Shown: piece after piece, positions 1 to 64,000 of the stretch
How the letters are laid out: each line of letters starts with the position of its first letter
How positions within the stretch are numbered: position 1 is the stretch's first letter
Made by a program: the position numbers and the translations under genes
The notes under the pieces: model-generated
Told to the model about the DNA's origin: nothing
The model's input: the letters and a program-made list of their open reading frames with translations, nothing else
Databases searched by the model: none
Assembly (NCBI GenBank): GCA_016188475.1
Contig: JACPHT010000007.1
Span: 80,467 to 144,466 of the forward strand
Reading direction: 5' to 3'
Source: Candidatus Uhrbacteria bacterium
Lineage (GTDB): Bacteria; Patescibacteriota; Patescibacteriia; UBA9934; GWF2-40-263
DNA length: 64,000 nt

Positions 1-32
1 TTTAAAGAGTAAAGTAAAAAGACTTCCTCTCG

Positions 33-113
33 TCATTGCGAGTCAGGCCTAAAGGCCTGACGAAGCAATCTCTGTCTTAACAGATTGCTTCGTCGTCCGA
101 CTCCTCGCAATGA
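33..113. mobile_element. MITE-like element, family B (81 bp; TIRs tcattgcgag/ctcgcaatga; internal palindrome gaagcaatct..agattgcttc)
   Basis: The terminal inverted repeats and internal palindrome recur at 10520-10714 with the same end sequences. Confidence 0.5.
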
Positions 114-125
114 CAAAAAAAATTT

Positions 126-1862
126 ATGGATATTCATAATGAAATCAAAAAAGGAATTGCGTGCGATTCTGTTAACAAACCGCATTCGGCAGTTGGCCGA
201 GCGGTTTGTATTTCAGTCCATCCTGGTAAAATGTTCCTGTTGCCTTTCTTGCATTGGTTCAACACGAGATATAAAGGACGTTACAAATTTGCGCGTCTTG
301 TTTTTTTACTAGATTTATTCTTGATCGGAATCGCTGTCGCGCTCGCGATTGTCTCAATTATAGGATTTTTATTTGTTCCAAAAAGTTTTGAAGATGGAAT
401 TGTATTTGAATCATCTGTCGCGCCAACAGAAGTTGTTTCTGGTTCACCTTCAACACTTATAATTCGATATACAAACAAAACAAAAGAAGAACTTCGAAAT
501 GCGAAAGTTGAAATTAAATATCCAAAATATTTCCTCTTGCAAGAAACTTCTCCGGAAGAAATTGGCATAATTCCAATCGGTGGATCAGGAACAATTCATA
601 TAAAAGGGACAATGTTTGGAGATGTTGGAGGTGAACAAACTTTTCAAACACGTTTGTCATTTGTTCATGGAGAAAAATTTGATGTGTTTGGAGAGAAAAC
701 CGACACTTACGTCTTTTCGCCTTCAAGTTCCGCGCTTTCACTTTCACTTGAATTGCCAGACAAAATGGTCGCTTATCAACCAATTGAAGGAATCATTCAC
801 TACAAAAATACAAGCGAAATTAATTTTCCAAAAATCAGCATTAAACCAATTTGGCCAAAAGAATTTATTTTCACAAAAGGACAATTCGAGGTGCCGACAG
901 TAAAAAGTGGTGAAAAAGGAGAGGTAAAATTCGAAGGGATTTTACAAAACCCTCAAGACGAAATAACTTTTATTTTTGAACCATCATTCACTTTTGGAAA
1001 AGACAAATATAAACAAGAAACACTACAACATACAGCGCCAATTATTCCGCTTCCTTTGACTTTGAATCATAGTGTTGAAAAACAAACCGTTCGTCCTGGA
1101 GAAGATATAAAATTTACAATTCAATACGAAAACATTTCCGATGTGGAACTTTCAAATGTTTCTTTCACAATGGACGCGCAAAGTCCGTTTGTGAAAAAAT
1201 CTTCTGTTGTTTCACGCGAAAAAATCGCTCCAAAAGAAACCGGGACTGTTGAGATAACTACAACACTCCGAAAAACAATCGCTCAAAGCGAAACAAGTGT
1301 TTATGAAAATTTGAAAATACCAAGCCGACCAACAGCGACTTATACAATAAAAGAAGATGTGGAATCGACCGTGACGTCAAAAGGCGCGACAATCGAGTCT
1401 CAACTTACAACTCCGATAATTTTCGATTCTTTTGCTCGCTACACAACTGCAACCGGTGACCAAATCGGACGTGGACCAATTCCGCCACAATCCGGCAAAG
1501 AAACAACGTATTGGATTTTCTGGCATGTAAGCGGAACAACAAACGAACTTTCAAACGTCGAAATCACTGGAATATTGCCAGCAAATGTTAGATTTACAGG
1601 ACGACAAACAGTGTCCCAAAACAAAGGTGTTGAATACGATCCAAACACAAGAGAAATTAGCTGGAAATCAGATTCTGTTATGCCAACACTCTCCCCAACA
1701 AGCAAAATCGTGGGCATTGCTTTTGAACTCGGTGTAACGCCGACTGTGGATAATTTAACCCATGAATTATTGGGCCAAATTCAGCTAAATGCCACAGACG
1801 GATGGACTGGAGCTATAATAAACACTTCAAAACCTGATATTTCAGCTCTTTTAACAAAATAA
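126..1862 (+). CDS. hypothetical membrane-anchored protein with repeated beta-sandwich (DUF11/CARDB-like) segments; start may be the ATG at 231
   Basis: Long ORF with one N-terminal TM helix (LVFLLDLFLIGIAVALAIVSIIGFLFV) and repetitive Thr/Ser/Val-rich segments. No Shine-Dalgarno sequence is evident upstream. Confidence 0.55.
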   Translation: MDIHNEIKKGIACDSVNKPHSAVGRAVCISVHPGKMFLLPFLHWFNTRYKGRYKFARLVFLLDLFLIGIAVALAIVSIIGFLFVPKSFEDGIVFESSVAPTEVVSGSPSTLIIRYTNKTKEELRNAKVEIKYPKYFLLQETSPEEIGIIPIGGSGTIHIKGTMFGDVGGEQTFQTRLSFVHGEKFDVFGEKTDTYVFSPSSSALSLSLELPDKMVAYQPIEGIIHYKNTSEINFPKISIKPIWPKEFIFTKGQFEVPTVKSGEKGEVKFEGILQNPQDEITFIFEPSFTFGKDKYKQETLQHTAPIIPLPLTLNHSVEKQTVRPGEDIKFTIQYENISDVELSNVSFTMDAQSPFVKKSSVVSREKIAPKETGTVEITTTLRKTIAQSETSVYENLKIPSRPTATYTIKEDVESTVTSKGATIESQLTTPIIFDSFARYTTATGDQIGRGPIPPQSGKETTYWIFWHVSGTTNELSNVEITGILPANVRFTGRQTVSQNKGVEYDPNTREISWKSDSVMPTLSPTSKIVGIAFELGVTPTVDNLTHELLGQIQLNATDGWTGAIINTSKPDISALLTK

Positions 1863-1897
1863 AACATAAAGGGTATCCAAATAACAGGCTTTTCTGT

Positions 1898-1922
1898 CAT
1901 CTCGCTACCAGGTAGCGAGATG
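1898..1922. repeat. palindrome D (catctcgctacc-a-ggtagcgagatg), copy 1 of 4
   Basis: 12-bp perfect inverted repeat. The same core tctcgctaccWggtagcgaga recurs at 12414, 12536 and 31873. Confidence 0.7.
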
Positions 1923-2065
1923 AGGCCATTGACAAAAAGCCTGTTTTTTGTTATCGTTTTGGGTCAATTTGAAGGGTGGCCGTTAGCTGTTAGCCGCTAG
2001 CCGTTAGTGCGGAATACTCGTTTCCAGAGCTAAAGGCTAAGGGCTAAGAGCTATATTTTCCCAGT

Positions 2066-3220
2066 ATGAAAATCGCAATGATTGGACAAAAAGGCATCCC
2101 GGCTCGGGCTGGTGGAATTGAGCGTCACGTTGAAGAGCTCTCCGCTGAACTTGCCGCGCGCGGACATGAAGTCCTCGTATTTTGTCGTTCGTGGTATGTC
2201 TGGCCAATTCGAAATCATCGCGGAGTTCGATGTATAAAAGCGCCAACAATTTCCACAAAACACTTGGACGCGATTGTTCACACATTTTTTTCTATTATCA
2301 AAGCCGCGCGTGAAAAGGTTGATATTTTTCATATCCACGGAGTTGGTCCATCTATTCTCTGTTGGCTTCCAAAACTTCTTCGTCCATCAGCGAGTGTGAT
2401 TGTAACTTTTCACAGTATTGACCGCCACAATGAAAAATGGGGATGGTTCGCGCGACAAATGCTTTCACTTGGTGAACGCATGGCTGTCACATTTCCAGAT
2501 GCAACAATCGCTGTTTCTAAAACCCTTGAAGCATATTGCAGAATGTCTCATGGCATTAATGCAAAGTATATTCCAAACGGCGCGCAGATTCCGCAAGCAG
2601 ACGCTGACTCAACAATTGTCACGGCTTTCGGTTTGGAACCAGGAAAATATCTGATGATGTGTTCACGCTTGATTCGTCTGAAAGCCGCGCACACGCTTAT
2701 GGACGCGTGGAAACAACTTCGTTCAGAACGTCCTGATCTCACATCAAATTTCAAACTTGCGATTGTCGGCGGGAGCGCGCGAACTGATGATTATGTCAGA
2801 TCGCTTTGTAACATGGCGCGAACTGATAATTCGATTGTTATGACAGGAACACAAACAGGTTCAACACTGCACGCGCTATTTCTCAATAGCTACGCTTGTG
2901 TGCACCCTTCTGAAGTTGAAGGGCTTCCAATCGCGGTGCTTGAAGGAATGAGCTATGGAAAATGCGTTCTTGGTTCTGATATTCCAGGAAACATGGAACT
3001 TCTTGAACAACATGGATTGACATTTATTCGAGGAAACGTTCAAAATCTAAAAACAAAAATTGTGTATATGCTCGAGCATCCGGAAGAAATCCGAGGGATC
3101 GGAAAACTTTCTCGAGAACACATTGCTAAACACTATGATTGGAAAGATATCGCTGAAACAACTGAATATCTATACGAACTTGTCCAACTTGAACCGGAAT
3201 TGAAAAACGCGAAAGCATAA
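2066..3220 (+). CDS. family 4 (GT4) glycosyltransferase
   Basis: N-terminal MKIAMIGQKGIPARAGGIERHVEEL and C-terminal EX7E motif (EVEGLPIAVLEGMSYGKCV), typical of GT-B fold group-1 transferases. Confidence 0.85.
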   Translation: MKIAMIGQKGIPARAGGIERHVEELSAELAARGHEVLVFCRSWYVWPIRNHRGVRCIKAPTISTKHLDAIVHTFFSIIKAAREKVDIFHIHGVGPSILCWLPKLLRPSASVIVTFHSIDRHNEKWGWFARQMLSLGERMAVTFPDATIAVSKTLEAYCRMSHGINAKYIPNGAQIPQADADSTIVTAFGLEPGKYLMMCSRLIRLKAAHTLMDAWKQLRSERPDLTSNFKLAIVGGSARTDDYVRSLCNMARTDNSIVMTGTQTGSTLHALFLNSYACVHPSEVEGLPIAVLEGMSYGKCVLGSDIPGNMELLEQHGLTFIRGNVQNLKTKIVYMLEHPEEIRGIGKLSREHIAKHYDWKDIAETTEYLYELVQLEPELKNAKA

Positions 3221-3223
3221 AAA

Positions 3224-3258
3224 CTCCTGCTGAAAAAGCGGGAGTTTTTGTTTTCTTT
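3224..3258 (+). terminator. rho-independent terminator (ctcctgc-tgaaaaa-gcgggag + T-run)
   Basis: GC hairpin followed by tttttgtttt directly after the GT4 stop codon. An identical 40-bp module is repeated at 3531-3573. Confidence 0.75.
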
Positions 3259-3291
3259 ACAAAGAAATAAATTGATTTATAATGTCTTTGT

Positions 3292-3537
3292 ATGAATGAT
3301 GTAACAACAAATGAAGTTATTGATTTCCTAAAGGAACATATGATGATGAAGGAGGAAGTCGAAACAATAATTGAAGAAAAGTTGCAGGCAACGGAATCGC
3401 GAATACTTTCTTCTGTTGATCGTTTTGCTAAACTACACGAAACACTTGATCAAGAATTGGTGATGATGAGAAGTCAATATAATCGGCTTGAAGAACACCT
3501 TGAAATCGTGGAACAAAAACTCGGTATCCCAGCATAA
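3292..3537 (+). CDS. small hypothetical coiled-coil protein (81 aa)
   Basis: ORF bracketed by two identical terminator modules. Charged heptad-like sequence. No recognisable homology. Confidence 0.35.
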   Translation: MNDVTTNEVIDFLKEHMMMKEEVETIIEEKLQATESRILSSVDRFAKLHETLDQELVMMRSQYNRLEEHLEIVEQKLGIPA

Positions 3538-3571
3538 AAACTCCTGCTGAAAAAGCGGGAGTTTTTGTTTT
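3537..3571 (+). terminator. rho-independent terminator, exact duplicate of the 3224-3258 module
   Basis: gcataaaaactcctgctgaaaaagcgggagtttttgtttt occurs twice (3219-3262 and 3531-3573). Confidence 0.7.
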
Positions 3572-3592
3572 GCTATGAATTACGAAACGTCG

Positions 3593-3756
3593 TTATTCCC
3601 TGAGCTTGTCGAAGGGAGTCGAGGAGGAGTAAAGAAGCCAACCGCTTGGCTTCGTACCTCTAAGACGGGTTGGACGATGTCTGGCTGAAAGCCAGACCGT
3701 ACAACGCCAACGACGAAAAGCTTAAAATTTATTCCTTCGACAGGCTCAGGAGATAA
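3593..3756. mobile_element. MITE-like element family A, long form (~165 bp)
   Basis: TIRs ttattccctgagcttgtcgaaggg / ccttcgacaggctcagg. Internal hairpins gaagccaaccgcttggcttc and gtctggctgaaagccagac. Near-identical copy at 26292-26456. Confidence 0.75.
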
Positions 3757-3774
3757 ATTTTTTAATTTCGTAGT

Positions 3775-4992
3775 TCACAGCCACTTTACTACTTCCCTAT
3801 AAATCCCCATCAGTCGACGGTAATGTTCGTCCAACCTAAATTTTTGTTCAACAGTTTGCCGTGCGGCGCACGACATTTGTTTTTGCAAATTCGAATCGTG
3901 AAACAATCTAATCACTGCTTCAGCCCAGCCATGCAAATGAGTCGGCTGAACTAAAAATCCGTTCACTCGATCTTCAACAATTTCCGAAACTCCTCCAACA
4001 TCGCTTGCGATAACTGGCTTGCCATATGACATAGCCTCAAGCGCAACAAGCGGAAATACTTCGTGCATTCGTGAAGGAATCAAAACAGCACATGCCTTTT
4101 CATAAATCTGACGTAACTCGTCTCCAGTTCTAAATCCCAAAAAGTGAACATTGGGAGCGTCGAGCGCCAAATTGTGAAGATATTCCATTTGCGGACCGCG
4201 ACCTACGATATTGAATGAAATGTCAGGAAGCAACTTCGCAATATGAATGATCGTATCTATTCCCTTTTCTTCACTTAACCGCCCAACAAAAAGAAACGAA
4301 CCATCGTGTGCAAAAACTGGTTGTACTCTGCTCGCATCAATGCCGTAGTGATTCACGCGTATTTTCTCGCTTGAAAATCCTCTAAGTATCATCTGACGTT
4401 TAATATAAGCAGATGGAGCAATAAAAATTGCCACGTGTTTTTCGTAGATTCGCAACAAACGATGAAACTTATACACCGCCGTTTGCGCGAATGAAGCCAA
4501 CATTGAATTTTTGTGAAAACGCGAAAACGTACCGCGCACAATTCCAACATTTCTAAAATCTTTTCCGCAACCTTCAGCCCAAATTCCGTATTGAGGTGAA
4601 ATCAAATGATGATCGTGCACTGTCATAACAACTGGAATTTTTTGATCTGAAAGCGTGTGTAAAATTGACGGAGAAATTTGGGTATAGATGTTGTGAATAT
4701 GACAAAGATCTGGTTTTTCATTTGCAATAAGTTCTGCTAGTTTTCGTCGAGCTGAAAGCGAATAAAACATGTGGCCAAAAGTGTGAAGACCATTCAAGTC
4801 CAATGTCACGTTTTCAGTTTGCACTTCAGATGGGAAATATTTCTCAAACGGAGTTTCGATATTTTCCGGATACTTCATAGCAAACGGGATCACCGTATGT
4901 CCTTGTTCTTCAAGCCAACTCGAAAGAGAGAGCATGTAAATTTCAGCTCCTCCGCGAGGATAATAAAATTTGTTGGCTTGGATAATTTTCAT
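3775..4992 (-). CDS. family 4 (GT4) glycosyltransferase
   Basis: EX7E motif EVFPLVALEAMSYGKPVIASDVGG; GT-B N-terminal Rossmann segment. Confidence 0.85.
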   Translation of the reverse strand: MKIIQANKFYYPRGGAEIYMLSLSSWLEEQGHTVIPFAMKYPENIETPFEKYFPSEVQTENVTLDLNGLHTFGHMFYSLSARRKLAELIANEKPDLCHIHNIYTQISPSILHTLSDQKIPVVMTVHDHHLISPQYGIWAEGCGKDFRNVGIVRGTFSRFHKNSMLASFAQTAVYKFHRLLRIYEKHVAIFIAPSAYIKRQMILRGFSSEKIRVNHYGIDASRVQPVFAHDGSFLFVGRLSEEKGIDTIIHIAKLLPDISFNIVGRGPQMEYLHNLALDAPNVHFLGFRTGDELRQIYEKACAVLIPSRMHEVFPLVALEAMSYGKPVIASDVGGVSEIVEDRVNGFLVQPTHLHGWAEAVIRLFHDSNLQKQMSCAARQTVEQKFRLDEHYRRLMGIYREVVKWL

Positions 4993-5004
4993 ATTCTGCC
5001 ACGG

Positions 5005-6537
5005 CTAAAGCCGTAGGCTACTACTCTTAAAGCTATAAACTATTCCGCCGTAAAGCCACAAATAAAATGCCAAAGTTCGAATCTCAAAAATCGTGGAAGT
5101 AAACGCGTTAAACGCAACTCCAAGCATTATCGCGGCAAAACCGATTGCCAAGCCTTTCACATATTCATCGTTTGACGTGCGATAAATCAAAAGCGCTTTG
5201 CGAAATAACGCGATGTAAAGCCAAAGATAAAATACGATCCCAAGTGTGCCAGCCTCTCCCCAGAGTGAAAACCAGTTGTTGTCAATAAATCCTCCTGTTC
5301 CATAAACACCAAACGGGAGTCCAAGCTGATCATAAACACTTGTATTGTGAAGCGCGGCAACTGCCCCTCCTCCAAACTGCCCTGGTCCCCAGCCTAAAAT
5401 TGGTGAAGTAGCAACAACCGATGTTGGTGTATGAACATACCAAAACACTCTGCCTAATCCGTAGTATTCTCCTCTCCAGCGAGAATAACTAAACACTTCA
5501 AAAAATCTTTCTGGAAGTGTTTGACCAGGAACATCCGCAAGAAAACCGACTGTAAGCCCAGAAGCGGCAAGATAGCCAAGCACAATAAATATCGAAGCCA
5601 AAAGTCCTGCGAGAACTTTTTTGTCTCTCTTGATTATCAAACCAATAAACAAAAATCCGATTAAAAACGCAAACCATGACGAGCGCGAATAAGTCATGAC
5701 AAGAGCTGGAATACCAAGCGCGAACACCCACCAAACAATCGGTGGAATTTTGTTTGCGCGTTTGGTCATTGTGAAAAAAAATCCACTCGCGAGAATCAAA
5801 AAGAAATACAAATAATTTCCAAGACGATCATAACGCCCAAGCGTTGAAAACACGCGCGAGCCAGGATCCCAAAATTGTTCAACACCTTCTGTCAAAGTAA
5901 TCTCACCAAATGTTTTGCTGTCAGACGGCAGTAAAAGTTGATCAAGTGTTTCGCCTGCGAAAGATTGAACAATGCCAAGCGCTGATTGAAACAAAACGAT
6001 CGCAAACAAAACGATCGTCAATTTTTTTACGAACGATTTTGATGGCTGTAAATATACGACAAGAAAAAACACAAGCATGAAGCGAAGAATCTGACGAAGA
6101 CCAAGAAACGCGATCGGTAAAGGAACAAAATGAATCGCTGCCGCGGCAATGAGTGACAAAACAAATAAAATGAACGGTGCGTCAAGTGTTGTTTTTTTTA
6201 TGTGAATTTCACCGCGTAAAATTTTTATTAAAACAACAAACGCGACAAGATAAATCAAACCCTCGGAAAAATATCGCGCGAAAACGTAAATGTTGTCTGG
6301 AATGAATTTGAGAATGAAAGATTCAAACGGAAGATACGCGGCCAAAAACCCAAGTGTGAATAAAGGACGAACAAAAGTTACAATCACGACAATAATTAAA
6401 AATAAAAATGCGATAGCAAAAGAAGCGGAAAAAAAAGTTTGGATCAAAAGAAAAAAAGCAAGCAAACAAAACAAAGCGATTACTGCGCGTCTAGTTTGTT
6501 CTTCAGACTTAAAATAAATAGTTCGAAGGTTGAGCAT
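5005..6537 (-). CDS. O-antigen ligase/polymerase-like (Wzy_C family) polytopic membrane protein
   Basis: Roughly 10-12 TM helices plus the YSRSSWFAFLIGFL loop region typical of the O-antigen ligase family. Sits next to GT4 genes. Confidence 0.6.
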   Translation of the reverse strand: MLNLRTIYFKSEEQTRRAVIALFCLLAFFLLIQTFFSASFAIAFLFLIIVVIVTFVRPLFTLGFLAAYLPFESFILKFIPDNIYVFARYFSEGLIYLVAFVVLIKILRGEIHIKKTTLDAPFILFVLSLIAAAAIHFVPLPIAFLGLRQILRFMLVFFLVVYLQPSKSFVKKLTIVLFAIVLFQSALGIVQSFAGETLDQLLLPSDSKTFGEITLTEGVEQFWDPGSRVFSTLGRYDRLGNYLYFFLILASGFFFTMTKRANKIPPIVWWVFALGIPALVMTYSRSSWFAFLIGFLFIGLIIKRDKKVLAGLLASIFIVLGYLAASGLTVGFLADVPGQTLPERFFEVFSYSRWRGEYYGLGRVFWYVHTPTSVVATSPILGWGPGQFGGGAVAALHNTSVYDQLGLPFGVYGTGGFIDNNWFSLWGEAGTLGIVFYLWLYIALFRKALLIYRTSNDEYVKGLAIGFAAIMLGVAFNAFTSTIFEIRTLAFYLWLYGGIVYSFKSSSLRL

Positions 6538-6603
6538 GATAATAGTATAACAAAAATCCGGCTGTTCAGCAGTTCGCTGATACAGCCGGTGAGTTGATAG
6601 TCG

Positions 6604-8679
6604 CTACGGAGCGACACAGACGAACTTGACAGTCACAGTCTGGGACGTCTTCGCGTCGAGCGAAATGAAGTCTTCGCCGACCACGCCGCCAGAGACTGAT
6701 GCAGTTCCGTATGCGGCACACGTGCCGTCGAGTCCTGCCGCTTCGTTGTATGCAGTCACCTTTGACGTGCCGTCGACCGGTTCGCATGAAGTGTGTAGGC
6801 GCGCCGCAATCGTTCCGGTCCCGCTTGTCAGAATCTGGAGCGAGAACTTCGTTCCAGCCGCCGCGTCAGGCACGACCACGACTTCCGAACCCGAGAACGT
6901 TGTCTTGAGAGTTTTCGCGCCAGTGTTCGTCCAGCACTGATACGAGTCGATCGAGTTGGCCGCGTTGGGTTCCGTTGCCATGTCGATCTCTGTCTCGACA
7001 CCGCACGGAATTTTAAGCGCGTTCGCGCACGAGTCGCAGGCCGGAGTAACTCCGTCCGCGAGGAACTCTGTGTCGCCGTCGCAGTTGTCATCGTACGGCG
7101 TTATACAGACTTCCTCGACGTCAGGATTAACCTCAGAGTTGTCGTCATCGCAATCGCCGTACGCGCACGCGGCTCCATCTCCGTAGAACATGTCCGTGTC
7201 GCAGTATCCATCAGCGTCGTCGTCGCATCCCTCGTCGGTTTCCCCGTTGCAGTCGTTGTCGACTCCATCGCAGACTTCGAGCCCTTCAGGACTGATGCTG
7301 GCGTTTGCATCATTGCAATCGCCTTCATCGCACGCGGCGCCTGAACCTACGTTCAGATTGTCGTCGCAGTATCCATCAGCGTCGTCGTCGCATCCCTCGT
7401 CAGTCACACCATCGCAAGTGTCGTCCTTGCCATTGCAGACTTCGGAGTTGAGCTTCTTCGTGAGGTCTTCCTCTGCCGAGCAAACAGCAGACGACCCGTC
7501 AGCGGAGCAAGTGTTATAAGTCCCAGAGACCTTACAGACCCCCACTCCGTCCGAACATGCGTCGCCGAGGCCGAAGCCCTCGTCCACCTCGCCGTCGCAG
7601 TCGTTGTCCACATAGTCGCACATCTCCACTGCGTCCGGAGAAATATCCGAGTTCGTGTCATCGCAGTCACTTGCTGTGCACGTCGCGCCAGCTCCAACGG
7701 TCATAGTGCTGTCGCACCAGCCGTCGAGATCGTCGTCGCAGTCTTCGTCGATCGCGCCGTCGCAGTCGTTGTCGACTCCGTCACAGATTTCCGTGACATT
7801 CATGCCGACTTCGTCGCACTCGACTCCGAGCCCGTCAGCAGTGCACACGACAACGCCGTTTTCGCAGAAGTCCGCGTCAACGTCGTCGCAGGCAGATCCG
7901 AGCGTCGGAAAGTCTTCGTCAGCCGCTCCGTCGCAGTCATCGTCCGCGCCATTGCATGTTTCAGCTATGTTCTCGACGCTTTCATTCAAGCACTCTGTCT
8001 CGAGCTGGGAATCGGAGCACGTGAGCGTTCCGTTCTCGCACGAATCCGAATCTGCTCCATCGCACGCGACGCCCAGATCGAACGTCTCGTCAGTGTCGCC
8101 GTCGCAGTCGTTGTCCATGTCGTCGCACAACTCTGTCGACGCCTTTGTCATGTCCGCTTCGGCCGTGCATAGACAGGAATTAAATTTGCAATAGTTGACT
8201 CCCTTGTCTTCGCATGGTGTACCTTCCATGACGGTGCAATCAGCGTAGGCAAAGAAGCAAATTCCTCCCAGATCGGACTTATCGCTCGCTTCTGTAGTGA
8301 TACACGTCGGATCGAGATTGTCATTATCTGGATTCACAGCGTCGCACTCTTCGTCATTGGCACACTGAACGTATGCGCACGCCTTGATCGCATCCTCGCC
8401 GAGCTCCGGGTAGGTACATCCATCGTCCGACTCGTAGTAGTGGCAGAATCCATCGGGGTCGCAGATGAGGCGTTGACCAGGACCATACGCATTGCACGTA
8501 GGATCGTCCGGACCAGTGCATTCCTGCGGATCGCCGGTTTCCGGATCTATCTTGAGGGCGCTGTTGCTCGCTGAGAGTCCGGTGGATCCGGAACCTCCCG
8601 TGTTGGAATTGCTGGAATCGCATCCTGCCAAAGCCGAGATGCACCCTAGAACGAACAGGAACAAGAACAGGTTTCTCAT
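6604..8679 (-). CDS. secreted lipoprotein with many MopE-type putative metal-binding Cys/Asp repeats (CxDxDNDCDGxxDE)
   Basis: Lipobox MRNLFLFLFVLGCISALAGC. At least 8 repeats such as CDDTNSDISPDAVEMCDYVDNDCDGEVDEG. ~62% GC; strong SD aagaggag before the ATG. Confidence 0.8.
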   Translation of the reverse strand: MRNLFLFLFVLGCISALAGCDSSNSNTGGSGSTGLSASNSALKIDPETGDPQECTGPDDPTCNAYGPGQRLICDPDGFCHYYESDDGCTYPELGEDAIKACAYVQCANDEECDAVNPDNDNLDPTCITTEASDKSDLGGICFFAYADCTVMEGTPCEDKGVNYCKFNSCLCTAEADMTKASTELCDDMDNDCDGDTDETFDLGVACDGADSDSCENGTLTCSDSQLETECLNESVENIAETCNGADDDCDGAADEDFPTLGSACDDVDADFCENGVVVCTADGLGVECDEVGMNVTEICDGVDNDCDGAIDEDCDDDLDGWCDSTMTVGAGATCTASDCDDTNSDISPDAVEMCDYVDNDCDGEVDEGFGLGDACSDGVGVCKVSGTYNTCSADGSSAVCSAEEDLTKKLNSEVCNGKDDTCDGVTDEGCDDDADGYCDDNLNVGSGAACDEGDCNDANASISPEGLEVCDGVDNDCNGETDEGCDDDADGYCDTDMFYGDGAACAYGDCDDDNSEVNPDVEEVCITPYDDNCDGDTEFLADGVTPACDSCANALKIPCGVETEIDMATEPNAANSIDSYQCWTNTGAKTLKTTFSGSEVVVVPDAAAGTKFSLQILTSGTGTIAARLHTSCEPVDGTSKVTAYNEAAGLDGTCAAYGTASVSGGVVGEDFISLDAKTSQTVTVKFVCVAP

Positions 8680-8772
8680 CGCTCACTCCTCTTTGAAGAA
8701 CTATGCGGAAACCACGGCCGCACACCGCTCGGAGAGACTGATCAACCCCGACAATAATTCGTATTAATATCG

Positions 8773-8846
8773 TTATTCCCTGAGCCTGTCGAAGGGATAA
8801 CGACTATACTTATTAAATTTATTCCTTCGACAGGCTCAGGAAATAA
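8773..8846. mobile_element. MITE-like element family A, short form
   Basis: ttattccctgagcctgtcgaaggg ... ccttcgacaggctcaggaaataa inverted pair. Confidence 0.75.
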
Positions 8847-8971
8847 ATTTCACAGTATCTTTAGAAGGAAAATACGTTCTATTGCCGAAATTGTTCGTCT
8901 CAAAAAAATGGGACGGGCGCGAGAGAGGAAGTTAGCACATCCCCCGCGCCTCGTCCAGAGAAAGAAAGAAC

Positions 8972-10366
8972 CTACTGGCAGATCTCGAAATCCTCCAAGA
9001 AAAAGAGAAAATCGAGGCCAGGAACCAGCACTGTCACATCGCCGGGAGTTCCGCTGACTTCATCGCCGGTCAGATCGTCAATCACTGTCGTGTACTGACC
9101 TCCGACCCAGAACGTAAACGGATTGCCGTCCTCCACAACGTAGCTGTTTGTGTGAAGAACACCGCCGTTCTCGAGTTCGGCGCAGAGGTTCTTTGCCGTG
9201 ATGAAGAGATTGTTCTGATTGAAGAAGATACCTCCGTAACCGTCGTCTGTTTCGTAAAAGCCGGCCACTCCGCACTCGAATCCATCTTCTGCAGGAAATT
9301 CCTTTGGAAGAAAACACTCGAGTTCGATAGTTACGTCGGTATAGACGCAACCGTCTTCACCTTCGCACACTTCGGTCGTGAGCTTATCGTTGTCGTCGCA
9401 GAGATTCTTTCCAGGCCCGACTTCGTCGATCTTGCCGTCGCAATCGTTGTCTTCTCCGTCGCAGATTTCTCCGCCATCCGGATAAGAGTGGCTTTCCGCG
9501 TCGTCGCAGTCTGTCTTGTCTAGCACATAACCATTCTCGACAGAACAGCCAAGCTTTGACTCAAGCGGATCGCCGAACCCATCACCATCAGCGTCGAGAT
9601 AGAATGCGATCTTGACCCCCTCGTCTGTCAGTCCGTCGCAGTCGTTGTCAGCTTTGTCACAGACTTCAATCGCATCCGGATAGCTTGACGAGTCGTCGTC
9701 ATCGCAGTCGCTCGCGTTTCCGACGTAATCATTCGGCTGATCGCAAGCGGACAGTGCGACTTCTTCGTCACCGAATCCGTCGCTGTCCTCGTCGACGTAC
9801 CACGACTTCTGCGTCGTGTCGTCGAGCGACGTGTCTTCGTCGTCGATGTCTTCGTCGCAATCGTTGTCCAAGCCGTCGCAGACTTCGGTCGCGCTCGGAT
9901 TGACGTCCTTGTTCGAGTCGTCGCAGTCTCCGCCAACAGCGACAAGAAAGTTCGCGCCATCACATCCGTCAACGATCGACTGATCAGAGTCTCCGAATCC
10001 GTCATTGTCAGAATCGAGATACCAGACACTGCCCGTTGATTCGTCAACCACTCCGTTGCAGTTCTGATCCACATTGTCGCAGACCTCTGTTGCGTTCGGG
10101 TGAATAGCCGAAACATTGTCGTTGCAGTCCTGCATGAGCTCGTTTTCCGCATTGCCGCAGAACCCGTCGTTGTCCTGATCTTCACACACGAAAACCGGAG
10201 GACTTGAGGTGTCAGGCTCTGGCAGAGCCGAGTCAACACCCGGCTGTGGCGATTCGATGGCGTCCTGGCCGGAATATTCCGCTTCCAGGTTGCCGAATGG
10301 ATTGCTATCGCAACTGGCCGAGGCCAGTGCGAGAGCGACAAGAGCAGAACCGAGCATCTTGCACAT
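8972..10366 (-). CDS. secreted lipoprotein with MopE-type repeats (FxDxDGDGFGD + CDDxxxxxxPxAxExCDxxDNDCDG)
   Basis: Start chosen at MCKMLGSALVALALASASC (SD aaggagag 6 nt upstream). Repeats WYLDSDNDGFGD, WYVDEDSDGFGD, FYLDADGDGFGD. Confidence 0.75.
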   Translation of the reverse strand: MCKMLGSALVALALASASCDSNPFGNLEAEYSGQDAIESPQPGVDSALPEPDTSSPPVFVCEDQDNDGFCGNAENELMQDCNDNVSAIHPNATEVCDNVDQNCNGVVDESTGSVWYLDSDNDGFGDSDQSIVDGCDGANFLVAVGGDCDDSNKDVNPSATEVCDGLDNDCDEDIDDEDTSLDDTTQKSWYVDEDSDGFGDEEVALSACDQPNDYVGNASDCDDDDSSSYPDAIEVCDKADNDCDGLTDEGVKIAFYLDADGDGFGDPLESKLGCSVENGYVLDKTDCDDAESHSYPDGGEICDGEDNDCDGKIDEVGPGKNLCDDNDKLTTEVCEGEDGCVYTDVTIELECFLPKEFPAEDGFECGVAGFYETDDGYGGIFFNQNNLFITAKNLCAELENGGVLHTNSYVVEDGNPFTFWVGGQYTTVIDDLTGDEVSGTPGDVTVLVPGLDFLFFLEDFEICQ

Positions 10367-10519
10367 TGACCTCTCCTTGTTGTGCAGACCACACATCATG
10401 GCCTGATTTCAAGCTGTTTTCCAATAAAAATAGCCTAAAACCATTCCACGATGAACGCATATGTTTATCATTTTGTTGGAAATATGTCAATAGCGTGTAG
10501 AAAAAACATCCAATTTCAG

Positions 10520-10714
10520 TCATTGCGAGCGAAGCGAAGCAATCTGACCCGCAAGGTCTCATCCCAAGCCCTTCGACTTCGACAAATTTATAGCCTGAGC
10601 TTGTCGAAGGCTTAATTTGTCTTCGCTCAGTGTAAACTCCGTGAGCCGAAGGCGAACATGGTCGAGGGATCTCGCGTGATTGCTTCGTCGTCGCTTTGCT
10701 CCTCCTCGCAATGA
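10520..10714. mobile_element. MITE family B copy carrying a nested family-A element
   Basis: Same TIRs as 33-113 (tcattgcgag ... ctcctcgcaatga) with ccttcgacttcgacaaatttatagcctgagcttgtcgaaggc inserted inside. Confidence 0.55.
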
Positions 10715-10811
10715 CAACTATATTCCAAAAACTAAAGAGACCCCGGACAAACACTTGCAGTGTGCAAGTGAATGCCGGGGTCAGAAAGAAGAAAGGGGAC
10801 AAGTGAGGACA

Positions 10812-11792
10812 TTAGAACTGTATCAGAGCAGAACATCCTTGTCCATTGGGTGCAGACCATGTCTCGACATCCTCGGTGGTATAAACCACCCCCAGGAAGA
10901 TAACCTGGATAGAAACATCGTCGAGGATGCTGGCCGTGCGATCGTTGCCCATGCACAGCCACGAATCAGCCGGGTCGCCTTCGGCCACGTTGAAACGTAG
11001 GCCGAGGAAATTATCCGCGTCGTCGAACGACGCTTCGAAATACAGTCCACTCGAGTCGGACGTCGCGGCCTTGCCTTCAGTCCACCATCCGCCGAGATCA
11101 GACTCGACGGTGTAGACCTGATAGGACAGCACGCGATTCGCGGAAGAACCGTACCGGATCGTGATCGAGAGGTCCGCCTTCGGATCCTCCTGAACCGGCG
11201 CGGTCTCGTCGTCACAGTCGCTGTCAACACCGTCGCCAGGCTCGTCCTCGGCGCCCGGGTGGATGTCCGCGTTCGAGTCGTTGCAGTCGTTGTTGTTTCC
11301 CGAGTACCCCTTTTCGGAGCACACATACAACTCATCACCTGATCCGTACCCGTCGCCGTCCTCGTCGAGATAGACCACGATCGTTTCGAGTCCTTCGTCA
11401 GTCTCGCCGTCGCAGTCGTTGTCGATCTCGTCGCACAGCTCGGTCGCGCCAGTGTGGATGAAATATCCATCCACTAGCCCGTCCTTGTTTGCGTCGTCCG
11501 GGCTGTCGTTGCAGTCCTGCGACGAGCAGTAGCCATCGCCGTCGAGATCCTGACAGTCGGACGTCTCGGGCTCGGCCGCAGGCTCTTCGACAGGTTCGAC
11601 AGCCGGCTCGGACGTGGGCTTCTCGGGTTCGGCCGCAGGCTCCTCGACCGCGGGCTCGGTCTGATCGACCGCTCCCTCGTCGTCCACGTACTCGGCCTCG
11701 ATCCCTCCGCCACAGCCAGTGTTGAGAACGTTGATGGCAAAGATCGCCAAAGTCGCCAGCACCAGAGCGAGAACGGAATAGTTCTTCTTCAT
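10812..11792 (-). CDS. secreted lipoprotein, MopE-type repeats plus a C-terminal beta-rich domain shared with the 12626-13522 protein
   Basis: MKKNYSVLALVLATLAIFAINVLNTGC lipobox. C-terminal ~120 aa alignable with the 12626 gene (DLGGWW..SWLC.GN..AS). Confidence 0.75.
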   Translation of the reverse strand: MKKNYSVLALVLATLAIFAINVLNTGCGGGIEAEYVDDEGAVDQTEPAVEEPAAEPEKPTSEPAVEPVEEPAAEPETSDCQDLDGDGYCSSQDCNDSPDDANKDGLVDGYFIHTGATELCDEIDNDCDGETDEGLETIVVYLDEDGDGYGSGDELYVCSEKGYSGNNNDCNDSNADIHPGAEDEPGDGVDSDCDDETAPVQEDPKADLSITIRYGSSANRVLSYQVYTVESDLGGWWTEGKAATSDSSGLYFEASFDDADNFLGLRFNVAEGDPADSWLCMGNDRTASILDDVSIQVIFLGVVYTTEDVETWSAPNGQGCSALIQF

Positions 11793-11940
11793 TGCTAGTT
11801 CCTTTCTTTTGTTCCCTCCGGGGAACTCTGAACGGGAGCGTGCGAGCGAGAATGGTGACACACCAATCAAGCTATTTTGCACGCCACAGAGAGTCGTCCC
11901 CGGAAGGGTGTCGATCTCTGCGCTAGGAACACAATTCAAT

Positions 11941-12008
11941 TTTATTCCCTGAGCCAGTCGAAGGGATAAAATTGCTTATACTGCCTTCGACAAGCTCAGG
12001 CAATAATT
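11941..12008. mobile_element. MITE-like element family A, short form
   Basis: tttattccctgagccagtcgaaggg ... ccttcgacaagctcaggcaataat. Confidence 0.75.
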
Positions 12009-12036
12009 ATGGACATAGCGCAGAAATCGAGCTTAT

Positions 12037-12213
12037 GGACATCACATTATGACTCCGCACTCCATAAAGAATGAAAAATGGTAATCTGCTTGTTTTTCGC
12101 GTGGAAAATTTCTCACCGTATCTATTGATACGGCTCAAATTTTTCAACGCTCCAAAACTGTGCATCTCACTCATTTTTCATCTTTCTAAGTGCGGTTTCG
12201 TAATGTGGTGTCC
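12037..12213. mobile_element. MITE-like element family C (~177 bp), diverged copy
   Basis: Alignable over its length with 36001-36180 (ctccataaa..tgtttttcgc..ctcacNgtatctatNgataccgct..gctccaaaac..tttctaagt). TIRs ggacatcacattatga / tgtggtgtcc. Confidence 0.65.
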
Positions 12214-12413
12214 ATAAAAGGTACAATTTGTTCATTTTCAGAACAGATTATAATACCACTTTTTGACGATTTTGTCAATAGCCGAATTACGCTAAATATA
12301 TGAAAAAATAAGCCGATTTTTAGATATTTTTAGGAATTGTTTAAAATTTTTGACAAATACCCATTCGACTCCGGTAAATTTATTGCCTTAATCTGTCGTA
12401 AACCAACCATTTC

Positions 12414-12556
12414 TCTCGCTACCTGGTAGCGAGATGGGAATACAAGCTCAGGCAGTAATTTGCCTTCTTTCAGGAAATATTCGATTTCAGTAATAAAGTA
12501 AACAAAAAAGCCTGCTGGTTGAGAAGCAACCATTTCTCTCGCTACCTGGTAGCGAG
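12414..12556. repeat. two copies of palindrome D inside a 35-bp direct repeat (aaccatttctctcgctacctggtagcgagatgNgaata) 122 bp apart
   Basis: Exact duplicates at 12414-12434 and 12536-12556. Confidence 0.7.
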
Positions 12557-12625
12557 ATGAGAATAAAAACACCCACCGACAGAGACGTTGCAGGTTTGCA
12601 ACGTTCTGACGATGGGCAGATAGAA

Positions 12626-13522
12626 CTAGGGACTGCAGTTTGCCGCAGTCGAGATCTTGAGCAAGGCCGAGCATCCGGAGGCAGTGCCGCCCGGAGCCGA
12701 CCAGGTCATAAACGATCCCTTCGTGTACGTGATCCCCTTGTACACGACCGTGATCCCCGCATCCTGATCAAGAGACGCGGTCGAACCGTTTCCAGCGCAG
12801 AGCCAGGACGTTGCGGGATTGCCTTCCGAGACGTTGACGCGGAAACCGCAAATCCCATCCGGAACAGCGTCGAGCGAAAGTCCCACAGACGTGGTGGTGG
12901 AGCTTGCGCTCTTGTCCCACCAGCCGCCCAGGTCCGACTTGTCGTCGTACACCTGCACGTTCAATGTCCTCGGCGCGTTGTCAGGGTAGCTGACCGTGAA
13001 CGTCGCGGTGGTTCCAGAGGTGACCGGCGGAGTTGCAGGACACGCCTCGTCCACCACGCCGTCGCAGTCGTTGTCCACCTTGTCGCAGAGCTCAACTGCA
13101 CCCGGATAAATGTTCGCGTTGTACGGCGCGCAATCCTGCGGTCCGTCCGGGTATCCGTCCTTGTCCGAGTCCGTCGTCGCAGGCGGGTTCGGCGGCGTGG
13201 CACAACCTTCGTCCGTGACTCCGTCGCAGTTGTCGTCCTTGCCGTTGCACATTTCCGTTGCCCACGGGTGGATGAGAACGTTGTTGTCGTTGCAGTCCTT
13301 GCTCGAGAGCACCCCATCGTCGTCGTTGTCAACGAGCGTCGGAGCCGGCGTCGGGGTCGTGTCCTCTTCGACCGGCGGAGTGGAAGTGTCCTTCTCCGGA
13401 GCCGGTGGCGAGTACGCATCCGAACCACCTTCGTCTTCGATGTCCGCAGTGACTCCGCCGCAACCTGCGGCGGTCAGGCACAGAGCGGCCGCAAGGGCCG
13501 CAAGCACCAGGAACCGCTTCAT
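12626..13522 (-). CDS. secreted lipoprotein with MopE-type repeats and the shared C-terminal domain
   Basis: MKRFLVLAALAAALCLTAAGC lipobox. SD aagaggag. DCNDNNVLIHPWATEMCNGKDDNCDGVTDEG repeat. Confidence 0.8.
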   Translation of the reverse strand: MKRFLVLAALAAALCLTAAGCGGVTADIEDEGGSDAYSPPAPEKDTSTPPVEEDTTPTPAPTLVDNDDDGVLSSKDCNDNNVLIHPWATEMCNGKDDNCDGVTDEGCATPPNPPATTDSDKDGYPDGPQDCAPYNANIYPGAVELCDKVDNDCDGVVDEACPATPPVTSGTTATFTVSYPDNAPRTLNVQVYDDKSDLGGWWDKSASSTTTSVGLSLDAVPDGICGFRVNVSEGNPATSWLCAGNGSTASLDQDAGITVVYKGITYTKGSFMTWSAPGGTASGCSALLKISTAANCSP

Positions 13523-13603
13523 TGTAGACTCCTCTTTGTTTTCTCAGGTCATCCCTTTTGGCACTCACCCGAGTGCCTTTGGGAAACCAGGGTGTTTAGT
13601 ATC

Positions 13604-13673
13604 AATATTCCCTGAGGAAGGCCAATTACGGCCTTCGACAGGCTCAGGCAGTAATTGGCCGGAGTCGAAGGGC
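13604..13673. mobile_element. MITE-like element family A
   Basis: atattccctgagg...gccttcgacaggctcaggcagtaat...gtcgaaggg. Confidence 0.65.
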
Positions 13674-13753
13674 TTTGATTTCAAACATCCTAGTTTCCCA
13701 TTTTGATTTTTCAATTTACTTTCTCCTCATATCAGAAGTCGAATTATTATTAC

Positions 13754-13789
13754 CGCCTTCGACAGGCTCAGGCAATAATTCTACTTTTG
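13754..13789. mobile_element. MITE family A solo TIR
   Basis: gccttcgacaggctcaggcaataat. Confidence 0.6.
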
Positions 13790-14048
13790 GTATGAGAACT
13801 CCACACGAGAACCGTGTGGAGTAGATTGTGAAGTGGGACCTGCTCCGTCCTCGTCAGCCAGATGGCGTCAGAGAAACGGAGCAGGGTTGCCCAAGATGCG
13901 GGGAGGAGGCCGCCTAGGGACTATTTCCAAATGCGCGATCTTGCCTCTCACGGGCGCCCTGGCATCTCTTCAACGTACACTTCGGTACGTTTTCAGAGTT
14001 GCCAGCCCGTTCAAGGCAATCTCATCGCATTTGGAAATAGTCTTTGCA

Positions 14049-15518
14049 CTAGCGGATGGCGGAGCCGGTACCTCCACCGAAGGTGAGTGTGAGCATCCCC
14101 AAAGGCTCGACTCCGATAGCCTTGAAAGAACTGCCATCGTCGCGTCCCTGGGTGCCGACTTGCTCGGCGCCGCCTTCGAGACTGATATGAACCGGGACAC
14201 GGAACGAACCGAACTGTGGCGAGAACTCGTAGGCAACTCCTCCGGTCGCGCCACGGCTCTTCGCGTTCACGCCGAGAACGTCGCCGCCCGACTCGTGTTC
14301 GACGAACCTGACGATCGGGCCCACGGAGTGAGCAGAACCGCGCGAGAGCTTGAAGAGCGATTCGACGCCGGCAGTCCAGATGAACCCGTTTTCCGTGTTT
14401 CCCTTCGGAGCCACTTCGTACGGGACACCGACGGCCGCGAGAGCGCGATAGAGTCCACTCTCGAGCTCAGCGCCAACGTGGCCGCCGAGCAGGATAGTCG
14501 GAGCAAGGCCCGGACGAGCAGTCTTGCCGCCCTTGAGCGACACAGAGCTCTGGCCTATGAGAGCGAAACCCACATCGACTCCAGCCGAGACACCTGTGGT
14601 GTGAGCGTACTCAGCGCTTCCCAACGCTAACTGAGCATGCTTTTCTGCACTGTCAGCCAATTCGTAAGCGCGCTTCGTGCCTTGACGTGTCGTGTCAATA
14701 GCACTTTCAATCCTCTGAATTTCTCGCCCAAGGTAATCATCGCCATCTTTGCGCTCATTGGTCTCGTCCTTGAGCGCCTTGTCCAAGCCGGCCAGATCCC
14801 CGACGAGTCCGATGAGCTCACTGCCGACCTTGTCAACTCGGCCACCGAGTTCGGTGAGTCCGGCCTCGGTATTTCCGAGCCGCTCTTCGAACAGTGGGTC
14901 TGCGGGCTTGGAAGCCGTGCCAGAAGTAGCAGCACTGGAGGACGTTCCGCCAGAAGCGGACGTCGCACCAGCACCAGTCGCCTTCTTCGCGCCGCTACCA
15001 GACGATCCACACCGACGCTTACTGCCTTCGCGCAGTTCAGCGTCGTATGAGTCCTTATCGTCCTGATCGAGCACCTCGCGGACGCCGTCGCAGTTCGTGT
15101 CCATGAAGTAGCTTCCCCACTCCATGACGAACTTCCCGCTCGAATAGTTGACGATGCACTTGTCAGCGTTCGCGTCGCACGCCTCGATTTCCTTGAGAAC
15201 GTTCGAGACGCACTTGGCACTGGAGCACTTGAAGGCCTTGATATTGGCCGGCACCTCGAGATCAGACCCGTCGCAGTCGTTGTCGATCCCGTCGCCCAGA
15301 ACCTCATTCGCGCCCGGGTTGACGGCCTTGTCAGCGTCATTGCAGTCTACGATTCCGATCAGCTTGTCGCCGCGATCCGGGTCTGCCACGCACCAGCCAT
15401 CCTTGTCCGAATCCTTGCCGCAATCGGCCGGAGGATGCACGGGCTTCGCGACCGCGTTGAGCACGTTGAGGCACGTTAGCACTACCAAAGACACCAGCAC
15501 CAGACTGAACTTCTTCAT
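14049..15518 (-). CDS. secreted protein with one MopE-type motif, central coiled-coil region and C-terminal beta-rich domain
   Basis: Signal peptide MKKFSLVLVSLVVLTCLNVLNAVA. Motif DCNDADKAVNPGANEVLGDGIDNDCDGSDLE. GC-rich. Confidence 0.7.
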   Translation of the reverse strand: MKKFSLVLVSLVVLTCLNVLNAVAKPVHPPADCGKDSDKDGWCVADPDRGDKLIGIVDCNDADKAVNPGANEVLGDGIDNDCDGSDLEVPANIKAFKCSSAKCVSNVLKEIEACDANADKCIVNYSSGKFVMEWGSYFMDTNCDGVREVLDQDDKDSYDAELREGSKRRCGSSGSGAKKATGAGATSASGGTSSSAATSGTASKPADPLFEERLGNTEAGLTELGGRVDKVGSELIGLVGDLAGLDKALKDETNERKDGDDYLGREIQRIESAIDTTRQGTKRAYELADSAEKHAQLALGSAEYAHTTGVSAGVDVGFALIGQSSVSLKGGKTARPGLAPTILLGGHVGAELESGLYRALAAVGVPYEVAPKGNTENGFIWTAGVESLFKLSRGSAHSVGPIVRFVEHESGGDVLGVNAKSRGATGGVAYEFSPQFGSFRVPVHISLEGGAEQVGTQGRDDGSSFKAIGVEPLGMLTLTFGGGTGSAIR

Positions 15519-15620
15519 CGTAAAAATCCTTTCCCCCTCAAGGGAACTTCTGATTGACAAGCGCTTCAGCGAAGAACTCCTTCGCTTGTTCGCTTGCCGC
15601 AGAGCCGTCCCCTCAAGGGA

Positions 15621-15725
15621 TGATTCGATCTCTGCGACAAGTAGATGTCAGATGTCGGAGGTCAGATGTCGGATTTCTGACTTCCGACTTCTGATTTCTG
15701 ACTCCCGTTTGTCGCAGAGATCGAT
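15621..15725. repeat. ~105-bp imperfect palindrome (outer arms tcgatctctgcgacaa / ttgtcgcagagatcga; inner tcagatgtcgga x2 / tccgacttctga)
   Basis: Perfect 16-bp outer inverted repeat enclosing tandem and inverted 12-mers. Upstream of the 14049-15518 gene. Confidence 0.6.
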
Positions 15726-15778
15726 TTTTATTGAATGATCACGGACACAAGGTCGGTGTCTAGAAGATTGATTATCAC

Positions 15779-15850
15779 ACCCTTCGACTTCGGCAAATTT
15801 ATTGCCTGAGCCAGTCGAAGGCATAAATTTGCCTTCGCTCAGGGAATATA
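15779..15850. mobile_element. MITE-like element family A
   Basis: cccttcgacttcggcaaatttattgcctgagccagtcgaaggc...gccttcgctcagggaata. Confidence 0.7.
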
Positions 15851-16027
15851 TCAATATCCTTGATTCCGCCGTGTATCCTCAAGTGGTTCGACATCCATCA
15901 CATAGCAAGGAGGAGATGCTACGGACGGACATCAAACCGCTTCAGAACACAGTTTTTGCCATATTCAGAACGTCGTAATATAACACAAATCAACAAAATT
16001 GTCAAGAGCCTTGCTTAAACCAAAAAG

Positions 16028-16050
16028 CCCCTTTTTGGGGCTTTGCGAGT
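16028..16050. terminator. hairpin terminator (aaagcccc-tttttg-gggcttt)
   Basis: Immediately downstream of the wzz-like stop codon on the minus strand. Confidence 0.6.
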
Positions 16051-16070
16051 GAAATTACAGCTTTTGTCGC

Positions 16071-16706
16071 TTATTCGTGAACAAACTGATGCCTTTTTCG
16101 AAGACGTTCGGATTGCAGTAAAACATAGGCGATGCCGACAAAGCCGGCCAAGAAGAATCCTGACAGAATGTTGGCAAGCACATTTGGTTTGACAGGCCAG
16201 CGAGAGTTGAGTGGCGCGTCAATCAATCTAACTTGAACATTTCCACCGGACGTAAATTCACCAACACGATTTGTTAAAACAAACGCAACAGCGCGAACAA
16301 TTTGCTCGGCTTGTTTTATATCTTGATGATAAGCCGAAATCGTGAGCAAACCCGATCCGCGCGAAACAGTCGCTGAAACAGTTTTTTTCCACGCGCGGCG
16401 GCTTTGAACATCGTCTGTTGGAAACGCGTCTTCATCAATGTTGAAACCACTATCCATGACTTGATCAAAAAATGTGCTCGTATAAATAATCGTTGAAAGA
16501 TTTTCAGCGATGCGCTCTTCGGAACGAGACGCGGTGTAGGCATCAACTTGAGTTCCGATATTTTGTAAAATAAGCAAACGCGCAGTTGAAGCGTAGCGAA
16601 GCGGTTGAACAAATGAAATGATAAGCGACAAAACAAGTCCGAGCAAACCAAACATGATTATTGTTTGCCAAGCATTTGTTAGATCGCGTAAATGGTTGGA
16701 GGGCAT
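16071..16706 (-). CDS. Wzz/chain-length-determinant family protein (polysaccharide co-polymerase, short form)
   Basis: N- and C-terminal TM helices flanking a periplasmic domain. GNVQVRLIDAP segment. Polysaccharide-locus context. Confidence 0.6.
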   Translation of the reverse strand: MPSNHLRDLTNAWQTIIMFGLLGLVLSLIISFVQPLRYASTARLLILQNIGTQVDAYTASRSEERIAENLSTIIYTSTFFDQVMDSGFNIDEDAFPTDDVQSRRAWKKTVSATVSRGSGLLTISAYHQDIKQAEQIVRAVAFVLTNRVGEFTSGGNVQVRLIDAPLNSRWPVKPNVLANILSGFFLAGFVGIAYVLLQSERLRKRHQFVHE

Positions 16707-16750
16707 AAAAATTGTTTGTCATCTCGACAGTCAAGCAAAAACATTATATC

Positions 16751-17803
16751 TCACTTCCCTACTTCTCCCAAAATCACTTCAACTGTTTTCACTTCTCCCG
16801 CGCGATCAAAAGTAACAGAAACTTTATCGCCAGCTTTGTATTCCTCAAGAATTTCGTCCAATCCATTTTCATAATTTATTGATTCGCCGTTTAAAGTTTG
16901 CAAAATATCGCCAATTTGAAATCCTTTATTTTTTGTATTTCCGTAAACAAGCGCGCCGTTTTTTAATCCTCTACTTTCCTCGCGCGCAATGTCAATTTGA
17001 TGACTTAAATCAATGTAGCTCACTCCAAGCGAAGCGCGAGAAATTTTTTTCGTCTCGAGCAAAGAATGAAACGCCGGCAAAATACTTTCAAACGGAAGAA
17101 CAACTCGATCTTGTCCAAAACCGATTATATCCCCGCTTAAATTGAAAACGATAAATCCTTCTGAAATTTCTTTGTCCAACAAAAAACGTCGTTGCGGTTT
17201 GTCAGATGAAACAGCTACGGCTTTTGGCCAGGTGTGTTCAGTTATGGTTGCCGGCAAAAACGCGCTGGATGATTCAACAACAAACACCTGTTCTCCAACG
17301 CGTGTTTCTCTTCCCTTTCCAAAAGACACAACTGACAAATTGTTTGCGTCAAGTTTCAAAAATAAAGTTTGCGTGACCGAATCATAAGCGCTTTCAACAA
17401 CCGAATACATTTCACCATTCGCTCGAACGCGCGAAGTTTTGAAAGATGAAACGCGAGTTGGATCAACAGACGCAATCGCAACCCAGCCGTCTGTTGTGAG
17501 AACAACACCTCTATCAAAAAGATCGTCTGAAGAATAACCAAGCGGCCCGGCCATTGTTCGGTAAACTTCAACCACACTTGGAAGTGATGATTCAACTAAA
17601 CCTTCGACTGCTTCATTATATGAAGACGGAACATTGCGAGGTTTTTTTTGGTCAACACGAAGCGGCGCTGTTAATTCTGAAAGTTCAAACGCGTAATCAG
17701 AAAGATATGAAGATGTCCAAACAGTGCCCAAAATACCGCTCATTGTTCCAAGAACGATCGCAAGGATTACTGTATAGATGAGTGACTTCCAAGATGAGGG
17801 CAT
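16751..17803 (-). CDS. HtrA-like trypsin-fold protein with C-terminal PDZ domain, catalytic His/Ser motifs not evident (possible pseudo-protease)
   Basis: N-terminal TM anchor. PDZ-like segment GLKNGALVYGNTKNKGFQIGDILQTLNGESI. No GNSGG or TNxHV motifs, unlike the bona fide HtrA at 34385. Confidence 0.5.
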   Translation of the reverse strand: MPSSWKSLIYTVILAIVLGTMSGILGTVWTSSYLSDYAFELSELTAPLRVDQKKPRNVPSSYNEAVEGLVESSLPSVVEVYRTMAGPLGYSSDDLFDRGVVLTTDGWVAIASVDPTRVSSFKTSRVRANGEMYSVVESAYDSVTQTLFLKLDANNLSVVSFGKGRETRVGEQVFVVESSSAFLPATITEHTWPKAVAVSSDKPQRRFLLDKEISEGFIVFNLSGDIIGFGQDRVVLPFESILPAFHSLLETKKISRASLGVSYIDLSHQIDIAREESRGLKNGALVYGNTKNKGFQIGDILQTLNGESINYENGLDEILEEYKAGDKVSVTFDRAGEVKTVEVILGEVGK

Positions 17804-17831
17804 AAGGAAGATGGGTTAGAGGATCCAAAAA

Positions 17832-17907
17832 TTTATCTCCTGAGCCAGTCGAAGGAATAAATATAAGAACATACCGCATTACTGCCTTCGACAGGCTCAG
17901 GCAATAA
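17832..17907. mobile_element. MITE-like element family A
   Basis: tttatctcctgagccagtcgaagg ... gccttcgacaggctcaggcaataat. Confidence 0.75.
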
Positions 17908-17938
17908 TCTTTCTAGCCTTCGACTGTTCGGCACAACA

Positions 17939-18703
17939 TCATAACCAATTCGCGCTGGCAACAATCAATATAAGCAAAATTGCGGCCGTAATTAGATATC
18001 GAAGCGCGACTTGTTTGGAGAGCTTATGGCGAACTTCAGCTCGTGTCAATCCAAGAAAGATATAAAAAAATAATGTGATGAGAGCGGCATTTGTGTATAA
18101 ACCGCTTGGCAAAAACGCTAGAGTTACAAAAAACTCTGTTGTTAGAATGGAGCCGGCGATCGTATACGGCCTTGATTTCGACTCGTCAGCTTTACTTACC
18201 CAAAGTGTTCCATAGAGAATAAAAATCGAGAGTAGAAAAAAAATGATCGCAAGCGCCCAAAGAGGTGTTTGAGCAAGAAGATTGACTCCGTAAGCGACTG
18301 ACGTTATAAAAAAAATAGTGAGGACGTTTAACAAGAGAGTAAGATATTCGATTGAATATGGTTGGTACTGGCTTGGAAGATGTGTGAATTGAAAAATATA
18401 TTCTGCAAAAAGAACAAGAAACAAAACTGTCAAAATAGCCAAAGTTAAAGATAGAGTTTGTTGCTCAAACAAAAAAATCATTCCAAAAGACGAGAGTAAA
18501 TACAAACTTGGCGTTCCAAGAAAATGCCAAAATTGAAATGTTCGAATTTTGAAGTGAAGAAGACGCGCGTATAAAAGCGCAATTAAAATAACTGTTAGGG
18601 CAAGACTCAAAACAGGCGAAGTGCGCGACAAAAAAAGCGACGCAAAACCAAGCGAAGCAATTAGTCCGATTGCAAATGGTGTGATGCGATGAATGAGGAT
18701 CAT
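17939..18703 (-). CDS. hypothetical polytopic membrane protein (~8 TM)
   Basis: Continuous hydrophobic helices; no recognisable motif. Confidence 0.5.
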   Translation of the reverse strand: MILIHRITPFAIGLIASLGFASLFLSRTSPVLSLALTVILIALLYARLLHFKIRTFQFWHFLGTPSLYLLSSFGMIFLFEQQTLSLTLAILTVLFLVLFAEYIFQFTHLPSQYQPYSIEYLTLLLNVLTIFFITSVAYGVNLLAQTPLWALAIIFFLLSIFILYGTLWVSKADESKSRPYTIAGSILTTEFFVTLAFLPSGLYTNAALITLFFYIFLGLTRAEVRHKLSKQVALRYLITAAILLILIVASANWL

Positions 18704-18878
18704 ACCTGTCGTTTGTTGCCAAGAGACAAATGGGCCGACTTTTTCTTGGCCTTATACATAGAGTGGAGGCAGAAAAAGCGTCCCGTAACTGTCTCTTGTG
18801 GACCATTGTGGTTTATTGGCTGGTTGAAGGCTGAAGAGTAAGGTTTATAAGATCTGTGGTACAACCGCTACTTCTGTA

Positions 18879-19625
18879 TTATTCTCCTTTAATTTCCGCA
18901 GCTATTTTCCCGCGTACAATAACAGAACCGTCTTTATATTCAATATCCTGAATCTGCACATATGATTCGAGCATCTTATTTCCATTAGCAAGCCGATCTT
19001 GAATAATTGATCGCAAAAACAAGTTCGTCAATGAATCAGGTATAAACAAAGAGCCAATCTTGAGTTCTTCAGGAACGAGTTCGATCTTCCCATCTTTCAC
19101 GTTTGCTTTTATTGAAAACAAAATCGCTGAACCGGATTTGGAATTTTCAAGCGGTAAAAATAAAGTCAAACCTTTGTCTTGCGAAATTGTAACTTGAGAA
19201 AAAGACGAATCAATAAATCCATCGGCCGCATTTTCAAGAATATCACGCAAAGAAGCTGTAAGAGAAGATTCGCTAAGTGAAAGTGAAATCACTTCATTCA
19301 CAGAACCTGCCGCAAGTTTTGACAAAACTTGCTCCTCAATAACTTTTTCTACAGGAACGCCTGGAGAAACCAATCGTCCTGGCTCTGGTTTTTGATATGT
19401 AAATTGAGTGAACACTGGAATATACACAATTCCAGTTGAAGCAAGCGCCCATGCGATTGCCGTGGAGAATAAAACTATCAAAATAAAAAAAATAGCAAAA
19501 CAACTCCGAAATGGATGACGTTGTTTTGTTGAACCAATCTCTTTAATCACCTCCCCTTTCATCTGTTGCAATTCTTCTCTAACATCTGAACCTTTTTCGA
19601 TACGGGACATATATCTATATTCCAT
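18879..19625 (-). CDS. hypothetical membrane-anchored protein
   Basis: Single TM helix (FAIFFILIVLFSTAIAWALAS) followed by a soluble domain. Confidence 0.5.
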   Translation of the reverse strand: MEYRYMSRIEKGSDVREELQQMKGEVIKEIGSTKQRHPFRSCFAIFFILIVLFSTAIAWALASTGIVYIPVFTQFTYQKPEPGRLVSPGVPVEKVIEEQVLSKLAAGSVNEVISLSLSESSLTASLRDILENAADGFIDSSFSQVTISQDKGLTLFLPLENSKSGSAILFSIKANVKDGKIELVPEELKIGSLFIPDSLTNLFLRSIIQDRLANGNKMLESYVQIQDIEYKDGSVIVRGKIAAEIKGE

Positions 19626-19716
19626 GAGCCTGGTGAAGGGAATAATATGCGAAATAATATTTACTGCCTTCGACAGGCTCAGGTAATAACTTAACCTTCG
19701 ACAGGCTCAGGCAATA
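19622..19716. mobile_element. MITE family A, composite (one left TIR, two right TIRs)
   Basis: gagcctggtgaaggg ... gccttcgacaggctcaggtaataa ... ccttcgacaggctcaggcaataa. Confidence 0.65.
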
Positions 19717-19723
19717 ACTTTTG

Positions 19724-20131
19724 TCAATATTCTTGTATCCAAGTTTCAAATAGCTTTTGCGCTTTTTCATTATCTTGCGCTTTCAGCGCGGCCTGCATTT
19801 GGCTAAGTATAACTGCGCGTTCAAGATGAATATCTTTTTGATCAGCTGGAACGCGAAGCGCGAGCAATTCAGAAAGTGTACTTTCAACCAAAACTAATCT
19901 GGCAATATCATTTTCAGCGGCTTCATACGATTCAACAAATTTTTTCCCAATCTTTTTTATACTGCTTGTATATTCTTGTGATGAAACAGGTGTGATTGTT
20001 TGTTGTTGAGTTGATTCAGTTGTCTTTCGCGAATCTGTCAAACTAAAAAACATAAAAACAACAAGTCCAACTGTGAGCAACACAAGAATCGGGAGAAAAA
20101 AAGATCTGTGGTGATGGTGAAATATCATCAT
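19724..20131 (-). CDS. hypothetical membrane-anchored protein
   Basis: N-terminal TM helix (FLPILVLLTVGLVVFMFF); no recognisable motif. Confidence 0.45.
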   Translation of the reverse strand: MMIFHHHHRSFFLPILVLLTVGLVVFMFFSLTDSRKTTESTQQQTITPVSSQEYTSSIKKIGKKFVESYEAAENDIARLVLVESTLSELLALRVPADQKDIHLERAVILSQMQAALKAQDNEKAQKLFETWIQEY

Positions 20132-21207
20132 ACTGAATCTTTGAATGCGTCTTCAACCACAACCGCAACCATTGTTGCAAGAGGAATCGCAAGAATCGCG
20201 CCAATAATTCCTCCAACTTTCAAACCAATCAGAAGTGCGAGAATACTTAATATCGGACTAAGGCCAGTAACTTTTTGCATGATCTTTGGAACAAGAACAT
20301 TATTTTCTATTTGTTGGATAACTAAATACAAAATAACAGTTGCAACTCCAATTACAGTCGATTGCGCAAATCCGATGATCGCGGCTGGAATCAGCGAAAC
20401 TATCGGCCCAACATAAGGAACGATCTCAAAAAGCCCGGCAATGACAGCGAGTAAAAGCGCATACGGAACGCCAAGCAATTTAAGACCAATGTAAACAACC
20501 AAGCCTACAAAAAATCCAAGAATGATTTGTCCGCGAAGCCATGCTCCGATTTTAGCCTGCATTTTTTTGAGCATCTGCGTGATATATGGCTGATATTCAA
20601 CTGGCGCGAGAGTTTTGAAATACTTGCGCATGCTGTCTTCTTCAACAACTAAATAAAACGCAAGCACGAGCACAATCAAAAGCGCGGCAAGGCCGCCAAA
20701 AAAACCTTTGACAGTTGTGAAAAGAGAACTTGCTGACGCATTTATGTTTTGTTGAAATGATTGAATGCTGGCTGTAATACTTTCAAGAATTTGATGTTTC
20801 GCTTGGAACTGAACAAAAAAATCAAATATGTCTGTTGAACGCGATGAGATATTTTGAACAAGTTGAACTGACTGTTCGGCAATGATCGGAGCTAAGACAA
20901 CGATAATAACTGAAGCAAGCGCGAGGAGAATTGTATAAACAATTAGAACAGCAAGACCGCGAGGAATACGATGCTTCGCAAACCAATCTGCGAACGGATC
21001 AATAACCGAGGCAAGCATGATTGCGACAACCAATATCGCAACGATCTCGCGAACAAACCACAAAAACCATAAACCAAGAATAATCGCGACTGCTTTTATA
21101 AAAGTTCCGGTTGAGATACTGATTGTATTGGATCGCATATAGTGAAAGTATAACACAAAGTGACGGAGTGATGGAGTGAAACAAAAAACACCCCGAACTT
21201 TTTTCAA
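20128..21207 (-). CDS. AI-2E family transporter (UPF0118/PerM-like)
   Basis: 8-TM topology with a conserved C-terminal region typical of the AI-2E family. Start may be the internal Met at 21138. Confidence 0.65.
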   Translation of the reverse strand: MKKVRGVFCFTPSLRHFVLYFHYMRSNTISISTGTFIKAVAIILGLWFLWFVREIVAILVVAIMLASVIDPFADWFAKHRIPRGLAVLIVYTILLALASVIIVVLAPIIAEQSVQLVQNISSRSTDIFDFFVQFQAKHQILESITASIQSFQQNINASASSLFTTVKGFFGGLAALLIVLVLAFYLVVEEDSMRKYFKTLAPVEYQPYITQMLKKMQAKIGAWLRGQIILGFFVGLVVYIGLKLLGVPYALLLAVIAGLFEIVPYVGPIVSLIPAAIIGFAQSTVIGVATVILYLVIQQIENNVLVPKIMQKVTGLSPILSILALLIGLKVGGIIGAILAIPLATMVAVVVEDAFKDSV

Positions 21208-21232
21208 AGTTTAAGGGTGAGAGAGTTGAAGA

Positions 21233-22144
21233 TCATTTTGCAGATTCTGCGACAGTTAATGTGGGCACTGGCCCTGCTGCCTGCGCTGGTTCTTCAAACG
21301 CGAAGCCGTAACTTCCCGCGATCTTGTCTAAAACTTTCATAGCTGTAACACAGAACGAGTGCAAATCCTTTGAATGATGTGCCATAATATCATGTTCGAC
21401 TTCAGCGAGAATCTTCGCAAAACGCTTGGCAAGCATGATATTGACCGAGTGAGCAAAGATGAAGTCGTGCGACAAATACCTGTAACCGACTTTCACGACA
21501 CATTTGCCGGTATGAAACTCGATCTTCGACATTCCATTTCCGAATTCAACACCCGCCGAGTCGTAGACTGCCAGAAACTTGTGTAGTACCTCTCCAACCG
21601 GAATCTGTTGACCGCGCAGTCCCATGCACTGCACACATTCGACACCTTCTACTGAAATAAACCCGGGCCGAATGTTCGAATAGATTTCTGTCGGAATCTT
21701 TCCGCTATCACCATCGAGTTGCAACAAGTGATCGAAAATACTCGCGACCACTTTTTCTACACCTTCACGAATCTCGTCGTCGCTTGGAAAACGCGCGAGC
21801 TCTTCGGAAAGCCTCGCTGACGTGATCGCAAGAATTGGTGAAAAGACAGTAACGAGCTTTAATCGCGAACCACTGTCAAGCCCCTTCGGAAGCACTGGAG
21901 TTAACATCCCCTCGTCAAGACTGAAGCACAGAAAGTATCTGCCTGGCACGAACTTGATTTTGTTCTGTATGCAAATGTCTGCGACCTTCCATCCAGAAGG
22001 ATTGCTCTTTGGTATTGTTACTATGTTAGTAACTTGAATTTCGCCGTCTTCTGTTACTTTCACAATCCAGCTCAATGCTACCGCGGCTTTTGTTGGATCA
22101 GGCCGCGCACCTCGAACAATGTGTTTCCTTCTTGACATTCTCAC
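21233..22144 (-). CDS. hypothetical protein (GC-elevated, ~52%)
   Basis: Clean 303-aa ORF; no recognisable domain. Confidence 0.45.
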   Translation of the reverse strand: MRMSRRKHIVRGARPDPTKAAVALSWIVKVTEDGEIQVTNIVTIPKSNPSGWKVADICIQNKIKFVPGRYFLCFSLDEGMLTPVLPKGLDSGSRLKLVTVFSPILAITSARLSEELARFPSDDEIREGVEKVVASIFDHLLQLDGDSGKIPTEIYSNIRPGFISVEGVECVQCMGLRGQQIPVGEVLHKFLAVYDSAGVEFGNGMSKIEFHTGKCVVKVGYRYLSHDFIFAHSVNIMLAKRFAKILAEVEHDIMAHHSKDLHSFCVTAMKVLDKIAGSYGFAFEEPAQAAGPVPTLTVAESAK

Positions 22145-22196
22145 CTCCTTGTTCGACGTTTAAGTCAATAAATGCCCAAAAAGACTTTATCAAAGA

Positions 22197-22225
22197 TTGA
22201 CAAAAACGCAAAATCGAAGTATTCT
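22197..22225 (+). promoter_or_regulatory. candidate sigma70-type promoter for ssrA (TTGACA-17 nt-TATTCT)
   Basis: Consensus -35 and near-consensus -10 with 17-nt spacing, ~60 nt upstream of the tmRNA 5' end. Confidence 0.35.
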
Positions 22226-22285
22226 TGGCCGACGAGCATTGGAATTATTTCCGATATCTAATCTCCGATTTCCAACCTCTTAATT

Positions 22286-22676
22286 GGGGCTGATCGGTAT
22301 CGATGGAAGTCCCTTACATTGTGATCAAGCCGAGCAGGCGCGGCTTCTCGTAAATCAATCCGCGCAAGACGATAAATGCAAACAACGTCATTGCGAAAAT
22401 CAAGAACGCGCTTCGCGTTCCAACATTCGCTCCTGTTCTCGCTTAATACCCGAGAACCGTCCGCCTCGGTGATGCTCAATAATCGAATCGCGGCGTCATA
22501 AATGTGAGCTGGAAAGTGCAGTCGTTGGTCTCGCACTTTCGAGAATTGCGATCAACACCTGCACGCGCATTTGTTTCCACTTCAAGCGCGCGCTTGTAAA
22601 CAAGTGGAAATGAGCTTGGAAAAATCGCAATGTGAAGCCTTACCAGACCGGGGTTCAATTCCCCGCAGCTCCACCA
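22286..22676 (+). ncRNA. ssrA: tmRNA (SsrA)
   Basis: 5' GGGGCTGAT... pairs with the 3' ...GGTTCAATTCCCCGCAGCTCCACCA tRNA-Ala-like T-arm, acceptor and encoded CCA. Internal reading frame gcaaacaacgtc...gctcctgttctcgcttaa suggests a tag ending ...FAPVLA (tentative). smpB lies 3 kb downstream. Confidence 0.8.
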
Positions 22677-22682
22677 ACTAAA

Positions 22683-22712
22683 ATTCCCGACAAACGTCGG
22701 GAATTTTAGTTA
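22683..22712 (+). terminator. rho-independent terminator (ttcccgac-aaac-gtcgggaa-tttt)
   Basis: Hairpin plus T-run immediately after the tmRNA CCA. Confidence 0.75.
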
Positions 22713-22879
22713 TATGTTAAGGGGAATTGAACGTGAAAGGTGCTTGAGTGAAACGGAAGTTTCCCTCAATAGGATGATGTGGAGGAATGGGTAACGCCTT
22801 CCAACCATTATCCTTAGTATTTTTACTTTTGTCATCCTGAAGAAGGTACTGCCACTCCTGGTGTCATGAACGAGAGCCA

Positions 22880-22956
22880 ATTATCCCTTCGACAAGCTCA
22901 GGGAATAATTGGCCGAGTCGAAAGCTAAGTTATTGACTGAGCCTGTCGAAGGCCAT
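22880..22956. mobile_element. MITE-like element family A
   Basis: aattatcccttcgacaagctcagggaataatt ... ttgactgagcctgtcgaaggccataa. Confidence 0.7.
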
Positions 22957-23078
22957 AACTTTACGCTCAAAACCTTGACAAACTGACACAAATTTGCTTT
23001 ACTGAAAGGTAAAAATTGATTATATTTTAGTTCAATTTTGCTCTTGTTATTTGCAAACTTGTGAGCGAATCTCCTTGA

Positions 23079-23192
23079 GATTTTGAAATGAGCAGCGCAT
23101 TGAGTGGCTGAAATACCAATTGTTGCGCTAACAGATATTCAATGCGCTGCTCATAACGAGTTAGACCTCGTCGCGTAGGACACGCGATTCAA
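23079..23192 (+). promoter_or_regulatory. structured leader candidate: nested perfect stems (12 bp outer, 14 bp inner) in the 5'UTR of the 23218 gene
   Basis: tgagattttgaa/ttcaaaatctca and gagcagcgcattga/tcaatgcgctgctc, plus two small hairpins. Ends 25 nt before the SD aaaggagg. Confidence 0.3.
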
Positions 23193-23217
23193 AATCTCAA
23201 TCAGAAAGGAGGGCGCT

Positions 23218-23877
23218 ATGCCCCGTCGTCAAGAGTTTTGGGGATGGATCGTTTTCATCCTCGGCGCTGGGGCATATCTGCCCATAGCGATTGGAGGATG
23301 GCAACATCCAGCGGAAGTGAACATCGCGTCGTACAGCATCTGGCTCATAATCTCTGGCATGTTGCTGTACTCGTCTCACTCGCAGGGTTTTGCATGTTGG
23401 CGTATGCCTCTCGGGTTTTTCTTCGGGAATGGGTCGCTACTCGTTCTTGGGTTTATCCGAGGAGGGTACACGTTCAACCTCGGCCCCGCGGAGACACTCG
23501 CGCTATACGGCGTGATTGGTACGCTGTCGGTGTGGGTTACCGTGGGAACGATGACGAAAAAATGGAAGTCCCGTATTCTCTTCCTGGGAGGAGTTACGGC
23601 GGACATCCTCTCGTTTTACCCGCAGCTCAAGCAGTACCTGCTTCCGCATGAACCGCCTACGCACCTGATGATACTCGGCTGGTGTCTATGGATTCTCATG
23701 GCCTTCATCAACATCATTCTGGTCGAAGAGTTCTTCAAAAAACTCATGATGACTAGAGCGACGTATGAACTGCACTATAAGAAACCCAAGGATGCGCTAC
23801 TAATTGCCGAGGAATCTATCTTCTCCATCGAGAATGGCGCGTTCATGATCGTCACGGTTCTCGTGATGATCCGATAG
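23218..23877 (+). CDS. hypothetical 6-TM membrane protein (GC ~53%)
   Basis: SD aaaggagggcgct then ATG; six hydrophobic helices. Confidence 0.55.
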   Translation: MPRRQEFWGWIVFILGAGAYLPIAIGGWQHPAEVNIASYSIWLIISGMLLYSSHSQGFACWRMPLGFFFGNGSLLVLGFIRGGYTFNLGPAETLALYGVIGTLSVWVTVGTMTKKWKSRILFLGGVTADILSFYPQLKQYLLPHEPPTHLMILGWCLWILMAFINIILVEEFFKKLMMTRATYELHYKKPKDALLIAEESIFSIENGAFMIVTVLVMIR

Positions 23878-23981
23878 CAAAGACAAGCTCTCGGCGCAAC
23901 TCAAGGCCCCCGTGGTAGCAATATCACCACGCGGGGCCTTTTTAGTTTATACAAAAAAGACGTTCTTCGTCTGAAGTAACG

Positions 23982-25793
23982 TCAGGTTGCCGTTGATTGA
24001 GTCAACAGCTTTTCGTCTGCCTCCTTAAATATCTTCTCGACTTGCGCGATAGCGATCGGATGATAGCCCGATCGAGCATTTTTGAATATCTGCTGTGCCA
24101 GTGTGAGTTCAACTCGGTTGCACGACAGCGCGCGATAGATCGGAAGAATGAACTTCATCCGACCGACTTGAGTGAGCAGTCTTTCAACCGCCTCGCCAAT
24201 GTCGTTGTTCATGAATTTTGTCTCGAGACAGAACAAGAGATACGACCAGCGAACTTCGATGTTTATTGCATGTGCAAGACCGAATTGCAGAAGCGACTCT
24301 GCGAAACTCGCGGGAAGTTCGCGTGAAAGCGACTGAAGGTACAATACCCACTGGTTGGGACTCCATGCGTGGGAATCGATCGGCACCGTGTTGCATTGAG
24401 CGTCAGTCAACGCGACTGATGCCTTCTGCGATTTCACGCGCGGAGCATTGATAGGCACACCTTCCCCATCCCACCAGTCAAGGTGATGCACATTGTCGAG
24501 CACGCCCGGTAATTCACAGTCAACGAAATCAAGAAAATAGGCCGTTTCTATCGAAGTGAACTTGAACACCTCAATGTAGCTTCGAATGAACTTGTCGAAA
24601 CGAGCACGACCGACAGCTTCCTCGAGCATCTGAACGAACATCGCTCCTTTGACGTACGGAATGATCGAGAAAATGTCGTCCGGATCGTCATCTTGTGTAA
24701 GTTCAACGTGCAACTTCGTCCACGCTTGCTTGCCTGTCGCGAAAAAGCGATCCATATCTCGCTTGAGATCTCGCTCCTGAATCGCCATATGCAGAAGCGC
24801 TTCTTCTTTGCCGTAGATCTCTTCGAGAATGCGATGTTCGAAGTAGGTCGTCCAGCCTTCGTTCAGCCAGAAGTCTCCCCAACTGGCGTTTGTGATGAGA
24901 TTGCCTGTCCACGCGTGCGCAAGTTCGTGCGCGATGACGAATGCCATCGAACCGGTTCCTGTCACGATGGTTGGTGATAGAAACGCGAGTCGCGGATTCT
25001 CCATTCCGCCGTACGGAAACGAAGGCGGAAGCACGAGCATATCGAACCGACCCCATTCGTACGGACCGGCCAAACGCTCGGCCGCTTCCATGATCTTGCC
25101 GATATCCTTGAATTCGGCTTTTGCGGCTTCGACCATTTCTTTTTCAGCGTACACGCGACACCGATCCGTTATGTCTCTTTCTTCCAGATCGCCGACAGCA
25201 AGCGAAACGAGATATGCCGGAATCGGCTGTTGCATTTTCCATCGCTCGACAACACGCCCTTCGAACTCTCTCCAATCGCTTCGAGAGATGTGACTTGCGC
25301 CCATGAGTGCGCGTAGTTCTTTCGGAACAACGATCGTTGCGTCGAAAGTAAAACGAACTTCTGGAGTCCCCTGACACGGCAAGAAACTTCTCGTGTGCAA
25401 GCACTGACCTTGCGTGAACATGAACGGATGACGTTTGCCACTCGTCTGTTCTTTGGTAAGCCACTGCAAGCCGGAAGCCGTTGGACTGGTCTTGTACGCG
25501 ATGTGAATCATCCTGTTCTCAGGAACAACGAACTGAATTCCGTCGCCAATGACAGGATGATCTCCGATCCGCGAGAAATCGAGGTCAATGAAACGATTGT
25601 CTTTGACTTCTTTGATGTAAATGCCGCGCAAGTCAAGAGTTGTTAGTCCAGACTTGTCGAACGTGATTAGAACAGTGCAGTTAAGAACACGCTCTGCAAA
25701 GTCCACCTCAACGTGCCAGCGCACATGTCTCATCTTTGGCTGACCATAAGAGTAGTGAGAATGAGGATCAAATCGAACGGTTTCGTTTGCCAT
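23982..25793 (-). CDS. M1-family zinc aminopeptidase
   Basis: HELAHAWTGN...EGWTTYFE (HEXXH-X18-E) and GAMEN-like GGMEN motif. SD aggagg before MANETV. Confidence 0.85.
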   Translation of the reverse strand: MANETVRFDPHSHYSYGQPKMRHVRWHVEVDFAERVLNCTVLITFDKSGLTTLDLRGIYIKEVKDNRFIDLDFSRIGDHPVIGDGIQFVVPENRMIHIAYKTSPTASGLQWLTKEQTSGKRHPFMFTQGQCLHTRSFLPCQGTPEVRFTFDATIVVPKELRALMGASHISRSDWREFEGRVVERWKMQQPIPAYLVSLAVGDLEERDITDRCRVYAEKEMVEAAKAEFKDIGKIMEAAERLAGPYEWGRFDMLVLPPSFPYGGMENPRLAFLSPTIVTGTGSMAFVIAHELAHAWTGNLITNASWGDFWLNEGWTTYFEHRILEEIYGKEEALLHMAIQERDLKRDMDRFFATGKQAWTKLHVELTQDDDPDDIFSIIPYVKGAMFVQMLEEAVGRARFDKFIRSYIEVFKFTSIETAYFLDFVDCELPGVLDNVHHLDWWDGEGVPINAPRVKSQKASVALTDAQCNTVPIDSHAWSPNQWVLYLQSLSRELPASFAESLLQFGLAHAINIEVRWSYLLFCLETKFMNNDIGEAVERLLTQVGRMKFILPIYRALSCNRVELTLAQQIFKNARSGYHPIAIAQVEKIFKEADEKLLTQSTAT

Positions 25794-25818
25794 TTGGCAC
25801 CTCCTGCGCAAAACCCTA

Positions 25819-26265
25819 TCACTCTTTCATCTTTTCGCGCAACTGCCTGTCTACATCCCGCTTTTTTATGGCCGCGCGCTTCTCATATTTCTTTTTTCCG
25901 CGAGCCACAGCAAATTCAAGTTTAACTAAATTTCCTTTCAAATAAAGACTCGTTGGAATAAGCGTCAAGCCCTCGGATTTTCTTTTTCCAATGAGCCGAT
26001 TGAGCTCTCGTTTGTGAATTAGAACCTTTCGATCGCGTGTTGGATCGTATTCTTGTTGAACACCAGCGGCCGGTGGATATTTTGATATGTGAGCGTTCTT
26101 TAGCCAGAGTGTTGTGCCGCGAATATCAAGAAAAGCTCCTTTGAGTTGAACAGAACCAGCCTTGACTGATTTGACTTCAGGACCTGTTAAAACCAAACCT
26201 CCCTCGAATTTATCAAGGAGGTCGTAATCGAATCGCGCGTGTTTGTTGATCGCAAGAGGTGGCAT
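25819..26265 (-). CDS. smpB: SsrA-binding protein SmpB
   Basis: HARFDYDLLDKFEGGLVLTGPEVKSVK...LWLKNAHISKY...VLIHKRELNRL...LIPTSLYLK is the canonical SmpB sequence. Confidence 0.9.
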   Translation of the reverse strand: MPPLAINKHARFDYDLLDKFEGGLVLTGPEVKSVKAGSVQLKGAFLDIRGTTLWLKNAHISKYPPAAGVQQEYDPTRDRKVLIHKRELNRLIGKRKSEGLTLIPTSLYLKGNLVKLEFAVARGKKKYEKRAAIKKRDVDRQLREKMKE

Positions 26266-26291
26266 AATATATTGTAAATTAAATTACGTCG

Positions 26292-26456
26292 TTATCCCCT
26301 GAGCTTGTCGAAGGGAGTCGAGGAGGAGTAAAGAAGCCAACTGCTTGGCTTCGTACCTCCGAGACGGGTTGGACGATGTCTGGCAAAAAGCCAGACCGTA
26401 CAACACCAACGACGAATTCGTCAAAAATTTATTCCTTCGACAAGCTCAGGAAATAA
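26292..26456. mobile_element. MITE-like element family A, long form (second copy)
   Basis: About 95% identical to 3593-3756. Differences fall in the hairpin loops (ccgc->ctgc, ctgaaag->caaaaag) while the stems are preserved. Confidence 0.75.
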
Positions 26457-26655
26457 ATTTATTAACTCCACTTTACACGAATACTTGCCCTTCGACCATT
26501 CAATTTGTCATAGCCATCCAGAGTTAAATAGAATGGCGACAAGCCCAGTTAGAAGCAATGCTCCTAACTGGTCAAGCTCAGGACTGCGCGTTGTCACATT
26601 CCATGACAACGCTTGTATTTTTTCACTGTTTTGCCTATACTGCCATCATCAAATT

Positions 26656-27207
26656 ATGCGTATCCATCGTCATCGTCAGAGAAAATCATCGCTCAACATA
26701 CAAAAATACAAAGCAAACGATCGTATTCGTTCCGAAGAAGTCCGTGTCATTGATGAAAACGGTCAGGCTCTTGGTGTTATGCCAACAGCAAAAGCCATTG
26801 CGCTTGCTCAAGAAAAAGAGCTTGATTTGGTTGAAGTGTCACCTCTTGCTATTCCGCCTGTTTGCAAAATTCTGGACAACGGACAATTCAAATATCAAAA
26901 AGAAAAAGAAGCTAAAAAACAAAAAGCTCAATCAAAAGAAGTTGAAATGAAAGTGATTCGTCTTTCTGTTCGTATTGGAGACCACGATTTTGAAGTGCGC
27001 CTAAAACAGGCTGGAAAATTCTTGGATCGCGGCGATAAAGTAAAAATCGAACTTCCAATGCGTGGACGCGAAAAAGCTCACAGAGACGTTGCTGAAGAAG
27101 TTATGAAACGATTCGAAAGCGGTTTACGTGTAAATTACAAACTTCGCGTTGACGAAGAACTTAAATATCTTGGAGGACGATTTACAATAATCGTGGCCAA
27201 GTCTTGA
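26656..27207 (+). CDS. infC: translation initiation factor IF-3
   Basis: EVRVIDENGQALGV...LDLVEVSPLAIPPVCKILDNGQFKYQKEK and C-terminal domain. ATG at 26656 assumed; a non-ATG start further upstream is possible. Confidence 0.85.
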   Translation: MRIHRHRQRKSSLNIQKYKANDRIRSEEVRVIDENGQALGVMPTAKAIALAQEKELDLVEVSPLAIPPVCKILDNGQFKYQKEKEAKKQKAQSKEVEMKVIRLSVRIGDHDFEVRLKQAGKFLDRGDKVKIELPMRGREKAHRDVAEEVMKRFESGLRVNYKLRVDEELKYLGGRFTIIVAKS

Positions 27208-27258
27208 CAGTAAACCAGCATTTCTTTATACTTCGCGCGTTATCAATATCATTCTGGT

Positions 27259-27447
27259 ATGAAAATCAAAACACATAAATCCATCTCAAAACGGTTCAAA
27301 GTCACGAAAACCGGAAAAGTCATCAAACGTTATTGCGGACAGGATCATTTTAATAGTCGAGATCCGGGAAAAATCACACGCAAGAAACGTCGCGACAAAA
27401 CTTTTGTGTCGCACGCAAAGGCTGTAAAAACTTTAATTTCAAACTAA
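27259..27447 (+). CDS. rpmI: ribosomal protein L35
   Basis: MKIKTHKSISKRFKVTKTGKV, 62 aa, between infC and rplT. Confidence 0.9.
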   Translation: MKIKTHKSISKRFKVTKTGKVIKRYCGQDHFNSRDPGKITRKKRRDKTFVSHAKAVKTLISN

Positions 27448-27448
27448 T

Positions 27449-27793
27449 ATGCCAAGAGTTAAACGAGGGGTCCAGCACGTCAAACGACGCAAGAGCCTGC
27501 TCTCAAAAACAAAAGGAATGATGTGGCGACGCAAGTCAAGCATTCGTGCCGCGCGACCAGCAATGCTTAAGGCCGGAGTTTACGCTTACCGCGATCGTCG
27601 AAACAAAAAACGGGCGTTTCGAAGACTTTGGCAGATTCGTCTGAATGCCGCGCTTCGCCCACTTGATACTACATACAGCCGATTTATTGATGGTTTGAAA
27701 AAGTCTAGTATCACGCTTGATCGAAAAATTCTTTCAGGACTTGCCAAAGATCATCCTGAAGTGTTCAAAAAAGTGGTTGAAGCAGTGAAATAG
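27449..27793 (+). CDS. rplT: ribosomal protein L20
   Basis: MPRVKRGVQHVKRRKSLL...AYRDRRNKKRAFRRLWQIRLNAA. Confidence 0.9.
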   Translation: MPRVKRGVQHVKRRKSLLSKTKGMMWRRKSSIRAARPAMLKAGVYAYRDRRNKKRAFRRLWQIRLNAALRPLDTTYSRFIDGLKKSSITLDRKILSGLAKDHPEVFKKVVEAVK

Positions 27794-27799
27794 TTGACA

Positions 27800-27830
27800 A
27801 AATAGCACTTCTGTGCTATTTTTGTTTGTT
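27800..27830 (+). terminator. rho-independent terminator (aatagcac-ttct-gtgctatt-tttg)
   Basis: Hairpin plus T-run after the rplT stop. Confidence 0.7.
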
Positions 27831-27867
27831 CCGGAATGGGTTCCGGACAAAGATTGGAGGATAAACA

Positions 27868-28563
27868 ATGGCAAATTCATTGAGGATCCTTCCGGATCCG
27901 CTCGAAGTTGGACAAGGTTTCATAGTCAAACTCAGAATCGACGCCGCCGAAGCAAATCAGGGCGACAAGTACATGCTTGTGATCACAGACCCTTCCGCGC
28001 CTGTTGTGATAGACATCCACACTGATGAGATTACAACGAAATCAGGCCACTCTGCTGTTCTCACGTTCGAAAGTGTGGACGGATTTCAGGCCATTGGACA
28101 TTTCACATTCTTTGCAGTGAACGAATCCGATCCGCTCAAACCGATCCCAGGCACACAGCTTGAATTCGATGTGGACCTGCCGGCTCCGATTCCAACTCCA
28201 GCTCCAGCGCCGACACCACCTGCTCCGCCAGTTGTTCCTCCTGTTGTTCCAACTCCTGCTGTTGCAACTCCGGCGGCTTCCACTACTACCGCACCTTCCA
28301 CCTCTTCTTCAACCTCTCCTTCAGCTTGGCGCTTCATGAGCCACGGAGTGAGCTGGGTCACAGCTTTCGTGGTCGTGCTCGCCGCGCTCGTGATCGGCAT
28401 AGGGATACTGTTCATGCCGGCGTGGGCCATCTGGCTCATTGCGAAAAACGGCAACTCGCAGAACGTCCAACCGATTTCTGCTAGCTCGAGTGGTCAGACC
28501 ATCAACCCCACTTGTAAAGTGGGTTGTAGCGCTGTGGGAAATCTCTACTTTCCCAGGCAATAG
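27868..28563 (+). CDS. hypothetical protein: N-terminal domain, Pro/Thr-rich linker, one TM helix, short Cys-containing tail (GC ~55%)
   Basis: APIPTPAPAPTPPAPPVVPPVVPTP linker and the VTAFVVVLAALVIGIGILF helix. Confidence 0.5.
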   Translation: MANSLRILPDPLEVGQGFIVKLRIDAAEANQGDKYMLVITDPSAPVVIDIHTDEITTKSGHSAVLTFESVDGFQAIGHFTFFAVNESDPLKPIPGTQLEFDVDLPAPIPTPAPAPTPPAPPVVPPVVPTPAVATPAASTTTAPSTSSSTSPSAWRFMSHGVSWVTAFVVVLAALVIGIGILFMPAWAIWLIAKNGNSQNVQPISASSSGQTINPTCKVGCSAVGNLYFPRQ

Positions 28564-28570
28564 TTCTCAT

Positions 28571-28606
28571 GACGGTCGTTCCGGAATCTCCGAACGATCG
28601 TTTTTT
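28571..28606 (+). terminator. terminator hairpin (acggtcgttccgg-aatctc-cgaacgatcgt + T6)
   Basis: Follows the 27868-28563 stop codon. Confidence 0.65.
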
Positions 28607-28625
28607 ATTAACTGAACCCGCTTAT

Positions 28626-28688
28626 CATTATTGCCTGAGCTTGCTTGCCGACCATAGCCTCTAGCGAAGGTTGGTCGAAGGCAGTAAT
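28626..28688. mobile_element. MITE family A variant with 30-bp internal insertion
   Basis: cattattgcctgagcttgcttgccgaccatagcctctagcgaaggttggtcgaaggcagtaata. Confidence 0.55.
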
Positions 28689-28705
28689 ATACGAATCAAT
28701 AGTTT

Positions 28706-29410
28706 ATGTCTCAAACTAGAATCAACAAATATCTTTCTGAAAATGGATATTGCTCACGCCGTGAAGCAGACCGACTTATTGAACTCGGTCAAGTTTTTAT
28801 AAACAACAAACGCGCACAGCTCGGCGACAAAGTTTCTGAAAACGATGATGTGCGTGTGCATGGTCGCAACAAAAAATCACCACCGGAAAAAATTTATATC
28901 ATGCTCAATAAGCCAGCCGGAGTTATAGTCACAACTGACCAGAACAAAAGAGACAACGTAATTGATTTTATAAACATCCAAGAGCGCATCTTCCCTGTTG
29001 GCAGACTTGATGTGAAAAGCGAAGGGCTTTTACTTTTGACAAATGATGGAGTGCTTGCAAACAGACTCATGCATCCAAAATACGAACATGAAAAAGAATA
29101 TGTTGTTTTGGTTGATCGACCTCTTGACATAAAAGACATAAAAAAGTTACAAACTGGAGTGAAACTTGATGACGGAGTAACGCTCCCTGCAAAAGTCCGA
29201 AAAATGGATGATAAGCGTTTTGCAATAATTTTGCGAGAAGGACGAAACCGGCAAATCCGACGAATGTGCGAAGCGATCGGGTATCGCGTTGAAGCTCTTA
29301 CACGAACACGAATTCTCACACTTCGAATGCCATCAACTTATCCTGTTGGAAATTGGCGCTCGCTGACTGAATCGGAAATTCGAGAATTAAAAAAAGCGGT
29401 TGGAGAATAA
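28706..29410 (+). CDS. RsuA/RluB-family pseudouridine synthase (S4 domain + catalytic domain)
   Basis: MSQTRINKYLSENGYCSRREADRLI (S4), catalytic VGRLDVKSEGLLLLTNDG, GRNRQIRRM. Confidence 0.85.
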   Translation: MSQTRINKYLSENGYCSRREADRLIELGQVFINNKRAQLGDKVSENDDVRVHGRNKKSPPEKIYIMLNKPAGVIVTTDQNKRDNVIDFINIQERIFPVGRLDVKSEGLLLLTNDGVLANRLMHPKYEHEKEYVVLVDRPLDIKDIKKLQTGVKLDDGVTLPAKVRKMDDKRFAIILREGRNRQIRRMCEAIGYRVEALTRTRILTLRMPSTYPVGNWRSLTESEIRELKKAVGE

Positions 29411-29475
29411 TTTTGTTTCCTCTTCTGCGGCATGCGCACAAAAGTTTGCGCGCAGTTGCACAGGAGGAAACGAAA

Positions 29476-30402
29476 GTGAAAGATTCTCGAATTCCAAAGA
29501 TCGTCAGCACATGTTTTGCGTCTGGAGCAATCACGCTTCTTACACTACTCATCGCGGCTCCGTCGCTCGGAGTTCTCTGGTCAGTGCTAGTCAGCGTGAT
29601 AGTCGGAGGATCAGTCGGATACTTCGGCTTTCAGTTCCGCGAAGTTCTGCGCGCAATTCCGAAAGCGGCCAGCGCAAGCATTCCGGCTGTGTTGCGTGTC
29701 TTCAGCAAAATACGCGAGTTCTTTTCAAAGCCACGACCGTTCCTGTTTGGAGATTTGTTGGTTAGTGCAGTCTCGTCCTTCTTGTTTGTGACGAATAATC
29801 ATTCAACAAGGCTGAACGAGCGTGGACTACTGATCCTTGGAAGTTTATTTGTGTTCACTTTCTTCATTGCAATCGCATTGTTTCAAGTATTATTTCTGGG
29901 TATGCCATTAGAGTGGAGAGATTCAACATCAGAAAAGTGGAATCTACGAAGGAAATCTTCACTAGAAATCAACAAGGTACTAAATGCGAACTTCCCGCAA
30001 GAAGTTCTCTTTGCATCAATAAGCTGGAAACACATGCTCGAACTTCACTTGGACGCGCTCATGAATGTCGTCATAGGTGTATTCCTCATTGTCGTTTACT
30101 TAATAGTCGGAATCACAGCTATTGCGCCAGTAGCCATCTACTTCAGCGGAAAGTTCTTCTGGTATCTTTTCAAGATCATCCACTCGGATCACAGACTCAT
30201 CTGCGGTGTGAACGGACCTCTTGGCGGACTCGCGGTATTCTTCGCTCTTTGGGCCTATCATGGATCCAACTTCGCGGCGATTCCGGCATTGGAAAAAATC
30301 GCATTCGTCATGGTCGCCGGCGTAGTCTCTATCAGCCTAGGACTCGTCGCTCATTTCTTCATTGGCCTGCGTTGGCTCAAAAAGCTCGCACAAGAAATTT
30401 GA
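29476..30402 (+). CDS. hypothetical polytopic membrane protein
   Basis: GTG start preceded by SD aggagga. Roughly 8 hydrophobic helices. Confidence 0.5.
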   Translation: MKDSRIPKIVSTCFASGAITLLTLLIAAPSLGVLWSVLVSVIVGGSVGYFGFQFREVLRAIPKAASASIPAVLRVFSKIREFFSKPRPFLFGDLLVSAVSSFLFVTNNHSTRLNERGLLILGSLFVFTFFIAIALFQVLFLGMPLEWRDSTSEKWNLRRKSSLEINKVLNANFPQEVLFASISWKHMLELHLDALMNVVIGVFLIVVYLIVGITAIAPVAIYFSGKFFWYLFKIIHSDHRLICGVNGPLGGLAVFFALWAYHGSNFAAIPALEKIAFVMVAGVVSISLGLVAHFFIGLRWLKKLAQEI

Positions 30403-30418
30403 TAACAGGGGGTGAAAC

Positions 30419-30805
30419 ATGCTACGGCCGATTCATGTGTTCATTGTTGGCGGAACTTGGGGTCAAGTGCCTCTGAAAGACACGAAAGAGTGGTGCGAGC
30501 TGATCGCTTTCAAGGCAAGAGATGCAAGGTGTGAATATGGAGATCGTGAGCTGATCGCCTCAAGCGTTAAGATCATCGACGACTTGAACGACGGAGATTT
30601 GCGCTCTTATTTAATGTCTATGAACAATAAGGTCGTCGTGTTCTTCAACTCACGCGGCAATCTCAGCGCGGCCAGGACGTTCAAGAAAAGCTGTCCATCT
30701 GCTTCAGTCTATGTGATGACCGCCCTCATTCCTACCGACGAGGTGACGATCCTCAATAAGGATATTCTAATCGACGTTCCAAGCCTTGGCCCTTTCCTTC
30801 GATAA
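30419..30805 (+). CDS. hypothetical protein (128 aa)
   Basis: SD gggggtg before the ATG; terminator immediately downstream. Confidence 0.45.
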   Translation: MLRPIHVFIVGGTWGQVPLKDTKEWCELIAFKARDARCEYGDRELIASSVKIIDDLNDGDLRSYLMSMNNKVVVFFNSRGNLSAARTFKKSCPSASVYVMTALIPTDEVTILNKDILIDVPSLGPFLR

Positions 30806-30821
30806 CCAGACCTCTCTCTCT

Positions 30822-30858
30822 CCGCCATTCGATTAGCTCATGGCGGATTTTTTTATAA
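30822..30858. terminator. bidirectional terminator (ccgccat-tcgattagctc-atggcgg + T7)
   Basis: Lies between convergent genes. Confidence 0.65.
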
Positions 30859-31482
30859 AATTTCAACATCACCATGAGCGATAATTTGATCACCATTCAC
30901 TTCAACAGCAGAACCATTTGGAATAGCATAAATAGGCAATTCTTTTTTGTTGGCAATAATAATCTTTCTTTCTTTGACCGGATCGTAATGCACATGTGAT
31001 ACAAATGAAACAAACCCGAAACCTGAAAGATCAGTCAGTCCGACAATATTTTTATCCGCGTCTTCACCGCCCCAGCTAGCCGCTCCAATACTCGGCGAGG
31101 CAAGAATTGTGCCAGCGCTTGTTCCGCCGTATATTACGCCTTTATTTCGCACAAGATCTTGAACAATTTCTATGAAACCAGTTTTGCGTGCGACATCAAG
31201 AAGATAAAAAGTGTTTCCGCCATTTACCCAAATCACGTCAGCGTTTGAGAGCTCACGCGCGATTTGTTCTTTTGTTTTATATTTCAACGCGTACCAAATT
31301 GGATTTATGCCAACAGCCGCGAAATCATCCATTGACTCACAAGTATAAAATTTATTTTCTTCAACGTCCGACGCTGTTGGAATGAAGTATAATTTTGTTT
31401 GCTCTGGAGACTTGTTCAAAAATTTCAAAAATGGTTTTTGAAGACTCTTGGACACACAAGAAGATGTTAGGAAGAGTTTCAT
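30853..31482 (-). CDS. peptidase S51 (dipeptidase E / cyanophycinase-like, class I glutamine-amidotransferase fold)
   Basis: IYGGTSAGTILASPSIG nucleophile elbow and overall S51 length and layout. Confidence 0.6.
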   Translation of the reverse strand: MKLFLTSSCVSKSLQKPFLKFLNKSPEQTKLYFIPTASDVEENKFYTCESMDDFAAVGINPIWYALKYKTKEQIARELSNADVIWVNGGNTFYLLDVARKTGFIEIVQDLVRNKGVIYGGTSAGTILASPSIGAASWGGEDADKNIVGLTDLSGFGFVSFVSHVHYDPVKERKIIIANKKELPIYAIPNGSAVEVNGDQIIAHGDVEIL

Positions 31483-31537
31483 ACGAAAAACATTCTAACA
31501 AACACGATAAAGTTTGCATAGTGGTAAAAAATAAAGA

Positions 31538-31582
31538 ATCACACTTAACTACCGATCGGTAGTTAAGTGTGATTTGTTTTTT
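31538..31582. terminator. perfect 16-bp stem hairpin (atcacacttaactacc/ggtagttaagtgtgat) with flanking T-runs on both strands
   Basis: Bidirectional terminator-like structure. Confidence 0.55.
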
Positions 31583-31665
31583 TAAAAATTACATATCTAA
31601 GTTTCAACTCATACGAAGTCAAACTCCTAAAAATTCAAACCAGTTCCGTTGTTTACATAAAAAAG

Positions 31666-31693
31666 ATGGCTGACAAAAATCAGCCATCTTTTC
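31666..31693 (-). terminator. terminator hairpin directly 3' of tRNA-Asp (agatggctga-caaaaa-tcagccatct + T-run on minus strand)
   Basis: Abuts the tRNA 3' end. Confidence 0.6.
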
Positions 31694-31771
31694 TGGCGGA
31701 CCGGACGGGATTCGAACCCGCGATCTTCTCCGTGACAGGGAGACGTGTTAACCGGGCTACACCACCGATCC
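31694..31771 (-). tRNA. tRNA-Asp (GTC), CCA encoded
   Basis: Reverse complement ggatcggtggtgtagcccggttaacacgtctccctGTCacggagaag..gcgggttcgaatcccgtccggtccgcca has a canonical cloverleaf. Confidence 0.9.
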
Positions 31772-31872
31772 ATATAAACGAACGGCGGAATAGTAACATA
31801 ATCGCCTTAATCAATGCAAGAGAAGTGATTGACAATCACATTCGTTTATGGTAAATTCTTTCCTTCTTATTC

Positions 31873-31893
31873 TCTCGCTACCAGGTAGCGAGA
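31873..31893. repeat. palindrome D copy 4, immediately upstream of the 31903 ORF
   Basis: tctcgctaccaggtagcgaga 10 nt before the SD-like aaaggagt. Confidence 0.7.
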
Positions 31894-31902
31894 TATTGAA
31901 TA

Positions 31903-32157
31903 ATGAAAGGAGTAATCATGGAACATGGAAAAGGATACGGCATCAGAATTGAACGTGCGGAAACAACTGGCGTGACGCTTTATCTCACACATGACGGCAT
32001 AGACACTGGCACATCAATGTCTTACTTGATCAATAATGTCACGATCGAAAATCTCATCAACACGATCAGATCGTGGTACATGTTCGGCGCTCTTAACAAA
32101 ATTGAGGATCGCGACAAACTCATCGAAGCTGCGCGCAGGATGTGGCTCCCAAACTAA
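31903..32157 (+). CDS. small hypothetical protein (84 aa)
   Basis: ORF preceded by palindrome D; no homology recognised. Confidence 0.4.
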   Translation: MKGVIMEHGKGYGIRIERAETTGVTLYLTHDGIDTGTSMSYLINNVTIENLINTIRSWYMFGALNKIEDRDKLIEAARRMWLPN

Positions 32158-32236
32158 CTGATCCGGTACCTTTTCACAAAGGCGCTGGGTCTTTTTCTTT
32201 TTTGGGTTTTAGGTAATATATAATCAAACCATAAAT

Positions 32237-32905
32237 ATGAAATACAAAAACGCAATTATTTCAATCATCATAATCATCTTAATTCTGGCCATCGCAGTTA
32301 TCTTTTGGACACAGCAAAAAATCGATTCAGACAAAACTTCATGGAACTCAAACCTACTAACATCCGTTTTTCGGCCACAGCTAATCGCTGAAGCAGAACG
32401 CGGTTCTTCTTCATTTATTCGTCTGACATGGCAAAAACCAGAAACAACCTACAATCATTTTCTAATCACAGTCACTAATCCGCAAACAGACTGGTCGCGG
32501 ACTGAATCAGGCGAACATGAGCGAGTAAGTTTGGACGTTTCCGATCTCGAACCTGATACAACATATACATTTAGTGTTCGAGCATGCGGTGATCCGGATT
32601 GCAAAACCTGGATCACGTCAAATGAAAAACCAAGGGCGCGAACTGAAAAAATGTATTGGAAATTTGTTGAAACAAAATTTTCTGACAGCCTTCCAATAAA
32701 AGAAGGTTGGGAGTCAAACATTGATTTAGAACGATCTGTCTTTCTTACGATCGATAACAAACTTTGGACTGAAAATAAAGACGACTGGCAAATCGCCAAT
32801 GTTTATGTCCAATCAAAACCGACATACAAAATTGTTTTGAAACTGATCTCAAGTGTTGAGGATGAAAAAGAAAAAACGCTCTTTGCGGAACTGTTGAATC
32901 CATGA
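32237..32905 (+). CDS. membrane-anchored protein with fibronectin-III-like domain
   Basis: N-terminal TM helix IISIIIIILILAIAVIFW. LTWQKPETTYNHFLITVTNPQ..DTTYTFSVRACG resembles FN3. Confidence 0.5.
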   Translation: MKYKNAIISIIIIILILAIAVIFWTQQKIDSDKTSWNSNLLTSVFRPQLIAEAERGSSSFIRLTWQKPETTYNHFLITVTNPQTDWSRTESGEHERVSLDVSDLEPDTTYTFSVRACGDPDCKTWITSNEKPRARTEKMYWKFVETKFSDSLPIKEGWESNIDLERSVFLTIDNKLWTENKDDWQIANVYVQSKPTYKIVLKLISSVEDEKEKTLFAELLNP

Positions 32906-32907
32906 CT

Positions 32908-32985
32908 ACTGCCTTCGACAGGCTCAGGCAATAACTTAGCCTTCGACCGTTCGACAAGCTCACGAGAGACCAGCTCAGGCAATAG
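32908..32985. mobile_element. MITE family A remnant overlapping the pyk stop codon
   Basis: gccttcgacaggctcaggcaataa ... cgacaagctcacgagagaccagctcaggcaatag. The last TIR supplies codons ...ITIA plus stop of pyk. Confidence 0.6.
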
Positions 32986-34378
32986 TGATGATATCGAACG
33001 CTTCGCCGTGACGACCTCCCAATACAACGGCAAGCCGCATTCCATTGTGAACTTTCTTATCTGATTTAAGAATACGAAGCGCTCGCGCAACAAATGTTTT
33101 CTCGCGAACATTTTTTAATACAAAGGTCTCGCTCCCCCATCGAAGTGAAACTTGACGAGCCTGCATTTGCGTCGGACATGCGATAAATAACGGAATTTCT
33201 GGATGAAAACGAAGAACGGTTTCTGACCAGTCTGCCAACTCTATTGAAACCAACACGCCGTCAATCGTTTGTTGTTCTGCCGCAAGTTTTACAGCTTGAG
33301 CAACTGATCCGACAACGTCTTTCACAGCCGGAGAATCAAAAACAACATCATCAAATGGAGATACTTCAGCCTCTTTCACAATTGTTGCCATCGTTTTTAC
33401 CGCGGCAAGCGGAAACTTCCCTGATGCGGTTTCACCAGAGAGCATAACAGCGTCAGTATGATCAAACACAGCATTTGCAACATCTGATACTTCAGCGCGA
33501 GTTGGACGCGGATTGCGAATCATTGAGTCAAGCATTTGCGTTGCAACAATCACTGGTTTTCCTTTGGCTCGACATTTTTCAATTAGCTGCTTTTGTCGAA
33601 TTGGAACTTCTTCCGCTGGAATCTCAATTCCCAAATCACCTCGCGCGATCATCACGCCATCGGCCTCATTCAAAATTTCATCAAACGCTTCTATTGCTTC
33701 ATACTTCTCGATTTTTACGATAACGCGCGGAGTAACTTGTCCTGCTTGAACAACTTTTTTGATCAACTTTTTAAGTTGTCGAACATCTGCTGAAGTTTTC
33801 ACAAATGAAAGCGCAATCCATTCAACACCGATCTGAACAGCGAACTCAACATCGTCTCGATCTTTTTGCGTTAGAGATGAAACCGAAAGTTTTGAATCTG
33901 GAAAATTTAATCCTTTGTGCGATGTCACTGTTCCTCCATTTTCAACTTTTGCGTGAATATCTTTCCCAATAACTTTTATTATTTTCAATTCTATCAAACC
34001 ATCATCTATCAAAAAACGATGGCCAACTTTAACATCTTTATGTAATTGTTTGTAAGTAATTGGAATCTTTGAACCTTTATATTCGTCAATTTCTGTTGAA
34101 AAAATATATGTCTCGCTGTTTTTGAGTGTAACACCGTCTGCGGGTAATTCACCTAACCGAATTTTCGGACCTTGCAAATCACCTATTATTGGAACAAACT
34201 TTTTGGCAGAATCAGCAGCTCGCCTGACGCTTCGTAAAAGTTCACGATGTCCTGCGTGTGTTCCGTGAGAAAAATTCAAACGCGCAACGTCCATACCTGC
34301 TCTCATCATTGTTTTAAGCGTTGTTTCTTTTTCGCACGCTGGACCTATCGTGCACACAATTTTTGTTCGTCGAAGCAT
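32975..34378 (-). CDS. pyk: pyruvate kinase
   Basis: MLRRTKIVCTIGPA..., MVARGDLGIEIPAEEV, 467 aa. Confidence 0.9.
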   Translation of the reverse strand: MLRRTKIVCTIGPACEKETTLKTMMRAGMDVARLNFSHGTHAGHRELLRSVRRAADSAKKFVPIIGDLQGPKIRLGELPADGVTLKNSETYIFSTEIDEYKGSKIPITYKQLHKDVKVGHRFLIDDGLIELKIIKVIGKDIHAKVENGGTVTSHKGLNFPDSKLSVSSLTQKDRDDVEFAVQIGVEWIALSFVKTSADVRQLKKLIKKVVQAGQVTPRVIVKIEKYEAIEAFDEILNEADGVMIARGDLGIEIPAEEVPIRQKQLIEKCRAKGKPVIVATQMLDSMIRNPRPTRAEVSDVANAVFDHTDAVMLSGETASGKFPLAAVKTMATIVKEAEVSPFDDVVFDSPAVKDVVGSVAQAVKLAAEQQTIDGVLVSIELADWSETVLRFHPEIPLFIACPTQMQARQVSLRWGSETFVLKNVREKTFVARALRILKSDKKVHNGMRLAVVLGGRHGEAFDIITIA

Positions 34379-34384
34379 AAAATT

Positions 34385-35506
34385 TTATTCGTTTTTATAT
34401 TCAACCAATATCACTGAAATTTTTTGCAAAACAGTATTTCGCAAAATTTCAAGTTCGATTGTTTCACCAGGACGTCTTACTGAAACAAGTTTTGAAAGCG
34501 AATTATCCTGCGACAGTCGCGTGCCATCAATACTTACAATTATGTCTCCGTCTTTCAAACCAGCGATCTCTGCCGGACTTCCCGGAATCACTCCATGTTG
34601 ACCTGGTTGTGTTCCTTCCACAATCAAAGCGCCAAGTTCAAAACTAGAATTTTGTTGTGTGAGTTCAGATTTTTGAATCAGAACGTAGCGAACGCCAAGC
34701 CATGGTCGAACGATATGGCCAAACTCACGAACATCTTCAATCGCTCGTTTTGCTTGATTGATCGGAATCGCAAAAGCGATTGATTCCCCTTCCATACTCA
34801 CTGCCGTATTGATTCCGATTATTTCACCTTTCAAATTTATAAGTGGACCTCCTGAATTTCCGGGATTGATCGCGGCGTCTGTTTGTATTGCTTGTTCAAT
34901 TACGTCAGTATTCACAGCAGAACCCGCAACAACATGACGATTGATTCCTGAAATCACACCCTTTGTAACAGTGTTTCGAAATTCTGAAAGTGTGTTTCCT
35001 ATCGCAATAACTGTTTGTCCGATTTGTATTTTGTCAGAATCTCCAAGTTGCGCAATTGGAAATTCACTCCCGTCAACTTTCAGAACTGCGACATCTTGAA
35101 ACGGATCTGTATCAATAAGTTCGGCTTTTAATTCTTCTCCATTGTTTGTAATTACTGTGAGCGAAGTTCCAAGTTCATCAACGACATGACGATTCGTTAG
35201 CACATATCCATCAGCGCTATAAAAAAAACCAGATCCGCTGGAAATTTCAGCGTCGTCTTTTTTGACTATGATACTGACAACAGACGGAGTGACACGTTCG
35301 ACAACAGCGATAGTCGCGTTCTCCTCTTCCATGAGTTCGACAATGTTTTTCTCAACTCGCGCTTCGGAAAATTTTGGCTGAAAAAAATTTGATGATGAAA
35401 ATGGTCCCCAAAAAATAAAACCTCCGACAGCTCCGGAAACCGCACCGACAACAGCGGCAATAGCAAGCCCGAGAATCAATATCATTTGCAAACGTTTATC
35501 ATTCAT
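34385..35506 (-). CDS. HtrA/DegP-family serine protease with PDZ domain
   Basis: Catalytic triad motifs VLTNRHVV, DVAVLKVD, GNSGGPLINLKGEIIGINT; C-terminal PDZ. Confidence 0.85.
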   Translation of the reverse strand: MNDKRLQMILILGLAIAAVVGAVSGAVGGFIFWGPFSSSNFFQPKFSEARVEKNIVELMEEENATIAVVERVTPSVVSIIVKKDDAEISSGSGFFYSADGYVLTNRHVVDELGTSLTVITNNGEELKAELIDTDPFQDVAVLKVDGSEFPIAQLGDSDKIQIGQTVIAIGNTLSEFRNTVTKGVISGINRHVVAGSAVNTDVIEQAIQTDAAINPGNSGGPLINLKGEIIGINTAVSMEGESIAFAIPINQAKRAIEDVREFGHIVRPWLGVRYVLIQKSELTQQNSSFELGALIVEGTQPGQHGVIPGSPAEIAGLKDGDIIVSIDGTRLSQDNSLSKLVSVRRPGETIELEILRNTVLQKISVILVEYKNE

Positions 35507-35997
35507 ACTTTTTTCTTTCGCTTTGAGGCACGAAGTTCTCGTTTCTTTTCACCTAAAAGTTTTTTTAATTCGGACTCAAAAGTTTTCACATCTTCAAACG
35601 ACCTGTAAACGGAGGCAAACCTAATATACGCGACCTTATCGAACAATCTTAAATGTTTCATGACAATATCGCCGAGTTCTGCTGTTGTGAGTTGACCGCG
35701 TCGTTTCTTTTGAATATCGCGTTCGATCTTGTGAACCAATTTTTGAAAACCAACATCTGTGTATGGACGTTTTTCCAAAGCCTTTTCAAGACCTCGAGAA
35801 AGTTTTTCGCGGGAATAATTTTCACGACGTCCGTCGCGTTTCACAACAGTTAAATCCAAAAGTTCAATCTCTTCCAAAGTTGAAAATCTAAAACCACAGC
35901 GCTCGCATTCGCGCCTTCGACGCACACTCACGCCATCAGTTGAAATACGTGAATCAATGACTTTGGTATCTTTGTGATTGCAAACCGCGCATCGCAT
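35503..35997 (-). CDS. nrdR: transcriptional repressor NrdR
   Basis: MRCAVCNHKDTKVIDSR...CERCGFRFST zinc ribbon plus ATP-cone. Confidence 0.9.
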   Translation of the reverse strand: MRCAVCNHKDTKVIDSRISTDGVSVRRRRECERCGFRFSTLEEIELLDLTVVKRDGRRENYSREKLSRGLEKALEKRPYTDVGFQKLVHKIERDIQKKRRGQLTTAELGDIVMKHLRLFDKVAYIRFASVYRSFEDVKTFESELKKLLGEKKRELRASKRKKKV

Positions 35998-36000
35998 ATA

Positions 36001-36180
36001 TAGACATCACACTATGAAACAGGACTCCATAAACATCCAAAATTGTGCATGACTTGTTTTTCGCATTGAAAACTCCTCACGGTATCTATGGATACCGCTG
36101 TGGTTTTTCAATGCTCCAAAACCGCGTTCTGCGCAATTTTGTTTTATTTCTAAGTCCTGTTTCATAGTGTGATGTCTATA
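36001..36180. mobile_element. MITE-like element family C (180 bp, 26-bp perfect TIRs tagacatcacactatgaaacaggact)
   Basis: Perfect TIRs. Homologous to 12037-12213. Begins 4 bp upstream of the nrdR start codon. Confidence 0.75.
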
Positions 36181-36199
36181 GTAAACGCATTATAACAAA

Positions 36200-36228
36200 A
36201 AAGGCGGCTACTGGTTAGCCGCTTTTTC
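36200..36228 (-). terminator. ftsZ terminator (gcggcta-accag-tagccgc + T-run on minus strand)
   Basis: Directly after the ftsZ stop codon. Confidence 0.65.
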
Positions 36229-37512
36229 TTACATCATTTTCTTTCTGATAAATGCTGGGATTTCAATTTCTTCTTCTTCTGTTTGCGCCTTTACTGACAC
36301 GGAATTTTTGTTAATTTGTTTATGTTCTATTTTTGGTTCTGGCTGTTTTATTGCAATAGGTTCTTGATGTTGCTCTGCTGGTTTATGGGAAAAACGTGGC
36401 GATGGAGCAGTAGCTTTGTGAATGGATTGATGTATTGCGGTCGGCTGTTCATCACGCTCACGAACGCGCAAGAAAGAATTCGGCGACCACATTCCTTGCG
36501 CTTGAACTTCAACAGCTCCTGGTGATGTTGCGCGACGTTCACGAGAATCAAAACCTGTTGCTACAACAGTGATTCTAATTTCATCATCAAGATCATCATT
36601 GATGTTTGCACCGAAAATAATTTTCGCGTCTTCATCTGCTGATCCTGTGATGACTTTGGCGGCTTCTGCAACTTCATGCATACCCAAATCACTTCCACCT
36701 GAAATTGTAAATAGAATTCCTTTGGCACCATCGATCGAGAGTTCAAGCAATGGGCTCGCAATAGCCTGTTTTGCCGCTTCTACGGCTCTGTTTTCTCCTG
36801 ATGCACGACCGATCCCCATCAAAGCAGAACCTGACAATTCCATTATAGCTTTCACGTCGGCGTAATCAACATTGATAAGTCCAGGAATTGTAATGAGTTC
36901 AGCGATTCCTTTGACACCTTGGCGCAACACATCGTCAACAACAGTGAACGCTTCCATAAGCGATGTTTTTTTGTCGATAATCTGCAAAACTCTGTCATTT
37001 GGAATCGTAATAATTGCGTCAACGTGCTGAAGTAATTTATCAAAAGCCTCTTCTGCGATTCGTCTTCGTTGCGCGCCTTCAAATGTAAATGGTTTTGTTA
37101 CAACAGCAACAGTGAGGGCACCCATATCCTTTGCAAGTTTTGCAACTTCAGGACTTCCTCCAGAGCCAGTTCCGCCTCCAAGTCCGCAAGTCAAAAACAC
37201 CATATCAGAACCATTGAGCGCATCGCGAATTTCATTTTGATTTTCTTCAGCGGCTCGAGCGCCAATATCTGGATTCATTCCTGCACCAAGTCCGCGAGTG
37301 ATGGTCTTTCCTATTGCAATTTTTTTTGGCGCAAGATTTTGGTTCAGATCCTGCACGTCAGTATTGATCGCAATAAACTCAACACCCTTAATGTTGTCAC
37401 AGATCATCCGATTAATCGCCGCTCCTCCTCCTCCTCCGATTCCAATGACTTTAATTTTCGCAAATGTTTCTATGTCAGGTTTAACTTGTGCCATATTTTG
37501 GGACATCCGCAA
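36229..37512 (-). CDS. ftsZ: cell division protein FtsZ
   Basis: GGGTGSG tubulin signature; IKVIGIGGGGGAAINRM. Confidence 0.9.
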   Translation of the reverse strand: MRMSQNMAQVKPDIETFAKIKVIGIGGGGGAAINRMICDNIKGVEFIAINTDVQDLNQNLAPKKIAIGKTITRGLGAGMNPDIGARAAEENQNEIRDALNGSDMVFLTCGLGGGTGSGGSPEVAKLAKDMGALTVAVVTKPFTFEGAQRRRIAEEAFDKLLQHVDAIITIPNDRVLQIIDKKTSLMEAFTVVDDVLRQGVKGIAELITIPGLINVDYADVKAIMELSGSALMGIGRASGENRAVEAAKQAIASPLLELSIDGAKGILFTISGGSDLGMHEVAEAAKVITGSADEDAKIIFGANINDDLDDEIRITVVATGFDSRERRATSPGAVEVQAQGMWSPNSFLRVRERDEQPTAIHQSIHKATAPSPRFSHKPAEQHQEPIAIKQPEPKIEHKQINKNSVSVKAQTEEEEIEIPAFIRKKMM

Positions 37513-37777
37513 AAATCGCGATCTTTCGTCTCACGGGGCCCAACCACCACCTCAACGTAGCTATCGCTACGTCTCGGAGGTTGGTTTCCCCGTTCAACGA
37601 AATCTCATTAAGTTTTGCAAATGTCTTGATTTATAAATTTCTAAATCATTGAACACATATTGTGTTCAAATTCTGCTTACTTGAGCACAAAAATTCATTA
37701 ACACTTTAAGTGTCGCTCAAAAGAATGTCAAGAAAATAAAAAAGAGGTTGTGCACAACCCCTTCTTGACTCATGTCT

Positions 37778-39040
37778 TCAAGGTTTTATCGACTTAAACA
37801 ACTTCTTCAAACCACTTGTAACTTTTCCCATGTTTCCACCAAATGACTTAAAAATCTTTCCAAAGTTTCCATTCCCCTTTGTTCCACGAATGTTGTATCC
37901 CCACAAAACAAGACCGATCGCAGTACTCAAACCAGGATCGTTTGCTCGATCAATAACAGACGTTATACCAATTGCGTTCCCCAATGAAACAGGAAGACGC
38001 AAAGTTGCTTTTGCCGCTTCAGACATTCCTGAAAGTTTCGCTCCAGCCCCTGTCAAAATTACTCCCGCTGGCAACATTCCAGATCTTTCGACTTTCTTTA
38101 ATTCTTTATCAACATGTTCAAAAATTTCCTGTGCGCGGGCCTGTGTGATATCAGCGATAAATTTGCGACCGACAATTTCATCTTCAGGCGCGCCAAGTTC
38201 TGCTAAATTTATTTCGTCTTTTTTGTTTACTTCTTCAGGTGTGCACGTTGCATAACGAAGCTTAACTTGTTCAGCAACATCAATCGAAGTTCTAAGGCCA
38301 ATCGCAATATCCGATGTGATGTGATCGGATCCGATTGGTAAAACAGAGGTGTGAAGCACGTCACCTTCTTCATAAACAACCAAAGAAGTTGTTGACGCAC
38401 CTATATTTACAACACAAACTCCCAATTCCTTTTGTCTGTCTGACACAACCGCTTCTGCTGTTGCAAGAATCGAAAACACCAAATCTTCGATGTTCATTCC
38501 GGTTCGATATACTGCCTTTGTTAAATTTTTTATTTGTGAACCAAGACCTTGAATTATAAGCGCGTCAACCTCGAGACGAATGCCATTCATTCCAACAGGA
38601 TCTTTCACTCCACGCTGACCATCAACAATAAAACTTTTTGGAATAACGTGAATGATTTCGTAATTTGTCGGAGTTGCAACAGTTCTCGCGGCTTCGATCG
38701 CTCGTTCGACATCTTCTTCGCGAATTTCTCCATCGCTTCTTCCAACTCCGATAACACCTCTTGATTCTTGTGAAATTATATGACCGCCACTTATTCCAAC
38801 CCAAGCAGAATTTATCGGGACTCCAGTTATTCTTTCTGCTTGCTCAAGCGCGCGAGAAACCGAAGAAACTGCATCTTCCAAATTAGTTATTGTTCCTTTA
38901 TTTACACCACTTGATGGAACTTCAACAGCTCCGATGATGTGCATCTGCTCTTTTCCGTCTGAAGTCGGAACAAGCTTCCCAACCGCCACTCGAACAGCAT
39001 GTGAACCAACATCAAGTCCTGTATAGATTTCTTCGGTCAT
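37778..39040 (-). CDS. ftsA: cell division protein FtsA
   Basis: Actin-like ATPase; LDVGSHAVRVAVG; sits upstream of ftsZ. Confidence 0.85.
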   Translation of the reverse strand: MTEEIYTGLDVGSHAVRVAVGKLVPTSDGKEQMHIIGAVEVPSSGVNKGTITNLEDAVSSVSRALEQAERITGVPINSAWVGISGGHIISQESRGVIGVGRSDGEIREEDVERAIEAARTVATPTNYEIIHVIPKSFIVDGQRGVKDPVGMNGIRLEVDALIIQGLGSQIKNLTKAVYRTGMNIEDLVFSILATAEAVVSDRQKELGVCVVNIGASTTSLVVYEEGDVLHTSVLPIGSDHITSDIAIGLRTSIDVAEQVKLRYATCTPEEVNKKDEINLAELGAPEDEIVGRKFIADITQARAQEIFEHVDKELKKVERSGMLPAGVILTGAGAKLSGMSEAAKATLRLPVSLGNAIGITSVIDRANDPGLSTAIGLVLWGYNIRGTKGNGNFGKIFKSFGGNMGKVTSGLKKLFKSIKP

Positions 39041-39067
39041 ACGAATAAATGAAGTATAACTCGTCTA

Positions 39068-39424
39068 TTAAAACAAACGCAAGGAAAAAATAATCACACC
39101 AATCACGAGCGCGACCAAAGACATGAGTAAAACAGTTGCCGCCATGATGTCCTTAATGTCACGAACGATTGGGTGAATTCTTGGCTTGAAAGTGTCAACG
39201 ATGCGTTCAAAAACGCTGTTGATAAGTTCTAGGGTTAGCACAAGACCGATCAAAAGCAAAAGAACTATCCATTCAAAAACGCTTACTCTAAACCAAATTG
39301 CAAACAAAACTATTGCAACAGCGGCGAACGATTGTAAACGAAAACTTTGTTCATTTTTGAACACAACTCTCACACCTCGAAGCGCGTGAGAAAAACTTTT
39401 TATTAGACGGCTAACGCTTATCAT
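39068..39424 (-). CDS. dgkA: diacylglycerol/undecaprenol kinase DgkA family
   Basis: 118 aa, 3 TM, ELINSVFERIVD motif. Confidence 0.8.
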   Translation of the reverse strand: MISVSRLIKSFSHALRGVRVVFKNEQSFRLQSFAAVAIVLFAIWFRVSVFEWIVLLLLIGLVLTLELINSVFERIVDTFKPRIHPIVRDIKDIMAATVLLMSLVALVIGVIIFSLRLF

Positions 39425-39833
39425 ATAACTGGTTCAAAATTTTTGTCTGCAATGAAAACATTTTTTTCGCATCTTTTGACGTTTGATGATCATATTCAAA
39501 AAGATGCAACAGCCCGTGAACAATCAAAAACGAAATTTCATCTCGAGCTCCTCGCCCTGCTTCCTTTGCCTGTTTTTTTGCTTGCGAATATGAAATAAGA
39601 ATCTCTCCACTATTTTTTTCAAGAGAAAAAGATAGAACGTCTGTTACTGAATCTTTTCCCCTGTAAACACGATTCGCAAAACGGATTGTTTTATTGTTTA
39701 CAAACGCGATTGATGCTTCGTAGTTTTTCGCTTTAACAAATCTTCCAACAACACGCAAAATCTTTTCAAGTGCGACTTGCGGAAACCGTTCCCCACCTTT
39801 AAGCAAAGCTTGATTCAATTCAGCGCGAATCAT
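39411..39833 (-). CDS. ybeY: rRNA maturation endoribonuclease YbeY
   Basis: HGLLHLFEYDH zinc-binding motif. Confidence 0.85.
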   Translation of the reverse strand: MIRAELNQALLKGGERFPQVALEKILRVVGRFVKAKNYEASIAFVNNKTIRFANRVYRGKDSVTDVLSFSLEKNSGEILISYSQAKKQAKEAGRGARDEISFLIVHGLLHLFEYDHQTSKDAKKMFSLQTKILNQLYDKR

Positions 39834-40822
39834 AATACGACTTCTTTCAAGCTATTGATTATCATCTGAAAAGTCTGCACATAATCAACAGTGGTTTTTG
39901 TAGAAACATCGTATTTGAACGATAAAACTTTGGTTCCAATAACTACTATCGCGGATCTCTTATCTTGGGTCGTGTAAAATTCCTTCCCTGTCTTGGTTGT
40001 GGTTTTTACAACATTTTCCTGTCCGCCTTGTTCTTCAATCCAATTTGAAATTGTTTGCGAAAACGCTTCTTGAGTTTGAGAAATAACACTGACAGCAAAA
40101 GTTTCACCAGTTGTAGTAATAATTGAAACTGATAAATTTTCACCGGCTTGTGTTTCCCAAATTGATGGATACATCAACTCAATGTTTGGCTGAATTGTTG
40201 TTCTTGAAACAAAACCGGCTTCGAGCAATGTTCCAGGGGATTTGGCACTCGGGTTGTAAAGATGAAACACTTCGTTACCATCCAAAAATCCATCAAGGTC
40301 AGTGTCTGGAAGATTCGGATTTGTTTTATAAATTATTGTTTCTTCAATATCTGTTAATCCATCTGAATCTGAATCTTTCCCTGGAACAATTTCATTTGTA
40401 AACGGACTTTCAACTGCTGGTTCGGGTTCTGGCTCCGGTGCTGGTATTGGCTCTGGTTCAGGACGCGGTGTTGGTTGTGTTTCTGAAGTTGGCTTGATTT
40501 GACTTTCAGTTTTTGGTTGAGATGTTCGCAAAAGGATATATCCTACAACAATCAAAGCAAGAAGAATTACAGCTCCGGCAATAAGCAATGCTTTTGTTGA
40601 TGACGAAAATTCCTTTTTAACCTGTAATATCGGAACTGATTTTGGAAGTGGTTGAGATGTCGCCGGAGAAATAGGCGACGATGACGGTTTTTGTTGAATT
40701 TTTGGTTCAACAACTTTTGTTTCTTTGCCATGACGATATTGCTCGGGCATCGTAAAAATCCTCGCGTCCGGTATCGCTTTTTTCTGTTCTTGATTTTCTA
40801 TTTTCAATTGTGTTTCCTGCAT
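39830..40822 (-). CDS. membrane-anchored Pro-rich protein with TSP3-like Ca-binding motifs (DSDSDGLTDIEE, DTDLDGFLDGNE)
   Basis: TM helix ALLIAGAVILLALIVVGYIL. PEPEPIPAPEPEPEP linker. D-x-D-x-DG-x-x-D-x-x-E loops. Confidence 0.6.
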   Translation of the reverse strand: MQETQLKIENQEQKKAIPDARIFTMPEQYRHGKETKVVEPKIQQKPSSSPISPATSQPLPKSVPILQVKKEFSSSTKALLIAGAVILLALIVVGYILLRTSQPKTESQIKPTSETQPTPRPEPEPIPAPEPEPEPAVESPFTNEIVPGKDSDSDGLTDIEETIIYKTNPNLPDTDLDGFLDGNEVFHLYNPSAKSPGTLLEAGFVSRTTIQPNIELMYPSIWETQAGENLSVSIITTTGETFAVSVISQTQEAFSQTISNWIEEQGGQENVVKTTTKTGKEFYTTQDKRSAIVVIGTKVLSFKYDVSTKTTVDYVQTFQMIINSLKEVVL

Positions 40823-40867
40823 AATATTCCCTTACCACTTTCACCCTTTCTCCCTTGTTTTTTATCC

Positions 40868-41482
40868 TTAACTTCCTGCTGGAACTTCCAATAACTTCCC
40901 TGGTCCGTTTGGGTCGTATCCGGCTTTCACTTCATTTCCATCCAAAAACCCATCGCCATCTGAATCTGAATTCAAAGGGTTTGTTCCATAAACTTCAAGC
41001 TCTTCACGATCAAACAAAAAGTCTCCGTCAGTATCTGAACTTTTTGGACTTGTGCCAAGTTGAGCTTCTTGCAAATCAGAGAGTCCATCTTTGTCTGTGT
41101 CAACTTCAGGTTGTACAATTTCAGGCGCTGGTTCTGTTTCAATAGCGGATGATGGTTGCTGTGTTTCTGTTTTGGTTGTTTCTTCAGCTCCAGGTTCTTG
41201 TGGAGTTACTGGAGTTCGGGAGCTTAAAATTCGCCATGAAATTAAAAATGCTCCGCCGATTACAACCAAAATCGCGAGAATAATAATTATTGTTTTTATG
41301 TGGCTCCCACTACCGCCTGAAGATTGTTTTTGCAATGGTTCTACAGATGGAGAAACTGATTGAACCACTGGCTGAACTGCCGGTTGAACTGTTTGCTGAG
41401 CAGTAGGCGGAGCCACATGAGGCGCGGCCTCATCTGTTTTTTCAAAAATGTCTTCAGTGGGTTTTTGCAAATCTTCAAACAT
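40868..41482 (-). CDS. paralogous membrane-anchored protein with TSP3-like motifs
   Basis: DTDKDGLSDLQE, DTDGDFLFDREE, DSDGDGFLDGNE; TM helix IIIILAILVVIGGAFLI. Confidence 0.6.
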   Translation of the reverse strand: MFEDLQKPTEDIFEKTDEAAPHVAPPTAQQTVQPAVQPVVQSVSPSVEPLQKQSSGGSGSHIKTIIIILAILVVIGGAFLISWRILSSRTPVTPQEPGAEETTKTETQQPSSAIETEPAPEIVQPEVDTDKDGLSDLQEAQLGTSPKSSDTDGDFLFDREELEVYGTNPLNSDSDGDGFLDGNEVKAGYDPNGPGKLLEVPAGS

Positions 41483-41521
41483 AGGTTTTTGGTGTTAGGT
41501 TTTGGGTTTTGAAAAAAATAA

Positions 41522-42319
41522 TTACTTTAATTTTCCAGCGCCGTTTGGATTATAACCTGCGGCAATTTCTTGGCTGTCACTATATCCATCTCCATCAGTA
41601 TCAGCTTTGTATTGATCAGTGCCGTACAATTTTTCTTGCGTATTATCCAGATCGTCAAAATCCGGATCATCCACCAAAATCCATTCTTCCTTGCACAATA
41701 CAATTCGGTCTTCGTCAATTAATTTATCACAAATCCGTGAATCTTGTTTTTGATTCGCCTCTTTAACAACGATCAAAAGTTCACATTCAGACGGATTTTT
41801 TCCAAGCGAAGCGCAATTTTCCGCTGTGATAGGCTCTAAACCGTAGTGGCATCCTGATCGTTTGTTCTCGTTTTGTATTTTATCACACAACTTCACATTT
41901 TGAGCAGAAACTGCCAGAGCATAATTCACACTGTCCGAGCAAAGTCTTTTCCATTCTTCGTTAACGATATTTTCACAAACCGAAATATCTTTTTTATCAA
42001 CTCCAAGTTCCCAAACGCAAGAGTCGTAACTTTTGTCTGTTAAGCCTTCACAAAACAAAACATTTCCGGTTTGCGAAGCGAGTTTTTGCATTTGTTGTTG
42101 TACGCATTCTTGTTTGTTTACTGCTGATTCACACGTCTGTTCAATCGCGGCGCGCTGATTTTCGACTTGCTTTGTTTGCAATGCCGTGTCATTTCTTCCG
42201 ATGATCAATCGAATCGCTCCAATCACCAAAAACACAGCAATTAAAACTCCGCCAGCGATAATCACCACAGGTTTCCAAGAAATTTGTTTTTGTTCGGATG
42301 GATAGTCTGAGAAAGGCAT
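41522..42319 (-). CDS. paralogous membrane-anchored Cys-rich protein with C-terminal TSP3-like motif
   Basis: Start set at MPFSDYP. The ORF-track N-terminal 42 aa are MITE-encoded. DTDGDGYSDSQE near the C-terminus. Confidence 0.55.
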   Translation of the reverse strand: MPFSDYPSEQKQISWKPVVIIAGGVLIAVFLVIGAIRLIIGRNDTALQTKQVENQRAAIEQTCESAVNKQECVQQQMQKLASQTGNVLFCEGLTDKSYDSCVWELGVDKKDISVCENIVNEEWKRLCSDSVNYALAVSAQNVKLCDKIQNENKRSGCHYGLEPITAENCASLGKNPSECELLIVVKEANQKQDSRICDKLIDEDRIVLCKEEWILVDDPDFDDLDNTQEKLYGTDQYKADTDGDGYSDSQEIAAGYNPNGAGKLK

Positions 42320-42354
42320 AGAAGAAAAGGAGAGGCATTTTCGTTTTTTAATGT

Positions 42355-42422
42355 CCCTTCGACTTCGGCAATTATTGCCTGAGCCTGTCGAAGGCCGTAA
42401 TTGCCTTCGCTCAGGGAATAAT
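42355..42422. mobile_element. MITE-like element family A
   Basis: cccttcgacttcggcaattattgcctgagcctgtcgaaggc...gccttcgctcagggaataat. Confidence 0.75.
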
Positions 42423-42429
42423 ATGCTTA

Positions 42430-45400
42430 TCAAGGCACAGGACAATACTCAAATGTGATATTAGAAAAATTCATTGTTCCGGTTCCGTTGAAGATTGTCT
42501 GAATCGGCATCAAGGTTTGCTTGTTCTGACACGCGAAAGTTTCAGGCAAAGGCAATTCAACATTTTGACCGACAGGAGTAATGGAAGTTTCTGAACTTGA
42601 TTCTGTTCCCTTTGTCGCAGTAACTGTTGTTTTTGATTCCAAAACGGATTCGATTATTTTGTTATACATTCCCTTGATTCCGTCAGCCGTTGTAGCTTGA
42701 TATGCAAAGTTTCCTTCCGTGCAATCATTTTTGTCTGCCATTTCTTTACCTGCACATTTCAAACTAGACAAATGTTCCATGTAGGCAATTTGAGTTGTGT
42801 TATCAGATATAACTGCGGAATAAAAAGTGATGTCGCCTGACTTTATGTGATCAAAAATCATTCCGTCTGCATAACGAGCTTCTGCAATACAAGCCTCTGT
42901 TCCTTCATACGGGACCCATATTCCATCTTCCTTGTTGTAATTTTTTTTGTTGTCCCCAATCATTTTATTACACTTAAGTTTATCATCATTGTCATTTATA
43001 ATTGCTTTTTCTGGAGGATACTTACTGTAATCGCCCAAAGCGTGATTCGCTTCTCCGTCTGCTAATAAAATTACAAACTTTTGATTTTCCGGCGCTGATT
43101 GTTCATCAAGAATCTTTATGGCTTTTTGGATCGCGGAACCAGTCAAAGTCCAACCTCCAAAATTGTCTTTGTATGTGTCAATGATATTTTTAAGTGTTTC
43201 TTTGTTTCCAGGATTGTTCGGCACTAAACTCGTCTCAAGCTCTGGATGAAGCGCAATCACGTCGTCTTGAACATTGTGATTGTAGTCAACACCATATCCG
43301 TAAGTCACCAAACCGATTCTAATTTTTCCGTCAGTGCCTTGGTACGCATCATACAAGTCATCAATGGCTTGTTTTGCCGCTTCTGTCACAATATCAATTC
43401 GACGGTTTGGCGCACTTGCACTTTTTCCGTCTGGACCAAGTTTCATTGTTCCAGTTAAATCCGTCACAAACACAATATCAATGTTCGGTTCAGTCACGTT
43501 TGAATTATCAATGTTTGCCGTAATCTTTGTGCCAACACTGCAAGCAGGCAAAAGCAAAACAGCATTATCAGGCGATAATTTTTCTTTGTTGAAATAACTG
43601 TACAGATCAACACTTGGAAGCGGTTGAGCGCCGGAAAGTTCGCTTTGCACCAAAATTCCTGTTTTCTTCAGAGTGAACGGACACGAGCCAGAACAATCGC
43701 TCGCGCAAACAGGCGCTACGCACTGGCTGTCTGTTCCGCAAACGAATTTGTTTGCAGATGCGTTGTATTCCGCTGGTGTTTTGTTTGGTGGTTGAAGTGT
43801 ACACGGTTTGCCGTTATTAGCACCGCCATTACAAACACCCAAATATTGGCATGTGTATCCAGCACTGCAAGCGCCTGTCGGGCCTAATTTAAGCGCGTCA
43901 GATTTCGAACAATTTCCGGCTTTTACAGGTTCTGCTCCAGTATCATAATTAAAACACCAATACGGCTGATCATTACCATCACAAAATTCATTTCCGTTTT
44001 TAATTCCATCACCGCAATACGAACCGGACAAAGTCTTGTACTGACATTGCCAATTGCAATAATTACATGTGTTATCGTATGAAGCCTCGCAAGGATTCAA
44101 ATCGTTTGGCCCAACATTATCTATTCCGTTGTCGCACGCCTCAACTCCGCTATAAACATATTCATCGCCGCAAAAATTTTTCTTACAACCGTTTGTACAA
44201 CTGTCATTGTTAGATTTATTTCCATCGTCGCATTCTTCAGTTCCTTCTATTTTTCCATTACCGCAAACTTGATCCCCGCCTTGACAGGAAGAAAAACCGG
44301 GCCATGAACAATCGTTTTTACAAACGCGAGTTCGAGTGAGTTCGTATGTGAAATCTGAACATTTCTTGCTGCCACATTGGGCGTTGTTTGAACATGGAGT
44401 TCCGATATCATCTACACCCAAACATTTCGAGTTGTTACATTTTCCGCTTTCGCATTGATTATTATTGCCACACTGTTTCCCAACGTCTTTTGCTTCAACA
44501 CAAACTTTACTGCTTCCGCATGCTTGTTTTTGATTGCCACCACCGCAAGCTCCTGACGGACAATCGCTGTCAGTTTCGCAAGTTGTTTTATTATCAGTAC
44601 AAAGTTTCCCGGCCCATTGTTGTGACCCACCATCACACTCTTCCGGCCCGTTCACAATTTTGTCTCCGCATGAAAGCCCTGGTTGCTTACAATCGTACGT
44701 GCAAGTTTTACCCGGATCGTCACCATATTGCCCATTTGAAGACTCGCATGAATTTATCTTTGCCCAGCTCTGATTTCCAAGCGACGCAAAATTTTCAATT
44801 GAACCGCAATCGCATTGTTCACCACCTGCCAAATATCCATCTCCACACAAAAACGCTTTTGTAAATGTACAATCAGAACCGCAATGTCCGTAAGTTCCGT
44901 TTTGCGCTCCATCATCACATATTTCGCTTCCTTCAAGAACTCCGTTACCGCACGCAAAATCGATCTTAGGAGAACCAGCGGCTTGTGCTTCAGCAACAGT
45001 TTGATAATTTGAACAATCATCTTTACAAGAAACATTCACATATCCGTCAGAAAGATATTCCGCTTTGACTTGTCCTGGCTCGCAGGTTTCATTTTGTCCC
45101 ACAACTCCGTCTCCGCACACAGCTGAAATTCCCCAGCTTGCAGTGTCAGCGCAGAAAAGTGGATTTGAAACAAACCCTTTCGGAACTGCGGCAAGTCCGC
45201 TTAAGTATTCAGCGACAACTGTCACATCGTCTGTGTCAAATTGATCTATTGCAAAATTCCAAGGCGAATCACCGTATTCCAATTGAGTAAACAATTTGTA
45301 TTTTTCTCCGTATTTATTTTGATAACCATAAACATGCGATCCTTTTGGACAAACAAATTTTCCTTGCAATCCATTGAAGCAAGTCAATGGATCGAAGCCC

Positions 45401-48400
45401 TCGCCCTGCGACTTGCAACCTTGCCAGAACTCATCGATCGGATCTTTGGGTAATGTTGAACCAACCGCGTTTGATAAAACCGCGTTCCATGATTCCCATT
45501 TGCTTACACTCATTGCAGGAACATACGTTCCTTGTTGAACTTCAGGATATCCTTCAACACATGATTCAGTTCCAGGACACTGTGAGTCTGTTGAGCAACC
45601 TTGATTTTTTGTAACTGAACAATGTTTGTTTTGTGATCCATATTTGTTCAAAGCGGAAATTGTTGTTGTGATATCTGTCAATCTCTGCATGTCGTTTTGT
45701 AATTTTGATTTGTCATTATCACAAAACGCATTCTTAGCTGACGCGAGTGGACATTCAGCCGCTGACGCTGGTTTATTTTTTGTGATTGTACACTCATCGT
45801 TCTCAAACGTTTCCAAACATTCTCCATCCCAAGCGCAGTTTATAAAATCTCCTTCATCATTTTGTACATAAGAATTTCCGATCTTGCACAAACCAACATT
45901 ACTCACCTCTGTTGTGTTCGCGTTAAATTTCCAGTGATCAAAAATCTGCGCAAAAATTTCTTTGGCATCAGCTCCGGCGTTTGGATTATATGAAACAACG
46001 TAAATGTTTGGATAAATTACATTTCCATTTTTGTTCGCGGCAGTAATATAAGCTGTGTTTCCTGATTGAATAGCTTGATATCCGTCTATTTCTAATTCCT
46101 TGTAAGTTCCAGTAAATTTTTGCGACTCAAACCAAGCTATTGGTGAAAGATAATTTGGATTTTGAAACACGCGCACACCAATCGCGTCAGGAGTGCCTTG
46201 TACTTTGAAGAAAAGTTCTTGTAAAAGTCCGGCAGTCGCGACAGAAGTTACATCAACCGGATCAGCAAGCGAAGGAAGATCATCTGTTGTTCCATCTAAG
46301 CCGCGATCTCTACAATAATAGAAACCAAAGTTAGATGGTTTTGTTGGGTCTGTTTTTTCAATGTATGGAAATCCGAGTGTGGAATTCAAAGCAGGCCATG
46401 GATTTTCGCAAACAAGAGCCGTAACCTCAAGCGATCCCGATGTCTGCTTTCCAGATGTTGTTGGAACATTAAATGTGTCTTTGTTAATTTTCGCAGTCGC
46501 TATTACATGTTCAAGTCCATTATTGCCGACAGATGAAAATTTTGACTTTTCAAGTTTACCGATATCGCCATTTGCAAGATCAACTATATTTTCGGACTTG
46601 CCAGTTGCGTATGAAGAACCCCAATCCCAAGTCCACGAGTAACTTAATGTTGTGTTGATCGGCTCATAAACTCCGAGCCCGTCGCGATATGTTAAAGCCT
46701 GCGCTTCAAACTCGTGCGTTTCATCTTTCTTTGAAAAGAAACCTGAACTTGCTGATTCATATTGTTGTTTATTGACTTTTCCGTTGTCTGCAACACTCAC
46801 TGAATCAAGCAAACATACTTGTGATCCGATTTTGAATTGATTTGTTGTTGAACCGAATTCGCACGTATTTCCAATACACAAACCAACTCCGTTTTCGCTT
46901 AAAACTCCAAAAGGTGTTCCGTCTGAAGTGTTTTTGTCACCGACAATTATTAGCTGATATTCTGAATCTTTTTCCAAAAGATCGTTGTATTCAAGCACGA
47001 TTTTTTGACCGCCGGATATGTCAACGGTTTTGAAAGTCACAGGCGCAAGACATTTATTCCCAGCGGCTGAAACATCTTTTCCAAACAAATTCCAAAATCC
47101 ATTTTTCAAAACACTCCAAATTTTCGCAAACAAGCCTGAAGGCGCTTCTCCGCTTGTTACAAATTGATAGTTCGACGGACAAAGAGACGGGTTGGCATAA
47201 ATGTACTTTCCGTTTTTTGCAAACAGCTCAAGTCTGATATTTGAAATTTCTCCGTTGTCAATCTTTCCATTGTTGTTTTTGTCAACAGCGCCAAATGTTT
47301 TTGGATCCATTTTCTGATCAAACTGAACTGACACTGCTGTGTTTCGACAATATCCCTGATTTCCTGGACCGTTTCCAGACGGCGGTTGATAAGGCGGTTT
47401 CTTCTTCGGACGCACAAAACAACAACTTCCTGATCCGCATCCGAGCTTTGTTGTATCTCCGCACGCCTGATCCGACTCGCACGAACAATCAACTTTCAAA
47501 GTCGCGTCACCTTTCACATTTTCTGCTTCAGCGGTGATAGTCGAAACAGCATAACCTGTTGTTTTATCAACTTCTTTTGGGGCATTGTTGTTGATTTGCG
47601 CCGCGGCATATCCGCCTATCGCAAGCGACTGACCGGCTGATACATCACATTCTTCGCTAGTTTGAATTTTACCATCGCCGCAAAATGACGGAGGGTCATA
47701 TTGCGCTGACGCGCCTTCATTCAAACACTTGGCGTTGCAACCATCGCCGGATTTATTATTGCCGTCATCGCACTCCTCTCCTTTTCCAATCTTGCTATCG
47801 CTACAAAATGACGGGGTTCCGTACTCTAATGAAGCGCCTTCGTCAAGACATTTTTCACTGCATCCGTCTCCTGAAACCGCATTGCCATCATCACAGTCTT
47901 CTCCAGATTCGACTTTTGAATTTCCGCATTTTGAAAAAACATTTTCTTTCGCGATCGCACCTTCAAACAAACATTGGCTTGAACAACCGTCACCGTTTTT
48001 TGTATTTCCGTCATCACAATCTTCACCTCCTGTTTGAGGTGAAAAGTCAACGGTTCCATCTCCACAAGTTGCGCCAACTGAAGACGAACCATTATTTAAA
48101 CATGTCGAGCCGCATCCGTCGCCTGAAACAGTATTCCCGTCATCGCATTGTTCTCCAGCGTCAACAATTTTATTTCCGCAAGTTAAAGACGATCCTTCTT
48201 TCAAACAACTTGAGGAACATCCGTCTCCAGAGTTTGTATTTTTGTCATCGCATTCTTCAGCTTCATTTTTTCCATCTCCGTTGTAATCGACAATTCCATC
48301 TCCGCAAACCGCTTGCGTGTGTTTAATTGTTGCGCCAGCATTCAAGCATTGCGATGTACACCACTCTGGAAGCGACGTTGCAAGTTCGATTGCTCCATTT

Positions 48401-51400
48401 TGCAACATAAACGCCACATCCTGCGCTGTTCCTCCTTGAGCGGCTTTATAATTGTCAGGAGTGTCTTTTGATGTCCACGCGTTCCAAGTGTAACTTGAAT
48501 TCTGTAAAGCCTGTCCGGAAGCGTCGCAATCATCTGGCGCGCCGTAAGTTGTCGCGTTGTATTCTTGTTTTTGTCCGACGTAATTTAATGTTTTCAAATC
48601 TGGAGAAACATTGATTGAATCAATACCGCAACTTATATCAGAATTTTTTGTTTTGAATTTCCACGAAAAATCCGTGCCATAATTCGCGCCAGAATCTTTT
48701 AACGGAACATTGGAAGTTGACTTGATTGAAGAACCATTCAAAACAATTCGATACCATGTGTTCGCGGCCATTACTGAACCTGCTTTATAATCAACAAACA
48801 AAGTTTTGGTTTCTTTGTTGTAAGTAACGTTTTGAATCAAATCTGTTTTTTTAAGCTCATTCGCCTCGCAAATAGAATCTTCACACTCATAAAGCGTTAC
48901 CGCAGAAGCTGCAACAGTTGATGGATCAATATCTGTATTGAAACGCGCCCAAGGCTGTGCGTTCACGCAAGCTGTTGAACAATTTGGGAAAAACGCGTCA
49001 ACTTTTGGATCGCTAAAATCGATTTTCAAATCTCCAGTATCCTTTGGTTTATTTACGGCGTTTGTAACTTCAGCTTTAATCTTTGCAGGATTTCCTTTTG
49101 TCTCTTCTGTTGCTTTAACTTTTGAAGAACACAGTGCAGTGCCAACTGTCGGGTCTTGCACGGTTGCGCCAGGAAAATTTGATGACCAATCGATTGTTTG
49201 TCCATCGCATGAAATTGTGAGACATTGATGCTCTTTAGAAATTAACTGCGATGTGTAACCAACACTTTGATCGTCAACTGTTGCTGTAAAATCTGCTGGT
49301 GAAACATTCACTCCGCCGACTTCGCACAATTCATTTTGACCTGCTGTTCTGAAATCCCAAACATAATCCTTTTCCATGAACGCGCCGCCAACAGCATCAC
49401 TCGCGCGCACTCCGCCCTGACCTCCTTTCACAGTCACTTTGATATAAGCCGCTTGAGGAAGCAATTCCGAAGGTGTCCATGTAAACGCTATTTCGTCCGT
49501 CATTAACGAACCGTCGAGTTTTTGCCATGCTTTACAACTTCCATCAGATTTTTCCTCATTACATTTTTCAACAACAATGTTATCCGGCAATGACGTCTGA
49601 TCCATTTGTTTTGTAAATGCCGCAGTAACAACCGCGTTCAAACAAACCGATGACGAACCTTCCCAGTTTTTCCACGGACTTGGAGAAATTGTTTTATCAT
49701 CGCATGCGACTTTTATTGTTGGAGCTTCTGGAATTAAACCGGTTGAAACGCGATACGCAAAATGTGATTCTTTTGGCTTAAGACTGCAATCAGCTTGATT
49801 TGATTTACACGAACCATCATCGCAACAGAATGTGTTGGTCGGACAAGCAAAATTATTTTGACAATCTCCAACAGCAAAATTTACAGAGTTCGAAGTGTAA
49901 CCGGCTTGAGTTGTTGCGAAAACCGGCCCTGTTTTTGCTTGCGCTGGAACCAAAGCATCGGTCACTTTTGTATTTTCCCAAATGATGTAACCGGCTGATT
50001 GTTTGTCAAAAAATGTAACTGTTCCATCTTTAGTTCCCAAATTTTCTCCATAAGCTGTTACAAGTGTTTCAACAGGACCTGCAACAGGATCAAGTTTACA
50101 AACCGCAGGACCTGGAGCGCCGTCAACAATTACAAAATCAACACCGTTTGAAACCTCACCATCTTGACGTTTTAGCGAAAGTTTATATGCGCCAAAGACA
50201 ATTTGATCTCCAAATTCATTCGCGATTTGAAATTCTTCCGGAACTTTTACGATAACTGATGTGTTGTTCCAAAATTGATTGCCGCATTGCGCTGGAAATT
50301 GCGTGTCTCCAAGAGCCAACTTTCCAAGACCGCTTGTAAAATTCACTTGACCTTTCGATGTTCCAAAATCAGTTCCATAAATTGTCACGTATTGTCCGGC
50401 TGGTCCCCAATTTGGCGCTGATTCGCATTTCCCTCCTCCACACGTGTCGTCTTTCGCGCAGACTTTTCCATTGTTCACTCCACCACTACACGCTTTCCAA
50501 CCAGTTTCGACGTATGAAATGTTTGGTTTGGTTTCTGCTTTTGCGGAATCTAAAACAGCAAACGCAAGTTTGTTCGATCCAACACGAACTGAAACGCATT
50601 TTCCGTCTCCTTCAGCGCAAACTTTATTCGCAGAACAATACGCCAGTGTTTCACTGCACCAAGAAGTCGCGCACGAGTTCCCTGCTCCGCAATCACTATC
50701 TTGCGCACACAATTTTCCAGTTTCCTTTCCAACTGCGTCAATACATCGATAATCTCCGGTGAACGCTTGTGTGCTTACATTGCCAGATGACATGTTTGGC
50801 ACAACAGCCTTAACTTGTGTGTCAAGCCAAGCTGAATATCCAGCTGAAAGAAAATCTTTGAAATAAATGACTGACGACCCTTGCTTTGCTCCAAGTCCAA
50901 GTCCAGAAAAAGTTGTTCCTGTCGCGCTCTCGCCTTTTACAGGATCAACATCGCAAAGTCCCGGACGTTTCACAGCGTTTACATCAAAATCAGACGATAG
51001 CGGACCAAACGCATCGTTTGTTTTATCTTTTTTAACATCAGGTCCGGCTGTTGCAACTTCAATCGGCCCATCTTTTGCTCCAACTGGAAGTTGAACAACA
51101 ATCTCTTTGTCGCTCCATTTTGTTTTTCCATTGCAAGAATAAGCAGAAACACTCTTGCTTTCTTCAGGTTTGGATCCAAGAAATGTTATGTTTCCTCCAA
51201 CAGCGCCAAATCCCAAACCTTTGATTGTTACTAAACTTCCGATAGCGCCATCGCCCGGTGAAACAGAATCAATGCGAGGTTTGCTTACACAAACTTCATT
51301 TTCACACACAAGTCCTGGCGAGCATTCTGCTGTTTGTCCACACGTATCTGCCACACATTTGCCGCAATAAAAAACATTTGTTGGATCACCACCGCAGTTC

Positions 51401-52581
51401 ACTCCTGTTTCACCAAATTCTTCGTCAATCTCTGTATTGTCACAGTTTGCGGCTTTAACAACAGCTGAAATTTTTGTTGCTGTTGCTTTGTTGCCTGCGC
51501 AATCAAACGCAGAAGCCCAAAGAGGATAACTTTTGTTTGTAACGTATCCGATTGTGTCCCATTCAACATTCTCGTCTGTTGAAAAAATGTTTACCGTGTT
51601 GTTTCCAACAAGTTTTTGACTGGTTGACAGATCAAGTCCTGATGAATAAAGCGCTTCATCATCACTTACTGAGTAAAAATCTACACTTGAAACTCCTGTG
51701 TCGTCTTTTGTTTCGGCTTGCAAAATCTGAATCGTTCCAACAATAACGGATTGTCCATTCGTTGGAGTTTTCATGCTGATTGTCGGACCTTTTACATCAA
51801 CTCCATCGCCTGTTGTGAAAGAAAATTCATTCAGATTTCCAAACGTACTAAGTTCTGCGCCACTTGTTGACTTAAGAGCGGAATTGATCTTAAGCTCATA
51901 TTCCGTGTTTGCTGCAAAGCAATGCGATGTTGTATTTGGCGCCGGACAAAAAGCGGCTGGAGTGAATTTGACCACGCTTCCTTTTGTTGCAAAAGTTCCA
52001 TCAACCGCGTTTCCACCTTTTTGTTTGATTGTAATTCCTTCTGAAATTGTTGAAGCATTAACGTTCTTTGAAAAAACAAGTTGGAGCTGAAGATTTCGAA
52101 TAGCACTCGCGCATTCTGTATTAACTGAATTGAGTTTGAACGAGGAAAGTGTCCCGTTGTCTGGATACGAACCTCCGCCTCCGCCTGTCCCTGTTGTAAC
52201 ACCCACTCCTGTTGTTTCAATAAGTTTGCCAATAATAAATTGGACTATTCCAAATGATGCCAAAACAATTATCAGTCCAACAATCGCCTGGCTTAAAATC
52301 TTTTTTGCTGTTTCAAGCCGTTTTGTGTTGCCGGCAGAGGTCATGTATAAAAATCCAGCGTAAACAATCATGGCAACCGCAATTATTCCAACAAAACTTA
52401 TTGCTGTTCTGATCAATCGAGCGATGATGAGCTGAATCGAAGGACCTGTTGCAAATCCGGCGTTTTGCGCGAACTCTTTCAAATCAACTCCTTGAGCAAA
52501 AACAGGAACAGCAACAATGAGCCCAACGCTCACAAGCGCGAGAATAAAACCTGACAGAAATGATTTATATTGATGTTTCAT
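42430..52581 (-). CDS. giant (3,383 aa) surface protein: VirB2/TrbC-pilin-like two-helix N-terminus, Ig-like/IPT regions, 6+ tandem Myxococcus-type cysteine-rich repeats (CGDG..ECDDGN..GDGCS..C), C-terminal vWA domain
   Basis: Uninterrupted 10.15-kb ORF. Repeats CGDGIVDYNGDGKNEAEECDDKNTNSGDGCSSSCL x6. vWA with DLTGT...LTGSAIQ...LLADGEAN. N-terminal LIIARLIRTAISFVGIIAVAMIVYAGFLYMTS. Confidence 0.85.
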   Translation of the reverse strand: MKHQYKSFLSGFILALVSVGLIVAVPVFAQGVDLKEFAQNAGFATGPSIQLIIARLIRTAISFVGIIAVAMIVYAGFLYMTSAGNTKRLETAKKILSQAIVGLIIVLASFGIVQFIIGKLIETTGVGVTTGTGGGGGSYPDNGTLSSFKLNSVNTECASAIRNLQLQLVFSKNVNASTISEGITIKQKGGNAVDGTFATKGSVVKFTPAAFCPAPNTTSHCFAANTEYELKINSALKSTSGAELSTFGNLNEFSFTTGDGVDVKGPTISMKTPTNGQSVIVGTIQILQAETKDDTGVSSVDFYSVSDDEALYSSGLDLSTSQKLVGNNTVNIFSTDENVEWDTIGYVTNKSYPLWASAFDCAGNKATATKISAVVKAANCDNTEIDEEFGETGVNCGGDPTNVFYCGKCVADTCGQTAECSPGLVCENEVCVSKPRIDSVSPGDGAIGSLVTIKGLGFGAVGGNITFLGSKPEESKSVSAYSCNGKTKWSDKEIVVQLPVGAKDGPIEVATAGPDVKKDKTNDAFGPLSSDFDVNAVKRPGLCDVDPVKGESATGTTFSGLGLGAKQGSSVIYFKDFLSAGYSAWLDTQVKAVVPNMSSGNVSTQAFTGDYRCIDAVGKETGKLCAQDSDCGAGNSCATSWCSETLAYCSANKVCAEGDGKCVSVRVGSNKLAFAVLDSAKAETKPNISYVETGWKACSGGVNNGKVCAKDDTCGGGKCESAPNWGPAGQYVTIYGTDFGTSKGQVNFTSGLGKLALGDTQFPAQCGNQFWNNTSVIVKVPEEFQIANEFGDQIVFGAYKLSLKRQDGEVSNGVDFVIVDGAPGPAVCKLDPVAGPVETLVTAYGENLGTKDGTVTFFDKQSAGYIIWENTKVTDALVPAQAKTGPVFATTQAGYTSNSVNFAVGDCQNNFACPTNTFCCDDGSCKSNQADCSLKPKESHFAYRVSTGLIPEAPTIKVACDDKTISPSPWKNWEGSSSVCLNAVVTAAFTKQMDQTSLPDNIVVEKCNEEKSDGSCKAWQKLDGSLMTDEIAFTWTPSELLPQAAYIKVTVKGGQGGVRASDAVGGAFMEKDYVWDFRTAGQNELCEVGGVNVSPADFTATVDDQSVGYTSQLISKEHQCLTISCDGQTIDWSSNFPGATVQDPTVGTALCSSKVKATEETKGNPAKIKAEVTNAVNKPKDTGDLKIDFSDPKVDAFFPNCSTACVNAQPWARFNTDIDPSTVAASAVTLYECEDSICEANELKKTDLIQNVTYNKETKTLFVDYKAGSVMAANTWYRIVLNGSSIKSTSNVPLKDSGANYGTDFSWKFKTKNSDISCGIDSINVSPDLKTLNYVGQKQEYNATTYGAPDDCDASGQALQNSSYTWNAWTSKDTPDNYKAAQGGTAQDVAFMLQNGAIELATSLPEWCTSQCLNAGATIKHTQAVCGDGIVDYNGDGKNEAEECDDKNTNSGDGCSSSCLKEGSSLTCGNKIVDAGEQCDDGNTVSGDGCGSTCLNNGSSSVGATCGDGTVDFSPQTGGEDCDDGNTKNGDGCSSQCLFEGAIAKENVFSKCGNSKVESGEDCDDGNAVSGDGCSEKCLDEGASLEYGTPSFCSDSKIGKGEECDDGNNKSGDGCNAKCLNEGASAQYDPPSFCGDGKIQTSEECDVSAGQSLAIGGYAAAQINNNAPKEVDKTTGYAVSTITAEAENVKGDATLKVDCSCESDQACGDTTKLGCGSGSCCFVRPKKKPPYQPPSGNGPGNQGYCRNTAVSVQFDQKMDPKTFGAVDKNNNGKIDNGEISNIRLELFAKNGKYIYANPSLCPSNYQFVTSGEAPSGLFAKIWSVLKNGFWNLFGKDVSAAGNKCLAPVTFKTVDISGGQKIVLEYNDLLEKDSEYQLIIVGDKNTSDGTPFGVLSENGVGLCIGNTCEFGSTTNQFKIGSQVCLLDSVSVADNGKVNKQQYESASSGFFSKKDETHEFEAQALTYRDGLGVYEPINTTLSYSWTWDWGSSYATGKSENIVDLANGDIGKLEKSKFSSVGNNGLEHVIATAKINKDTFNVPTTSGKQTSGSLEVTALVCENPWPALNSTLGFPYIEKTDPTKPSNFGFYYCRDRGLDGTTDDLPSLADPVDVTSVATAGLLQELFFKVQGTPDAIGVRVFQNPNYLSPIAWFESQKFTGTYKELEIDGYQAIQSGNTAYITAANKNGNVIYPNIYVVSYNPNAGADAKEIFAQIFDHWKFNANTTEVSNVGLCKIGNSYVQNDEGDFINCAWDGECLETFENDECTITKNKPASAAECPLASAKNAFCDNDKSKLQNDMQRLTDITTTISALNKYGSQNKHCSVTKNQGCSTDSQCPGTESCVEGYPEVQQGTYVPAMSVSKWESWNAVLSNAVGSTLPKDPIDEFWQGCKSQGEGFDPLTCFNGLQGKFVCPKGSHVYGYQNKYGEKYKLFTQLEYGDSPWNFAIDQFDTDDVTVVAEYLSGLAAVPKGFVSNPLFCADTASWGISAVCGDGVVGQNETCEPGQVKAEYLSDGYVNVSCKDDCSNYQTVAEAQAAGSPKIDFACGNGVLEGSEICDDGAQNGTYGHCGSDCTFTKAFLCGDGYLAGGEQCDCGSIENFASLGNQSWAKINSCESSNGQYGDDPGKTCTYDCKQPGLSCGDKIVNGPEECDGGSQQWAGKLCTDNKTTCETDSDCPSGACGGGNQKQACGSSKVCVEAKDVGKQCGNNNQCESGKCNNSKCLGVDDIGTPCSNNAQCGSKKCSDFTYELTRTRVCKNDCSWPGFSSCQGGDQVCGNGKIEGTEECDDGNKSNNDSCTNGCKKNFCGDEYVYSGVEACDNGIDNVGPNDLNPCEASYDNTCNYCNWQCQYKTLSGSYCGDGIKNGNEFCDGNDQPYWCFNYDTGAEPVKAGNCSKSDALKLGPTGACSAGYTCQYLGVCNGGANNGKPCTLQPPNKTPAEYNASANKFVCGTDSQCVAPVCASDCSGSCPFTLKKTGILVQSELSGAQPLPSVDLYSYFNKEKLSPDNAVLLLPACSVGTKITANIDNSNVTEPNIDIVFVTDLTGTMKLGPDGKSASAPNRRIDIVTEAAKQAIDDLYDAYQGTDGKIRIGLVTYGYGVDYNHNVQDDVIALHPELETSLVPNNPGNKETLKNIIDTYKDNFGGWTLTGSAIQKAIKILDEQSAPENQKFVILLADGEANHALGDYSKYPPEKAIINDNDDKLKCNKMIGDNKKNYNKEDGIWVPYEGTEACIAEARYADGMIFDHIKSGDITFYSAVISDNTTQIAYMEHLSSLKCAGKEMADKNDCTEGNFAYQATTADGIKGMYNKIIESVLESKTTVTATKGTESSSETSITPVGQNVELPLPETFACQNKQTLMPIQTIFNGTGTMNFSNITFEYCPVP

Positions 52582-52590
52582 GCATTTTAT

Positions 52591-52663
52591 CCCTTCGACT
52601 CCGGCAAAATTATTGCCTGAGCCTGTCGAAGGCTTTAATTTTGCCTTCGCTCAGGGAATAAAA
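52591..52663. mobile_element. MITE-like element family A
   Basis: Same architecture as 42355-42422. Confidence 0.75.
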
Positions 52664-52665
52664 TT

Positions 52666-54471
52666 TCACTTTACATTCCCCGGCAATGTGCCCGGTTCAT
52701 ACAATGTCTTACACGCGACAGCAGACGGCGATCCATTACAACAATACGGTTTACTTGAATTTGTTCCGTCACACGCGCCGCCAACTTGCATTGAAGGATA
52801 CATACAAATTTGATACGCGCTTTTTAGACCGTTTGTTACAACAGGATAATAATCATATCCGCCTTCAGCATTGCTTATAAAAGCAGGATGTCCAATTAGC
52901 ACTTTGGTTGTTTTTGCGTCAACATTATCTTCCTTATTTGATGAAAACCACATTGAATAAAGTGGATCCGGCCAAACAGAAACATTTGAACTATTCACAG
53001 TCGAGCCTTTCAGAAGTGTGCTGAATGCAATTTCAAGCGGTGCGTTTTGATCAATCTCTTGACCTCCAATTTCAGGTTTTAACGAAACAATTTTTGGAAC
53101 AGTGTCATTGATCGCGTCTGTTGTGTTGAACGACCAAGAGTAATTATCATTCAAAGCATTGTTTGCGCAAACTGCCAAATCTTTTTCTGATCCACAAGCT
53201 TTCCCATCTCCATTTCCATCAAGCGAATTTCCTGACGCGTCAGTCAATCCATCATATGAAACTCCAATAAGTTGCGCTTGCGGGGGATTGGAATTATCTA
53301 GTGTCGCCGCCTTGCCAGTGACACTCAAATCAGCGGTTGCTGGCAAGCAATAAATCACATCACCGCAGGGATCTTTTGAACACGCGTCAGTGCTTGTAAA
53401 CCCAACTGTTTTGTATCCATTGCTAATTTCATATGTTCCCTGAACATTTCCGGCAACATCTTTTTGAGTAATCGCGATGTTTGTAAATAATGGATTTTTT
53501 TCATCAATATAAGAACCTGTTGAAGACACTGGGTCCATTGCTTCATTGAATGTCATTTCTACAGTCACATTACGCGGTTCTTCTGACGAATTATTTGGAA
53601 TCACAGAAACAACTTTTGGCGGAGTGAGATCGATTTCTGTTGAAACCTCAAACGTCCATCCATATCCGGAGGAATAAGCTCCAACAAAAGCATTTGAGCC
53701 GTTTGCTTTTTTGATTCCTGGTTGAAGCGCGACAGTATAATTCGTGTCCGATGTTGGATTGCCAAGAAGATCAACGGGATCAAAAACGTAAATTGTATTC
53801 TGTTCGTTTGTCACAACTTTTACAGCATCCGTCCCGAGTTTTTTGTCTTTTCCTTTTGCTGTTTCAAAAATATAGACATTCGTGTTGTTAAGTCCGCTCT
53901 CGCCAGAAATGATGGATTTTGGATCTACGGCTTCTTTGAATGTAACGAAAATTTTTGTATTGCGAGGAATTTCAACCGCGTTGCGGGGAGGATAATGGCT
54001 TTCGACAATTCCTGCGCCAAGCGCGCCGGCAAGCGGTTCTTTATATTTTTCAATTACAGCCTTTGAAACAATCTGACCGGAAGTCGCGCCCAAAATCGCA
54101 TTTATGACAAACAACGCGATCGCGTATGAAGAAAAAATAATTAAAACTCCGATTGTTGCCTGAGTGATGATTTTTTTCGCCTTTTCCGTTTTTCCTGCTT
54201 CGCCTTGCGAAGTCATGTACAAAAATCCGGCGTACAGAACAAGAAGAACAAAAATGATTCCTAAAATTCCAAGAAAAGCGCGAATTAAACGCGCGATTAT
54301 TAGGATAATGTTTGTTTGTGGCAAACCAGATGCTTCGGCAGAAGTTTGAAGAAAATCCGTTTGCGCAAAAACAGGATGAGCAAGTCCGAAGAAAACAAAA
54401 ACGCACAGCACGCCAAAGCCTGCCGCGTAAACGGCAAATGAACGCAAGTATGTCCGACTATTATCGGTCAT
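52666..54471 (-). CDS. 601-aa surface protein, paralog of the giant protein N-terminus (pilin-like two-helix module + Ig-like domains)
   Basis: N-terminal IILIIARLIRAFLGILGIIFVLLVLYAGFLYMTSQGEAGKTEKAKKI parallels the giant protein. Confidence 0.8.
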   Translation of the reverse strand: MTDNSRTYLRSFAVYAAGFGVLCVFVFFGLAHPVFAQTDFLQTSAEASGLPQTNIILIIARLIRAFLGILGIIFVLLVLYAGFLYMTSQGEAGKTEKAKKIITQATIGVLIIFSSYAIALFVINAILGATSGQIVSKAVIEKYKEPLAGALGAGIVESHYPPRNAVEIPRNTKIFVTFKEAVDPKSIISGESGLNNTNVYIFETAKGKDKKLGTDAVKVVTNEQNTIYVFDPVDLLGNPTSDTNYTVALQPGIKKANGSNAFVGAYSSGYGWTFEVSTEIDLTPPKVVSVIPNNSSEEPRNVTVEMTFNEAMDPVSSTGSYIDEKNPLFTNIAITQKDVAGNVQGTYEISNGYKTVGFTSTDACSKDPCGDVIYCLPATADLSVTGKAATLDNSNPPQAQLIGVSYDGLTDASGNSLDGNGDGKACGSEKDLAVCANNALNDNYSWSFNTTDAINDTVPKIVSLKPEIGGQEIDQNAPLEIAFSTLLKGSTVNSSNVSVWPDPLYSMWFSSNKEDNVDAKTTKVLIGHPAFISNAEGGYDYYPVVTNGLKSAYQICMYPSMQVGGACDGTNSSKPYCCNGSPSAVACKTLYEPGTLPGNVK

Positions 54472-54510
54472 GACGAAAAGGGTGAAGTTGTGTATACATT
54501 TTAGCGTATT

Positions 54511-55551
54511 TTACAAAGAGATAATAGGAAGAGTGTGGATAGACGTTAACTTTTGTTTCAATTTTTTTGCGTTTCCATGACCTAACAGTCCAAAATAAGA
54601 TTGAAACGTTTCTTTTGTTGGATGCGACTCAATTCTCTGTAACATCCGTCGTCTTGTTACTGTTCGTAATGTTCGATGATCCGTAAAATGAACCCAACCG
54701 AGAAAATCAACGCCGGAGGTAAAAGTCTTCAAAAAAATCTTGTTTGGATGAAGTGTTAAATGAAGATCAAACAGTAAAAAGGAACGTATTGCTGGAATCA
54801 AAGACTTGAGAGATGTTTTGTCATCAGAGAGAAAAACAAAATCATCAGCATAACGAACATAGTGTTTGATATGAAGTTTGTGTTTCACAAATTGATCAAA
54901 CTGATTCATATAGATATTTGAAAAAAGTTGTGATGTGAGATTGCCAAGCGGAAGTCCGATATTCCGCTTATTTTTTGTTTCAAAACTTCCGATGATTTTT
55001 TCAAGAAGCCATATGATGTTTTTGTCTGGGATATACTCTCCAAGGATACGAATCAAAATTCTGTGATCAATACTCCAAAAAAATTGTTTAATATCGCATT
55101 TCAAGACCCAACACGTTCGAGTGTGATTCTGACTAACTTGATAAGCAAAAGCCCGAAATCTGTCGACCGCTTTATGTACTCCCTTCTCGTTTCGACATGA
55201 AAATGAATCGCTTATGAATGTCTTATCGAAAAACGAATACAATATGCGATATAATGCCCGATGTAATGTGCGATCTCGTACTGACGCTTTGTGAATTAAA
55301 CGACGTTTTGGATCTGTGATGACAAATGATTCGTATTTTGAATGTCTGTATGTCTTGTTTTTCAAATCTCTATGTAAATCCAGAAGATTATCCATCAAAT
55401 ACAACTCGAACTCCTGTATGTCTTTTCTTGACCGCTTACCAACAACAAATTCACTCCAAGCACAAAGTAAATTCTCTATCGATATTATCTCTTCAAATGT
55501 ATGATCGAACAAAATTTTGGACACGCAACTAAGTGTACCCCCCCCCCCCAA
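54511..55551 (-). CDS. diversity-generating retroelement (DGR) reverse transcriptase
   Basis: RT motifs with the DGR-diagnostic LPLGNLTSQLFSNIYMN (I/LGxxxSQ) and VRYADDFVFL. N-terminal LFDHTFEEIISIENLLCAWSEFVVGKRSR. ORF-track start is TTG inside a C12 tract; the GTG at 55524 is an alternative. Confidence 0.85.
   Translation of the reverse strand: MGGGGTLSCVSKILFDHTFEEIISIENLLCAWSEFVVGKRSRKDIQEFELYLMDNLLDLHRDLKNKTYRHSKYESFVITDPKRRLIHKASVRDRTLHRALYRILYSFFDKTFISDSFSCRNEKGVHKAVDRFRAFAYQVSQNHTRTCWVLKCDIKQFFWSIDHRILIRILGEYIPDKNIIWLLEKIIGSFETKNKRNIGLPLGNLTSQLFSNIYMNQFDQFVKHKLHIKHYVRYADDFVFLSDDKTSLKSLIPAIRSFLLFDLHLTLHPNKIFLKTFTSGVDFLGWVHFTDHRTLRTVTRRRMLQRIESHPTKETFQSYFGLLGHGNAKKLKQKLTSIHTLPIISL
55538..55549. 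repeat. C12 homopolymer (G12 on the minus strand) at the 5' end of the RT ORF, in the RT/avd divergent region
   Basis: cccccccccccc read directly from the sequence. Confidence 0.9.
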
Positions 55552-55593
55552 CGATTTTTACCGGTTTTAAGTAAAGTCAAGGAGTCGTACCTT

Positions 55594-55920
55594 TTGTGGT
55601 ACAAATTTTATCAGGACTTACCCAAAGTACATCGTCATTCTCTCGGTCAGCGCATTGATACTTTATTTGTTGAAGTGATTGAAGCGATATCGGCCGCCAG
55701 TTTTCTCTCACCGGCGGAGAAACATCCGTATGTTCGTCTCGCGATCAAAAAAGCGGACACCTTGCGCGTACTTCTTTTGGTGCTTTGGGAAACGAAATCT
55801 CTTGATGACAAAAAATACATTGCTCTTTCCGTAAAGTTGGACGAAGCCGGAAAAATGCTTGGCGGTTGGAACGGCCAGCTCGCAAAACAAAACTCTCCAG
55901 CGAAAGCCGGAGAGAAATGA
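55594..55920 (+). CDS. candidate DGR accessory variability determinant (Avd-like four-helix-bundle protein), divergent from the RT
   Basis: TTG start 9 nt after a perfect SD aaggag. LPKVHRHSLGQRIDTLFVEVIEAI resembles the bAvd / four-helix-bundle family (FPKEE.YGLTSQIRRA.VSIPSNI). Basic, 109 aa. The opposite-strand orientation is unusual. Confidence 0.45.
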   Translation: MWYKFYQDLPKVHRHSLGQRIDTLFVEVIEAISAASFLSPAEKHPYVRLAIKKADTLRVLLLVLWETKSLDDKKYIALSVKLDEAGKMLGGWNGQLAKQNSPAKAGEK

Positions 55921-55926
55921 AGAGAG

Positions 55927-56059
55927 TTGCGACACGGCGAACGCGAACCCGTTGTCACGATTCCACCTGTTGTCAGGCCTGTCGTTGTACGCGTTGAGCC
56001 AGCGACCATCGTCGTTACGGTTCGCGTTCAGCAAGTTCGGATCGCCGTCGGATTGCGCG
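55927..56059 (-). repeat. DGR template repeat (TR)
   Basis: 133 bp matching VR (56399-56531). All 14 internal mismatches are at minus-strand adenines. The minus-strand frame is AAC-rich (LNANRNDDGRWLNAYNDRPDNRWNRDNGFAFAV). Confidence 0.85.
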
Positions 56060-56300
56060 AAACATCTTCCATATCACCACCCCTCGAATACTCTCAGGGT
56101 TGAATCGAATCCGGCATTGCAATGCCTTAATGTCTCGCGCCAAGTATCTTCTTTTTTATTGAAGTTTCTGCATGCACCACTCTATCCGAAACCATGGCCG
56201 CGGATACTCTCGATGCATGGATACTGGGGTCGGTAGCGGAAAGCCTTAACCGTCCGCATATTCACCTACTGCCACGAATATTATAGCCGATTTTATATTT

Positions 56301-56344
56301 TATGAAAAAATTTAGCCCTGCTCCGACGGATCGGAACAGGGCTA
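56301..56344 (-). terminator. terminator of the DGR target gene (tagccctg-17 nt loop-cagggcta + T-run on minus strand)
   Basis: 8-bp stem with an internally palindromic loop. Lies about 60 bp downstream of the stop codon. Confidence 0.6.
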
Positions 56345-56359
56345 AGGGCTAAGTTCAAA

Positions 56360-56373
56360 GGGACAGAAGTCCC
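56360..56373 (-). other. small GC hairpin (gggac-agaa-gtccc) ~25 bp 3' of VR, candidate DGR homing-enhancing hairpin
   Basis: 5-bp GC stem with a 4-nt loop just past the invariant VR 3' end. Analogous in position to the hairpin/cruciform described for the Bordetella phage DGR. Confidence 0.3.
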
Positions 56374-56398
56374 GAGTATCTTAGTGTTGAGAACTGAC

Positions 56399-56531
56399 TT
56401 GCTACACGGCGAACGCGAACCCGTGGGCACGATTCCACCTGTCGGCAGGCCTGCCGTCGCACGCGCTGAGCCAGCGACCATCGCCGTAACGGTCCGCGCT
56501 CAGCAAGTCCGGAGCGCCGTCGGAGTCGTTG
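56399..56531 (-). repeat. DGR variable repeat (VR) at the 3' end of the target gene
   Basis: Encodes ...LSADRYGDGRWLSACDGRPADRWNRAHGFAFAV*. The 3' 25 nt (cacggcgaacgcgaaccc) has no adenine on the coding strand and is identical to TR (IMH-like). Confidence 0.85.
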
Positions 56532-57016
56532 ATGGGTTCGTGCATTGCGACGATCCACCACAGACCCATGGCTTCGATCTCCTTGTCCGTGAACTTCTCA
56601 CGGATGAGGCAGGCCAGTTCGGCGTTCGGCTTCGAGAGCTTGCGCTTGTCGGCCTCGGCGCGAATCTTCTTCGTGATCCGGTCGTTGCCCTCGAAGAGCA
56701 TGCCCTTGAGAACGGCGACTTCGGTCGTCACGCCGCTCGTCGGCTTGAAGTCCGGCGAACGGAGCACTTGCTTGGCGTAGTCGCCCACGCGGAAGCCTTT
56801 GCTCTCGAGTCGGGTGATCCAGTCCTCGCCGGTCGTGCCATCGCTGGTGACCGAGAAGTAGAGGACGCCGTCTTCCTCGCGCCACGAACGGATCGGTTCG
56901 GAAACCGAGAGTTCGTCGCGGAGAAAACGGAGCGCCATGTAATGGCCACCGAGCTTCTTCACGATGGCATTCAGTTGGCCGGCAGTGAGGTCGGAGGATG
57001 CGAATTCTTTGCTCAT
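56402..57016 (-). CDS. DGR target protein (204 aa) with C-type-lectin/FGE-like variable C-terminus; no signal peptide detected
   Basis: Strong SD aaggagac. C-terminal GLWW...DGRW...RWNR..GFAFAV matches the CLec-fold VR pattern. GC about 62%. Confidence 0.8.
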   Translation of the reverse strand: MSKEFASSDLTAGQLNAIVKKLGGHYMALRFLRDELSVSEPIRSWREEDGVLYFSVTSDGTTGEDWITRLESKGFRVGDYAKQVLRSPDFKPTSGVTTEVAVLKGMLFEGNDRITKKIRAEADKRKLSKPNAELACLIREKFTDKEIEAMGLWWIVAMHEPINDSDGAPDLLSADRYGDGRWLSACDGRPADRWNRAHGFAFAV

Positions 57017-57255
57017 GATTTTGTCTCCTTGGGCTAATTTGCCCGTTTCGTTTTCCTCTAATCCGAGGAGGAACCATGGCCAGTGTGGTCACAGCCAGAA
57101 ACCCTGAACAAAGTTGAAGGGCTTTTGACTATGACCATTCGCAAGACTTATCAAAGAACTAGGCTTCCAACTTTACATCAAAATGCCACTTTTGTCAATA
57201 GTTTAGCATGTTTTTGATCAATTTTTACTACTTTTATTAACACATTCTGCTTTCT

Positions 57256-58014
57256 TTACATCACTTTAATAACAACAGTTGAAACACCATACAGCAAAAC
57301 AACTGCGATTGATCCGATAAACCCTGTCATGATTTTTTGCCAAGCTTTTACATGCGACTCATCACGCATAGAAGAAATCATATAACTAAACCCACCGTGT
57401 AAAATCATATTAACAGCTAAAATTCCAAACAAAAGTAGCAAGACTCTAAAAATGCGAACTCCGGTTTCTAAAAATGAATATGCTTGAAGTGAAACTGGAA
57501 CAATTTCAATTGCGGCAAATGCTGGAAAAGCAATTCCGACTCCGACGATCATCAAAACAAACACAGCAAGCAAAGATTCAACGATTTGTTTTACTCGTGT
57601 TCCATCAGCGCGACCCTGCACGACTTTCATAGCCATTCCCATTGCCTTCCCCATGTCTTGTTTGCTTGTTACACCTGATTCTTCAACTACTTTTTTCACG
57701 ATTGATGTGAGTTCATCATCAGAAATTTGTTTTGGCAAATATGCTTCAAGAACAGCAATCTCTATTCGAGCTTGAGAAGCTAAATCCTCTCGCTTTGCGC
57801 TTTCATACGAATCAAGTCCGTCGCGCAACTGTTTCACTTGCGATCGAATCACACCCAAAATTTCTTCATCTGATAATTCATGTTGAACATCAATTTGTTT
57901 GTTTTTCATTGCAGAACGCAATAAACGCAACGTTGAAAGCGTTGCGTTGTTTTTGCTTTTCATTGCGTCTTTCATCGCGTTTGTGATTTGGTCAGAAAGA
58001 GACATAGAACCCAT
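57256..58014 (-). CDS. yqeY: GatB/YqeY-domain protein fused to a C-terminal two-helix VirB2/TrbC-pilin-like membrane module
   Basis: N-terminal 150 aa is YqeY-like (downstream of rpsU as in Firmicutes). C-terminal IFRVLLLLFGILAVNMILHGGFSYMISS parallels the N-terminal modules of the 42430 and 52666 proteins. Confidence 0.65.
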   Translation of the reverse strand: MGSMSLSDQITNAMKDAMKSKNNATLSTLRLLRSAMKNKQIDVQHELSDEEILGVIRSQVKQLRDGLDSYESAKREDLASQARIEIAVLEAYLPKQISDDELTSIVKKVVEESGVTSKQDMGKAMGMAMKVVQGRADGTRVKQIVESLLAVFVLMIVGVGIAFPAFAAIEIVPVSLQAYSFLETGVRIFRVLLLLFGILAVNMILHGGFSYMISSMRDESHVKAWQKIMTGFIGSIAVVLLYGVSTVVIKVM

Positions 58015-58050
58015 GATGTCAAATTACTAGTGAATGACTAATGACAAAAA

Positions 58051-58126
58051 TTTATCTCCTGAGCCTGTCGAAGGAATAAATTTTAGAACAGTTCATCTTT
58101 ATCCCTTCGACAAGCTCAGGGAATAA
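58051..58126. mobile_element. MITE-like element family A
   Basis: tttatctcctgagcctgtcgaagg ... cccttcgacaagctcagggaataa. Confidence 0.75.
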
Positions 58127-58149
58127 CGACGTTTCGTTTGACATTCTAT

Positions 58150-58395
58150 TTATCTCCCCCTTGATGGCTGACGAACTTCTTCCTTGAGTTGTCCAATGCG
58201 TGCCAGATATTCGCGTTTTTCTCGAATCTCAATTCGTCGTAAAGCGCTTTCGCGTTGTTTATTCTTGTTTGGTTTTGAAGCACGATAGCGAAGTTTGCGC
58301 ACTTCAAGCTGTTTGCCGCTCTGTTGCAAACGGCGGCTAAATCTGCGCAATAGACTTTCAAAGCTTTCACCTTTTTTTCGTTTCACGTCGACCAT
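58150..58395 (-). CDS. rpsU: ribosomal protein S21
   Basis: VKRKKGESFESLLRRFSRRLQQSG...RKLRYRASKPN. Start set at MVDV. Confidence 0.8.
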   Translation of the reverse strand: MVDVKRKKGESFESLLRRFSRRLQQSGKQLEVRKLRYRASKPNKNKQRESALRRIEIREKREYLARIGQLKEEVRQPSRGR

Positions 58396-58497
58396 ATAGT
58401 TAGAAGCTAGAAGCAAGAAGAAAGAAGTTAGAGAAGCTGAAGATTTAGAATTATGTTACGGCAAGATTATGCAGGATTTGGCTCATTTTTGTCAAGT

Positions 58498-59913
58498 CTA
58501 GCTGTCCGCGACTGGAGAATATCCTTCGGTTTTCACCCCTGGATCTTTTTGAAGTTTTCGTTCAACAACAGAAACGATCTTCTTCACATCAATTGTTTCT
58601 TGAGCGCCGGATTCCATGTCGCGAATGATGATCGTCCCATCAAGCACTTCTTTTTGACCAAGAATAAGTGTGAACTGAACCCCAAGTTTGTTTGCGACTT
58701 CAAGTTGGGCTTTGAGAGCGTTTTTCCCAACCGCTTCTGAAACTATAATTCCGGATTTTCGAAATTCTTCAAACAATTTTAGACCAACGCGCCGCGCGGC
58801 ATCACCGAGTTGCGCAAAAAATACATGAGCTTTCTTGTACTGTGGAGGATCAATATTTTTATCAGAAAGCGCTCGAACAATTCGATCAATTCCAAGAGCA
58901 AAACCGCACGCAGGTGTTGGTCGCCCGCCAATTAGCTCAACAAGCCCGTCATATCGTCCACCTCCACCAAGGGCGTTTTGTGCTTTCTCGCCCTCATCAT
59001 CAGCAAGCGTAAACTCAAACACTGTGTGCGTGTAGTAATCCAAACCGCGAACCAAGTGCGAATTCAACACATACGGCATTTCAACTTCATCCAAAAATTC
59101 CAAAACTTTCATGAAATGTTCTTTTGATTTTTCATCAAGCCAATCAAGAATCTGCGGGGCATCTTTAAGAAGTTCGATCGTCTCCGGCTCTTTACTATCA
59201 AGCAGGCGCAAAGGATTTTTTTGAAGACGACGTTTGTCGTCTTCTGGAAGTCGGCTTCTGAATTGTCGAAAATACGATACAAGTTCGGCAAGATAAGCCT
59301 GACGACATTCAGGCGTTCCTATTGAGTTTATTTGAACCGAAACATCAAGCCCAAGAGTTTCAAAAATTTTCTTTCCAATCAAAATTAGCTGTGCGTCAAT
59401 GATTGGCTCACTGCTTCCAAAGACTTCAAAACCTACCTGATAAAACTGACGAAATCGTCCAGCTTGCGGACGATCGTGTCGAAACATCGGCCCTTCGTAC
59501 CAAAGTTTCACTGGCTGTGGACGCTCTATCATTCCATGTTCGATGTAAGCGCGAGCGGCCGAAGCAGTCGCCTCTGGACGAAGCGCGACAGAACGATTCG
59601 ATGGATCTGTAAAAACGTACATTTCTTTTTCAACAACATCTGTTCCTTTTCCAAGGGTGCGTAAAAACAAATCCGATCGTTCCAAAATCGGAAGATCAAT
59701 TCGATCAAAAGTGTAAGATTCCGCAAGTGAACGCATTGCGTCGCGAACAAAATTCCATCTTCCCTGCTCTTCCGGCATTATGTCGCGAAATCCGCGTAAT
59801 AATTCCGGAGCGCCTTTTGACGATTTTTTTGATTCATCTTCGTCGCCCTCCTCTGTTTCAGGTTTCTTGACCGGCGTTTGAACTGGTTTTGGTGTATTTT
59901 TTCTGAATGGCAT
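58498..59913 (-). CDS. hisS: histidyl-tRNA synthetase (class IIa) with ~40-aa basic N-terminal extension
   Basis: RGFRDIMPEE (motif 1 region), RPEATASAARAY, GRFRQFYQVGFEVFG (motif 2), GGGRYDGL (motif 3). Confidence 0.85.
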   Translation of the reverse strand: MPFRKNTPKPVQTPVKKPETEEGDEDESKKSSKGAPELLRGFRDIMPEEQGRWNFVRDAMRSLAESYTFDRIDLPILERSDLFLRTLGKGTDVVEKEMYVFTDPSNRSVALRPEATASAARAYIEHGMIERPQPVKLWYEGPMFRHDRPQAGRFRQFYQVGFEVFGSSEPIIDAQLILIGKKIFETLGLDVSVQINSIGTPECRQAYLAELVSYFRQFRSRLPEDDKRRLQKNPLRLLDSKEPETIELLKDAPQILDWLDEKSKEHFMKVLEFLDEVEMPYVLNSHLVRGLDYYTHTVFEFTLADDEGEKAQNALGGGGRYDGLVELIGGRPTPACGFALGIDRIVRALSDKNIDPPQYKKAHVFFAQLGDAARRVGLKLFEEFRKSGIIVSEAVGKNALKAQLEVANKLGVQFTLILGQKEVLDGTIIIRDMESGAQETIDVKKIVSVVERKLQKDPGVKTEGYSPVADS

Positions 59914-60030
59914 AAATTTTTGTAAAGTCTTGGAGTCAAGAGAGTCTATTATGAGTCAACTAAGTCAATATGACAACGGAAATCGTTCTTCTTCAATAAC
60001 TCCGTTGACTTTATTGACTCCGTTGACTTT

Positions 60031-60630
60031 TTACAAATTATATTCCGGTGGTTCGAACGTTCCGAGTCGTGAGAGTGGAAGACCGCGAATCCACACTCGA
60101 CCGATAATTCCAGCTCGCTTCACGGTTCCAAACGCGCGCGAGTCTAAACTTTCATCACGATTATCTCCAAGTAAGAAGTATTCTTTTTCTCCTAATGTTA
60201 CGCGTGTTTTTCCGTCAGTACGATCTTCAACAATATATGATTCATCTAACACTTCACCGTTTGGATGTTCTGAAGTGTAAAGAATAATTTTTCCATTTGA
60301 AATTTCTATTGTTTCACCAGGCAAACCAATTACGCGTTTTATAAAAAACTGGCTCGGATCGCGCGGATAACGAAACACAATGATCTCTCCGCGGTCTGGT
60401 TCACGAAAACGATATGACAGCTCATCTATAATAAGGTATTCATGATCGTAAAAATTTGGTTCCATTGAAGCACCTTTGACGTAAAACGGCTGAATCAAAA
60501 AATAACGTATTGGAATTATGATAGCTGCTGAAATCGCAACGATCTGCACGACTTCCAAAATAAAAAAAACGATTGAACCTGTTACCAAGCCAAAACGTTC
60601 TTGAAGATGTTGTTCAAAAGCTGGAGCCAT
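60031..60630 (-). CDS. lepB: signal peptidase I
   Basis: GASMEPNF (Ser box), IVFRYP, FLLGDNRDESLDSRAFG. Confidence 0.85.
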   Translation of the reverse strand: MAPAFEQHLQERFGLVTGSIVFFILEVVQIVAISAAIIIPIRYFLIQPFYVKGASMEPNFYDHEYLIIDELSYRFREPDRGEIIVFRYPRDPSQFFIKRVIGLPGETIEISNGKIILYTSEHPNGEVLDESYIVEDRTDGKTRVTLGEKEYFLLGDNRDESLDSRAFGTVKRAGIIGRVWIRGLPLSRLGTFEPPEYNL

Positions 60631-60795
60631 AATTAATGTTAAACGCTAAAACTGTTTCCAGCCTATCATGGAAACGAAGTAATGACAAGAAATGGGTAGT
60701 GTATTGGTAGCCGCAGGCTTTAGCCTGCGTGAGATCATGAATTTTGCAACGGTCTCAAATCAAAAAAGCGCCAGAGCGGCGCCATGAGAGAATAT

Positions 60796-61308
60796 CTACG
60801 CGACAAGATCAGACGGTATTTCACACTCAAGAGCTCTTGAGAGTTTATCCGAGAGATTCTTGACGTTATTGTAAGTACCAGTCTCGATCCTTGTAATAAC
60901 AACTCTACATTTCCCGAGTCGCTTTGCGAGTTGTTCTTGCGTTAAATGAAGCTCAATTCTGCGTTTCGTAACGAATCTGCCAAGCGAGTTCTTCGCGCGT
61001 TTCTTTGTGAACCTAGGCACACCTTTATTGTATCCGTTTGGCGCTACCGAAACCAAATGTGACGGAACAACGAAATTGCCGAGGACTTCTTTCAAGCTAT
61101 CAAGTGTTCGTCGTCTTGGTAAATGACGTCCGACTTCGATATCCGAAAGTGTGTGTCTTGAAATACCTGCACGCGCGGCAACTTCCTTTTGAGTTAGGCC
61201 AAACTCTAGGCGTTTTGAGCGCAAAAAATTTCCGATAGTTTGAATCACAATTCCTGGTTCTGAGAAAAAGCGTTCAAGAGCATTTTTGTACCGCATTGTT
61301 CCCTCCAA
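60796..61308 (-). CDS. tandem HTH_XRE-domain transcriptional regulator
   Basis: Two Cro/C1-type HTH units (LTQKEVAARAGISRHTLSDIEVG and LTQEQLAKRLGKCRVVITRIETG). Confidence 0.7.
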   Translation of the reverse strand: MEGTMRYKNALERFFSEPGIVIQTIGNFLRSKRLEFGLTQKEVAARAGISRHTLSDIEVGRHLPRRRTLDSLKEVLGNFVVPSHLVSVAPNGYNKGVPRFTKKRAKNSLGRFVTKRRIELHLTQEQLAKRLGKCRVVITRIETGTYNNVKNLSDKLSRALECEIPSDLVA

Positions 61309-61383
61309 AAATGAATTAACACGAATAAATTAAATATGTCAACCATAGAATAGAAGTTGAAAAACTCTTTTAGGAAGCAAAAT

Positions 61384-61457
61384 TTTATTCCCTAATCCTG
61401 TCGAATGGGTAAAATTTGGCAAATTTGTATACAGCCTTCGACAAGCTCAGGCAATAA
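61384..61457. mobile_element. MITE-like element family A (diverged left TIR)
   Basis: ttttattccctaatcctgtcgaatgg ... gccttcgacaagctcaggcaataat. Confidence 0.65.
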
Positions 61458-61718
61458 TAGAAATATTTCAACAGCCTAGAATGATAGCTTGAAACATAGA
61501 TTATTTCATGTTAAAGTCACGCCCAGATGGACGTTTAGTGCCTTCGCCACGCAAATGACGTGGCTCGGAGCTAAACGCCTCGCCTGGAAATGCACAATCC
61601 TTCGGCTTGTCCATTTCGCTCACTCGGACGTTTAGCTCAGCTTCCGCCAGAGGCGGACCCGCCTTTGGCGGGGGTTACAAGCCCGAATGACCGAACAATA
61701 CAAACAAAATGACATGGT

Positions 61719-61795
61719 GGACGTTTAGCTCAGCTGGTTAGAGCGTCGCATTCACATTGCGAAGGTCGGAGGTTCAAGTCCTCCAACGTCCACCA
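61719..61795 (+). tRNA. tRNA-Val (CAC), CCA encoded
   Basis: ggacgtt-ta-gctcagctggttagagc-g-tcgca-ttCACat-tgcga-aggtc-ggaggttcaagtcctcc-aacgtcc-a-cca has a canonical cloverleaf. Confidence 0.85.
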
Positions 61796-61829
61796 TGTTA
61801 TTTTGAAATAGTCGTTCGGTCGTGCTGGC

Positions 61830-61883
61830 AGCGTCGCATTCACATTGCGAAGGTCGGAGGTTCAAGTCCTCCAACGTCCACCA
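61830..61883 (+). pseudogene. partial direct repeat of the tRNA-Val 3' two-thirds (anticodon arm to CCA)
   Basis: agcgtcgcattcacattgcgaaggtcggaggttcaagtcctccaacgtccacca is identical to tRNA positions 26-76. The 5' part is replaced, so it cannot fold as a tRNA. Confidence 0.75.
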
Positions 61884-61959
61884 CGCAAAAACATCGACAC
61901 GTTCGGTGTTTTTACGTTCCTTGCCTTTTTGTCATCAGACCGATAAAATAGACACGGAA

Positions 61960-63588
61960 ATGACTATGGACAAACCGAAAATAGATTTGTTGAAACAGAA
62001 GTATCAACTCAACGCTCACAAGAAGAACAACCTTCTTGTTTTTGGTCGCGCAATGATTATCGTGCTTGCGATCGGTGCTGTAATTGGGGTTTCGTTTTCA
62101 TATCGCATCAGTTCGACGACAACAAGTTCAAACGATTTTCCAAAAATTTCACTTCTTTCAACGATTCGAAATTTTGTTGATGGAGATAAATTAAAAGGAG
62201 AAGAAAACGATCGAGTAAATTTGCTTCTTATGGGAATTGGCGGCGAAGGTCATGAAGGTCCTCAACTCACGGACACGATCATCTTTGCAAGTTTCCAGCC
62301 ATCAACCGGAAAAATTGGGTTGATGTCACTTCCGCGCGACATGACAGTTCCGATTCCCGGATATGGATATCGAAAAGTTAATCACGCAAACGCACTTGGG
62401 GAAGTAGACAAAACAGGATCGGGACCGAAACTTGCATCTCAAGTCATCGGACAAGTCTTAGATGAAGATATCCAATACTATTTTCGAGTTGACTTTAATG
62501 GCTTCGCACAGCTTATAGATCAAGTCGGAGGAATTGATGTTTATGTTGAACGCGGATTCACAGATGCGCAGTATCCGGTGTTAGGAAAAGAATATGATGA
62601 GTGTGGAGGACAAAACCAAGAAGCTGGAGAGGCTAAAGAGGCTGGAGCGGAAGGCTTCAGCCTTCCAGAAGTTGAAGAAGCTAAAGAATCTGGAGAAGTT
62701 TTATTGCCTTCGACAAGCTCAGGCAATATCGCTCCAAATTATTCATGTCGCTTTGAATCTTTAACTTTTCAAGAAGGCTGGACTCACATGAACGGAGACA
62801 CGGCTCTCAAGTTTGTTCGCTCGCGACACGGAACAAACGGTGAGGGATCTGATTTTTCGCGTTCAGCTCGTCAGCAAAAAGTTCTGCTAGCGATCAAGGA
62901 TAAAGTTTTTTCTGCTTCAACATTTCTGAATCCTGTTCGTATGAATCGAATCTTTGACACTCTCAAGCAAAACATTGCTACAAATTTAGATGTGTCAGAA
63001 ATTTTGCGTCTTGCTCGCGCGATTCAAAATCTTGATTCAAATCAACTTACACACAAAGTAATTGATGCATCTGACAATTCACCTCTTTACGCAACCACGC
63101 TAAATGGATCGTTTGTTCTTCTTCCAAAAAATGATGACTGGCGACCACTTCAAAAAATGGCTGAATATATTTTTACGTCAGATTCTGGTTACGAACGTTT
63201 CGCTTCAACGCCGAATGAAAAACCAAAGTTTGTAAAAGTTGAAATTCAAAATGGGACAAACATAACAGGCCTCGCGTTTAGAGCTTCACAAATGCTCGAT
63301 GGTCAAGGTTTTGATGTAATAAAAGTTGGAAACGCAATGTCAAGAAGTTATGAGCACACAGTAATCTATGACTTGACAAACGGAGCGCGAGCGAGTGAAC
63401 TCAAGGCCTTGAGCGATTTTCTGAAAGCAGATGTGACACTTTCCGCAACTGGTTGGATGGTAAGCGGAGAAGTTGTGCCAAAGGAAATTTCAGTTACAAG
63501 TGAAGAATTTGAAAAGCTCGCTACTGAAGAAAACATTGATTTCCTGATCATTCTTGGTGAAAATTCGTCGAGCTTGGTAATGCAATAA
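61960..63588 (+). CDS. LytR-CpsA-Psr (LCP) family cell-envelope phosphotransferase with an in-frame MITE-derived insert
   Basis: TM anchor; LCP core NLLLMGIGGEG...LMSLPRDM...HANALGE...FRVDFNGFAQLIDQVGGIDV; C-terminal LytR_C-like domain. The insert LLPSTSSGNIAP at 62700-62735 is encoded by a family-A TIR. Confidence 0.8.
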   Translation: MTMDKPKIDLLKQKYQLNAHKKNNLLVFGRAMIIVLAIGAVIGVSFSYRISSTTTSSNDFPKISLLSTIRNFVDGDKLKGEENDRVNLLLMGIGGEGHEGPQLTDTIIFASFQPSTGKIGLMSLPRDMTVPIPGYGYRKVNHANALGEVDKTGSGPKLASQVIGQVLDEDIQYYFRVDFNGFAQLIDQVGGIDVYVERGFTDAQYPVLGKEYDECGGQNQEAGEAKEAGAEGFSLPEVEEAKESGEVLLPSTSSGNIAPNYSCRFESLTFQEGWTHMNGDTALKFVRSRHGTNGEGSDFSRSARQQKVLLAIKDKVFSASTFLNPVRMNRIFDTLKQNIATNLDVSEILRLARAIQNLDSNQLTHKVIDASDNSPLYATTLNGSFVLLPKNDDWRPLQKMAEYIFTSDSGYERFASTPNEKPKFVKVEIQNGTNITGLAFRASQMLDGQGFDVIKVGNAMSRSYEHTVIYDLTNGARASELKALSDFLKADVTLSATGWMVSGEVVPKEISVTSEEFEKLATEENIDFLIILGENSSSLVMQ

Positions 63589-63591
63589 TTT

Positions 63592-64000
63592 ATGCCGGAA
63601 TACAAAATCCCAACGGTTGTGCTCATCGGACGCACGAACGTTGGAAAATCTACTCTTTTTAATCGCATGTTGGAAAAACCAAAAGCGCTTGTTTCCGATA
63701 TCCCAGGGACAACACGCGATAGAAACGAAGGTGAATGTGTTTGGCGTGGAAAAACAATCAGAATAGTAGACACTGGCGGACTCGATGTTGATAAAAAAGA
63801 TGAAATCGAACGCAACACAATCATCCAAGCTCAACACGCAATGAAACAAGCTGACCTTATTCTTTTTGTTCTTGACGCTAAAATCGGCCCGCTTCCTCAA
63901 GAACACACAATGGCCATTCAACTCAACAAATCTAAAGCCCCAGTAATAGTTGTCGCAAATAAAGCAGAAACTCATGCTGAACGATCTGGTGTTCAAAGTC
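63592..64000 (+). CDS. der: GTPase Der (EngA), N-terminal part; runs off the window
   Basis: VVLIGRTNVGKSTLFNRM (G1), DIPGTTRD (G2), DTGG (G3), NKAE (G4). Confidence 0.85.
   Translation, partial: MPEYKIPTVVLIGRTNVGKSTLFNRMLEKPKALVSDIPGTTRDRNEGECVWRGKTIRIVDTGGLDVDKKDEIERNTIIQAQHAMKQADLILFVLDAKIGPLPQEHTMAIQLNKSKAPVIVVANKAETHAERSGVQS

Follow-up and report, generated by a model that had tools for sequence, protein, structure and literature searches.

The stretch of DNA analysed here, hereafter the window, is 64 kb long, and the best named homologues of its SmpB belong to Candidatus Uhrbacteria (72-74% identity). Its gene content, which points to the CPR, comprises a T4SS-type pilin, a DUF5656 protein, repeats of the TSP3 and MopE types and a limited number of housekeeping genes. 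Scattered among these genes is a short repeat, family A, which an earlier note had described from the sequence as a dense, intergenic, MITE-like family present at 19 positions.

A dense intergenic repeat

By a pattern search of the window we observed that each of these 19 positions indeed corresponds to a copy of the repeat, or to a recognisable split or degenerate copy. The 16-mer CTGAGCYTGTCGAAGG, with up to two mismatches, has 26 matches in the window; shuffles that preserve dinucleotides predict 0.08, and none of 100 shuffles reaches 26. Using the 17-mer CCTGAGCYTGTCGAAGG with up to three mismatches, we counted 28 core copies, spread over 17-18 loci. All of these loci (17-18 of 17-18) lie between credible genes, in agreement with the description of a dense, intergenic, non-coding repeat. 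A CRISPR array or attC sites were ruled out, as the copies are scattered between housekeeping genes throughout the 64 kb and point in either direction; a Pfam scan of 40 ORFs of the window also detected no cas or intI gene.

ORF calls that overlap the elements are either artefacts or rebuilt gene ends. Several N-terminal peptide extensions had been suspected to result from reading through the elements, and relocating two gene starts bears this out: the true start of IF3 is ATG 26656 (MRIHRHR, conserved with a relative) and not TTG 26485, and the true start of the 248-aa ORF is MSRIEKG. In addition, the last three codons of pyruvate kinase and its stop (..TIA, stop) are supplied by the element at 32905..32985. 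The elements add strong hairpins to transcripts, supply stop codons and separate genes that once overlapped or abutted. For annotation practice, it matters that the units generate spurious ORF extensions and spurious small 'proteins'.

The unit is a small hairpin with an invariant tip

The basic unit of family A is a hairpin of about 24-31 nt and not a MITE of about 160 bp. The invariant 13-mer TGAGCYTGTCGAA forms the tip of this hairpin, and the base pairs that close it covary. The arms in the Uhrbacteria window read TTATTSCC / GGSAATAA, and the bases flanking the 17-mer pair as C-G, G-C or T-A in 25 of 27 copies. It had been claimed that variants of the terminal inverted repeats (TIRs) covary with their partners and thereby preserve a hairpin. 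The covariation and its effect are real; the partner, however, is the other side of the same unit and not the distal repeat.

We measured the complementarity of the flanks in two samples. In the window, the mean was -7.5 kcal/mol within copies and -3.9 kcal/mol when the flanks were swapped (sd 0.49); in 118 loci of other genomes it was -8.87 kcal/mol within copies against -6.74 kcal/mol for swapped flanks (sd 0.30). Over 150 distinct copies the covariation score was 0.432, compared to 0.164 after shuffling; none of 500 shuffles gave as high a score, and it also lay above every slid control. In these 150 copies, pairing at the three closing positions amounts to 91-99% and declines to about 55-65% farther out. 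The third closing pair is CG in 54 copies, UA in 41 and GC in 33, and is unpaired in 13. A search with the bare 13-mer leaves the flanks unconstrained, and around it the closing bases in the fetched loci, most of which had been picked by the 16-mer, are nearly all complementary: CC/GG, GC/GC (23), GG/CC (15), GT/AC (5), AT/AT, AC/GT and CG/CG. Selection need not account for all the compensated changes in the arms; templated correction of quasi-palindromes could have produced part of them.

On one strand, the tip may be drawn as U-A, G.A, A.G and G-C pairs closed by a CYUGU loop; the opposite strand forms a 13-nt loop only. A Y-GA-R context favours sheared G.A pairs, and both GA steps of the tip stand in such a context. 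We propose that tandem sheared G.A pairs might form in the hairpin GCCUGAGCUUGUCGAAGGC and in its DNA version; nearest-neighbour folding with ViennaRNA did not predict this tandem G.A stem extension. One relative of the window, L129, carries the variant CCCGAGCCTGTCGAGGG, in which both bases of the pair next to the G.A pairs have changed, U-A being replaced by C-G.

Arrangement of the units in the window

The units are found singly, in tandem or split; some lie within the loop of another unit, and others form inverted doublets. The doublets account for 6-7 loci only, and the remaining 10-11 loci have no doublet form. A long inverted doublet of 164 nt lies at 3593..3756 (+), with a GA-strand unit at 3599-3615 and an inverted unit at 3734-3750; its RNA fold reaches -86.3 kcal/mol (z = -8.1). 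A second 164-nt doublet with the same interior, the passenger described below, is located at 26292..26456 (+), in the spacer between SmpB and IF3. The short doublets, 65-77 nt in length, align to the long ones as internal-deletion forms, the ends being common to both. They lie at 8773..8846 (+; units 8779-8795 and 8824-8840), 11941..12007 (+; units 11948-11964 and 11984-12000), 58051..58127 (-; units 58058-58074 and 58104-58120) and 17832..17908 (-; units 17839-17855 and 17885-17901). The last of these occupies a 135-nt spacer and is followed at 17917-17932 by a partial unit, CCTTCGACTGTTCGGC. An inverted pair of opposite polarity is found at 22880..22958 (unstranded; units 22886-22902 and 22936-22952), downstream of the tmRNA gene, and a decayed doublet at 61384..61458 (unstranded), which consists of a degenerate unit (61391-61407) and an intact one (61435-61451).

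A nested composite of about 65 nt, in which an outer core is split exactly centrally by an inverted full unit, occurs five or six times. In the copy at 10569..10631 (+) the outer core CCCTTCGAC..GCTCAG is split by the inverted full unit 10594-10610. Other copies lie at 13606..13673 (-; central unit 13632-13648), 15780..15844 (+; central unit 15805-15821), 42355..42416 (+; central unit 42378-42394) and 52591..52656 (+; central unit 52616-52632), and a degenerate one with an extra insertion lies at 12360..12478 (+).

The point at which cores are split is constant, GAC^ARG on one strand, and the inserts measure 24, 31, 48 or 80 nt. The 80-nt insert (26497) belongs to a second insertion in the SmpB-IF3 spacer, at 26486..26613 (+), which we read with the relative L127 for comparison: the core CCCTTCGAC / AAGCTCAGG is split centrally by the 80 nt and a hairpin follows. 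The 31-nt insert (28650) splits a core at GAC^AAG in the unit at 28626..28690 (-). The 24-nt insert (32948) is found at 32905..32985 (-), where a unit (32912-32928) is accompanied by a second core (32940-32979), which a variant unit of 24 nt, CGTTCGACAAGCTCACGAGAGACC, interrupts precisely. The 113-nt spacer with the element at 19616..19718 (-) contains a degenerate unit (19623-19639) and two tandem units (19667-19683 and 19695-19711) with a 28-nt period. Finally, single units are present at 13749..13779 (-; core 13756-13772) and 62700..62730 (-; core 62707-62723).

The GA strand is sense to the local genes in 8 of 8 clear non-doublet units of the window, with an apparent exception at 62707 by our own reading; five of these eight units are members of a single composite subfamily, and the direction of the genes cannot be separated from that of replication. 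This bias in the window could point to a role at the RNA level or to an effect of the replication strand.

The long doublets carry a passenger

The passenger enclosed by the 164-nt doublets is structured and about 115 nt long (in the first copy, about 3608-3722). In the window, two unlinked copies agree both in the passenger and in the pair of units around it; the doublet therefore moved as a whole, cargo included. The interior of the 164-nt form served as the query of a metagenome scan, and in an alignment the passenger closely matches the loci L252-L255 over about 115 nt. These loci (L252, L253 and L254/L255) have a GC content of 0.41-0.44 and differ in their neighbour genes (ExoVII, ThrRS, ParAB). 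They share a sequence of about 150 nt, CCATGTCGAAGGGAG...GGAGACATGG, which lacks family-A ends and folds with an MFE of -101.7 kcal/mol (z = -9.25). We found no Rfam family matching this sequence and no full copy of it in the window. Judging from these alignments, the interior of the long form is a captured passenger and not the remnant of a transposase gene.

Related genomes lack the elements at the same junctions

Three relatives (L127, L128 and L129) share gene order with the window. No core copy is present in the 4.1 kb of L127, the SmpB of which is 87% identical to that of the window, or in the 16.4 kb of L128; the 20.4 kb of L129 hold 3 variant core copies, compared to 28 core copies in the 64 kb of the window. 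The SmpB-IF3 junction measures 390 nt in the window and 65-122 nt in the relatives, and the DUF5656-PDZ junction 135 nt against 4-7 nt. The genes for the 135-aa and 252-aa proteins are 113 nt apart in the window and overlap by 14 nt in the relatives; at the PK/fn3 junction, 69 nt in the window compare with overlaps of 11-34 nt. Moreover, a doublet of L129 occupies a junction that is empty in the window. Short or element-free junctions in the relatives, together with this doublet at a site of its own, indicate that the elements were gained after the split, independently and at different sites. By this comparison of gene orders, family A in the window is a lineage-specific and recent expansion.

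As the comparison genomes are only 72-87% identical in SmpB, the insertion boundaries in the window are not mappable to the base. Metagenomic contigs from SRR12113419, SRR12113385, SRR12113401 and SRR12113422 are 100% identical to the window and provided no pair of empty and filled sites within the population. Three metagenomic contigs stop just downstream of the gene at 2066-3220; the first element lies a few hundred bases further on, and the repeat may be the reason for these ends. Even in a streamlined CPR genome, such colonists can reach a density of about one every 3-4 kb; they set overlapping genes apart, reconstruct the ends of genes and disrupt short-read assemblies.

Insertion without target duplication

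Elsewhere, the 24-nt unit consists of the 17-mer and a 7-nt tail. We observed that it interrupts heptamer arrays in perfect phase (L045 and L037) and that, in L078, it interrupts a sequence of which an uninterrupted paralogue is present in the same locus. It is also found at the centre of another core, in L224, L064, L074 and L122 as well as at 32948 in the window. The ambiguity at the boundaries of the 24-nt insertions is at most 1 nt, and there is therefore no target duplication. For six doublets of the window, with five candidate boundaries, no direct repeat of 3 nt or more was detected, the repeats being mostly of 0-1 nt; the doublet at 11941 has a direct repeat of 2 nt at one boundary. 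An IS630/Tc1-type transposase had been suggested among the candidates. This or any other DDE mechanism is argued against by the absence of target-site duplications (TSDs) at the boundaries of the doublets and of the 24-nt units.

These data bear on the main reading of the earlier note, a MITE of about 160 bp bounded by TIRs. Part of it stands, as the 6-7 doublets do have ends of about 23 bp that pair; the size does not, the true unit being of about 24-31 nt, and most loci are not doublets. In its classical form this reading takes the family for a deletion derivative of an insertion sequence (IS), dependent for its movement on a DDE transposase with the 23-bp TIRs as its binding sites. The six or seven inverted doublets of 65-164 nt, with their pairing ends, and the relation of long and short forms by internal deletion agree with it. 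However, the 'TIR' is itself a self-contained hairpin with a covarying stem, most loci lack the doublet form, the interior of the long form is a captured passenger, and no TSD is seen at any boundary, the 24-nt units being inserted without duplication. In addition, no IS with family-A ends was found in the window or in the fetched loci. The lack of a full-length element with such ends is weakly indicated and counts against a classical MITE, which we regard as very improbable.

Search for a mobilising enzyme

The earlier note had seen no transposase in the window, and we obtained the same result: among the 40 ORFs scanned against Pfam there is no transposase, and no HUH protein, recombinase or RAYT either. 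The 146 ORFs that flank units elsewhere fall into 196 Pfam families, none with more than 4 members, the commonest being ordinary metabolic families; the 25 commonest include no recurrent transposase, HUH protein, recombinase or RAYT. Moreover, an enzyme encoded by the element itself is hard to square with a tip that is invariant across phyla.

The only reverse transcriptase (RT) gene of the window (RVT_1) lies at 54511-55551. It was considered as a mobiliser and rejected, as it belongs to a separate and complete diversity-generating retroelement (DGR), with a template repeat at 55919-56052 and a variable repeat at 56391-56524 (134 nt each). When the two 134-nt repeats are aligned to each other, 10-nt flanks included, the differences fall on adenines of the template (A>G 9, A>C 5, A>T 2); those at other bases are attributed to the 10-nt flanks.

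Retro-mobility, in which units would be transcribed and the copies reinserted via reverse transcription, was also weighed. The insertion without target duplication is in line with it, and so are the presence of an RT gene in the window, the RNA-like features of the hairpin (the tandem mismatches in Y-GA-R context and the CUUG-like loop) and the reported transcription of a related doublet (RF02901, see below). Against this, the RT of the window is part of the DGR, no RT family is among the commonest neighbours of the units elsewhere, and both orientations relative to genes are equally common elsewhere, among the matches listed. We consider retro-mobility quite improbable.

The core in other bacteria and in viral contigs

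The motif is not restricted to the window: its 13-mer tip is also found in many bacterial phyla and in viral contigs. In a scan of one genome per species, we detected at least 120 loci with the core. By our own arithmetic, about 555 matches of a 16-mer with one twofold position are expected by chance in 596 Gb, so that the counts alone prove nothing and the flanks carry the evidence. The similarity across phyla might then be due to chance or contamination, the window family being a private repeat. The flanks show otherwise. Of the 137 matches listed for genome contigs, 99% have G as the next base (position 17), and in 82% the third closing pair is of the Watson-Crick type, where chance would give 25%. 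Among the listed matches the same tails recur (GGCGAACGG, GGCGAA, GGACCG, GACGAA, GATGAG and others). Many loci elsewhere hold several copies, arrays or doublets; tandem arrays of units together with doublets occur in L008, L013 and L016, and an inverted partner lies within 250 nt for 105 matches, about half of those listed in other genomes. In the viral contigs, G follows the core in 85% of the matches listed.

The carriers among the matches listed are Chloroflexota, Actinomycetota, Alpha-, Beta- and Gammaproteobacteria, Bacteroidota and Cyanobacteria, and further Acidobacteriota, Planctomycetota, Nitrospirota, Myxococcota and several CPR groups. They comprise cultured isolates (Microbacterium, Novosphingobium, Sphingomonas and Pedobacter), and the core is also found on plasmids of Comamonas and Moraxella, with no annotation at the sites; isolates and plasmids alike speak against contamination or chance. 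Microbacterium mangrovi, Sphingomonas gilva, Novosphingobium flavum and Comamonas can be grown in culture and have many copies. The flank signature and the complementary closing bases refute this explanation, to which we assign a negligible probability.

In other genomes no orientation bias relative to genes was observed among the matches listed (47 sense and 38 antisense), and single units are likewise unbiased (19 sense and 13 antisense, among the matches listed). This result, together with the relatives of the window, bears on the possibility that the units are modules of the host, selected for a function as transcript ends or stabilisers, RNase sites or protein binding sites, as has been proposed for enterobacterial REP sequences, their spread being secondary. 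Several features are those expected of such modules: a strictly intergenic location, often inside operons; very stable folds; an invariant tip that can form tandem G.A pairs on one strand; the sense orientation of the 8 of 8 clear non-doublet units in the window; and a candidate small RNA of Aggregatibacter, the consensus of which (RF02901) contains a related doublet with the same core. However, sister genomes with the same gene order lack the elements, their junctions abutting or overlapping; the at least 120 loci of other genomes have no orientation bias; copies adjoin unrelated genes in all kinds of context; and many copies are decayed, split or nested, as is typical of selfish repeats. A primary function in the host therefore seems unlikely to us. 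We are inclined, with a little more than even confidence, to see in family A the recent local amplification of one branch of a class of tiny hairpin repeats that are non-coding and very widespread.

Discussion

The reading that we favour, and to which we give somewhat better than an even chance, is that family A consists of non-autonomous repeats of the REP/REPIN or SDR type, moved via a single-stranded hairpin. The earlier note had offered REP-like modules as its alternative, and a short extragenic palindrome in high copy and without TSD is indeed closer to this than to a classical MITE. Copying would take place in trans, by way of a single-stranded hairpin form of the unit, with the invariant tip as the recognition site. 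Insertion would leave no target duplication; it would fall in intergenic DNA and frequently in the apical loop of a hairpin already in place, which may be that of another unit. Two inverted units would make up a doublet resembling a REPIN or a MITE, mobile as one piece and able to carry a passenger. Of this picture, the sequences themselves show the hairpin unit with its covariation, the gain in the lineage of the window, duplication-free insertion in other genomes and a doublet that recurs with its passenger; the route of spread is proposed. The enzyme would be encoded outside the window; by inference only, we favour either a conserved enzyme of the host or an HUH nuclease or transposase that acts specifically on single strands, like those of RAYT, IS200/IS605 or IS91 type.

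A bolder proposal, which we advance tentatively and hold to be possible rather than probable, is that the TGAGCYTGTCGAA tip marks an undescribed and essentially pan-bacterial class of minimal mobile elements, with 24-nt units inserted without duplication and moved by a conserved host enzyme, or a widely shared one, that recognises the tip in single-stranded nucleic acid. If true, such a class would account for a tip that stays invariant from CPR to Actinomycetota, over stems that drift along with the composition of the genome. If one 13-base tip underlies repeats in most phyla, one recognition event would be very widely shared, and its enzyme would be a target for discovery.

Comparison with known systems

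An origin from rRNA, tRNA or tmRNA, or complementarity to them, was rejected: the E. coli rrnB operon has no match longer than 8 nt, and no core match was found in the tmRNA or tRNAs of the window. Searches with the core (both strands, as DNA and as RNA), with the spurious peptides and for MITEs of CPR bacteria returned nothing relevant in open-access full text. What surprises most is that the tip is conserved across phyla, a feature that is apparently undescribed as far as open-access full text goes.

Among database entries, the only one that touches the motif is RF02901 (AaHKsRNA41), and it does so below threshold; at gathering score, no Rfam family matched the motif in the window or in 18 multi-copy loci. 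The consensus of RF02901 holds the same inverted doublet, GCUGAgCUUGcCGAAGC ... UUCGgCAAGcUCAgC, and scores 31 bits in L066 and 20.6 bits in the window, compared to a gathering score of 97 bits. Unlike that of family A, its tip has CUUGC, a difference of one base. RF02901 represents one candidate sRNA of one species, taken from an RNA-seq catalogue, and is not discussed there as a repeat (Oogai et al. 2017, PMC5909427).

Family A resembles MITEs in its non-autonomous intergenic forms of 50-200 nt with pairing ends, in its long forms and their deleted short forms, and in the stops and hairpins that it supplies to neighbouring genes. Bacterial MITEs such as Correia, ERIC, RUP and Nezha have TSDs and a parent IS with the same ends, whereas for family A we found neither, and its true unit is several times smaller.

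HUH enzymes nick phiX174 and pC194 at CTTG^ATA, and IS91 inserts beside CTTG/GTTC without duplication. Common to these sites and to family A are a conserved sequence in a hairpin loop over a variable stem and insertion without duplication. Within the loop, the putative insertion point (CYTG^T or CYT^GT) is similar to the CTTG^ of HUH sites over four bases only, and we take this similarity as an analogy and not as membership.

REP sequences are specific to a species or genus and have a conserved stem and a GTAG or CGTC tag, and the cognate RAYT is usually flanked by REPs. REP elements and REPIN doublets are mobilised by RAYT (HUH Y1) transposases (Bertels and Rainey 2011, PMC3116915). Like them, family A is made of short imperfect palindromes, extragenic, non-coding, present in high copy and without target duplication. 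Both occur as singlets, inverted doublets and clusters, the doublet seemingly being the replicating unit. Unlike REPs, with their conserved stem, family A has a tip that is invariant across phyla and a variable stem. Its unit flanks (TTAYNS.../...SRATAA) contain no GTAG, and CGTCG is present at only one end of the long-form subfamily.

The small dispersed repeats (SDRs) of Nostocaceae are the closest concept. SDR4-6, reportedly described by Elhai et al. in 2008, are said to be units of about 24 nt (21-27 nt) that insert precisely into tandem heptamers and other repeats. According to papers citing that work, HIP1 is a target of precise insertion by SDR5, and no SDR was found in organisms other than Nostocaceae. 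A link of family A with HIP1 or cyanobacteria was rejected, GCGATCGC having 2 matches in the window against 1.3 expected. By description only, SDRs and family A are alike in their precise insertion of about 24 nt, in the use of heptamers or other repeats as targets, in a hairpin with compensatory changes, and in having no coding capacity and no known enzyme. SDRs are reported from Nostocaceae only, whereas the core of family A is found in many phyla and the host of the window belongs to the CPR; the present case extends the poorly understood phenomenon of very small mobile repeats beyond cyanobacteria.

Hairpin types related to family A

In L129, the syntenic locus of a relative, positions 19555-19585 hold a related hairpin type, gtcatCCTGAGCGAAGCGAAGGATc, in which the 17-nt frame is unchanged and the tip is CGAAG instead of CYTGT. 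A shorter form of it, CCCTGAGCGAAGG, is present in the composites of the window, where an outer family-A core is split by an inverted unit. Taken together, the two sequences suggest that these tips belong to a wider superfamily. A second repeat of the window, aaccatttctctcgctacctggtagcgagatg, also includes a small hairpin; one of its copies (12398-12430) lies within the degenerate composite and the other (12528-12560) at the start of ORF 12557-13615.

In the Microbacterium mangrovi locus L008, units and doublets (pairs of inverted units) form tandem arrays at 4440-4680 and 6440-6650, where they repeat every 54 nt or about every 71 nt. Local tandem duplication is thus an additional way in which they are amplified.

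The passenger and a structured sequence of metagenomic contigs

The passenger of the 164-nt elements of the window is part of a structured sequence of about 150 nt, which we found nearly identical in three metagenomic contigs, L254 (5525-5725), L253 (about 1245-1460) and L252 (about 10860-11075), next to different genes. It is strongly folded (MFE -101.7 kcal/mol, z = -9.25), and its outer closing stems are entirely different in each contig while their complementarity is kept. No Rfam family matched this sequence, which could encode a new small RNA or represent a further kind of mobile element.

Genomic neighbourhood of family A

The tmRNA gene (22286-22676, 140.9 bits) and smpB (25819-26265) are 3 kb apart in the window, and family-A elements adjoin both. 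Such elements are also found between the genes that make up a GC-richer block (6600-15600; 0.52-0.56 versus about 0.42 elsewhere); the products of these genes carry Cu-binding MopE-type repeats. The spacer that separates the 252-aa gene from the DUF5656 gene (18704-18878) is 175 nt long, compared with only 3-8 nt in the relatives; the family-A core is absent from this spacer, which may be the insertion of another, distinct element. The start of ORF 61822-63588 is probably miscalled, since it is overlapped by a weak second tRNA call (61818-61880, 35 bits).

A diversity-generating retroelement

The window also contains a complete diversity-generating retroelement (54511-57016). Its reverse transcriptase is encoded at 54511-55551 on the minus strand, the template repeat lies at 55919-56052, and the variable repeat (56391-56524) is located at the 3' end of ORF 56402-57016, also on the minus strand. 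The two repeats differ from each other at template adenines; counted with 10-nt flanks included, these differences are A>G (9), A>C (5) and A>T (2).

Follow-up and report, generated by a model that had tools for sequence, protein, structure and literature searches.

The window is a stretch of 64,000 nucleotides (64 kb), and the locus under study comprises one very large gene, the genes that share its operon and two flanking palindromic repeats. The features are given below in the direction of transcription, with amino-acid numbers referring to the giant protein and the basis of each assignment in parentheses.

52666..54471, minus strand: upstream partner, 601 aa, paralogous to aa 1-275 of the giant protein (conserved in three orthologous loci)
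52584..52664: copy of the palindromic repeat ("MITE") within the 84 nt that separate the 601-aa and giant genes
42430..52581 (including the stop codon), minus strand: giant gene, 3,383-aa surface protein (ORF, identical database and assembly copies, orthologs)
52495..52581, minus strand: signal peptide, aa 1-29 (hydropathy and alignments; predicted SPase I site VFA/QG)
52213..52434, minus strand: VirB2-like/T4SS_pilin two-helix hairpin, aa 50-123 (PF18895 match, hydropathy, conservation)
48649..52095, minus strand: Ig-like stalk with short Cys-knot inserts, aa 163-1311 (Pfam)
47602..48306, minus strand: tandem acidic Cys-rich array (TIGR02232/DUF4215), aa 1426-1660 (HMMs and motif)
45265..46425, minus strand: conserved family-specific central region, aa 2053-2439 (conservation, structure model)
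43882..45114, minus strand: dispersed degenerate Cys-rich repeats, CG[DN]G...E.CD, aa ~2490-2900 (Pfam and motif)
42433..43659, minus strand: C-terminal head, aa 2975-3383, a β-sandwich with an inserted vWA domain and an invariant Y-C-P motif at its end (Pfam, model, Foldseek)
43447..43461, minus strand: putative MIDAS, D3041-L-T-G-T3045, completed by T3145 and D3175 (family alignment)
42345..42425: palindromic repeat ("MITE") copy just past the stop codon of the giant gene
41522..42319, minus strand: downstream partner 1, a 265-aa single-pass Cys-rich membrane protein with a C-terminal TSP3 Ca-binding repeat
40868..41482, minus strand: downstream partner 2, a 204-aa single-pass membrane protein with 3 TSP3 repeats
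39830..40822, minus strand: downstream partner 3, a 330-aa single-pass membrane protein with a weak TSP3 repeat

The giant gene was read from its ATG through 3,383 codons with zero internal stops; the single 10.15-kb ORF described in the initial annotation (ca. 16% of the window) is thus uninterrupted and covers 15.9%. An identical 3,383-aa protein, assigned to Ca. Uhrbacteria, is present in NCBI, and a second, independent assembly (Logan) encodes an identical protein as well. Approximately 45 collinear orthologs of 3,200-3,600 aa are known, with identities down to ~30%. No DNA tandem repeats were detected in the gene using TRF, and its Cys-rich repeat units share only 68-73% DNA identity. Cys columns of the family alignment are 87% conserved, compared to 39% for other residues, and 116 of the 162 Cys residues are at least 80% conserved. 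The great length, the many repeats and the metagenomic source could point to an artefact, i.e. an assembly collapse, a repeat chimera or a pseudogene that is still open by chance, and repeat collapse or frameshifting had been named at the outset as the case that would undo the ORF. That case is contradicted by the Logan copy, by the shared length and domain order of the orthologs, by the absence of collapse-prone DNA repeats and by the strong conservation of Cys; the same evidence supports the continuity of the frame. An artefactual origin is effectively refuted, with a negligible probability left to it, and the ORF is a real, intact gene.

The operon begins with the 601-aa paralog, which has a signal peptide, a T4SS_pilin-like hairpin and two Big_5 domains, and continues with the giant gene and the three genes for single-pass TSP3 proteins; ybeY-dgkA-ftsA-ftsZ follow. 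The true start of downstream partner 1 is the ATG at 42319. This arrangement is kept in three orthologous loci (at 53%, 45% and 28% identity), invariably beside ybeY-dgkA-ftsA-ftsZ, even at 28%.

Two further elements near the giant gene, the palindromic repeats on both of its sides and a complete DGR 2-4.5 kb upstream, could suggest that it is MITE-bounded mobile cargo or a target of the DGR. The flanking copies reported in the initial annotation as family-A MITEs do exist (cores at 42370-42402 and 52608-52640), but no specific meaning attaches to them: the family has 28 core matches in the 64-kb window, compared to 0.08 expected, and occupies most intergenic spacers. The upstream copy sits within the operon, and its sequence (52584..52664) forms a stable hairpin that is not followed by a U-run, with the 3' arm, GAAGGGA, located 10-16 nt before the ATG. 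That the repeats bound a mobile unit was rejected on this copy number and on the synteny conserved in the three orthologous loci, which extends to genomes without the DGR. Targeting of the giant or 601-aa gene by the DGR was also rejected; no TR-like copy occurs in 42430-52581, and the sole VR-like copy of the TR (56391-56524) is located in a different, 204-aa gene. For the 64-kb window, both forms of this explanation are refuted, and we would give them next to no weight.

Only three hydrophobic segments are found in the giant protein (aa 5-34, 49-84 and 92-123). The first belongs to the signal peptide, whose predicted cleavage site is common to the giant protein and the 601-aa paralog (PVFAQ). 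The others constitute a hairpin, with TM1 at aa ~49-84, a loop (TSAGNTKRLETAKKI) of net charge +3, and TM2 at aa ~92-123. The signal peptide followed by two hydrophobic helices with a short basic loop is the layout of a T4SS_pilin, and PF18895 (T4SS_pilin) matches aa 50-116. The match scores 36.1 bits when aa 1-135 are scanned and 31.5 bits for aa 1-400, above the Pfam gathering cutoff of 26.6 bits, and 25.5 bits, just under it, in the full-length scan. The VirB2/TrbC-like N-terminus proposed earlier is therefore borne out when this region is scanned alone. NCBIfam yielded a weak Mbov_0395 pilin-like match, and PF04956 (TrbC/VirB2) matches four of 11 aligned close relatives but not the giant protein itself. 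The protein is no small stand-alone subunit of ~100-150 aa; the module makes up 3% of its 3,383 aa. As regards class III pilins (IPR012902), no prepilin motif of the G/[FM]T[LI][IL]E type is present in aa 1-60, nor was an N_methyl Pfam match obtained. A sequence profile search with the module returned no relative of solved structure at E<=10. Proteins the size of a pilin and fused pilin arrays are among its closest relatives, and 33 of its best 150 matches measure 700-4,700 aa. A number of the relatives of pilin size look as if giant orthologs had been truncated in gene calling (e.g. P0085).

Because the hairpin loop is positively charged, the positive-inside rule would place the hairpin ends, and with them the whole 3,250-aa remainder, on the outside of the cell. 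This ectodomain is acidic (pI 4.5), has a mass of ~345 kDa and is disulfide-rich; the high conservation of Cys is the pattern expected of extracellular disulfides. Few segments of the protein are as conserved as the hairpin. A plain membrane anchor needs no such conservation, so the hairpin is likely more than an anchor and probably also mediates specific lateral association.

The Ig-like and IPT-like stretches noted originally were recovered as Pfam matches to three Big_5 stretches (in the stalk at aa 163-257 and 1192-1311), one Big_7 stretch (aa 266-304) and three or four TIG stretches (including aa 435-509 and 723-816). The Cys-rich array that follows scored 155.2 bits against TIGR02232 (cutoff 20.8) and 50.2 bits against DUF4215 (94 on the segment alone; cutoff 27), with 6 stretches in each case. 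It had been described as six tandem ca. 37-aa repeats of the Myxococcus type; the six stretches hold at the level of the HMMs, but the motif is complete in five repeats and partial in the sixth, and the units follow one another at 35-43 aa, not at a constant 37. The further dispersed copies that had been mentioned were located by motif at aa 2498-2880, where there are approximately seven, all degenerate.

Between the two Cys-rich regions lie ca. 400 aa that contain a block conserved as strongly as the hairpin. This central region was modelled with confidence (pLDDT 83) as a weakly PsbP/Mog1-like sub-domain 1 and a sub-domain 2 consisting of a long helix and a β-sheet. No Pfam family was found for it, and Pfam scans of 18 family members gave weak Cys-knot matches only. 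A PDB sequence profile search returned nothing significant, and Foldseek gave only weak PsbP/Mog1-like matches (E 2.6e-3, TM 0.38-0.44). A search for other architectures carrying the block gave only short hypothetical proteins or unnamed fragments. The motif RD..RL.D...YP...LPxDP...Y.Y...Y.L..LE in aa 2283-2439 resembles that of a type IV pilin or pseudopilin head, but this candidate is not supported by the Pfam scans, the PDB profile search or Foldseek, which returned no pilins.

The C-terminal vWA domain of the initial annotation is matched by PF00092 at aa 3035-3180. Its MIDAS is a conservative variant, D3041-x-T-x-T...T3145...D3175, of the family consensus DxSxS...T...D. Both Ser positions are occupied by S or T in the family, and the D columns retain D in 40 and 36 of 49 sequences. 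As judged from this alignment, the motif is conserved across the family and forms a putative metal site. The C-terminal 409 aa were modelled with a pLDDT of 85 and a pTM of 0.82, and in the model β-strands (model residues 3-51 and 342-407) flank an α/β domain. A vWA/MIDAS domain held in a β-sandwich is the design of pilus-tip adhesins and of integrin β subunits. The best PDB matches of the modelled head in Foldseek were SpaC, PitA, PilB, GBS104, RrgA and Mfa5 (E 1.5e-12 to 1.4e-9), followed by integrin β (E ~1e-8); on the model, the nearest folds are pilus-tip or minor-pilin adhesins. The most variable stretch in the family alignment, aa 3100-3250, is inside the vWA domain. In RrgA and PilB, the arms that confer ligand specificity are located in the vWA domain (PMC8179133), and the variable stretch falls where those arms sit, which we count in favor of an adhesin. 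The protein terminates in ...NITFEYCPVP, with neither an LPXTG motif nor a C-terminal TM segment. The pilin-Big_5-TIG stem recurs in related giant proteins, for which a CBM_4_9 carbohydrate-binding domain but no vWA match was reported; such relatives on a shared stem fit a design in which a carrier bears exchangeable heads.

The two ends of the protein raise the question of whether the VirB2-like module polymerises, such that the giant protein (and its 601-aa paralog) would be built into a VirB2-type pilus, probably at the tip, by a pilus-building Patescibacteria T4SS encoded elsewhere in the genome. Such a modular T4SS pilin would mirror the modular type IV pilin PilB, whose vWA module is displayed on the type IV pili of S. 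sanguinis. The module genuinely belongs to PF18895 and to the best-conserved parts of the protein, it occurs in two adjacent genes, its closest relatives include pilin-sized proteins and fused arrays, and the head is similar to those of pilus-tip adhesins, including the modular pilin PilB (PMC8179133). Moreover, VirB2-like pilins occur widely among Patescibacteria, Southlakia depends on them, and no adhesin has been identified to date for the Patescibacteria T4SS (PMC12102498, PMC10633639, PMC12857230). However, neither VirB4, VirB6 and VirD4 nor VirB3/PrgI was found in the 64-kb window, and no T4SS genes occur within ±10 kb of the giant gene in the three orthologous loci. An extension of 345 kDa would be tolerable only at the tip or at a very low stoichiometry, and some of the pilin-size relatives look like truncated calls, as mentioned above. 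To our knowledge, no Patescibacteria T4SS pilus has been visualised so far. Incorporation into a pilus is accordingly regarded as unlikely.

The family was delineated further in a locus scan of GTDB species representatives with a tight family alignment (A4), which placed the family-specific domain at 74 loci on 74 different assemblies. The giant gene is thus a conserved, chromosomal core gene in at least 74 related species. Conservation along the 3,383 aa is fairly uniform. Copy number and location are usually variable in host-range adhesins; the slow evolution of the giant gene, its synteny and its position adjoining ftsA/ftsZ are atypical for this group and count against the adhesin reading.

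These same properties would suit a structural component of the envelope that is not a host adhesin: one that coats the surface, a fibre that holds cells together, or a scaffold that spans the wall and is linked to growth and division. The ligand of the vWA head would then be a self component, e.g. the TSP3 proteins or the cell wall. A conserved core gene of fairly even conservation, an operon that adjoins ybeY-dgkA-ftsA-ftsZ down to 28% identity and three co-operonic membrane proteins with Ca-binding TSP3 repeats are all in line with such a role. On the other hand, the synteny with division genes may merely reflect the conservation of gene order in small genomes. A distal vWA-in-β-sandwich head with a variable insert is typical of adhesins that recognise foreign ligands, and the related proteins carry a distal carbohydrate-binding module, with no vWA match reported. 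We judge an envelope role to be quite improbable.

The explanation that we favor, and hold with reasonable though not high confidence, is that this product of a chromosomal core gene serves Uhrbacteria as a giant fibrillar adhesin, rooted in an unusual way by a pilin-type module. Monzon et al. (PMC8286594) define fibrillar adhesins by the presence of one or more stalk domains, one or more adhesive domains and an anchor at the surface, and the combination of vWA and stalk domains is part of their common grammar. From its sequence, the giant protein would contribute Big_5, Big_7 and TIG as stalk domains, VWA as the adhesive domain and a non-canonical N-terminal TM hairpin as the anchor. The pilin-like hairpin would anchor the fibre in the membrane; outward from it, the order would be the Ig-like stalk, the Cys-rich repeats, the family-specific central domain and the vWA/MIDAS head. 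The long stalk would carry the head past the cell wall, and there a divalent cation in the MIDAS may link the head to a protein ligand of a partner cell or surface, at an acidic residue of that ligand. Likely partners are the 601-aa paralog, which has the same module, and possibly the three co-operonic TSP3 (Ca-binding) proteins. The candidate adhesin proposed initially is strengthened by the match of the modelled head to pilus-tip and minor-pilin adhesins and by the conservation of the MIDAS across the family; its role in host attachment and an episymbiotic lifestyle is one that we infer. Besides the syntenic position, we count against this reading the conservation of the hairpin beyond the needs of an anchor, the equally conserved central block, and the DxTxT form of the MIDAS in place of DxSxS.

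Among known systems, PilB of Streptococcus sanguinis (PMC8179133, PDB 7b7p) is similar in that a hydrophobic carrier of pilin type at the N-terminus bears a grafted module for adhesion, in its vWA domain with a MIDAS (a direct Foldseek match to the head, E 2e-10) and in its carrier-plus-exchangeable-effector logic. PilB is a class III prepilin with an α1 helix, whereas the carrier of the giant protein is a VirB2/T4SS_pilin hairpin with a Sec-type signal peptide; the graft is ~3,250 aa instead of ~300, and no filament machinery is encoded near the giant gene. RrgA, GBS104, SpaC and PitA (sortase pili) and Mfa5 (type V) likewise carry a vWA/MIDAS within a β-sandwich on the far end of their fibre. 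Unlike the sortase-pilus tip adhesins, the giant protein has no LPXTG sorting signal, pilin motif or C-terminal anchor; its polarity is reversed relative to pilus-tip adhesins (anchor N-terminal, head C-terminal), and the whole fibre is one polypeptide rather than a polymer of subunits. The VirB2-like pilins of Patescibacteria T4SSs (PF18895/PF04956; PMC12102498, PMC10633639) belong to the same Pfam family and share the signal peptide and two helices, but they are ~100-150 aa long and usually occur in arrays near virB4, in contrast to a 3,383-aa protein in a housekeeping neighbourhood that lacks T4SS genes.

A long stalk of Ig-like repeats and a vWA adhesive domain far from the anchor are shared with surveyed fibrillar adhesins (PMC8286594, PMC9210967), although a pilin-like hairpin was not among the anchor types that those surveys sought, and the giant protein differs further by its large family-specific central domain and its Myxococcus-type Cys-rich repeats. 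The giant proteins of Vampirococcus lugosii (PMC8080830; 1.4-4.2 kaa, predicted membrane proteins with adhesion-type domains) were likewise proposed to be surface fibres for host attachment; they are from another lineage (Absconditabacteria) and have other domain sets, and neither a pilin-type N-terminus nor a conserved operon was reported for them. Finally, the integrin β-subunit has a vWA-like MIDAS domain (βI) inserted in a β-sandwich hybrid domain (E ~1e-8), but the fold is only analogous or very distant (10-13% identity), and the giant protein has no α-subunit partner or evidence of ADMIDAS/SyMBS.

The attachment of CPR/Patescibacteria to their partners is a central question, and outside Saccharibacteria almost nothing is known of it. 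Should the VirB2-type pilin have been made by Patescibacteria into a general carrier for very large modular adhesins, which we regard as a tentative and rather doubtful proposal, the giant protein and its 601-aa partner may be the first "modular T4SS pilins", located in or at the tip of a pilus. An adhesin would then be supplied for the essential, functionally unexplained T4SSs of Patescibacteria, and the VirB2-type pilus would join sortase, type IV and type V pili as one with an independently acquired vWA tip adhesin. Many proteins of 700-4,700 aa are rooted by this hairpin, so giant surface proteins may be counted along with pilins wherever a survey takes each PF18895 match for a "pilin". 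The N-terminal module ties the giant protein to VirB2-like pilins, for which no role is known although the only patescibacterium amenable to genetics cannot do without them. For Uhrbacteria, the giant protein is probably a candidate core attachment structure: a concrete, conserved family with a defined site (the putative MIDAS residues D3041, T3043, T3045, T3145 and D3175) and a defined set of candidate partners, namely the 601-aa paralog and the three TSP3 proteins.

An uninterrupted ORF with an ATG start was found on the minus strand, in agreement with the single 3,383-aa reading frame described in the initial annotation. The gene and the segments of its product (the "giant protein") are:

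42430-52581, minus strand: giant gene, uninterrupted ORF from ATG, 3,383 aa
aa 1426-1660: six Cys-rich acidic TIGR02232/DUF4215 repeats (five complete, one partial), 155 bits, spacing 35-43 aa
aa ~2053-2439: family-specific central region
aa ~2490-2900: degenerate Cys-rich repeats
aa 3035-3180: C-terminal vWA domain (PF00092)

The protein had been deposited in NCBI before but is uncharacterised; the identical nr entry, P0001, is titled [quoted passage not shown] and lies on a 168-kb contig. The Logan assembly of SRR12113419 independently contained the identical protein and the same upstream genes. No DNA-level tandem repeats were detected in the ORF by Tandem Repeats Finder, and the Cys-rich repeat units shared a DNA identity of only 68-73%. 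Approximately 45 full-length orthologs (3,200-3,600 aa, 30-78% identity) were aligned collinearly. On these grounds, the ORF is neither a pseudogene nor an assembly collapse, the artefact that had been considered at the outset.

Hydrophobic segments of the giant protein were confined to aa 5-34, 49-84, and 92-123. The first is a predicted signal peptide ending in PVFAQ, with putative cleavage before the next residue, a glycine. The second and third make up a helical hairpin, which matched Pfam T4SS_pilin (PF18895; cutoff 26.6 bits) with 25.5 bits over the full 3,383 aa, 31.5 bits for aa 1-400, and 36.1 bits for aa 1-135; the VirB2/TrbC-type two-helix N-terminus proposed earlier was thus confirmed. 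Among the aligned relatives, PF18895 was found in 11/11 and TrbC/VirB2 (PF04956) in 4/11. The loop between the helices, TSAGNTKRLETAKKI, is positively charged (net +3), so by the positive-inside rule it would be cytoplasmic and the residues beyond aa 123 extracellular. A Gly-rich linker follows the hairpin.

Few segments of the protein are as well conserved as the hairpin, which probably points to specific assembly rather than mere anchoring. That probable role keeps alive the idea that the giant protein is a modular T4SS pilin presented by a VirB2-type pilus, for which PilB, a modular type IV pilin (PMC8179133), offers an analogy; we regard it as unlikely. VirB2-like pilins and pilin arrays have been recognised in Patescibacteria and are essential in Southlakia, and adhesins such as PrgB are stated to be undetected in that literature (PMC12102498, PMC10633639, PMC12857230). 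A limited literature search returned no description of giant pilin-module fusions.

When aa 30-130 were used as a phmmer query against 1.84 billion representative proteins, 32,998 proteins matched at E≤1e-3 and 3,334 at E≤1e-10. The best 150 matches comprised 13 single small proteins, 99 polypeptides in which 2-8 or more modules are fused, and 33 proteins that have 600-4,600 more residues after one N-terminal module. The pilin-Big_5-TIG stem is retained in two such giants, P0198 and P0131, which contain a CBM_4_9 carbohydrate-binding domain; no vWA match was reported in either. Most of the strongest matches (P0067-P0206) are "pilin arrays" fused into single polypeptides, and HMMER found up to 17 matched stretches in one 1,775-aa protein. 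Such arrays fit poorly with classical VirB2 polymerisation and may bear on the role of the module in Patescibacteria.

Beyond the linker, the Ig-like/IPT-like stretches noted initially were identified as Big_5, Big_7, and several TIG domains, extending to ~aa 1311. The six tandem ~37-aa Cys-rich repeats were verified as to family, with the refinement that one of them is partial and the spacing varies; the degenerate repeats account for the further dispersed copies that had been noticed. The stretch between the Cys-rich array and the central region is probably Ig-like. The ectodomain is acidic (pI 4.5, ~345 kDa) and holds 162 Cys, and across the family Cys positions were 87% conserved vs 39% for other residues, a pattern expected of an extracellular fibre stabilised by disulfides. 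Conservation of the block at aa 2051-2200 equalled that of the hairpin. Although aa 2040-2500 were modelled confidently (pLDDT 83, pTM 0.86), Foldseek returned weak PsbP/Mog1-like matches only (E 2.6e-3, TM ~0.4) and no convincing relative, and PDB sequence profile searches and Pfam scans of the central region gave nothing significant. A suspected type IV pilin-like head at aa 2283-2439 drew no support from Foldseek, PDB profiles, or Pfam and was withdrawn.

The C-terminal vWA domain claimed in the initial annotation was borne out by Pfam, and its putative metal site (MIDAS) is conserved (family consensus DxSxS...T...D; D3041-x-T-x-T, T3145, and D3175 in the giant protein). The AlphaFold2 model of aa 2975-3383, built with 18 orthologs, was confident (pLDDT 85, pTM 0.82), and in it the vWA α/β domain is predicted to sit between two halves of a β-sandwich. 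Its best PDB matches in Foldseek were SpaC (1.5e-12), PitA, S. sanguinis PilB (2e-10), GBS104, RrgA, and Mfa5, all of them pilus-tip or minor-pilin adhesins; integrin β I-like domains came next. Conservation was lowest in the entire protein at aa ~3100-3250, within the vWA domain, and the low-confidence insert of the model falls in this region. RrgA and PilB have, at the equivalent position, ligand-specificity "arms" that flank the MIDAS (PMC8179133). No LPXTG signal, C-terminal TM segment, or prepilin motif was found in the giant protein. A Y-C-P motif at the extreme C-terminus (aa 3379-3381, window 42433-42441) is invariant in 18/18 sequences of alignment A2, and the terminal β-sandwich has other invariant Cys; they may reflect a conserved disulfide at the terminus or act as a recognition motif.

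The neighbouring genes, including a diversity-generating retroelement (DGR) with its template (TR) and variable (VR) repeats, and examples of the palindromic repeats are:

52666-54471, minus strand: 601-aa paralog immediately upstream of the giant gene, with the same signal peptide, pilin-like hairpin, and Big_5 domains
54511-55551, minus strand: DGR reverse transcriptase (RVT_1)
55501-55920, plus strand, opposite to the reverse transcriptase: bAvd-like accessory gene (39.3 bits vs cutoff 40, E 1e-9)
55919-56052: TR
56391-56524: VR, at the 3' end of the 204-aa gene
56402-57016, minus strand: 204-aa DGR target gene, no Pfam family
3599-3750, 8779-8840, 11948-12000, 17839-17901, 42345-42425, 52584-52664, 58032-58146, 61391-61451: palindromic repeats

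The paralog matched aa 1-275 of the giant protein in BLASTP (E 2e-23). Three single-pass membrane proteins with thrombospondin-type-3 (TSP3) Ca-binding repeats are encoded downstream, followed by ybeY, dgkA, ftsA, ftsZ, nrdR, htrA, and pyk. At three orthologous loci (L002, L003, and L004; giant-protein identities 53%, 45%, and only 28%), lepB, hisS, a small gene, and yqeY precede the counterpart of the paralog, and the order lepB-hisS-x-yqeY-[~610 aa pilin-Ig]-[giant]-[TSP3 proteins]-ybeY-dgkA-ftsA is kept. The central block was found at 74 loci, each on a different assembly (GTDB species representatives), whose informative record titles name Uhrbacteria, Patescibacteria, or Parcubacteria. VirB4, VirB6, and VirD4 genes were absent from the window and from the three orthologous loci. 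The synteny, the 74 assemblies, and this absence together indicate a conserved chromosomal core gene rather than part of a T4SS island or mobile element. Core-gene status and the invariant position beside ftsA/ftsZ would also suit a self-directed structural role in the envelope, which we consider quite improbable.

Many public MAG records that contain this Uhrbacteria-type gene (L008, L011, L024-L028, L059 etc.), including the 1.0-Mb complete chromosome OZ246408.1, bear the title "uncultured Gammaproteobacteria bacterium", almost certainly as a placeholder or mislabel on what is a Patescibacteria genome.

Palindromic repeats, initially called MITEs, do flank the giant gene on both sides, but their 17-nt core, CCTGAGCCTGTCGAAGG, has 28 matches in the window (≤3 mismatches) vs 0.08 expected. 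They are genome-wide REP-like elements, and the flanking is not specific to this gene. The core usually lies in intergenic spacers as inverted pairs, often ~45 nt apart; one copy fills the 84-nt spacer from the 601-aa gene to the giant gene. Such pairs give very stable hairpins (z-scores down to -7) that lack a U-run; for the copies beside the giant gene, which fold stably and likewise lack one, the z-scores are -4 to -7. The 3' arm (GAAGGGA) twice occupies the expected Shine-Dalgarno position of the next gene. With repeats throughout the window and synteny kept in L002-L004, the notion of the giant gene as mobile-element cargo was rejected.

The DGR is complete and lies between yqeY and the 601-aa gene. 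It is absent from L002-L004, so its insertion between these two genes took place in this lineage. In the aligned TR/VR core, 14/14 mismatches replace a TR adenine with another base. The giant gene contains no VR and is thus not a target; the DGR is a neighbour, not part of the feature. GC content is strikingly mixed within the cassette (target gene 62%, TR 59%, reverse transcriptase gene 36%; genome ~41%). A 12-nt G homopolymer (C12 on the plus strand, 55538-55549) lies where the divergent reverse transcriptase and avd genes begin and could be a slippage-prone, phase-variable control of the DGR or a sequencing/assembly weak spot. The reverse transcriptase start is ambiguous (346 aa from TTG vs 294 aa in the Logan gene call).

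Elsewhere in the window, a tmRNA gene (22286-22676, Rfam 141 bits, tag peptide ANNVIAKIKNALRVPTFAPVLA) is ordinary and confirms a chromosomal region. A weak second tRNA match (61818-61880, Rfam 35 bits), uncalled by ARAGORN, directly follows tRNA-Val (61719-61795); it overlaps the predicted GTG start of a LytR_cpsA_psr gene (61822-63588), so the start is probably misannotated, unless the match represents a remnant of a tRNA. The block 6604-15560 is GC-rich (52-56% vs ~41% elsewhere), has overlapping ORFs on both strands, and encodes several Cys-rich proteins bearing MopE-type "putative metal-binding" repeats (PF11617). It may represent a surface-protein island, either acquired horizontally or distinct in composition. 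The distant P0198 also has a MopE motif.

The class that fits the giant protein best is that of fibrillar or tip-type vWA adhesins, here with a root that is VirB2-like, and a giant fibrillar adhesin is the best-supported reading, one that we hold to be somewhat probable. Of the initial proposal of an adhesin or host-attachment candidate, the adhesin-like architecture was strengthened; host attachment is still something that we infer. After Sec export, the protein would be rooted by its pilin-like hairpin, with Ig-like and Cys-rich modules forming a stalk that places the vWA/MIDAS head at the distal end. The head would bind its ligand via a metal ion, and the protein would act jointly with the 601-aa paralog and the TSP3 proteins.

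Follow-up and report, generated by a model that had tools for sequence, protein, structure and literature searches.

The locus lies in a stretch of 64,000 nucleotides from Candidatus Uhrbacteria bacterium (GCA_016188475.1, JACPHT010000007.1:80467-144466), which was analysed at its full length and is here called the window. Four units occupy ~2.7 kb of it, i.e., a target gene encoding a variable protein, an RNA carrying the template repeat (TR), avd and a reverse transcriptase (RT) gene, in that order (Table 1). The target gene, the TR RNA and the RT gene are on the minus strand, and avd is on the plus strand, where it is convergent with the TR RNA and divergent from the RT gene. The host belongs to the Patescibacteria, and the setting of the element is cellular, chromosomal and non-phage. 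The comparison set consisted of 155 related loci, which were either target-seeded or RT-seeded.

A sequence-only reading of this DNA had proposed a complete diversity-generating retroelement (DGR) at 54511-57016. Completeness is justified structurally, as every DGR component that can be tested on sequence is present in the window. The TR, the variable repeat (VR), the target gene and the RT had all been recognized and fall within the proposed interval; the promoter and 5' untranslated region (UTR) of the target gene, which extend to ~57200, lie outside it, and the oppositely oriented avd gene and the structured TR RNA had been overlooked.

Table 1. Features of the element; positions are counted from the first nucleotide of the window.
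Feature	Position	Strand	Remarks
RT of DGR type	54511..55524	-	337 aa from GTG 55524; start set by homolog alignment
avd	55501..55920	+	Opposite strand to target, TR and RT; family-matched part 55555-55917
C12/G12 homopolymer	55538..55549	.	C12 on plus strand; divergent avd/RT junction; mosaic breakpoint
3' hairpin and U tract, end of TR RNA	55885..55914	-	9 bp and tetraloop at 55893-55914; 18 nt after TR
Conserved strand UCUUCAUUU	55915..55923	-	Between TR and 3' hairpin; proposed template-side partner
TR	55932..56054	-	Repeat search, base-by-base comparison
Structured leader of TR RNA	56055..56272	-	~215 nt; 5' hairpin domain, second hairpin domain, helix P9
Leader strand AAAAGAAGA	56147..56155	-	AAAUGAAGA in most relatives; complementary to 55915-55923; proposed primer side
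Promoter-like site of TR RNA	56280..56308	-	TTTTCA, 17 nt, TATAAT; TATAAT conserved in alignment A2
Target terminator	56312..56345	-	15-bp hairpin, 4-nt loop, then AUUUUUU; homology of orphan copies reaches approximately here
Target (variable protein) gene	56402..57016	-	204 aa; GC 63%; GC3 0.81; HYV69_02600
VR	56404..56526	-	123 nt; 15 differences from TR, all at TR adenines
IMH-like segment	56405..56422	-	GC-rich, adenine-free; 18 nt identical in VR and TR; function by analogy with BPP-1
Structured 5' UTR of target gene	57017..57165	-	Long hairpin, second hairpin, third hairpin beside the SD
Promoter-like site of target gene	57170..57198	-	TTGACA, 17 nt, TAAAGT; consensus scan, 10/12 matches

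Template and variable repeats

A repeat search of the window returned a direct repeat of 134 nt with an offset of 472 and 87% identity. The repeat previously placed at 55927-56059 is real, but its range was drawn slightly too wide, the core pair being that of Table 1; for example, four plain mismatches at 56055-56058 lie outside the repeat. Base-by-base comparison of the cores showed that 15/15 differences coincide with a T on the plus strand, i.e., an adenine when the TR is read on its coding (minus) strand, with nine A>G, five A>C and one A>T substitutions from TR to VR. Since the TR core holds 30 adenines among its 123 bases, the probability that all 15 differences would fall on an adenine by chance is 2.2e-11. 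Fourteen of them are internal, in agreement with the count originally reported, and the fifteenth (56053) is situated at the 5' edge of the repeat. The translations given for the two copies were likewise correct on retranslation, the TR reading ...NANRNDDGRWLNAYNDRPDNRWNRDNGFAFAV and the VR ...SADRYGDGRWLSACDGRPADRWNRAHGFAFAV. The TR includes eight AAC codons, 29 of its 30 adenines are found at codon positions 1 or 2, and none of its codons is able to mutate to a stop codon. Across all homologs the VR positions are hypervariable, and in sliding-window comparisons the TR of the window shows 100% identity to those of three relatives (L002, L005 and L008).

The 3' end of the VR had been described as invariant and free of coding-strand adenine, which is borne out by the 18-nt segment shared by both repeats; just 3' of this segment the copies diverge (VR UAGCAAGUCAGUUC vs TR UCGCAACUCUCUUC). 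By analogy with the boundary segment of phage BPP-1, whose function is taken from Wu et al. (PMC5758913), it is plausible that this segment serves as the IMH.

The variable protein and its 5' UTR

The VR constitutes the last ~40 codons of the target gene. The 204-aa product yielded a confident model (pLDDT 90) with a divergent C-type-lectin-like fold, in which residues ~45-204 match the CLec/FGE superfamily and the VR provides the C-terminal strands, ending in a ...W.R..GF.F motif. The predicted fold is in accordance with the C-type-lectin/FGE pattern that had been read from the variable C-terminus. At the sequence level the protein has no match to solved structures, Pfam or NCBIfam, and a Foldseek search of the model against the PDB returned no significant match.

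The target gene is distinguished by its GC content (63% vs 40%). Adenine depletion was rejected as the source of this high GC content, because the coding strand (A 0.21 vs T 0.17) is not depleted in adenine. A phage origin of the target module is also unsupported, with no PHROG match and a relative on only one IMG/VR contig.

A block conserved in more than ten loci has a recurrent edge, which falls at the -35 box of the promoter-like site preceding the target gene. The 5' UTR has a folding z-score of -3.5 and harbors an upstream UUCCUCC able to pair with the GGAG of the SD. In an alignment of 27 loci including orphan copies (A5), 30 pairs are predicted, 15 of which exhibit compensatory changes, and no Rfam match was obtained for this UTR at E<=1. 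According to the sequence comparisons, the target gene is a GC-rich, highly conserved and horizontally exchanged module with a structured 5' UTR of its own. The terminator hairpin downstream of the gene might, by analogy, also act in the manner of the homing-enhancing hairpin of BPP-1.

Reverse transcriptase and Avd

The open reading frame previously delineated at 54511-55551 indeed carries both LGNLTSQ and YADD, which align to I181-Q187 (an IGxxxSQ-type motif) and Y213-D216, respectively, of the bRT of Bordetella phage BPP-1. The start of this longest ORF, TTG 55551, falls within the G tract. The closest solved relative of the RT is bRT (8ub7_A, E=3.9e-37), a match more than 20 orders of magnitude better than those to group II intron RTs (~1e-15) or retron RTs (~1e-5), which upholds its assignment to the DGR type. 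Matches were furthermore obtained to Pfam RVT_1 (E=2.6e-24) and phrog_1423 (353 bits).

The product of avd scores 39.3-39.9 bits against Pfam bAvd, just below the cut-off of 40, and 13/13 members of its family match this model. It also matches NCBIfam DivGenRetAVD (E=1e-15, below cut-off) and the PHROG 'Avd protein of DGR' (E=1.8e-15). The top solved match of a family profile (A8) is bAvd (4dwl), which is weak at E=0.19, and a single-sequence search against the PDB returned no match. Many relatives possess a TTG start just after the homopolymeric tract. Because this triplet is TTA in the window, the only in-frame canonical start is ATG 55501, from which the frame is open and is read through the C12 tract.

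A structured template RNA

The TR appears to be carried by a stand-alone non-coding RNA of ~390 nt, composed of a ~215-nt leader, the 123-nt TR, a conserved 18-nt linker, a 9-bp tetraloop hairpin and a U tract. Helix P9 of the leader (12 bp, 56140-56129 with 56066-56055) covaries, adjoins the TR by ending 1 nt before it, and encloses a short hairpin, a conserved single strand and a longer hairpin. RNAalifold predicted 64 pairs in a 26-locus alignment of the leader, 38 of them with compensatory changes. A controlled count gave 39 compensatory pairs, with 96.2% of cells paired vs 36-51% when the partners were slid, and 0/500 shuffles reached the observed values. With 137 bits, the segment 56041-56158 is the best of all matches to the corresponding covariance model (R1), which detects 55/80 RT-seeded loci with no stray matches in 428 kb. 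Where the RNA was present in RT-seeded loci, the sequence following it matched an upstream VR in 33/35 cases, with 542/603 mismatches at TR adenines. No known RNA family was found within the element, either at the Rfam gathering threshold over the window or at E<=1 over 55400-57300. The leader represents a large, covariation-supported RNA family that is absent from Rfam and that marks the TR whatever the target.

The 3' hairpin, which overlaps the avd stop codon on the other strand, is present in 26/26 loci and includes three covarying pairs. Tetraloop stem-loops of ~9 bp have been reported just downstream of the TR in 207/278 DGRs (Handa et al., bioRxiv 10.1101/2023.10.23.563531), and by analogy the hairpin is a candidate Avd-binding stem-loop. 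The RNA elements expected around a TR, i.e., a downstream stem-loop and a duplex adjoining or bridging the TR, are present at the sequence level.

In an alignment anchored on the terminal hairpin, the strand between the TR and this hairpin is retained whatever the target family. The duplex that it can form with the leader strand is 94% paired with some compensatory changes, though covariation is limited and the A/U background high. Best-complement length (8.45 vs 7.6 for shuffled primers) was abandoned as a statistic for this duplex in favor of register-anchored inspection, because both strands are A- or U-rich. Many of the apparent long-range helices returned by the alignment scan involve the U tract and were set aside as artefacts of G-U and A-U pairing. 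We infer a primer/template role for the leader-flank duplex.

Mosaic structure and exchange between lineages

The target-TR-avd block of the window shares ~90% identity with a clade from other classes of Patescibacteria (clade A), whereas the RT is ~58% identical; in sliding windows, identity falls from ~0.9 to ~0.6 at the C12/G12 tract. The copy in the window is a recombinant, in which a target-TR-avd block was joined at the G tract to a divergent RT. The two lineages are only ~58% identical at the RT, so that the RT and the RNA/Avd module are presumed to be compatible.

The tract is the sole G/C run of at least 7 in the 64-kb window. Runs of G7-G14 occupy the same junction in 68/88 loci, with a mode of G10 and with G9-G11 in 56 of the 68. 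At some junctions the run is replaced by a tetranucleotide repeat, for example (ATTG)7 in L001, (TTGG)10 in L008 and (GGTT)2 in L005, and both the type and the length of the repeat vary between otherwise nearly identical cassettes. A coding frameshift switch of avd through the tract is unsupported as a general rule: an upstream ATG is open through the tract in the true avd frame in 17/68 loci, vs 28 and 34 in the control frames.

The target is present without TR, avd or RT in ~35 loci, and remnants of avd or RT were detected in L006, L015, L020, L030 and L066. When L019 is compared with L032, 18/25 mismatches fall on TR adenines, and the IMH region also shows changes at bases other than A.

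Identity of the element and alternative explanations

From the adenine-only TR/VR pair, the DGR-type RT, the Avd and the lectin-like target it follows that the element belongs to a known kind of DGR. It is a genuine and structurally complete DGR in Candidatus Uhrbacteria, of a type already known to be common in Patescibacteria. The best explanation, with a probability of roughly 0.9, is a CPR-type DGR whose target protein is small, looks cytoplasmic and has a C-type-lectin-like fold.

The alternative that survives best, unlikely in our view yet deserving serious consideration, is that the DGR is structurally intact but silent or decaying, so that its A-to-N differences would record past activity. 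At 55931 a non-adenine G/T difference converts TCG (Ser), present in the TR and in homologs, to the stop codon TAG in the tail of the VR, leaving the protein seven residues shorter than its homologs. The missing post-tract TTG start of avd, the heterologous origin of the RT relative to the RNA/Avd module, and the decay common in this family (the ~35 target-only loci and five loci with remnants) point in the same direction. Against this, the RT frame is intact with all its motifs, the TR RNA attains the top covariance score, the TR is identical to that of relatives, avd is open from ATG 55501, and the TAG, being situated 3' of the putative GC-rich boundary element, is not a change that homing would be expected to repair. 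In some homologs (L020 and L038), moreover, the lost tail is itself reduced or missing.

It is very improbable that the GC-rich island and the identity break reflect an assembly chimera of the cassettes of two organisms. The source is a metagenome-assembled genome, and the break falls at a G12 tract between conserved flanks, a place where assemblers can produce mis-joins. Both flanks of the element are, however, host-like in GC content, and its neighbors (yqeY and S21 on one side, a pilin-like gene on the other) recur in the related locus L039, where the cassette occupies a different gap of the same neighborhood. Furthermore, GC-rich target genes within AT-rich contigs recur in 75 independent loci, and L003, L007 and L014 show breakpoints at other places.

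The idea that the RT is that of a group II intron, a retron, a DRT/UG system or some other retroelement or defence system, beside an unrelated partial gene duplication, is effectively refuted. In its favor, group_II_RT_mat is the best NCBIfam match (E=1e-40), because that library gave no match to a DGR RT model, and PADLOC lists many DRT families at lower scores. Against it, the group II model TIGR04416 reaches 139.9 bits vs a cut-off of 300, the retron and Drt models of NCBIfam fall far below their cut-offs, the DRT models of PADLOC score below the generic RT model, Rfam scans revealed no group II intron or retron RNA, and, besides the lead of bRT among solved structures, the adenine-only mismatches and the adjacent Avd, the arrangement RT-avd-RNA-TR-VR with A-specific mismatches recurs in 33 further loci.

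Proposed mechanism

In the established mechanism of DGRs, that of BPP-1, the adenines of the TR are copied in an error-prone manner into the VR. By analogy, the RT and Avd of the CPR-type DGR described here would bind the TR RNA and copy the TR into cDNA, with misincorporation opposite its 30 template adenines, and the cDNA would then replace the VR as far as the GC-rich segment devoid of adenine, which would mark the boundary on the 3' side. Up to 19 codons could be recoded in this way, corresponding to ~2e16 variants on the surface of the lectin fold.

In the BPP-1 RNA, a priming strand, a stop helix and RT-binding elements are located downstream of the TR (Handa et al., bioRxiv 10.1101/2023.10.23.563531). 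The order of elements in the leader mirrors that of the BPP-1 spacer RNA, but upstream of the TR. The leader would accordingly hold the priming strand, the stop helix, a short hairpin, a 'thumb-ring'-like single strand and an RT-binding hairpin, and only the putative Avd-binding hairpin, doubling as a terminator, would remain downstream. cDNA synthesis may be primed in cis from leader adenosine A56147, paired beside the 3' flank of the TR. Such a shift of elements from the 3' to the 5' side of the TR would make the RNA circularly permuted relative to that of BPP-1. The G:C tract, in turn, might gate expression of RT and avd and act as a joint for swapping RT and target-TR-avd modules between lineages. 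That this lineage uses a circularly permuted stand-alone template RNA, with a hypermutable G:C tract that gates the machinery and joins exchanged modules, is offered as a tentative proposal to which we assign somewhat less than even odds.

Significance

Programmed hypervariability is assigned here to the hypothetical protein HYV69_02600 of an uncultivated member of the Uhrbacteria, a useful annotation which was nevertheless to be expected, given the known enrichment of DGRs in Patescibacteria. More weight attaches to the comparative results than to this single annotation. The leader RNA family can be used as a detector of TRs in this DGR lineage, and it lends itself to asking which of the RNA elements in the BPP-1 ribonucleoprotein are universal and whether their order along the RNA matters, a question that bears on the reprogramming of DGRs for directed evolution. 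Target, TR and Avd are further shown to move as one GC-rich module between classes of Patescibacteria and to recombine with resident RTs, and many genomes keep the target without a nearby DGR; both aspects alter how target-RT co-evolution and 'orphan' variable proteins are to be read. The comparison of L019 with L032 is no more than suggestive of orphan copies acting as targets in trans.

Comparison with known systems

Contingency loci based on simple sequence repeats underlie phase variation in Neisseria, Haemophilus and Campylobacter. The avd/RT junction resembles them in that the 5' ends of two divergent genes adjoin either a long G:C homopolymer or a set of tetranucleotide repeats, but the tract does not as a rule lie within the avd reading frame and its length distribution is narrow. 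A survey by Paul et al. in 2017 is said to have been the first of CPR/DPANN DGRs. In the remaining DGR literature that was examined, the leader RNA, the G tract and the GC-rich conserved target module are undescribed.

The predicted fold of the target resembles those of the C-type-lectin-fold DGR variable proteins TvpA (2y3c), Mtd (1yu0) and AvpA of Nanoarchaeota (PMC5006420). The BPP-1 system (mtd-avd-TR-brt), for which a cryo-EM structure of the bRT-Avd-RNA complex is available (Handa et al., bioRxiv 10.1101/2023.10.23.563531; PDB 8ub7 series), shares with the present element adenine-specific TR-to-VR flow, an Avd-family protein, a GC-rich candidate boundary segment, a VR at the 3' end of a lectin-fold target, an RT with IGxxxSQ and YxDD motifs, a tetraloop stem-loop directly after the TR and a helix adjoining the TR 5' end. 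It differs in the position and orientation of avd, which is here inverted between TR and RT, and in its TR RNA, which here appears to be transcribed separately, between a promoter and a terminator of its own, with ~215 nt of structured RNA 5' of the TR and only ~40 nt 3' of it, vs the 140-nt Sp region of BPP-1. Unlike in BPP-1, moreover, the target lacks Mtd-like trimer or tail-fibre domains and its context is chromosomal and non-phage.

The inverted avd between TR and RT, found here, in ~20 target-seeded loci and in 36/36 RT-seeded loci with enough flank, is probably the CPR architecture 'B3' as defined in the text of Wu et al. 2018 (PMC5758913), according to which avd and TR are variant in order and orientation in 90% of CPR DGRs. 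Judged from its sequence, no feature of the element would speak against membership in the CPR/DPANN DGRs, with which it shares a Patescibacteria host, the variant avd/TR order and orientation and a cellular rather than viral setting. In Roux et al. 2021 (PMC8144416), CPR/DPANN DGRs are represented by DGR clade 2, whose targets have no recognisable domains or transmembrane segments, and the target described here is alike in this respect.

Template and variable repeats

The TR and VR form a direct repeat with a 472-nt offset, recovered by a repeat search of the window, and base-by-base comparison assigns them a homologous core of 123 nt, the VR constituting the 3' end of the target ORF. All 15 differences between the two copies fall at a plus-strand T, i.e., at a coding-strand A of the TR copy; with 30 A in the 123 nt of the TR core, such an outcome has a chance probability of 2.2e-11. 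The adenine-specific TR/VR pair proposed in the sequence-only reading is thereby borne out, as are its 14 internal differences, the fifteenth being located at the 5' edge of the repeat. The repeat it placed at 55927-56059 is real but a few bases overlong at each end, as this range spans four ordinary mismatches (56055-56058) and a non-adenine difference at 55931. The TR and VR peptides that it quoted proved correct on re-translation, and the 18-mer free of coding-strand adenines is indeed identical in both copies. Twenty-nine of the 30 TR adenines occupy codon position 1 or 2, eight TR codons are AAC and none is mutable to a stop. Variation could reach 19 codons, and the number of protein variants reachable, computed from the TR, is ~2e16.

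The difference at 55931 gives the VR a TAG codon; at this codon the TR and every homolog have TCG (Ser). This non-adenine change, situated directly 3' of the GC-rich boundary segment, results in a target of 204 aa as compared to the usual 211 aa, which consequently lacks the usual C-terminal SQVSSQH tail.

Positions of the features discussed, in window coordinates
Feature	Position	Strand	Basis or detail
Giant protein	42430-52581	-	3383 aa
T4SS-pilin-like protein	52666-54471	-	601 aa; directly downstream of RT
RT	54511-55524	-	
avd	55501-55920	+	inverted, between TR and RT
C12 tract	55538-55549		
Palindrome in avd	55587-55602	+	
Hairpin after TR	55914-55885	-	9 bp, tetraloop and U tract; signal scan
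TR core	55932-56054		base-by-base comparison
Leader RNA core	56041-56158		covariance model
Second promoter-like site	56308-56280	-	right behind target terminator; signal scan
Target terminator hairpin	56345-56312	-	15 bp; signal scan
Target gene	56402-57016	-	
Premature TAG	56402-56404		
VR core	56404-56526		base-by-base comparison
Target residues 1-40	56897-57016		
Target 5' UTR	57017-57165	-	
Target promoter-like site	57198-57170	-	signal scan
YqeY/GatB-like protein	57256-58014	-	
tRNA-like match	61818-61880	+	right after tRNA-Val

The variable protein

The target sequence is identical to that of a hypothetical protein encoded by a Candidatus Uhrbacteria MAG and returned no match in Pfam, NCBIfam, PHROG, PADLOC or PDB sequences. 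An AlphaFold2 model derived from 119 sequences reached a pLDDT of 90.1, and a Foldseek search with this model returned nothing significant, with CTLDs dominating the list; on these grounds the predicted fold is tentatively called 'divergent CLec-like', consistent, at that tentative level, with the lectin-type fold suggested earlier. A word-indexed search identified 1964 homologs, the best 120 of which are 81-100% identical and occur over many Patescibacteria classes, while an exhaustive search returned 1828 clusters at 50% identity. The GC content of the target is 62-63% (GC3 0.81) against ~40% for the contig and ~35% for the RT, and among the target-seeded loci the GC-rich target (GC3 ~0.8) is also present in hosts of 29-58% GC. 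Over many Patescibacteria classes, protein identity of the target is 81-91%. More divergent members of the family display a lower GC3 (0.47-0.57), as expected if these are older residents.

Within the family, the first ~40 residues of the target are represented by several unrelated, swapped versions (MSTEFASAGLTAGQLNAIVKKLGGH..., MKYPKMDWGTMEAVVNKLGGE..., ...KNIMRQTGEADPNEAVRLVNSGEW...) joined to one conserved core, which suggests that the N-termini are shuffled as modules. The 5' UTR of the target is a conserved structured RNA, for which 30 pairs were predicted, 15 of them compensated, across 27 loci, DGR-less copies among them. Rfam offers no match to this UTR, an upstream UUCCUCC is predicted to be able to sequester the GGAG Shine-Dalgarno, and the element may function in translational control or as a riboswitch-like leader.

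Reverse transcriptase and Avd

The RT ORF contains the LGNLTSQ and YADD motifs previously read from it, matches Pfam RVT_1 and scores 353 bits against a PHROGs RT family, while NCBIfam returned only a sub-threshold group II model (139.9 vs a cut-off of 300). Its best solved relative is 8ub7_A (E=3.9e-37), far ahead of group II intron RTs (~1e-15) and retron RTs (~1e-5); 8ub7_A corresponds to the RT of the Bordetella phage DGR, since its aligned residues I181, G182, Q187, D215 and D216 are those named for bRT, the RT of the prototype phage BPP-1 (Handa et al.). Homolog alignment indicates that translation of the RT most likely starts at GTG 55524, rather than at a TTG within the G tract.

A plus-strand ORF that is absent from the sequence-only reading encodes Avd, with matches to NCBIfam DivGenRetAVD (E=1e-15), to the PHROG 'Avd protein of DGR' (E=1.8e-15) and, at 39.3-39.9 bits for a cut-off of 40, to Pfam bAvd, the latter family being matched by 13 of 13 Avd relatives tested. 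A profile of the Avd family ranked bAvd (4dwl) top among solved structures, yet only at E=0.19. The observation is correct, and the DGR interpretation is supported.

Within the 5' part of avd, and hence upstream of the RT on the opposite strand, lies a palindrome (GTACC-TTTTGT-GGTAC) that the closest cassettes share and that might serve a common avd/RT control region as an operator-like site.

Locus architecture and published classes

The loci used for comparison comprised 75 genomic ones, for which the target served as seed, and 80 metagenomic ones, for which the RT did. The order target/VR, ~340 nt, TR, inverted avd and RT is found in ~20 of the target-seeded loci and in every one of the 36 RT-seeded loci whose upstream sequence is long enough; only seven of these 36 have a detectable homolog of the target. 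In 33 of the 35 RT-seeded loci that bear the leader RNA described below, the 110 nt following this RNA match a VR located 170-320 nt upstream of it, and 542 of the 603 mismatches in these matches are at TR adenines.

According to the text description of Wu et al. (PMC5758913), 90% of CPR DGRs have the architecture designated B3, with a variant avd/TR order and orientation, while Roux et al. (PMC8144416) reported that CPR DGRs form a cellular clade with targets lacking recognisable domains. Judged by its sequence and gene order against the published B3 architecture and this cellular clade, the element is an ordinary member of a known CPR DGR type, the equation with B3 being probable. One target-seeded locus contains, upstream of its main cassette, a second TR-RNA/avd-like region followed by a G8 run (L029:2324-3070), which may be a second, partial DGR module.

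Repeat tract and mosaic structure

The C12 tract at the avd/RT junction is the sole G/C run of at least 7 in the 64-kb window. The matching position in other loci (for example L003:1468, L063:1325, L001:5466 and L008:5470) directly precedes both the RT start and the conserved N-terminus of Avd. Of 88 loci, 68 have a G tract there, with lengths of G7 (two loci), G8 (eight), G9 (17), G10 (29), G11 (ten), G12 (one) and G14 (one), and three cassettes that are almost identical to one another have (ATTG)7, (TTGG)10 or (GGTT)2 in its place. The tract may mediate phase variation at a promoter or 5' UTR, serve the RT as an RBS-like element or act as a recombination joint. A frameshift switch of avd through the tract is unsupported, the true frame accounting for 17 of the 68 loci vs 28 and 34 in control frames. 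No paper linking DGRs with such tracts was found in the literature searched, and this lineage-wide tract is one gain of the comparison. As the window carries TTA where many relatives carry TTG after the tract, ATG 55501 is its sole canonical avd start, and this ATG is in frame with avd only because the tract is 12 long.

Four cassettes (L001, L002, L005 and L008; clade A) are ~90% alike over their whole length (RT 87-93%) across classes, e.g., Uhrbacteria and Wolfebacteria, which at the sequence level indicates that they have spread horizontally. Relative to these, the target core of the window shows 92-94% identity at the protein level and 91-94% at the DNA level, its four-fold sites differing by only 0.11-0.17, and avd is 88-92% identical in DNA, whereas the RT is ~59% identical with saturated four-fold sites. 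The window thus consists of the target-TR-avd block of clade A and a distant RT, and in a sliding comparison identity drops from ~0.9 to ~0.6 inside one 30-nt step (55577-55547) that coincides with the homopolymer. Other breakpoints occur in L003, L007 and L014, and on its opposite side the conserved block ends at the -35 box of the promoter of the target. Furthermore, in ~35 loci whose downstream sequence extends for 2-4 kb, the target is present with its 5' UTR and terminator but without TR, avd or RT, and several others keep avd or RT fragments. VR positions are as variable in these copies as in DGR-linked ones, and where one genome has both a DGR-linked and a remote copy, the VR of the latter differs from the TR at 25 positions, 18 of which are TR adenines. 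These comparisons provide evidence for target-TR-avd units that are modular and horizontally exchanged.

Clade A cassettes share an additional conserved and apparently non-coding segment of ~400 nt 3' of the RT stop (L001:6510-6901, L005:~6500-6850, L002:3229-3637 and L008:6886-7275), separated from the RT in L008 by a ~385-nt insertion; the window does not have this segment downstream of its RT.

Since the window combines a heterologous RT with a premature stop in the VR tail and an unusual avd start, the element could be silent, a reading that we regard as possible but less likely than not. An assembly chimera is unlikely, as the genes flanking the cassette in the window are themselves neighbours in locus L039, where the cassette sits in another gap.

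Genomic neighbourhood

A hisS / S21 / yqeY / pilin-like neighbourhood is common to L039 and the window (52666-59913), with the DGR cassette in the hisS-S21 gap of the former and in the yqeY-pilin-like gap of the latter; this is a case of independent insertions, or of a local move, in one neighbourhood. The 601-aa protein combines a T4SS-pilin-like N-terminus with Big_5 domains; the giant protein resembles it in its hydrophobic N-terminus and contains numerous Cys-rich repeats. Both are probably proteins of the cell surface or associated with pili. In the YqeY/GatB-like protein, residues 8-149 match the 143-position YqeY profile, outside which lies a C-terminal hydrophobic extension of ~100 residues. 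The short, weak Rfam tRNA match (35 bits, 63 nt), for which ARAGORN made no call, may be a degenerate or truncated tRNA.

A conserved leader RNA and comparison with BPP-1

The TR is embedded in a structured RNA of its own, which would be a minus-strand transcript of ~390 nt (~56272 to ~55885) distinct from the target and RT mRNAs. Between the second promoter-like site and the TR lies a leader of ~215 nt, which is conserved in 26 of 26 TR-bearing loci and is kept even where the proteins are only 55-65% identical. RNAalifold predicted 64 pairs across these loci, 38 of them with compensatory changes. In a controlled count, compensatory changes were present in 39 pairs, 96.2% of cells were paired vs 36-51% with slid partners, 179 cells were compensated vs 21-34 in controls, and none of 500 shuffles reached any observed measure. 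Hairpin-sized insertions are located in loops. No Rfam match was obtained over the leader, even at E<=1. A covariance model of its core (119 positions) scores 137 bits in the window. Of the 80 RT-seeded loci, 55 contain a match to this model, invariably on the strand of the RT and at a distance of 520-660 nt upstream of it, and 428 kb of sequence yielded no stray match; the RNA is therefore tied to the RT lineage and not to the target.

The leader contains an A-rich strand, AAA(U/A)GAAGA (AAAUGAAGA), followed by six nucleotides and the 5' strand of P9, a 12-bp helix whose 3' strand stops one nucleotide short of the TR. Then come a hairpin of 5 bp, a conserved single-stranded stretch of 13 nt, a longer hairpin in which insertions vary and another conserved single-stranded stretch. 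The AAAUGAAGA strand is complementary to UCUUCAUUU, which is located between the TR and the 3' hairpin and is conserved irrespective of the target. This duplex is 94% paired with double changes at two pairs in the first locus set, against a high A/U-rich background and with a mismatch in some loci, and the RT-seeded set adds the compensatory variants GAAGU:ACUUC, CUGAAGA:UCUUCAG, AAAUAAGC:GCUUAUUU and AAAGA:UCUUU. TR/VR homology fades at the junction of ...GCAA and CUCUCUUC, which fits initiation of cDNA beside the leader/UCUUCAUUU duplex. The comparison yields a strongly covarying RNA family and, from it, a specific and testable mechanistic hypothesis.

In BPP-1, the order downstream of the TR is an Avd-binding stem-loop, the primer strand with the priming adenosine at its end, two nucleotides and a strand pairing with the stretch that immediately precedes the TR ('cPRT Stop'); beyond these lie a short adenosine-containing stem-loop, the single-stranded 'Thumb Ring' and a long stem-loop that binds bRT; ~9-bp tetraloop stems just downstream of the TR were found in 207 of 278 DGRs (Handa et al., bioRxiv 10.1101/2023.10.23.563531). 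In this element only the 9-bp tetraloop hairpin lies downstream of the TR, and the structured elements precede it, in the leader. Based on the order of the leader elements and on the leader/UCUUCAUUU duplex with its compensatory variants, we propose with moderate confidence that the template RNA scaffold would be a circular permutation of the BPP-1 RNA, in which cDNA would be primed in cis from the leader, with A56147 as the candidate priming adenosine.
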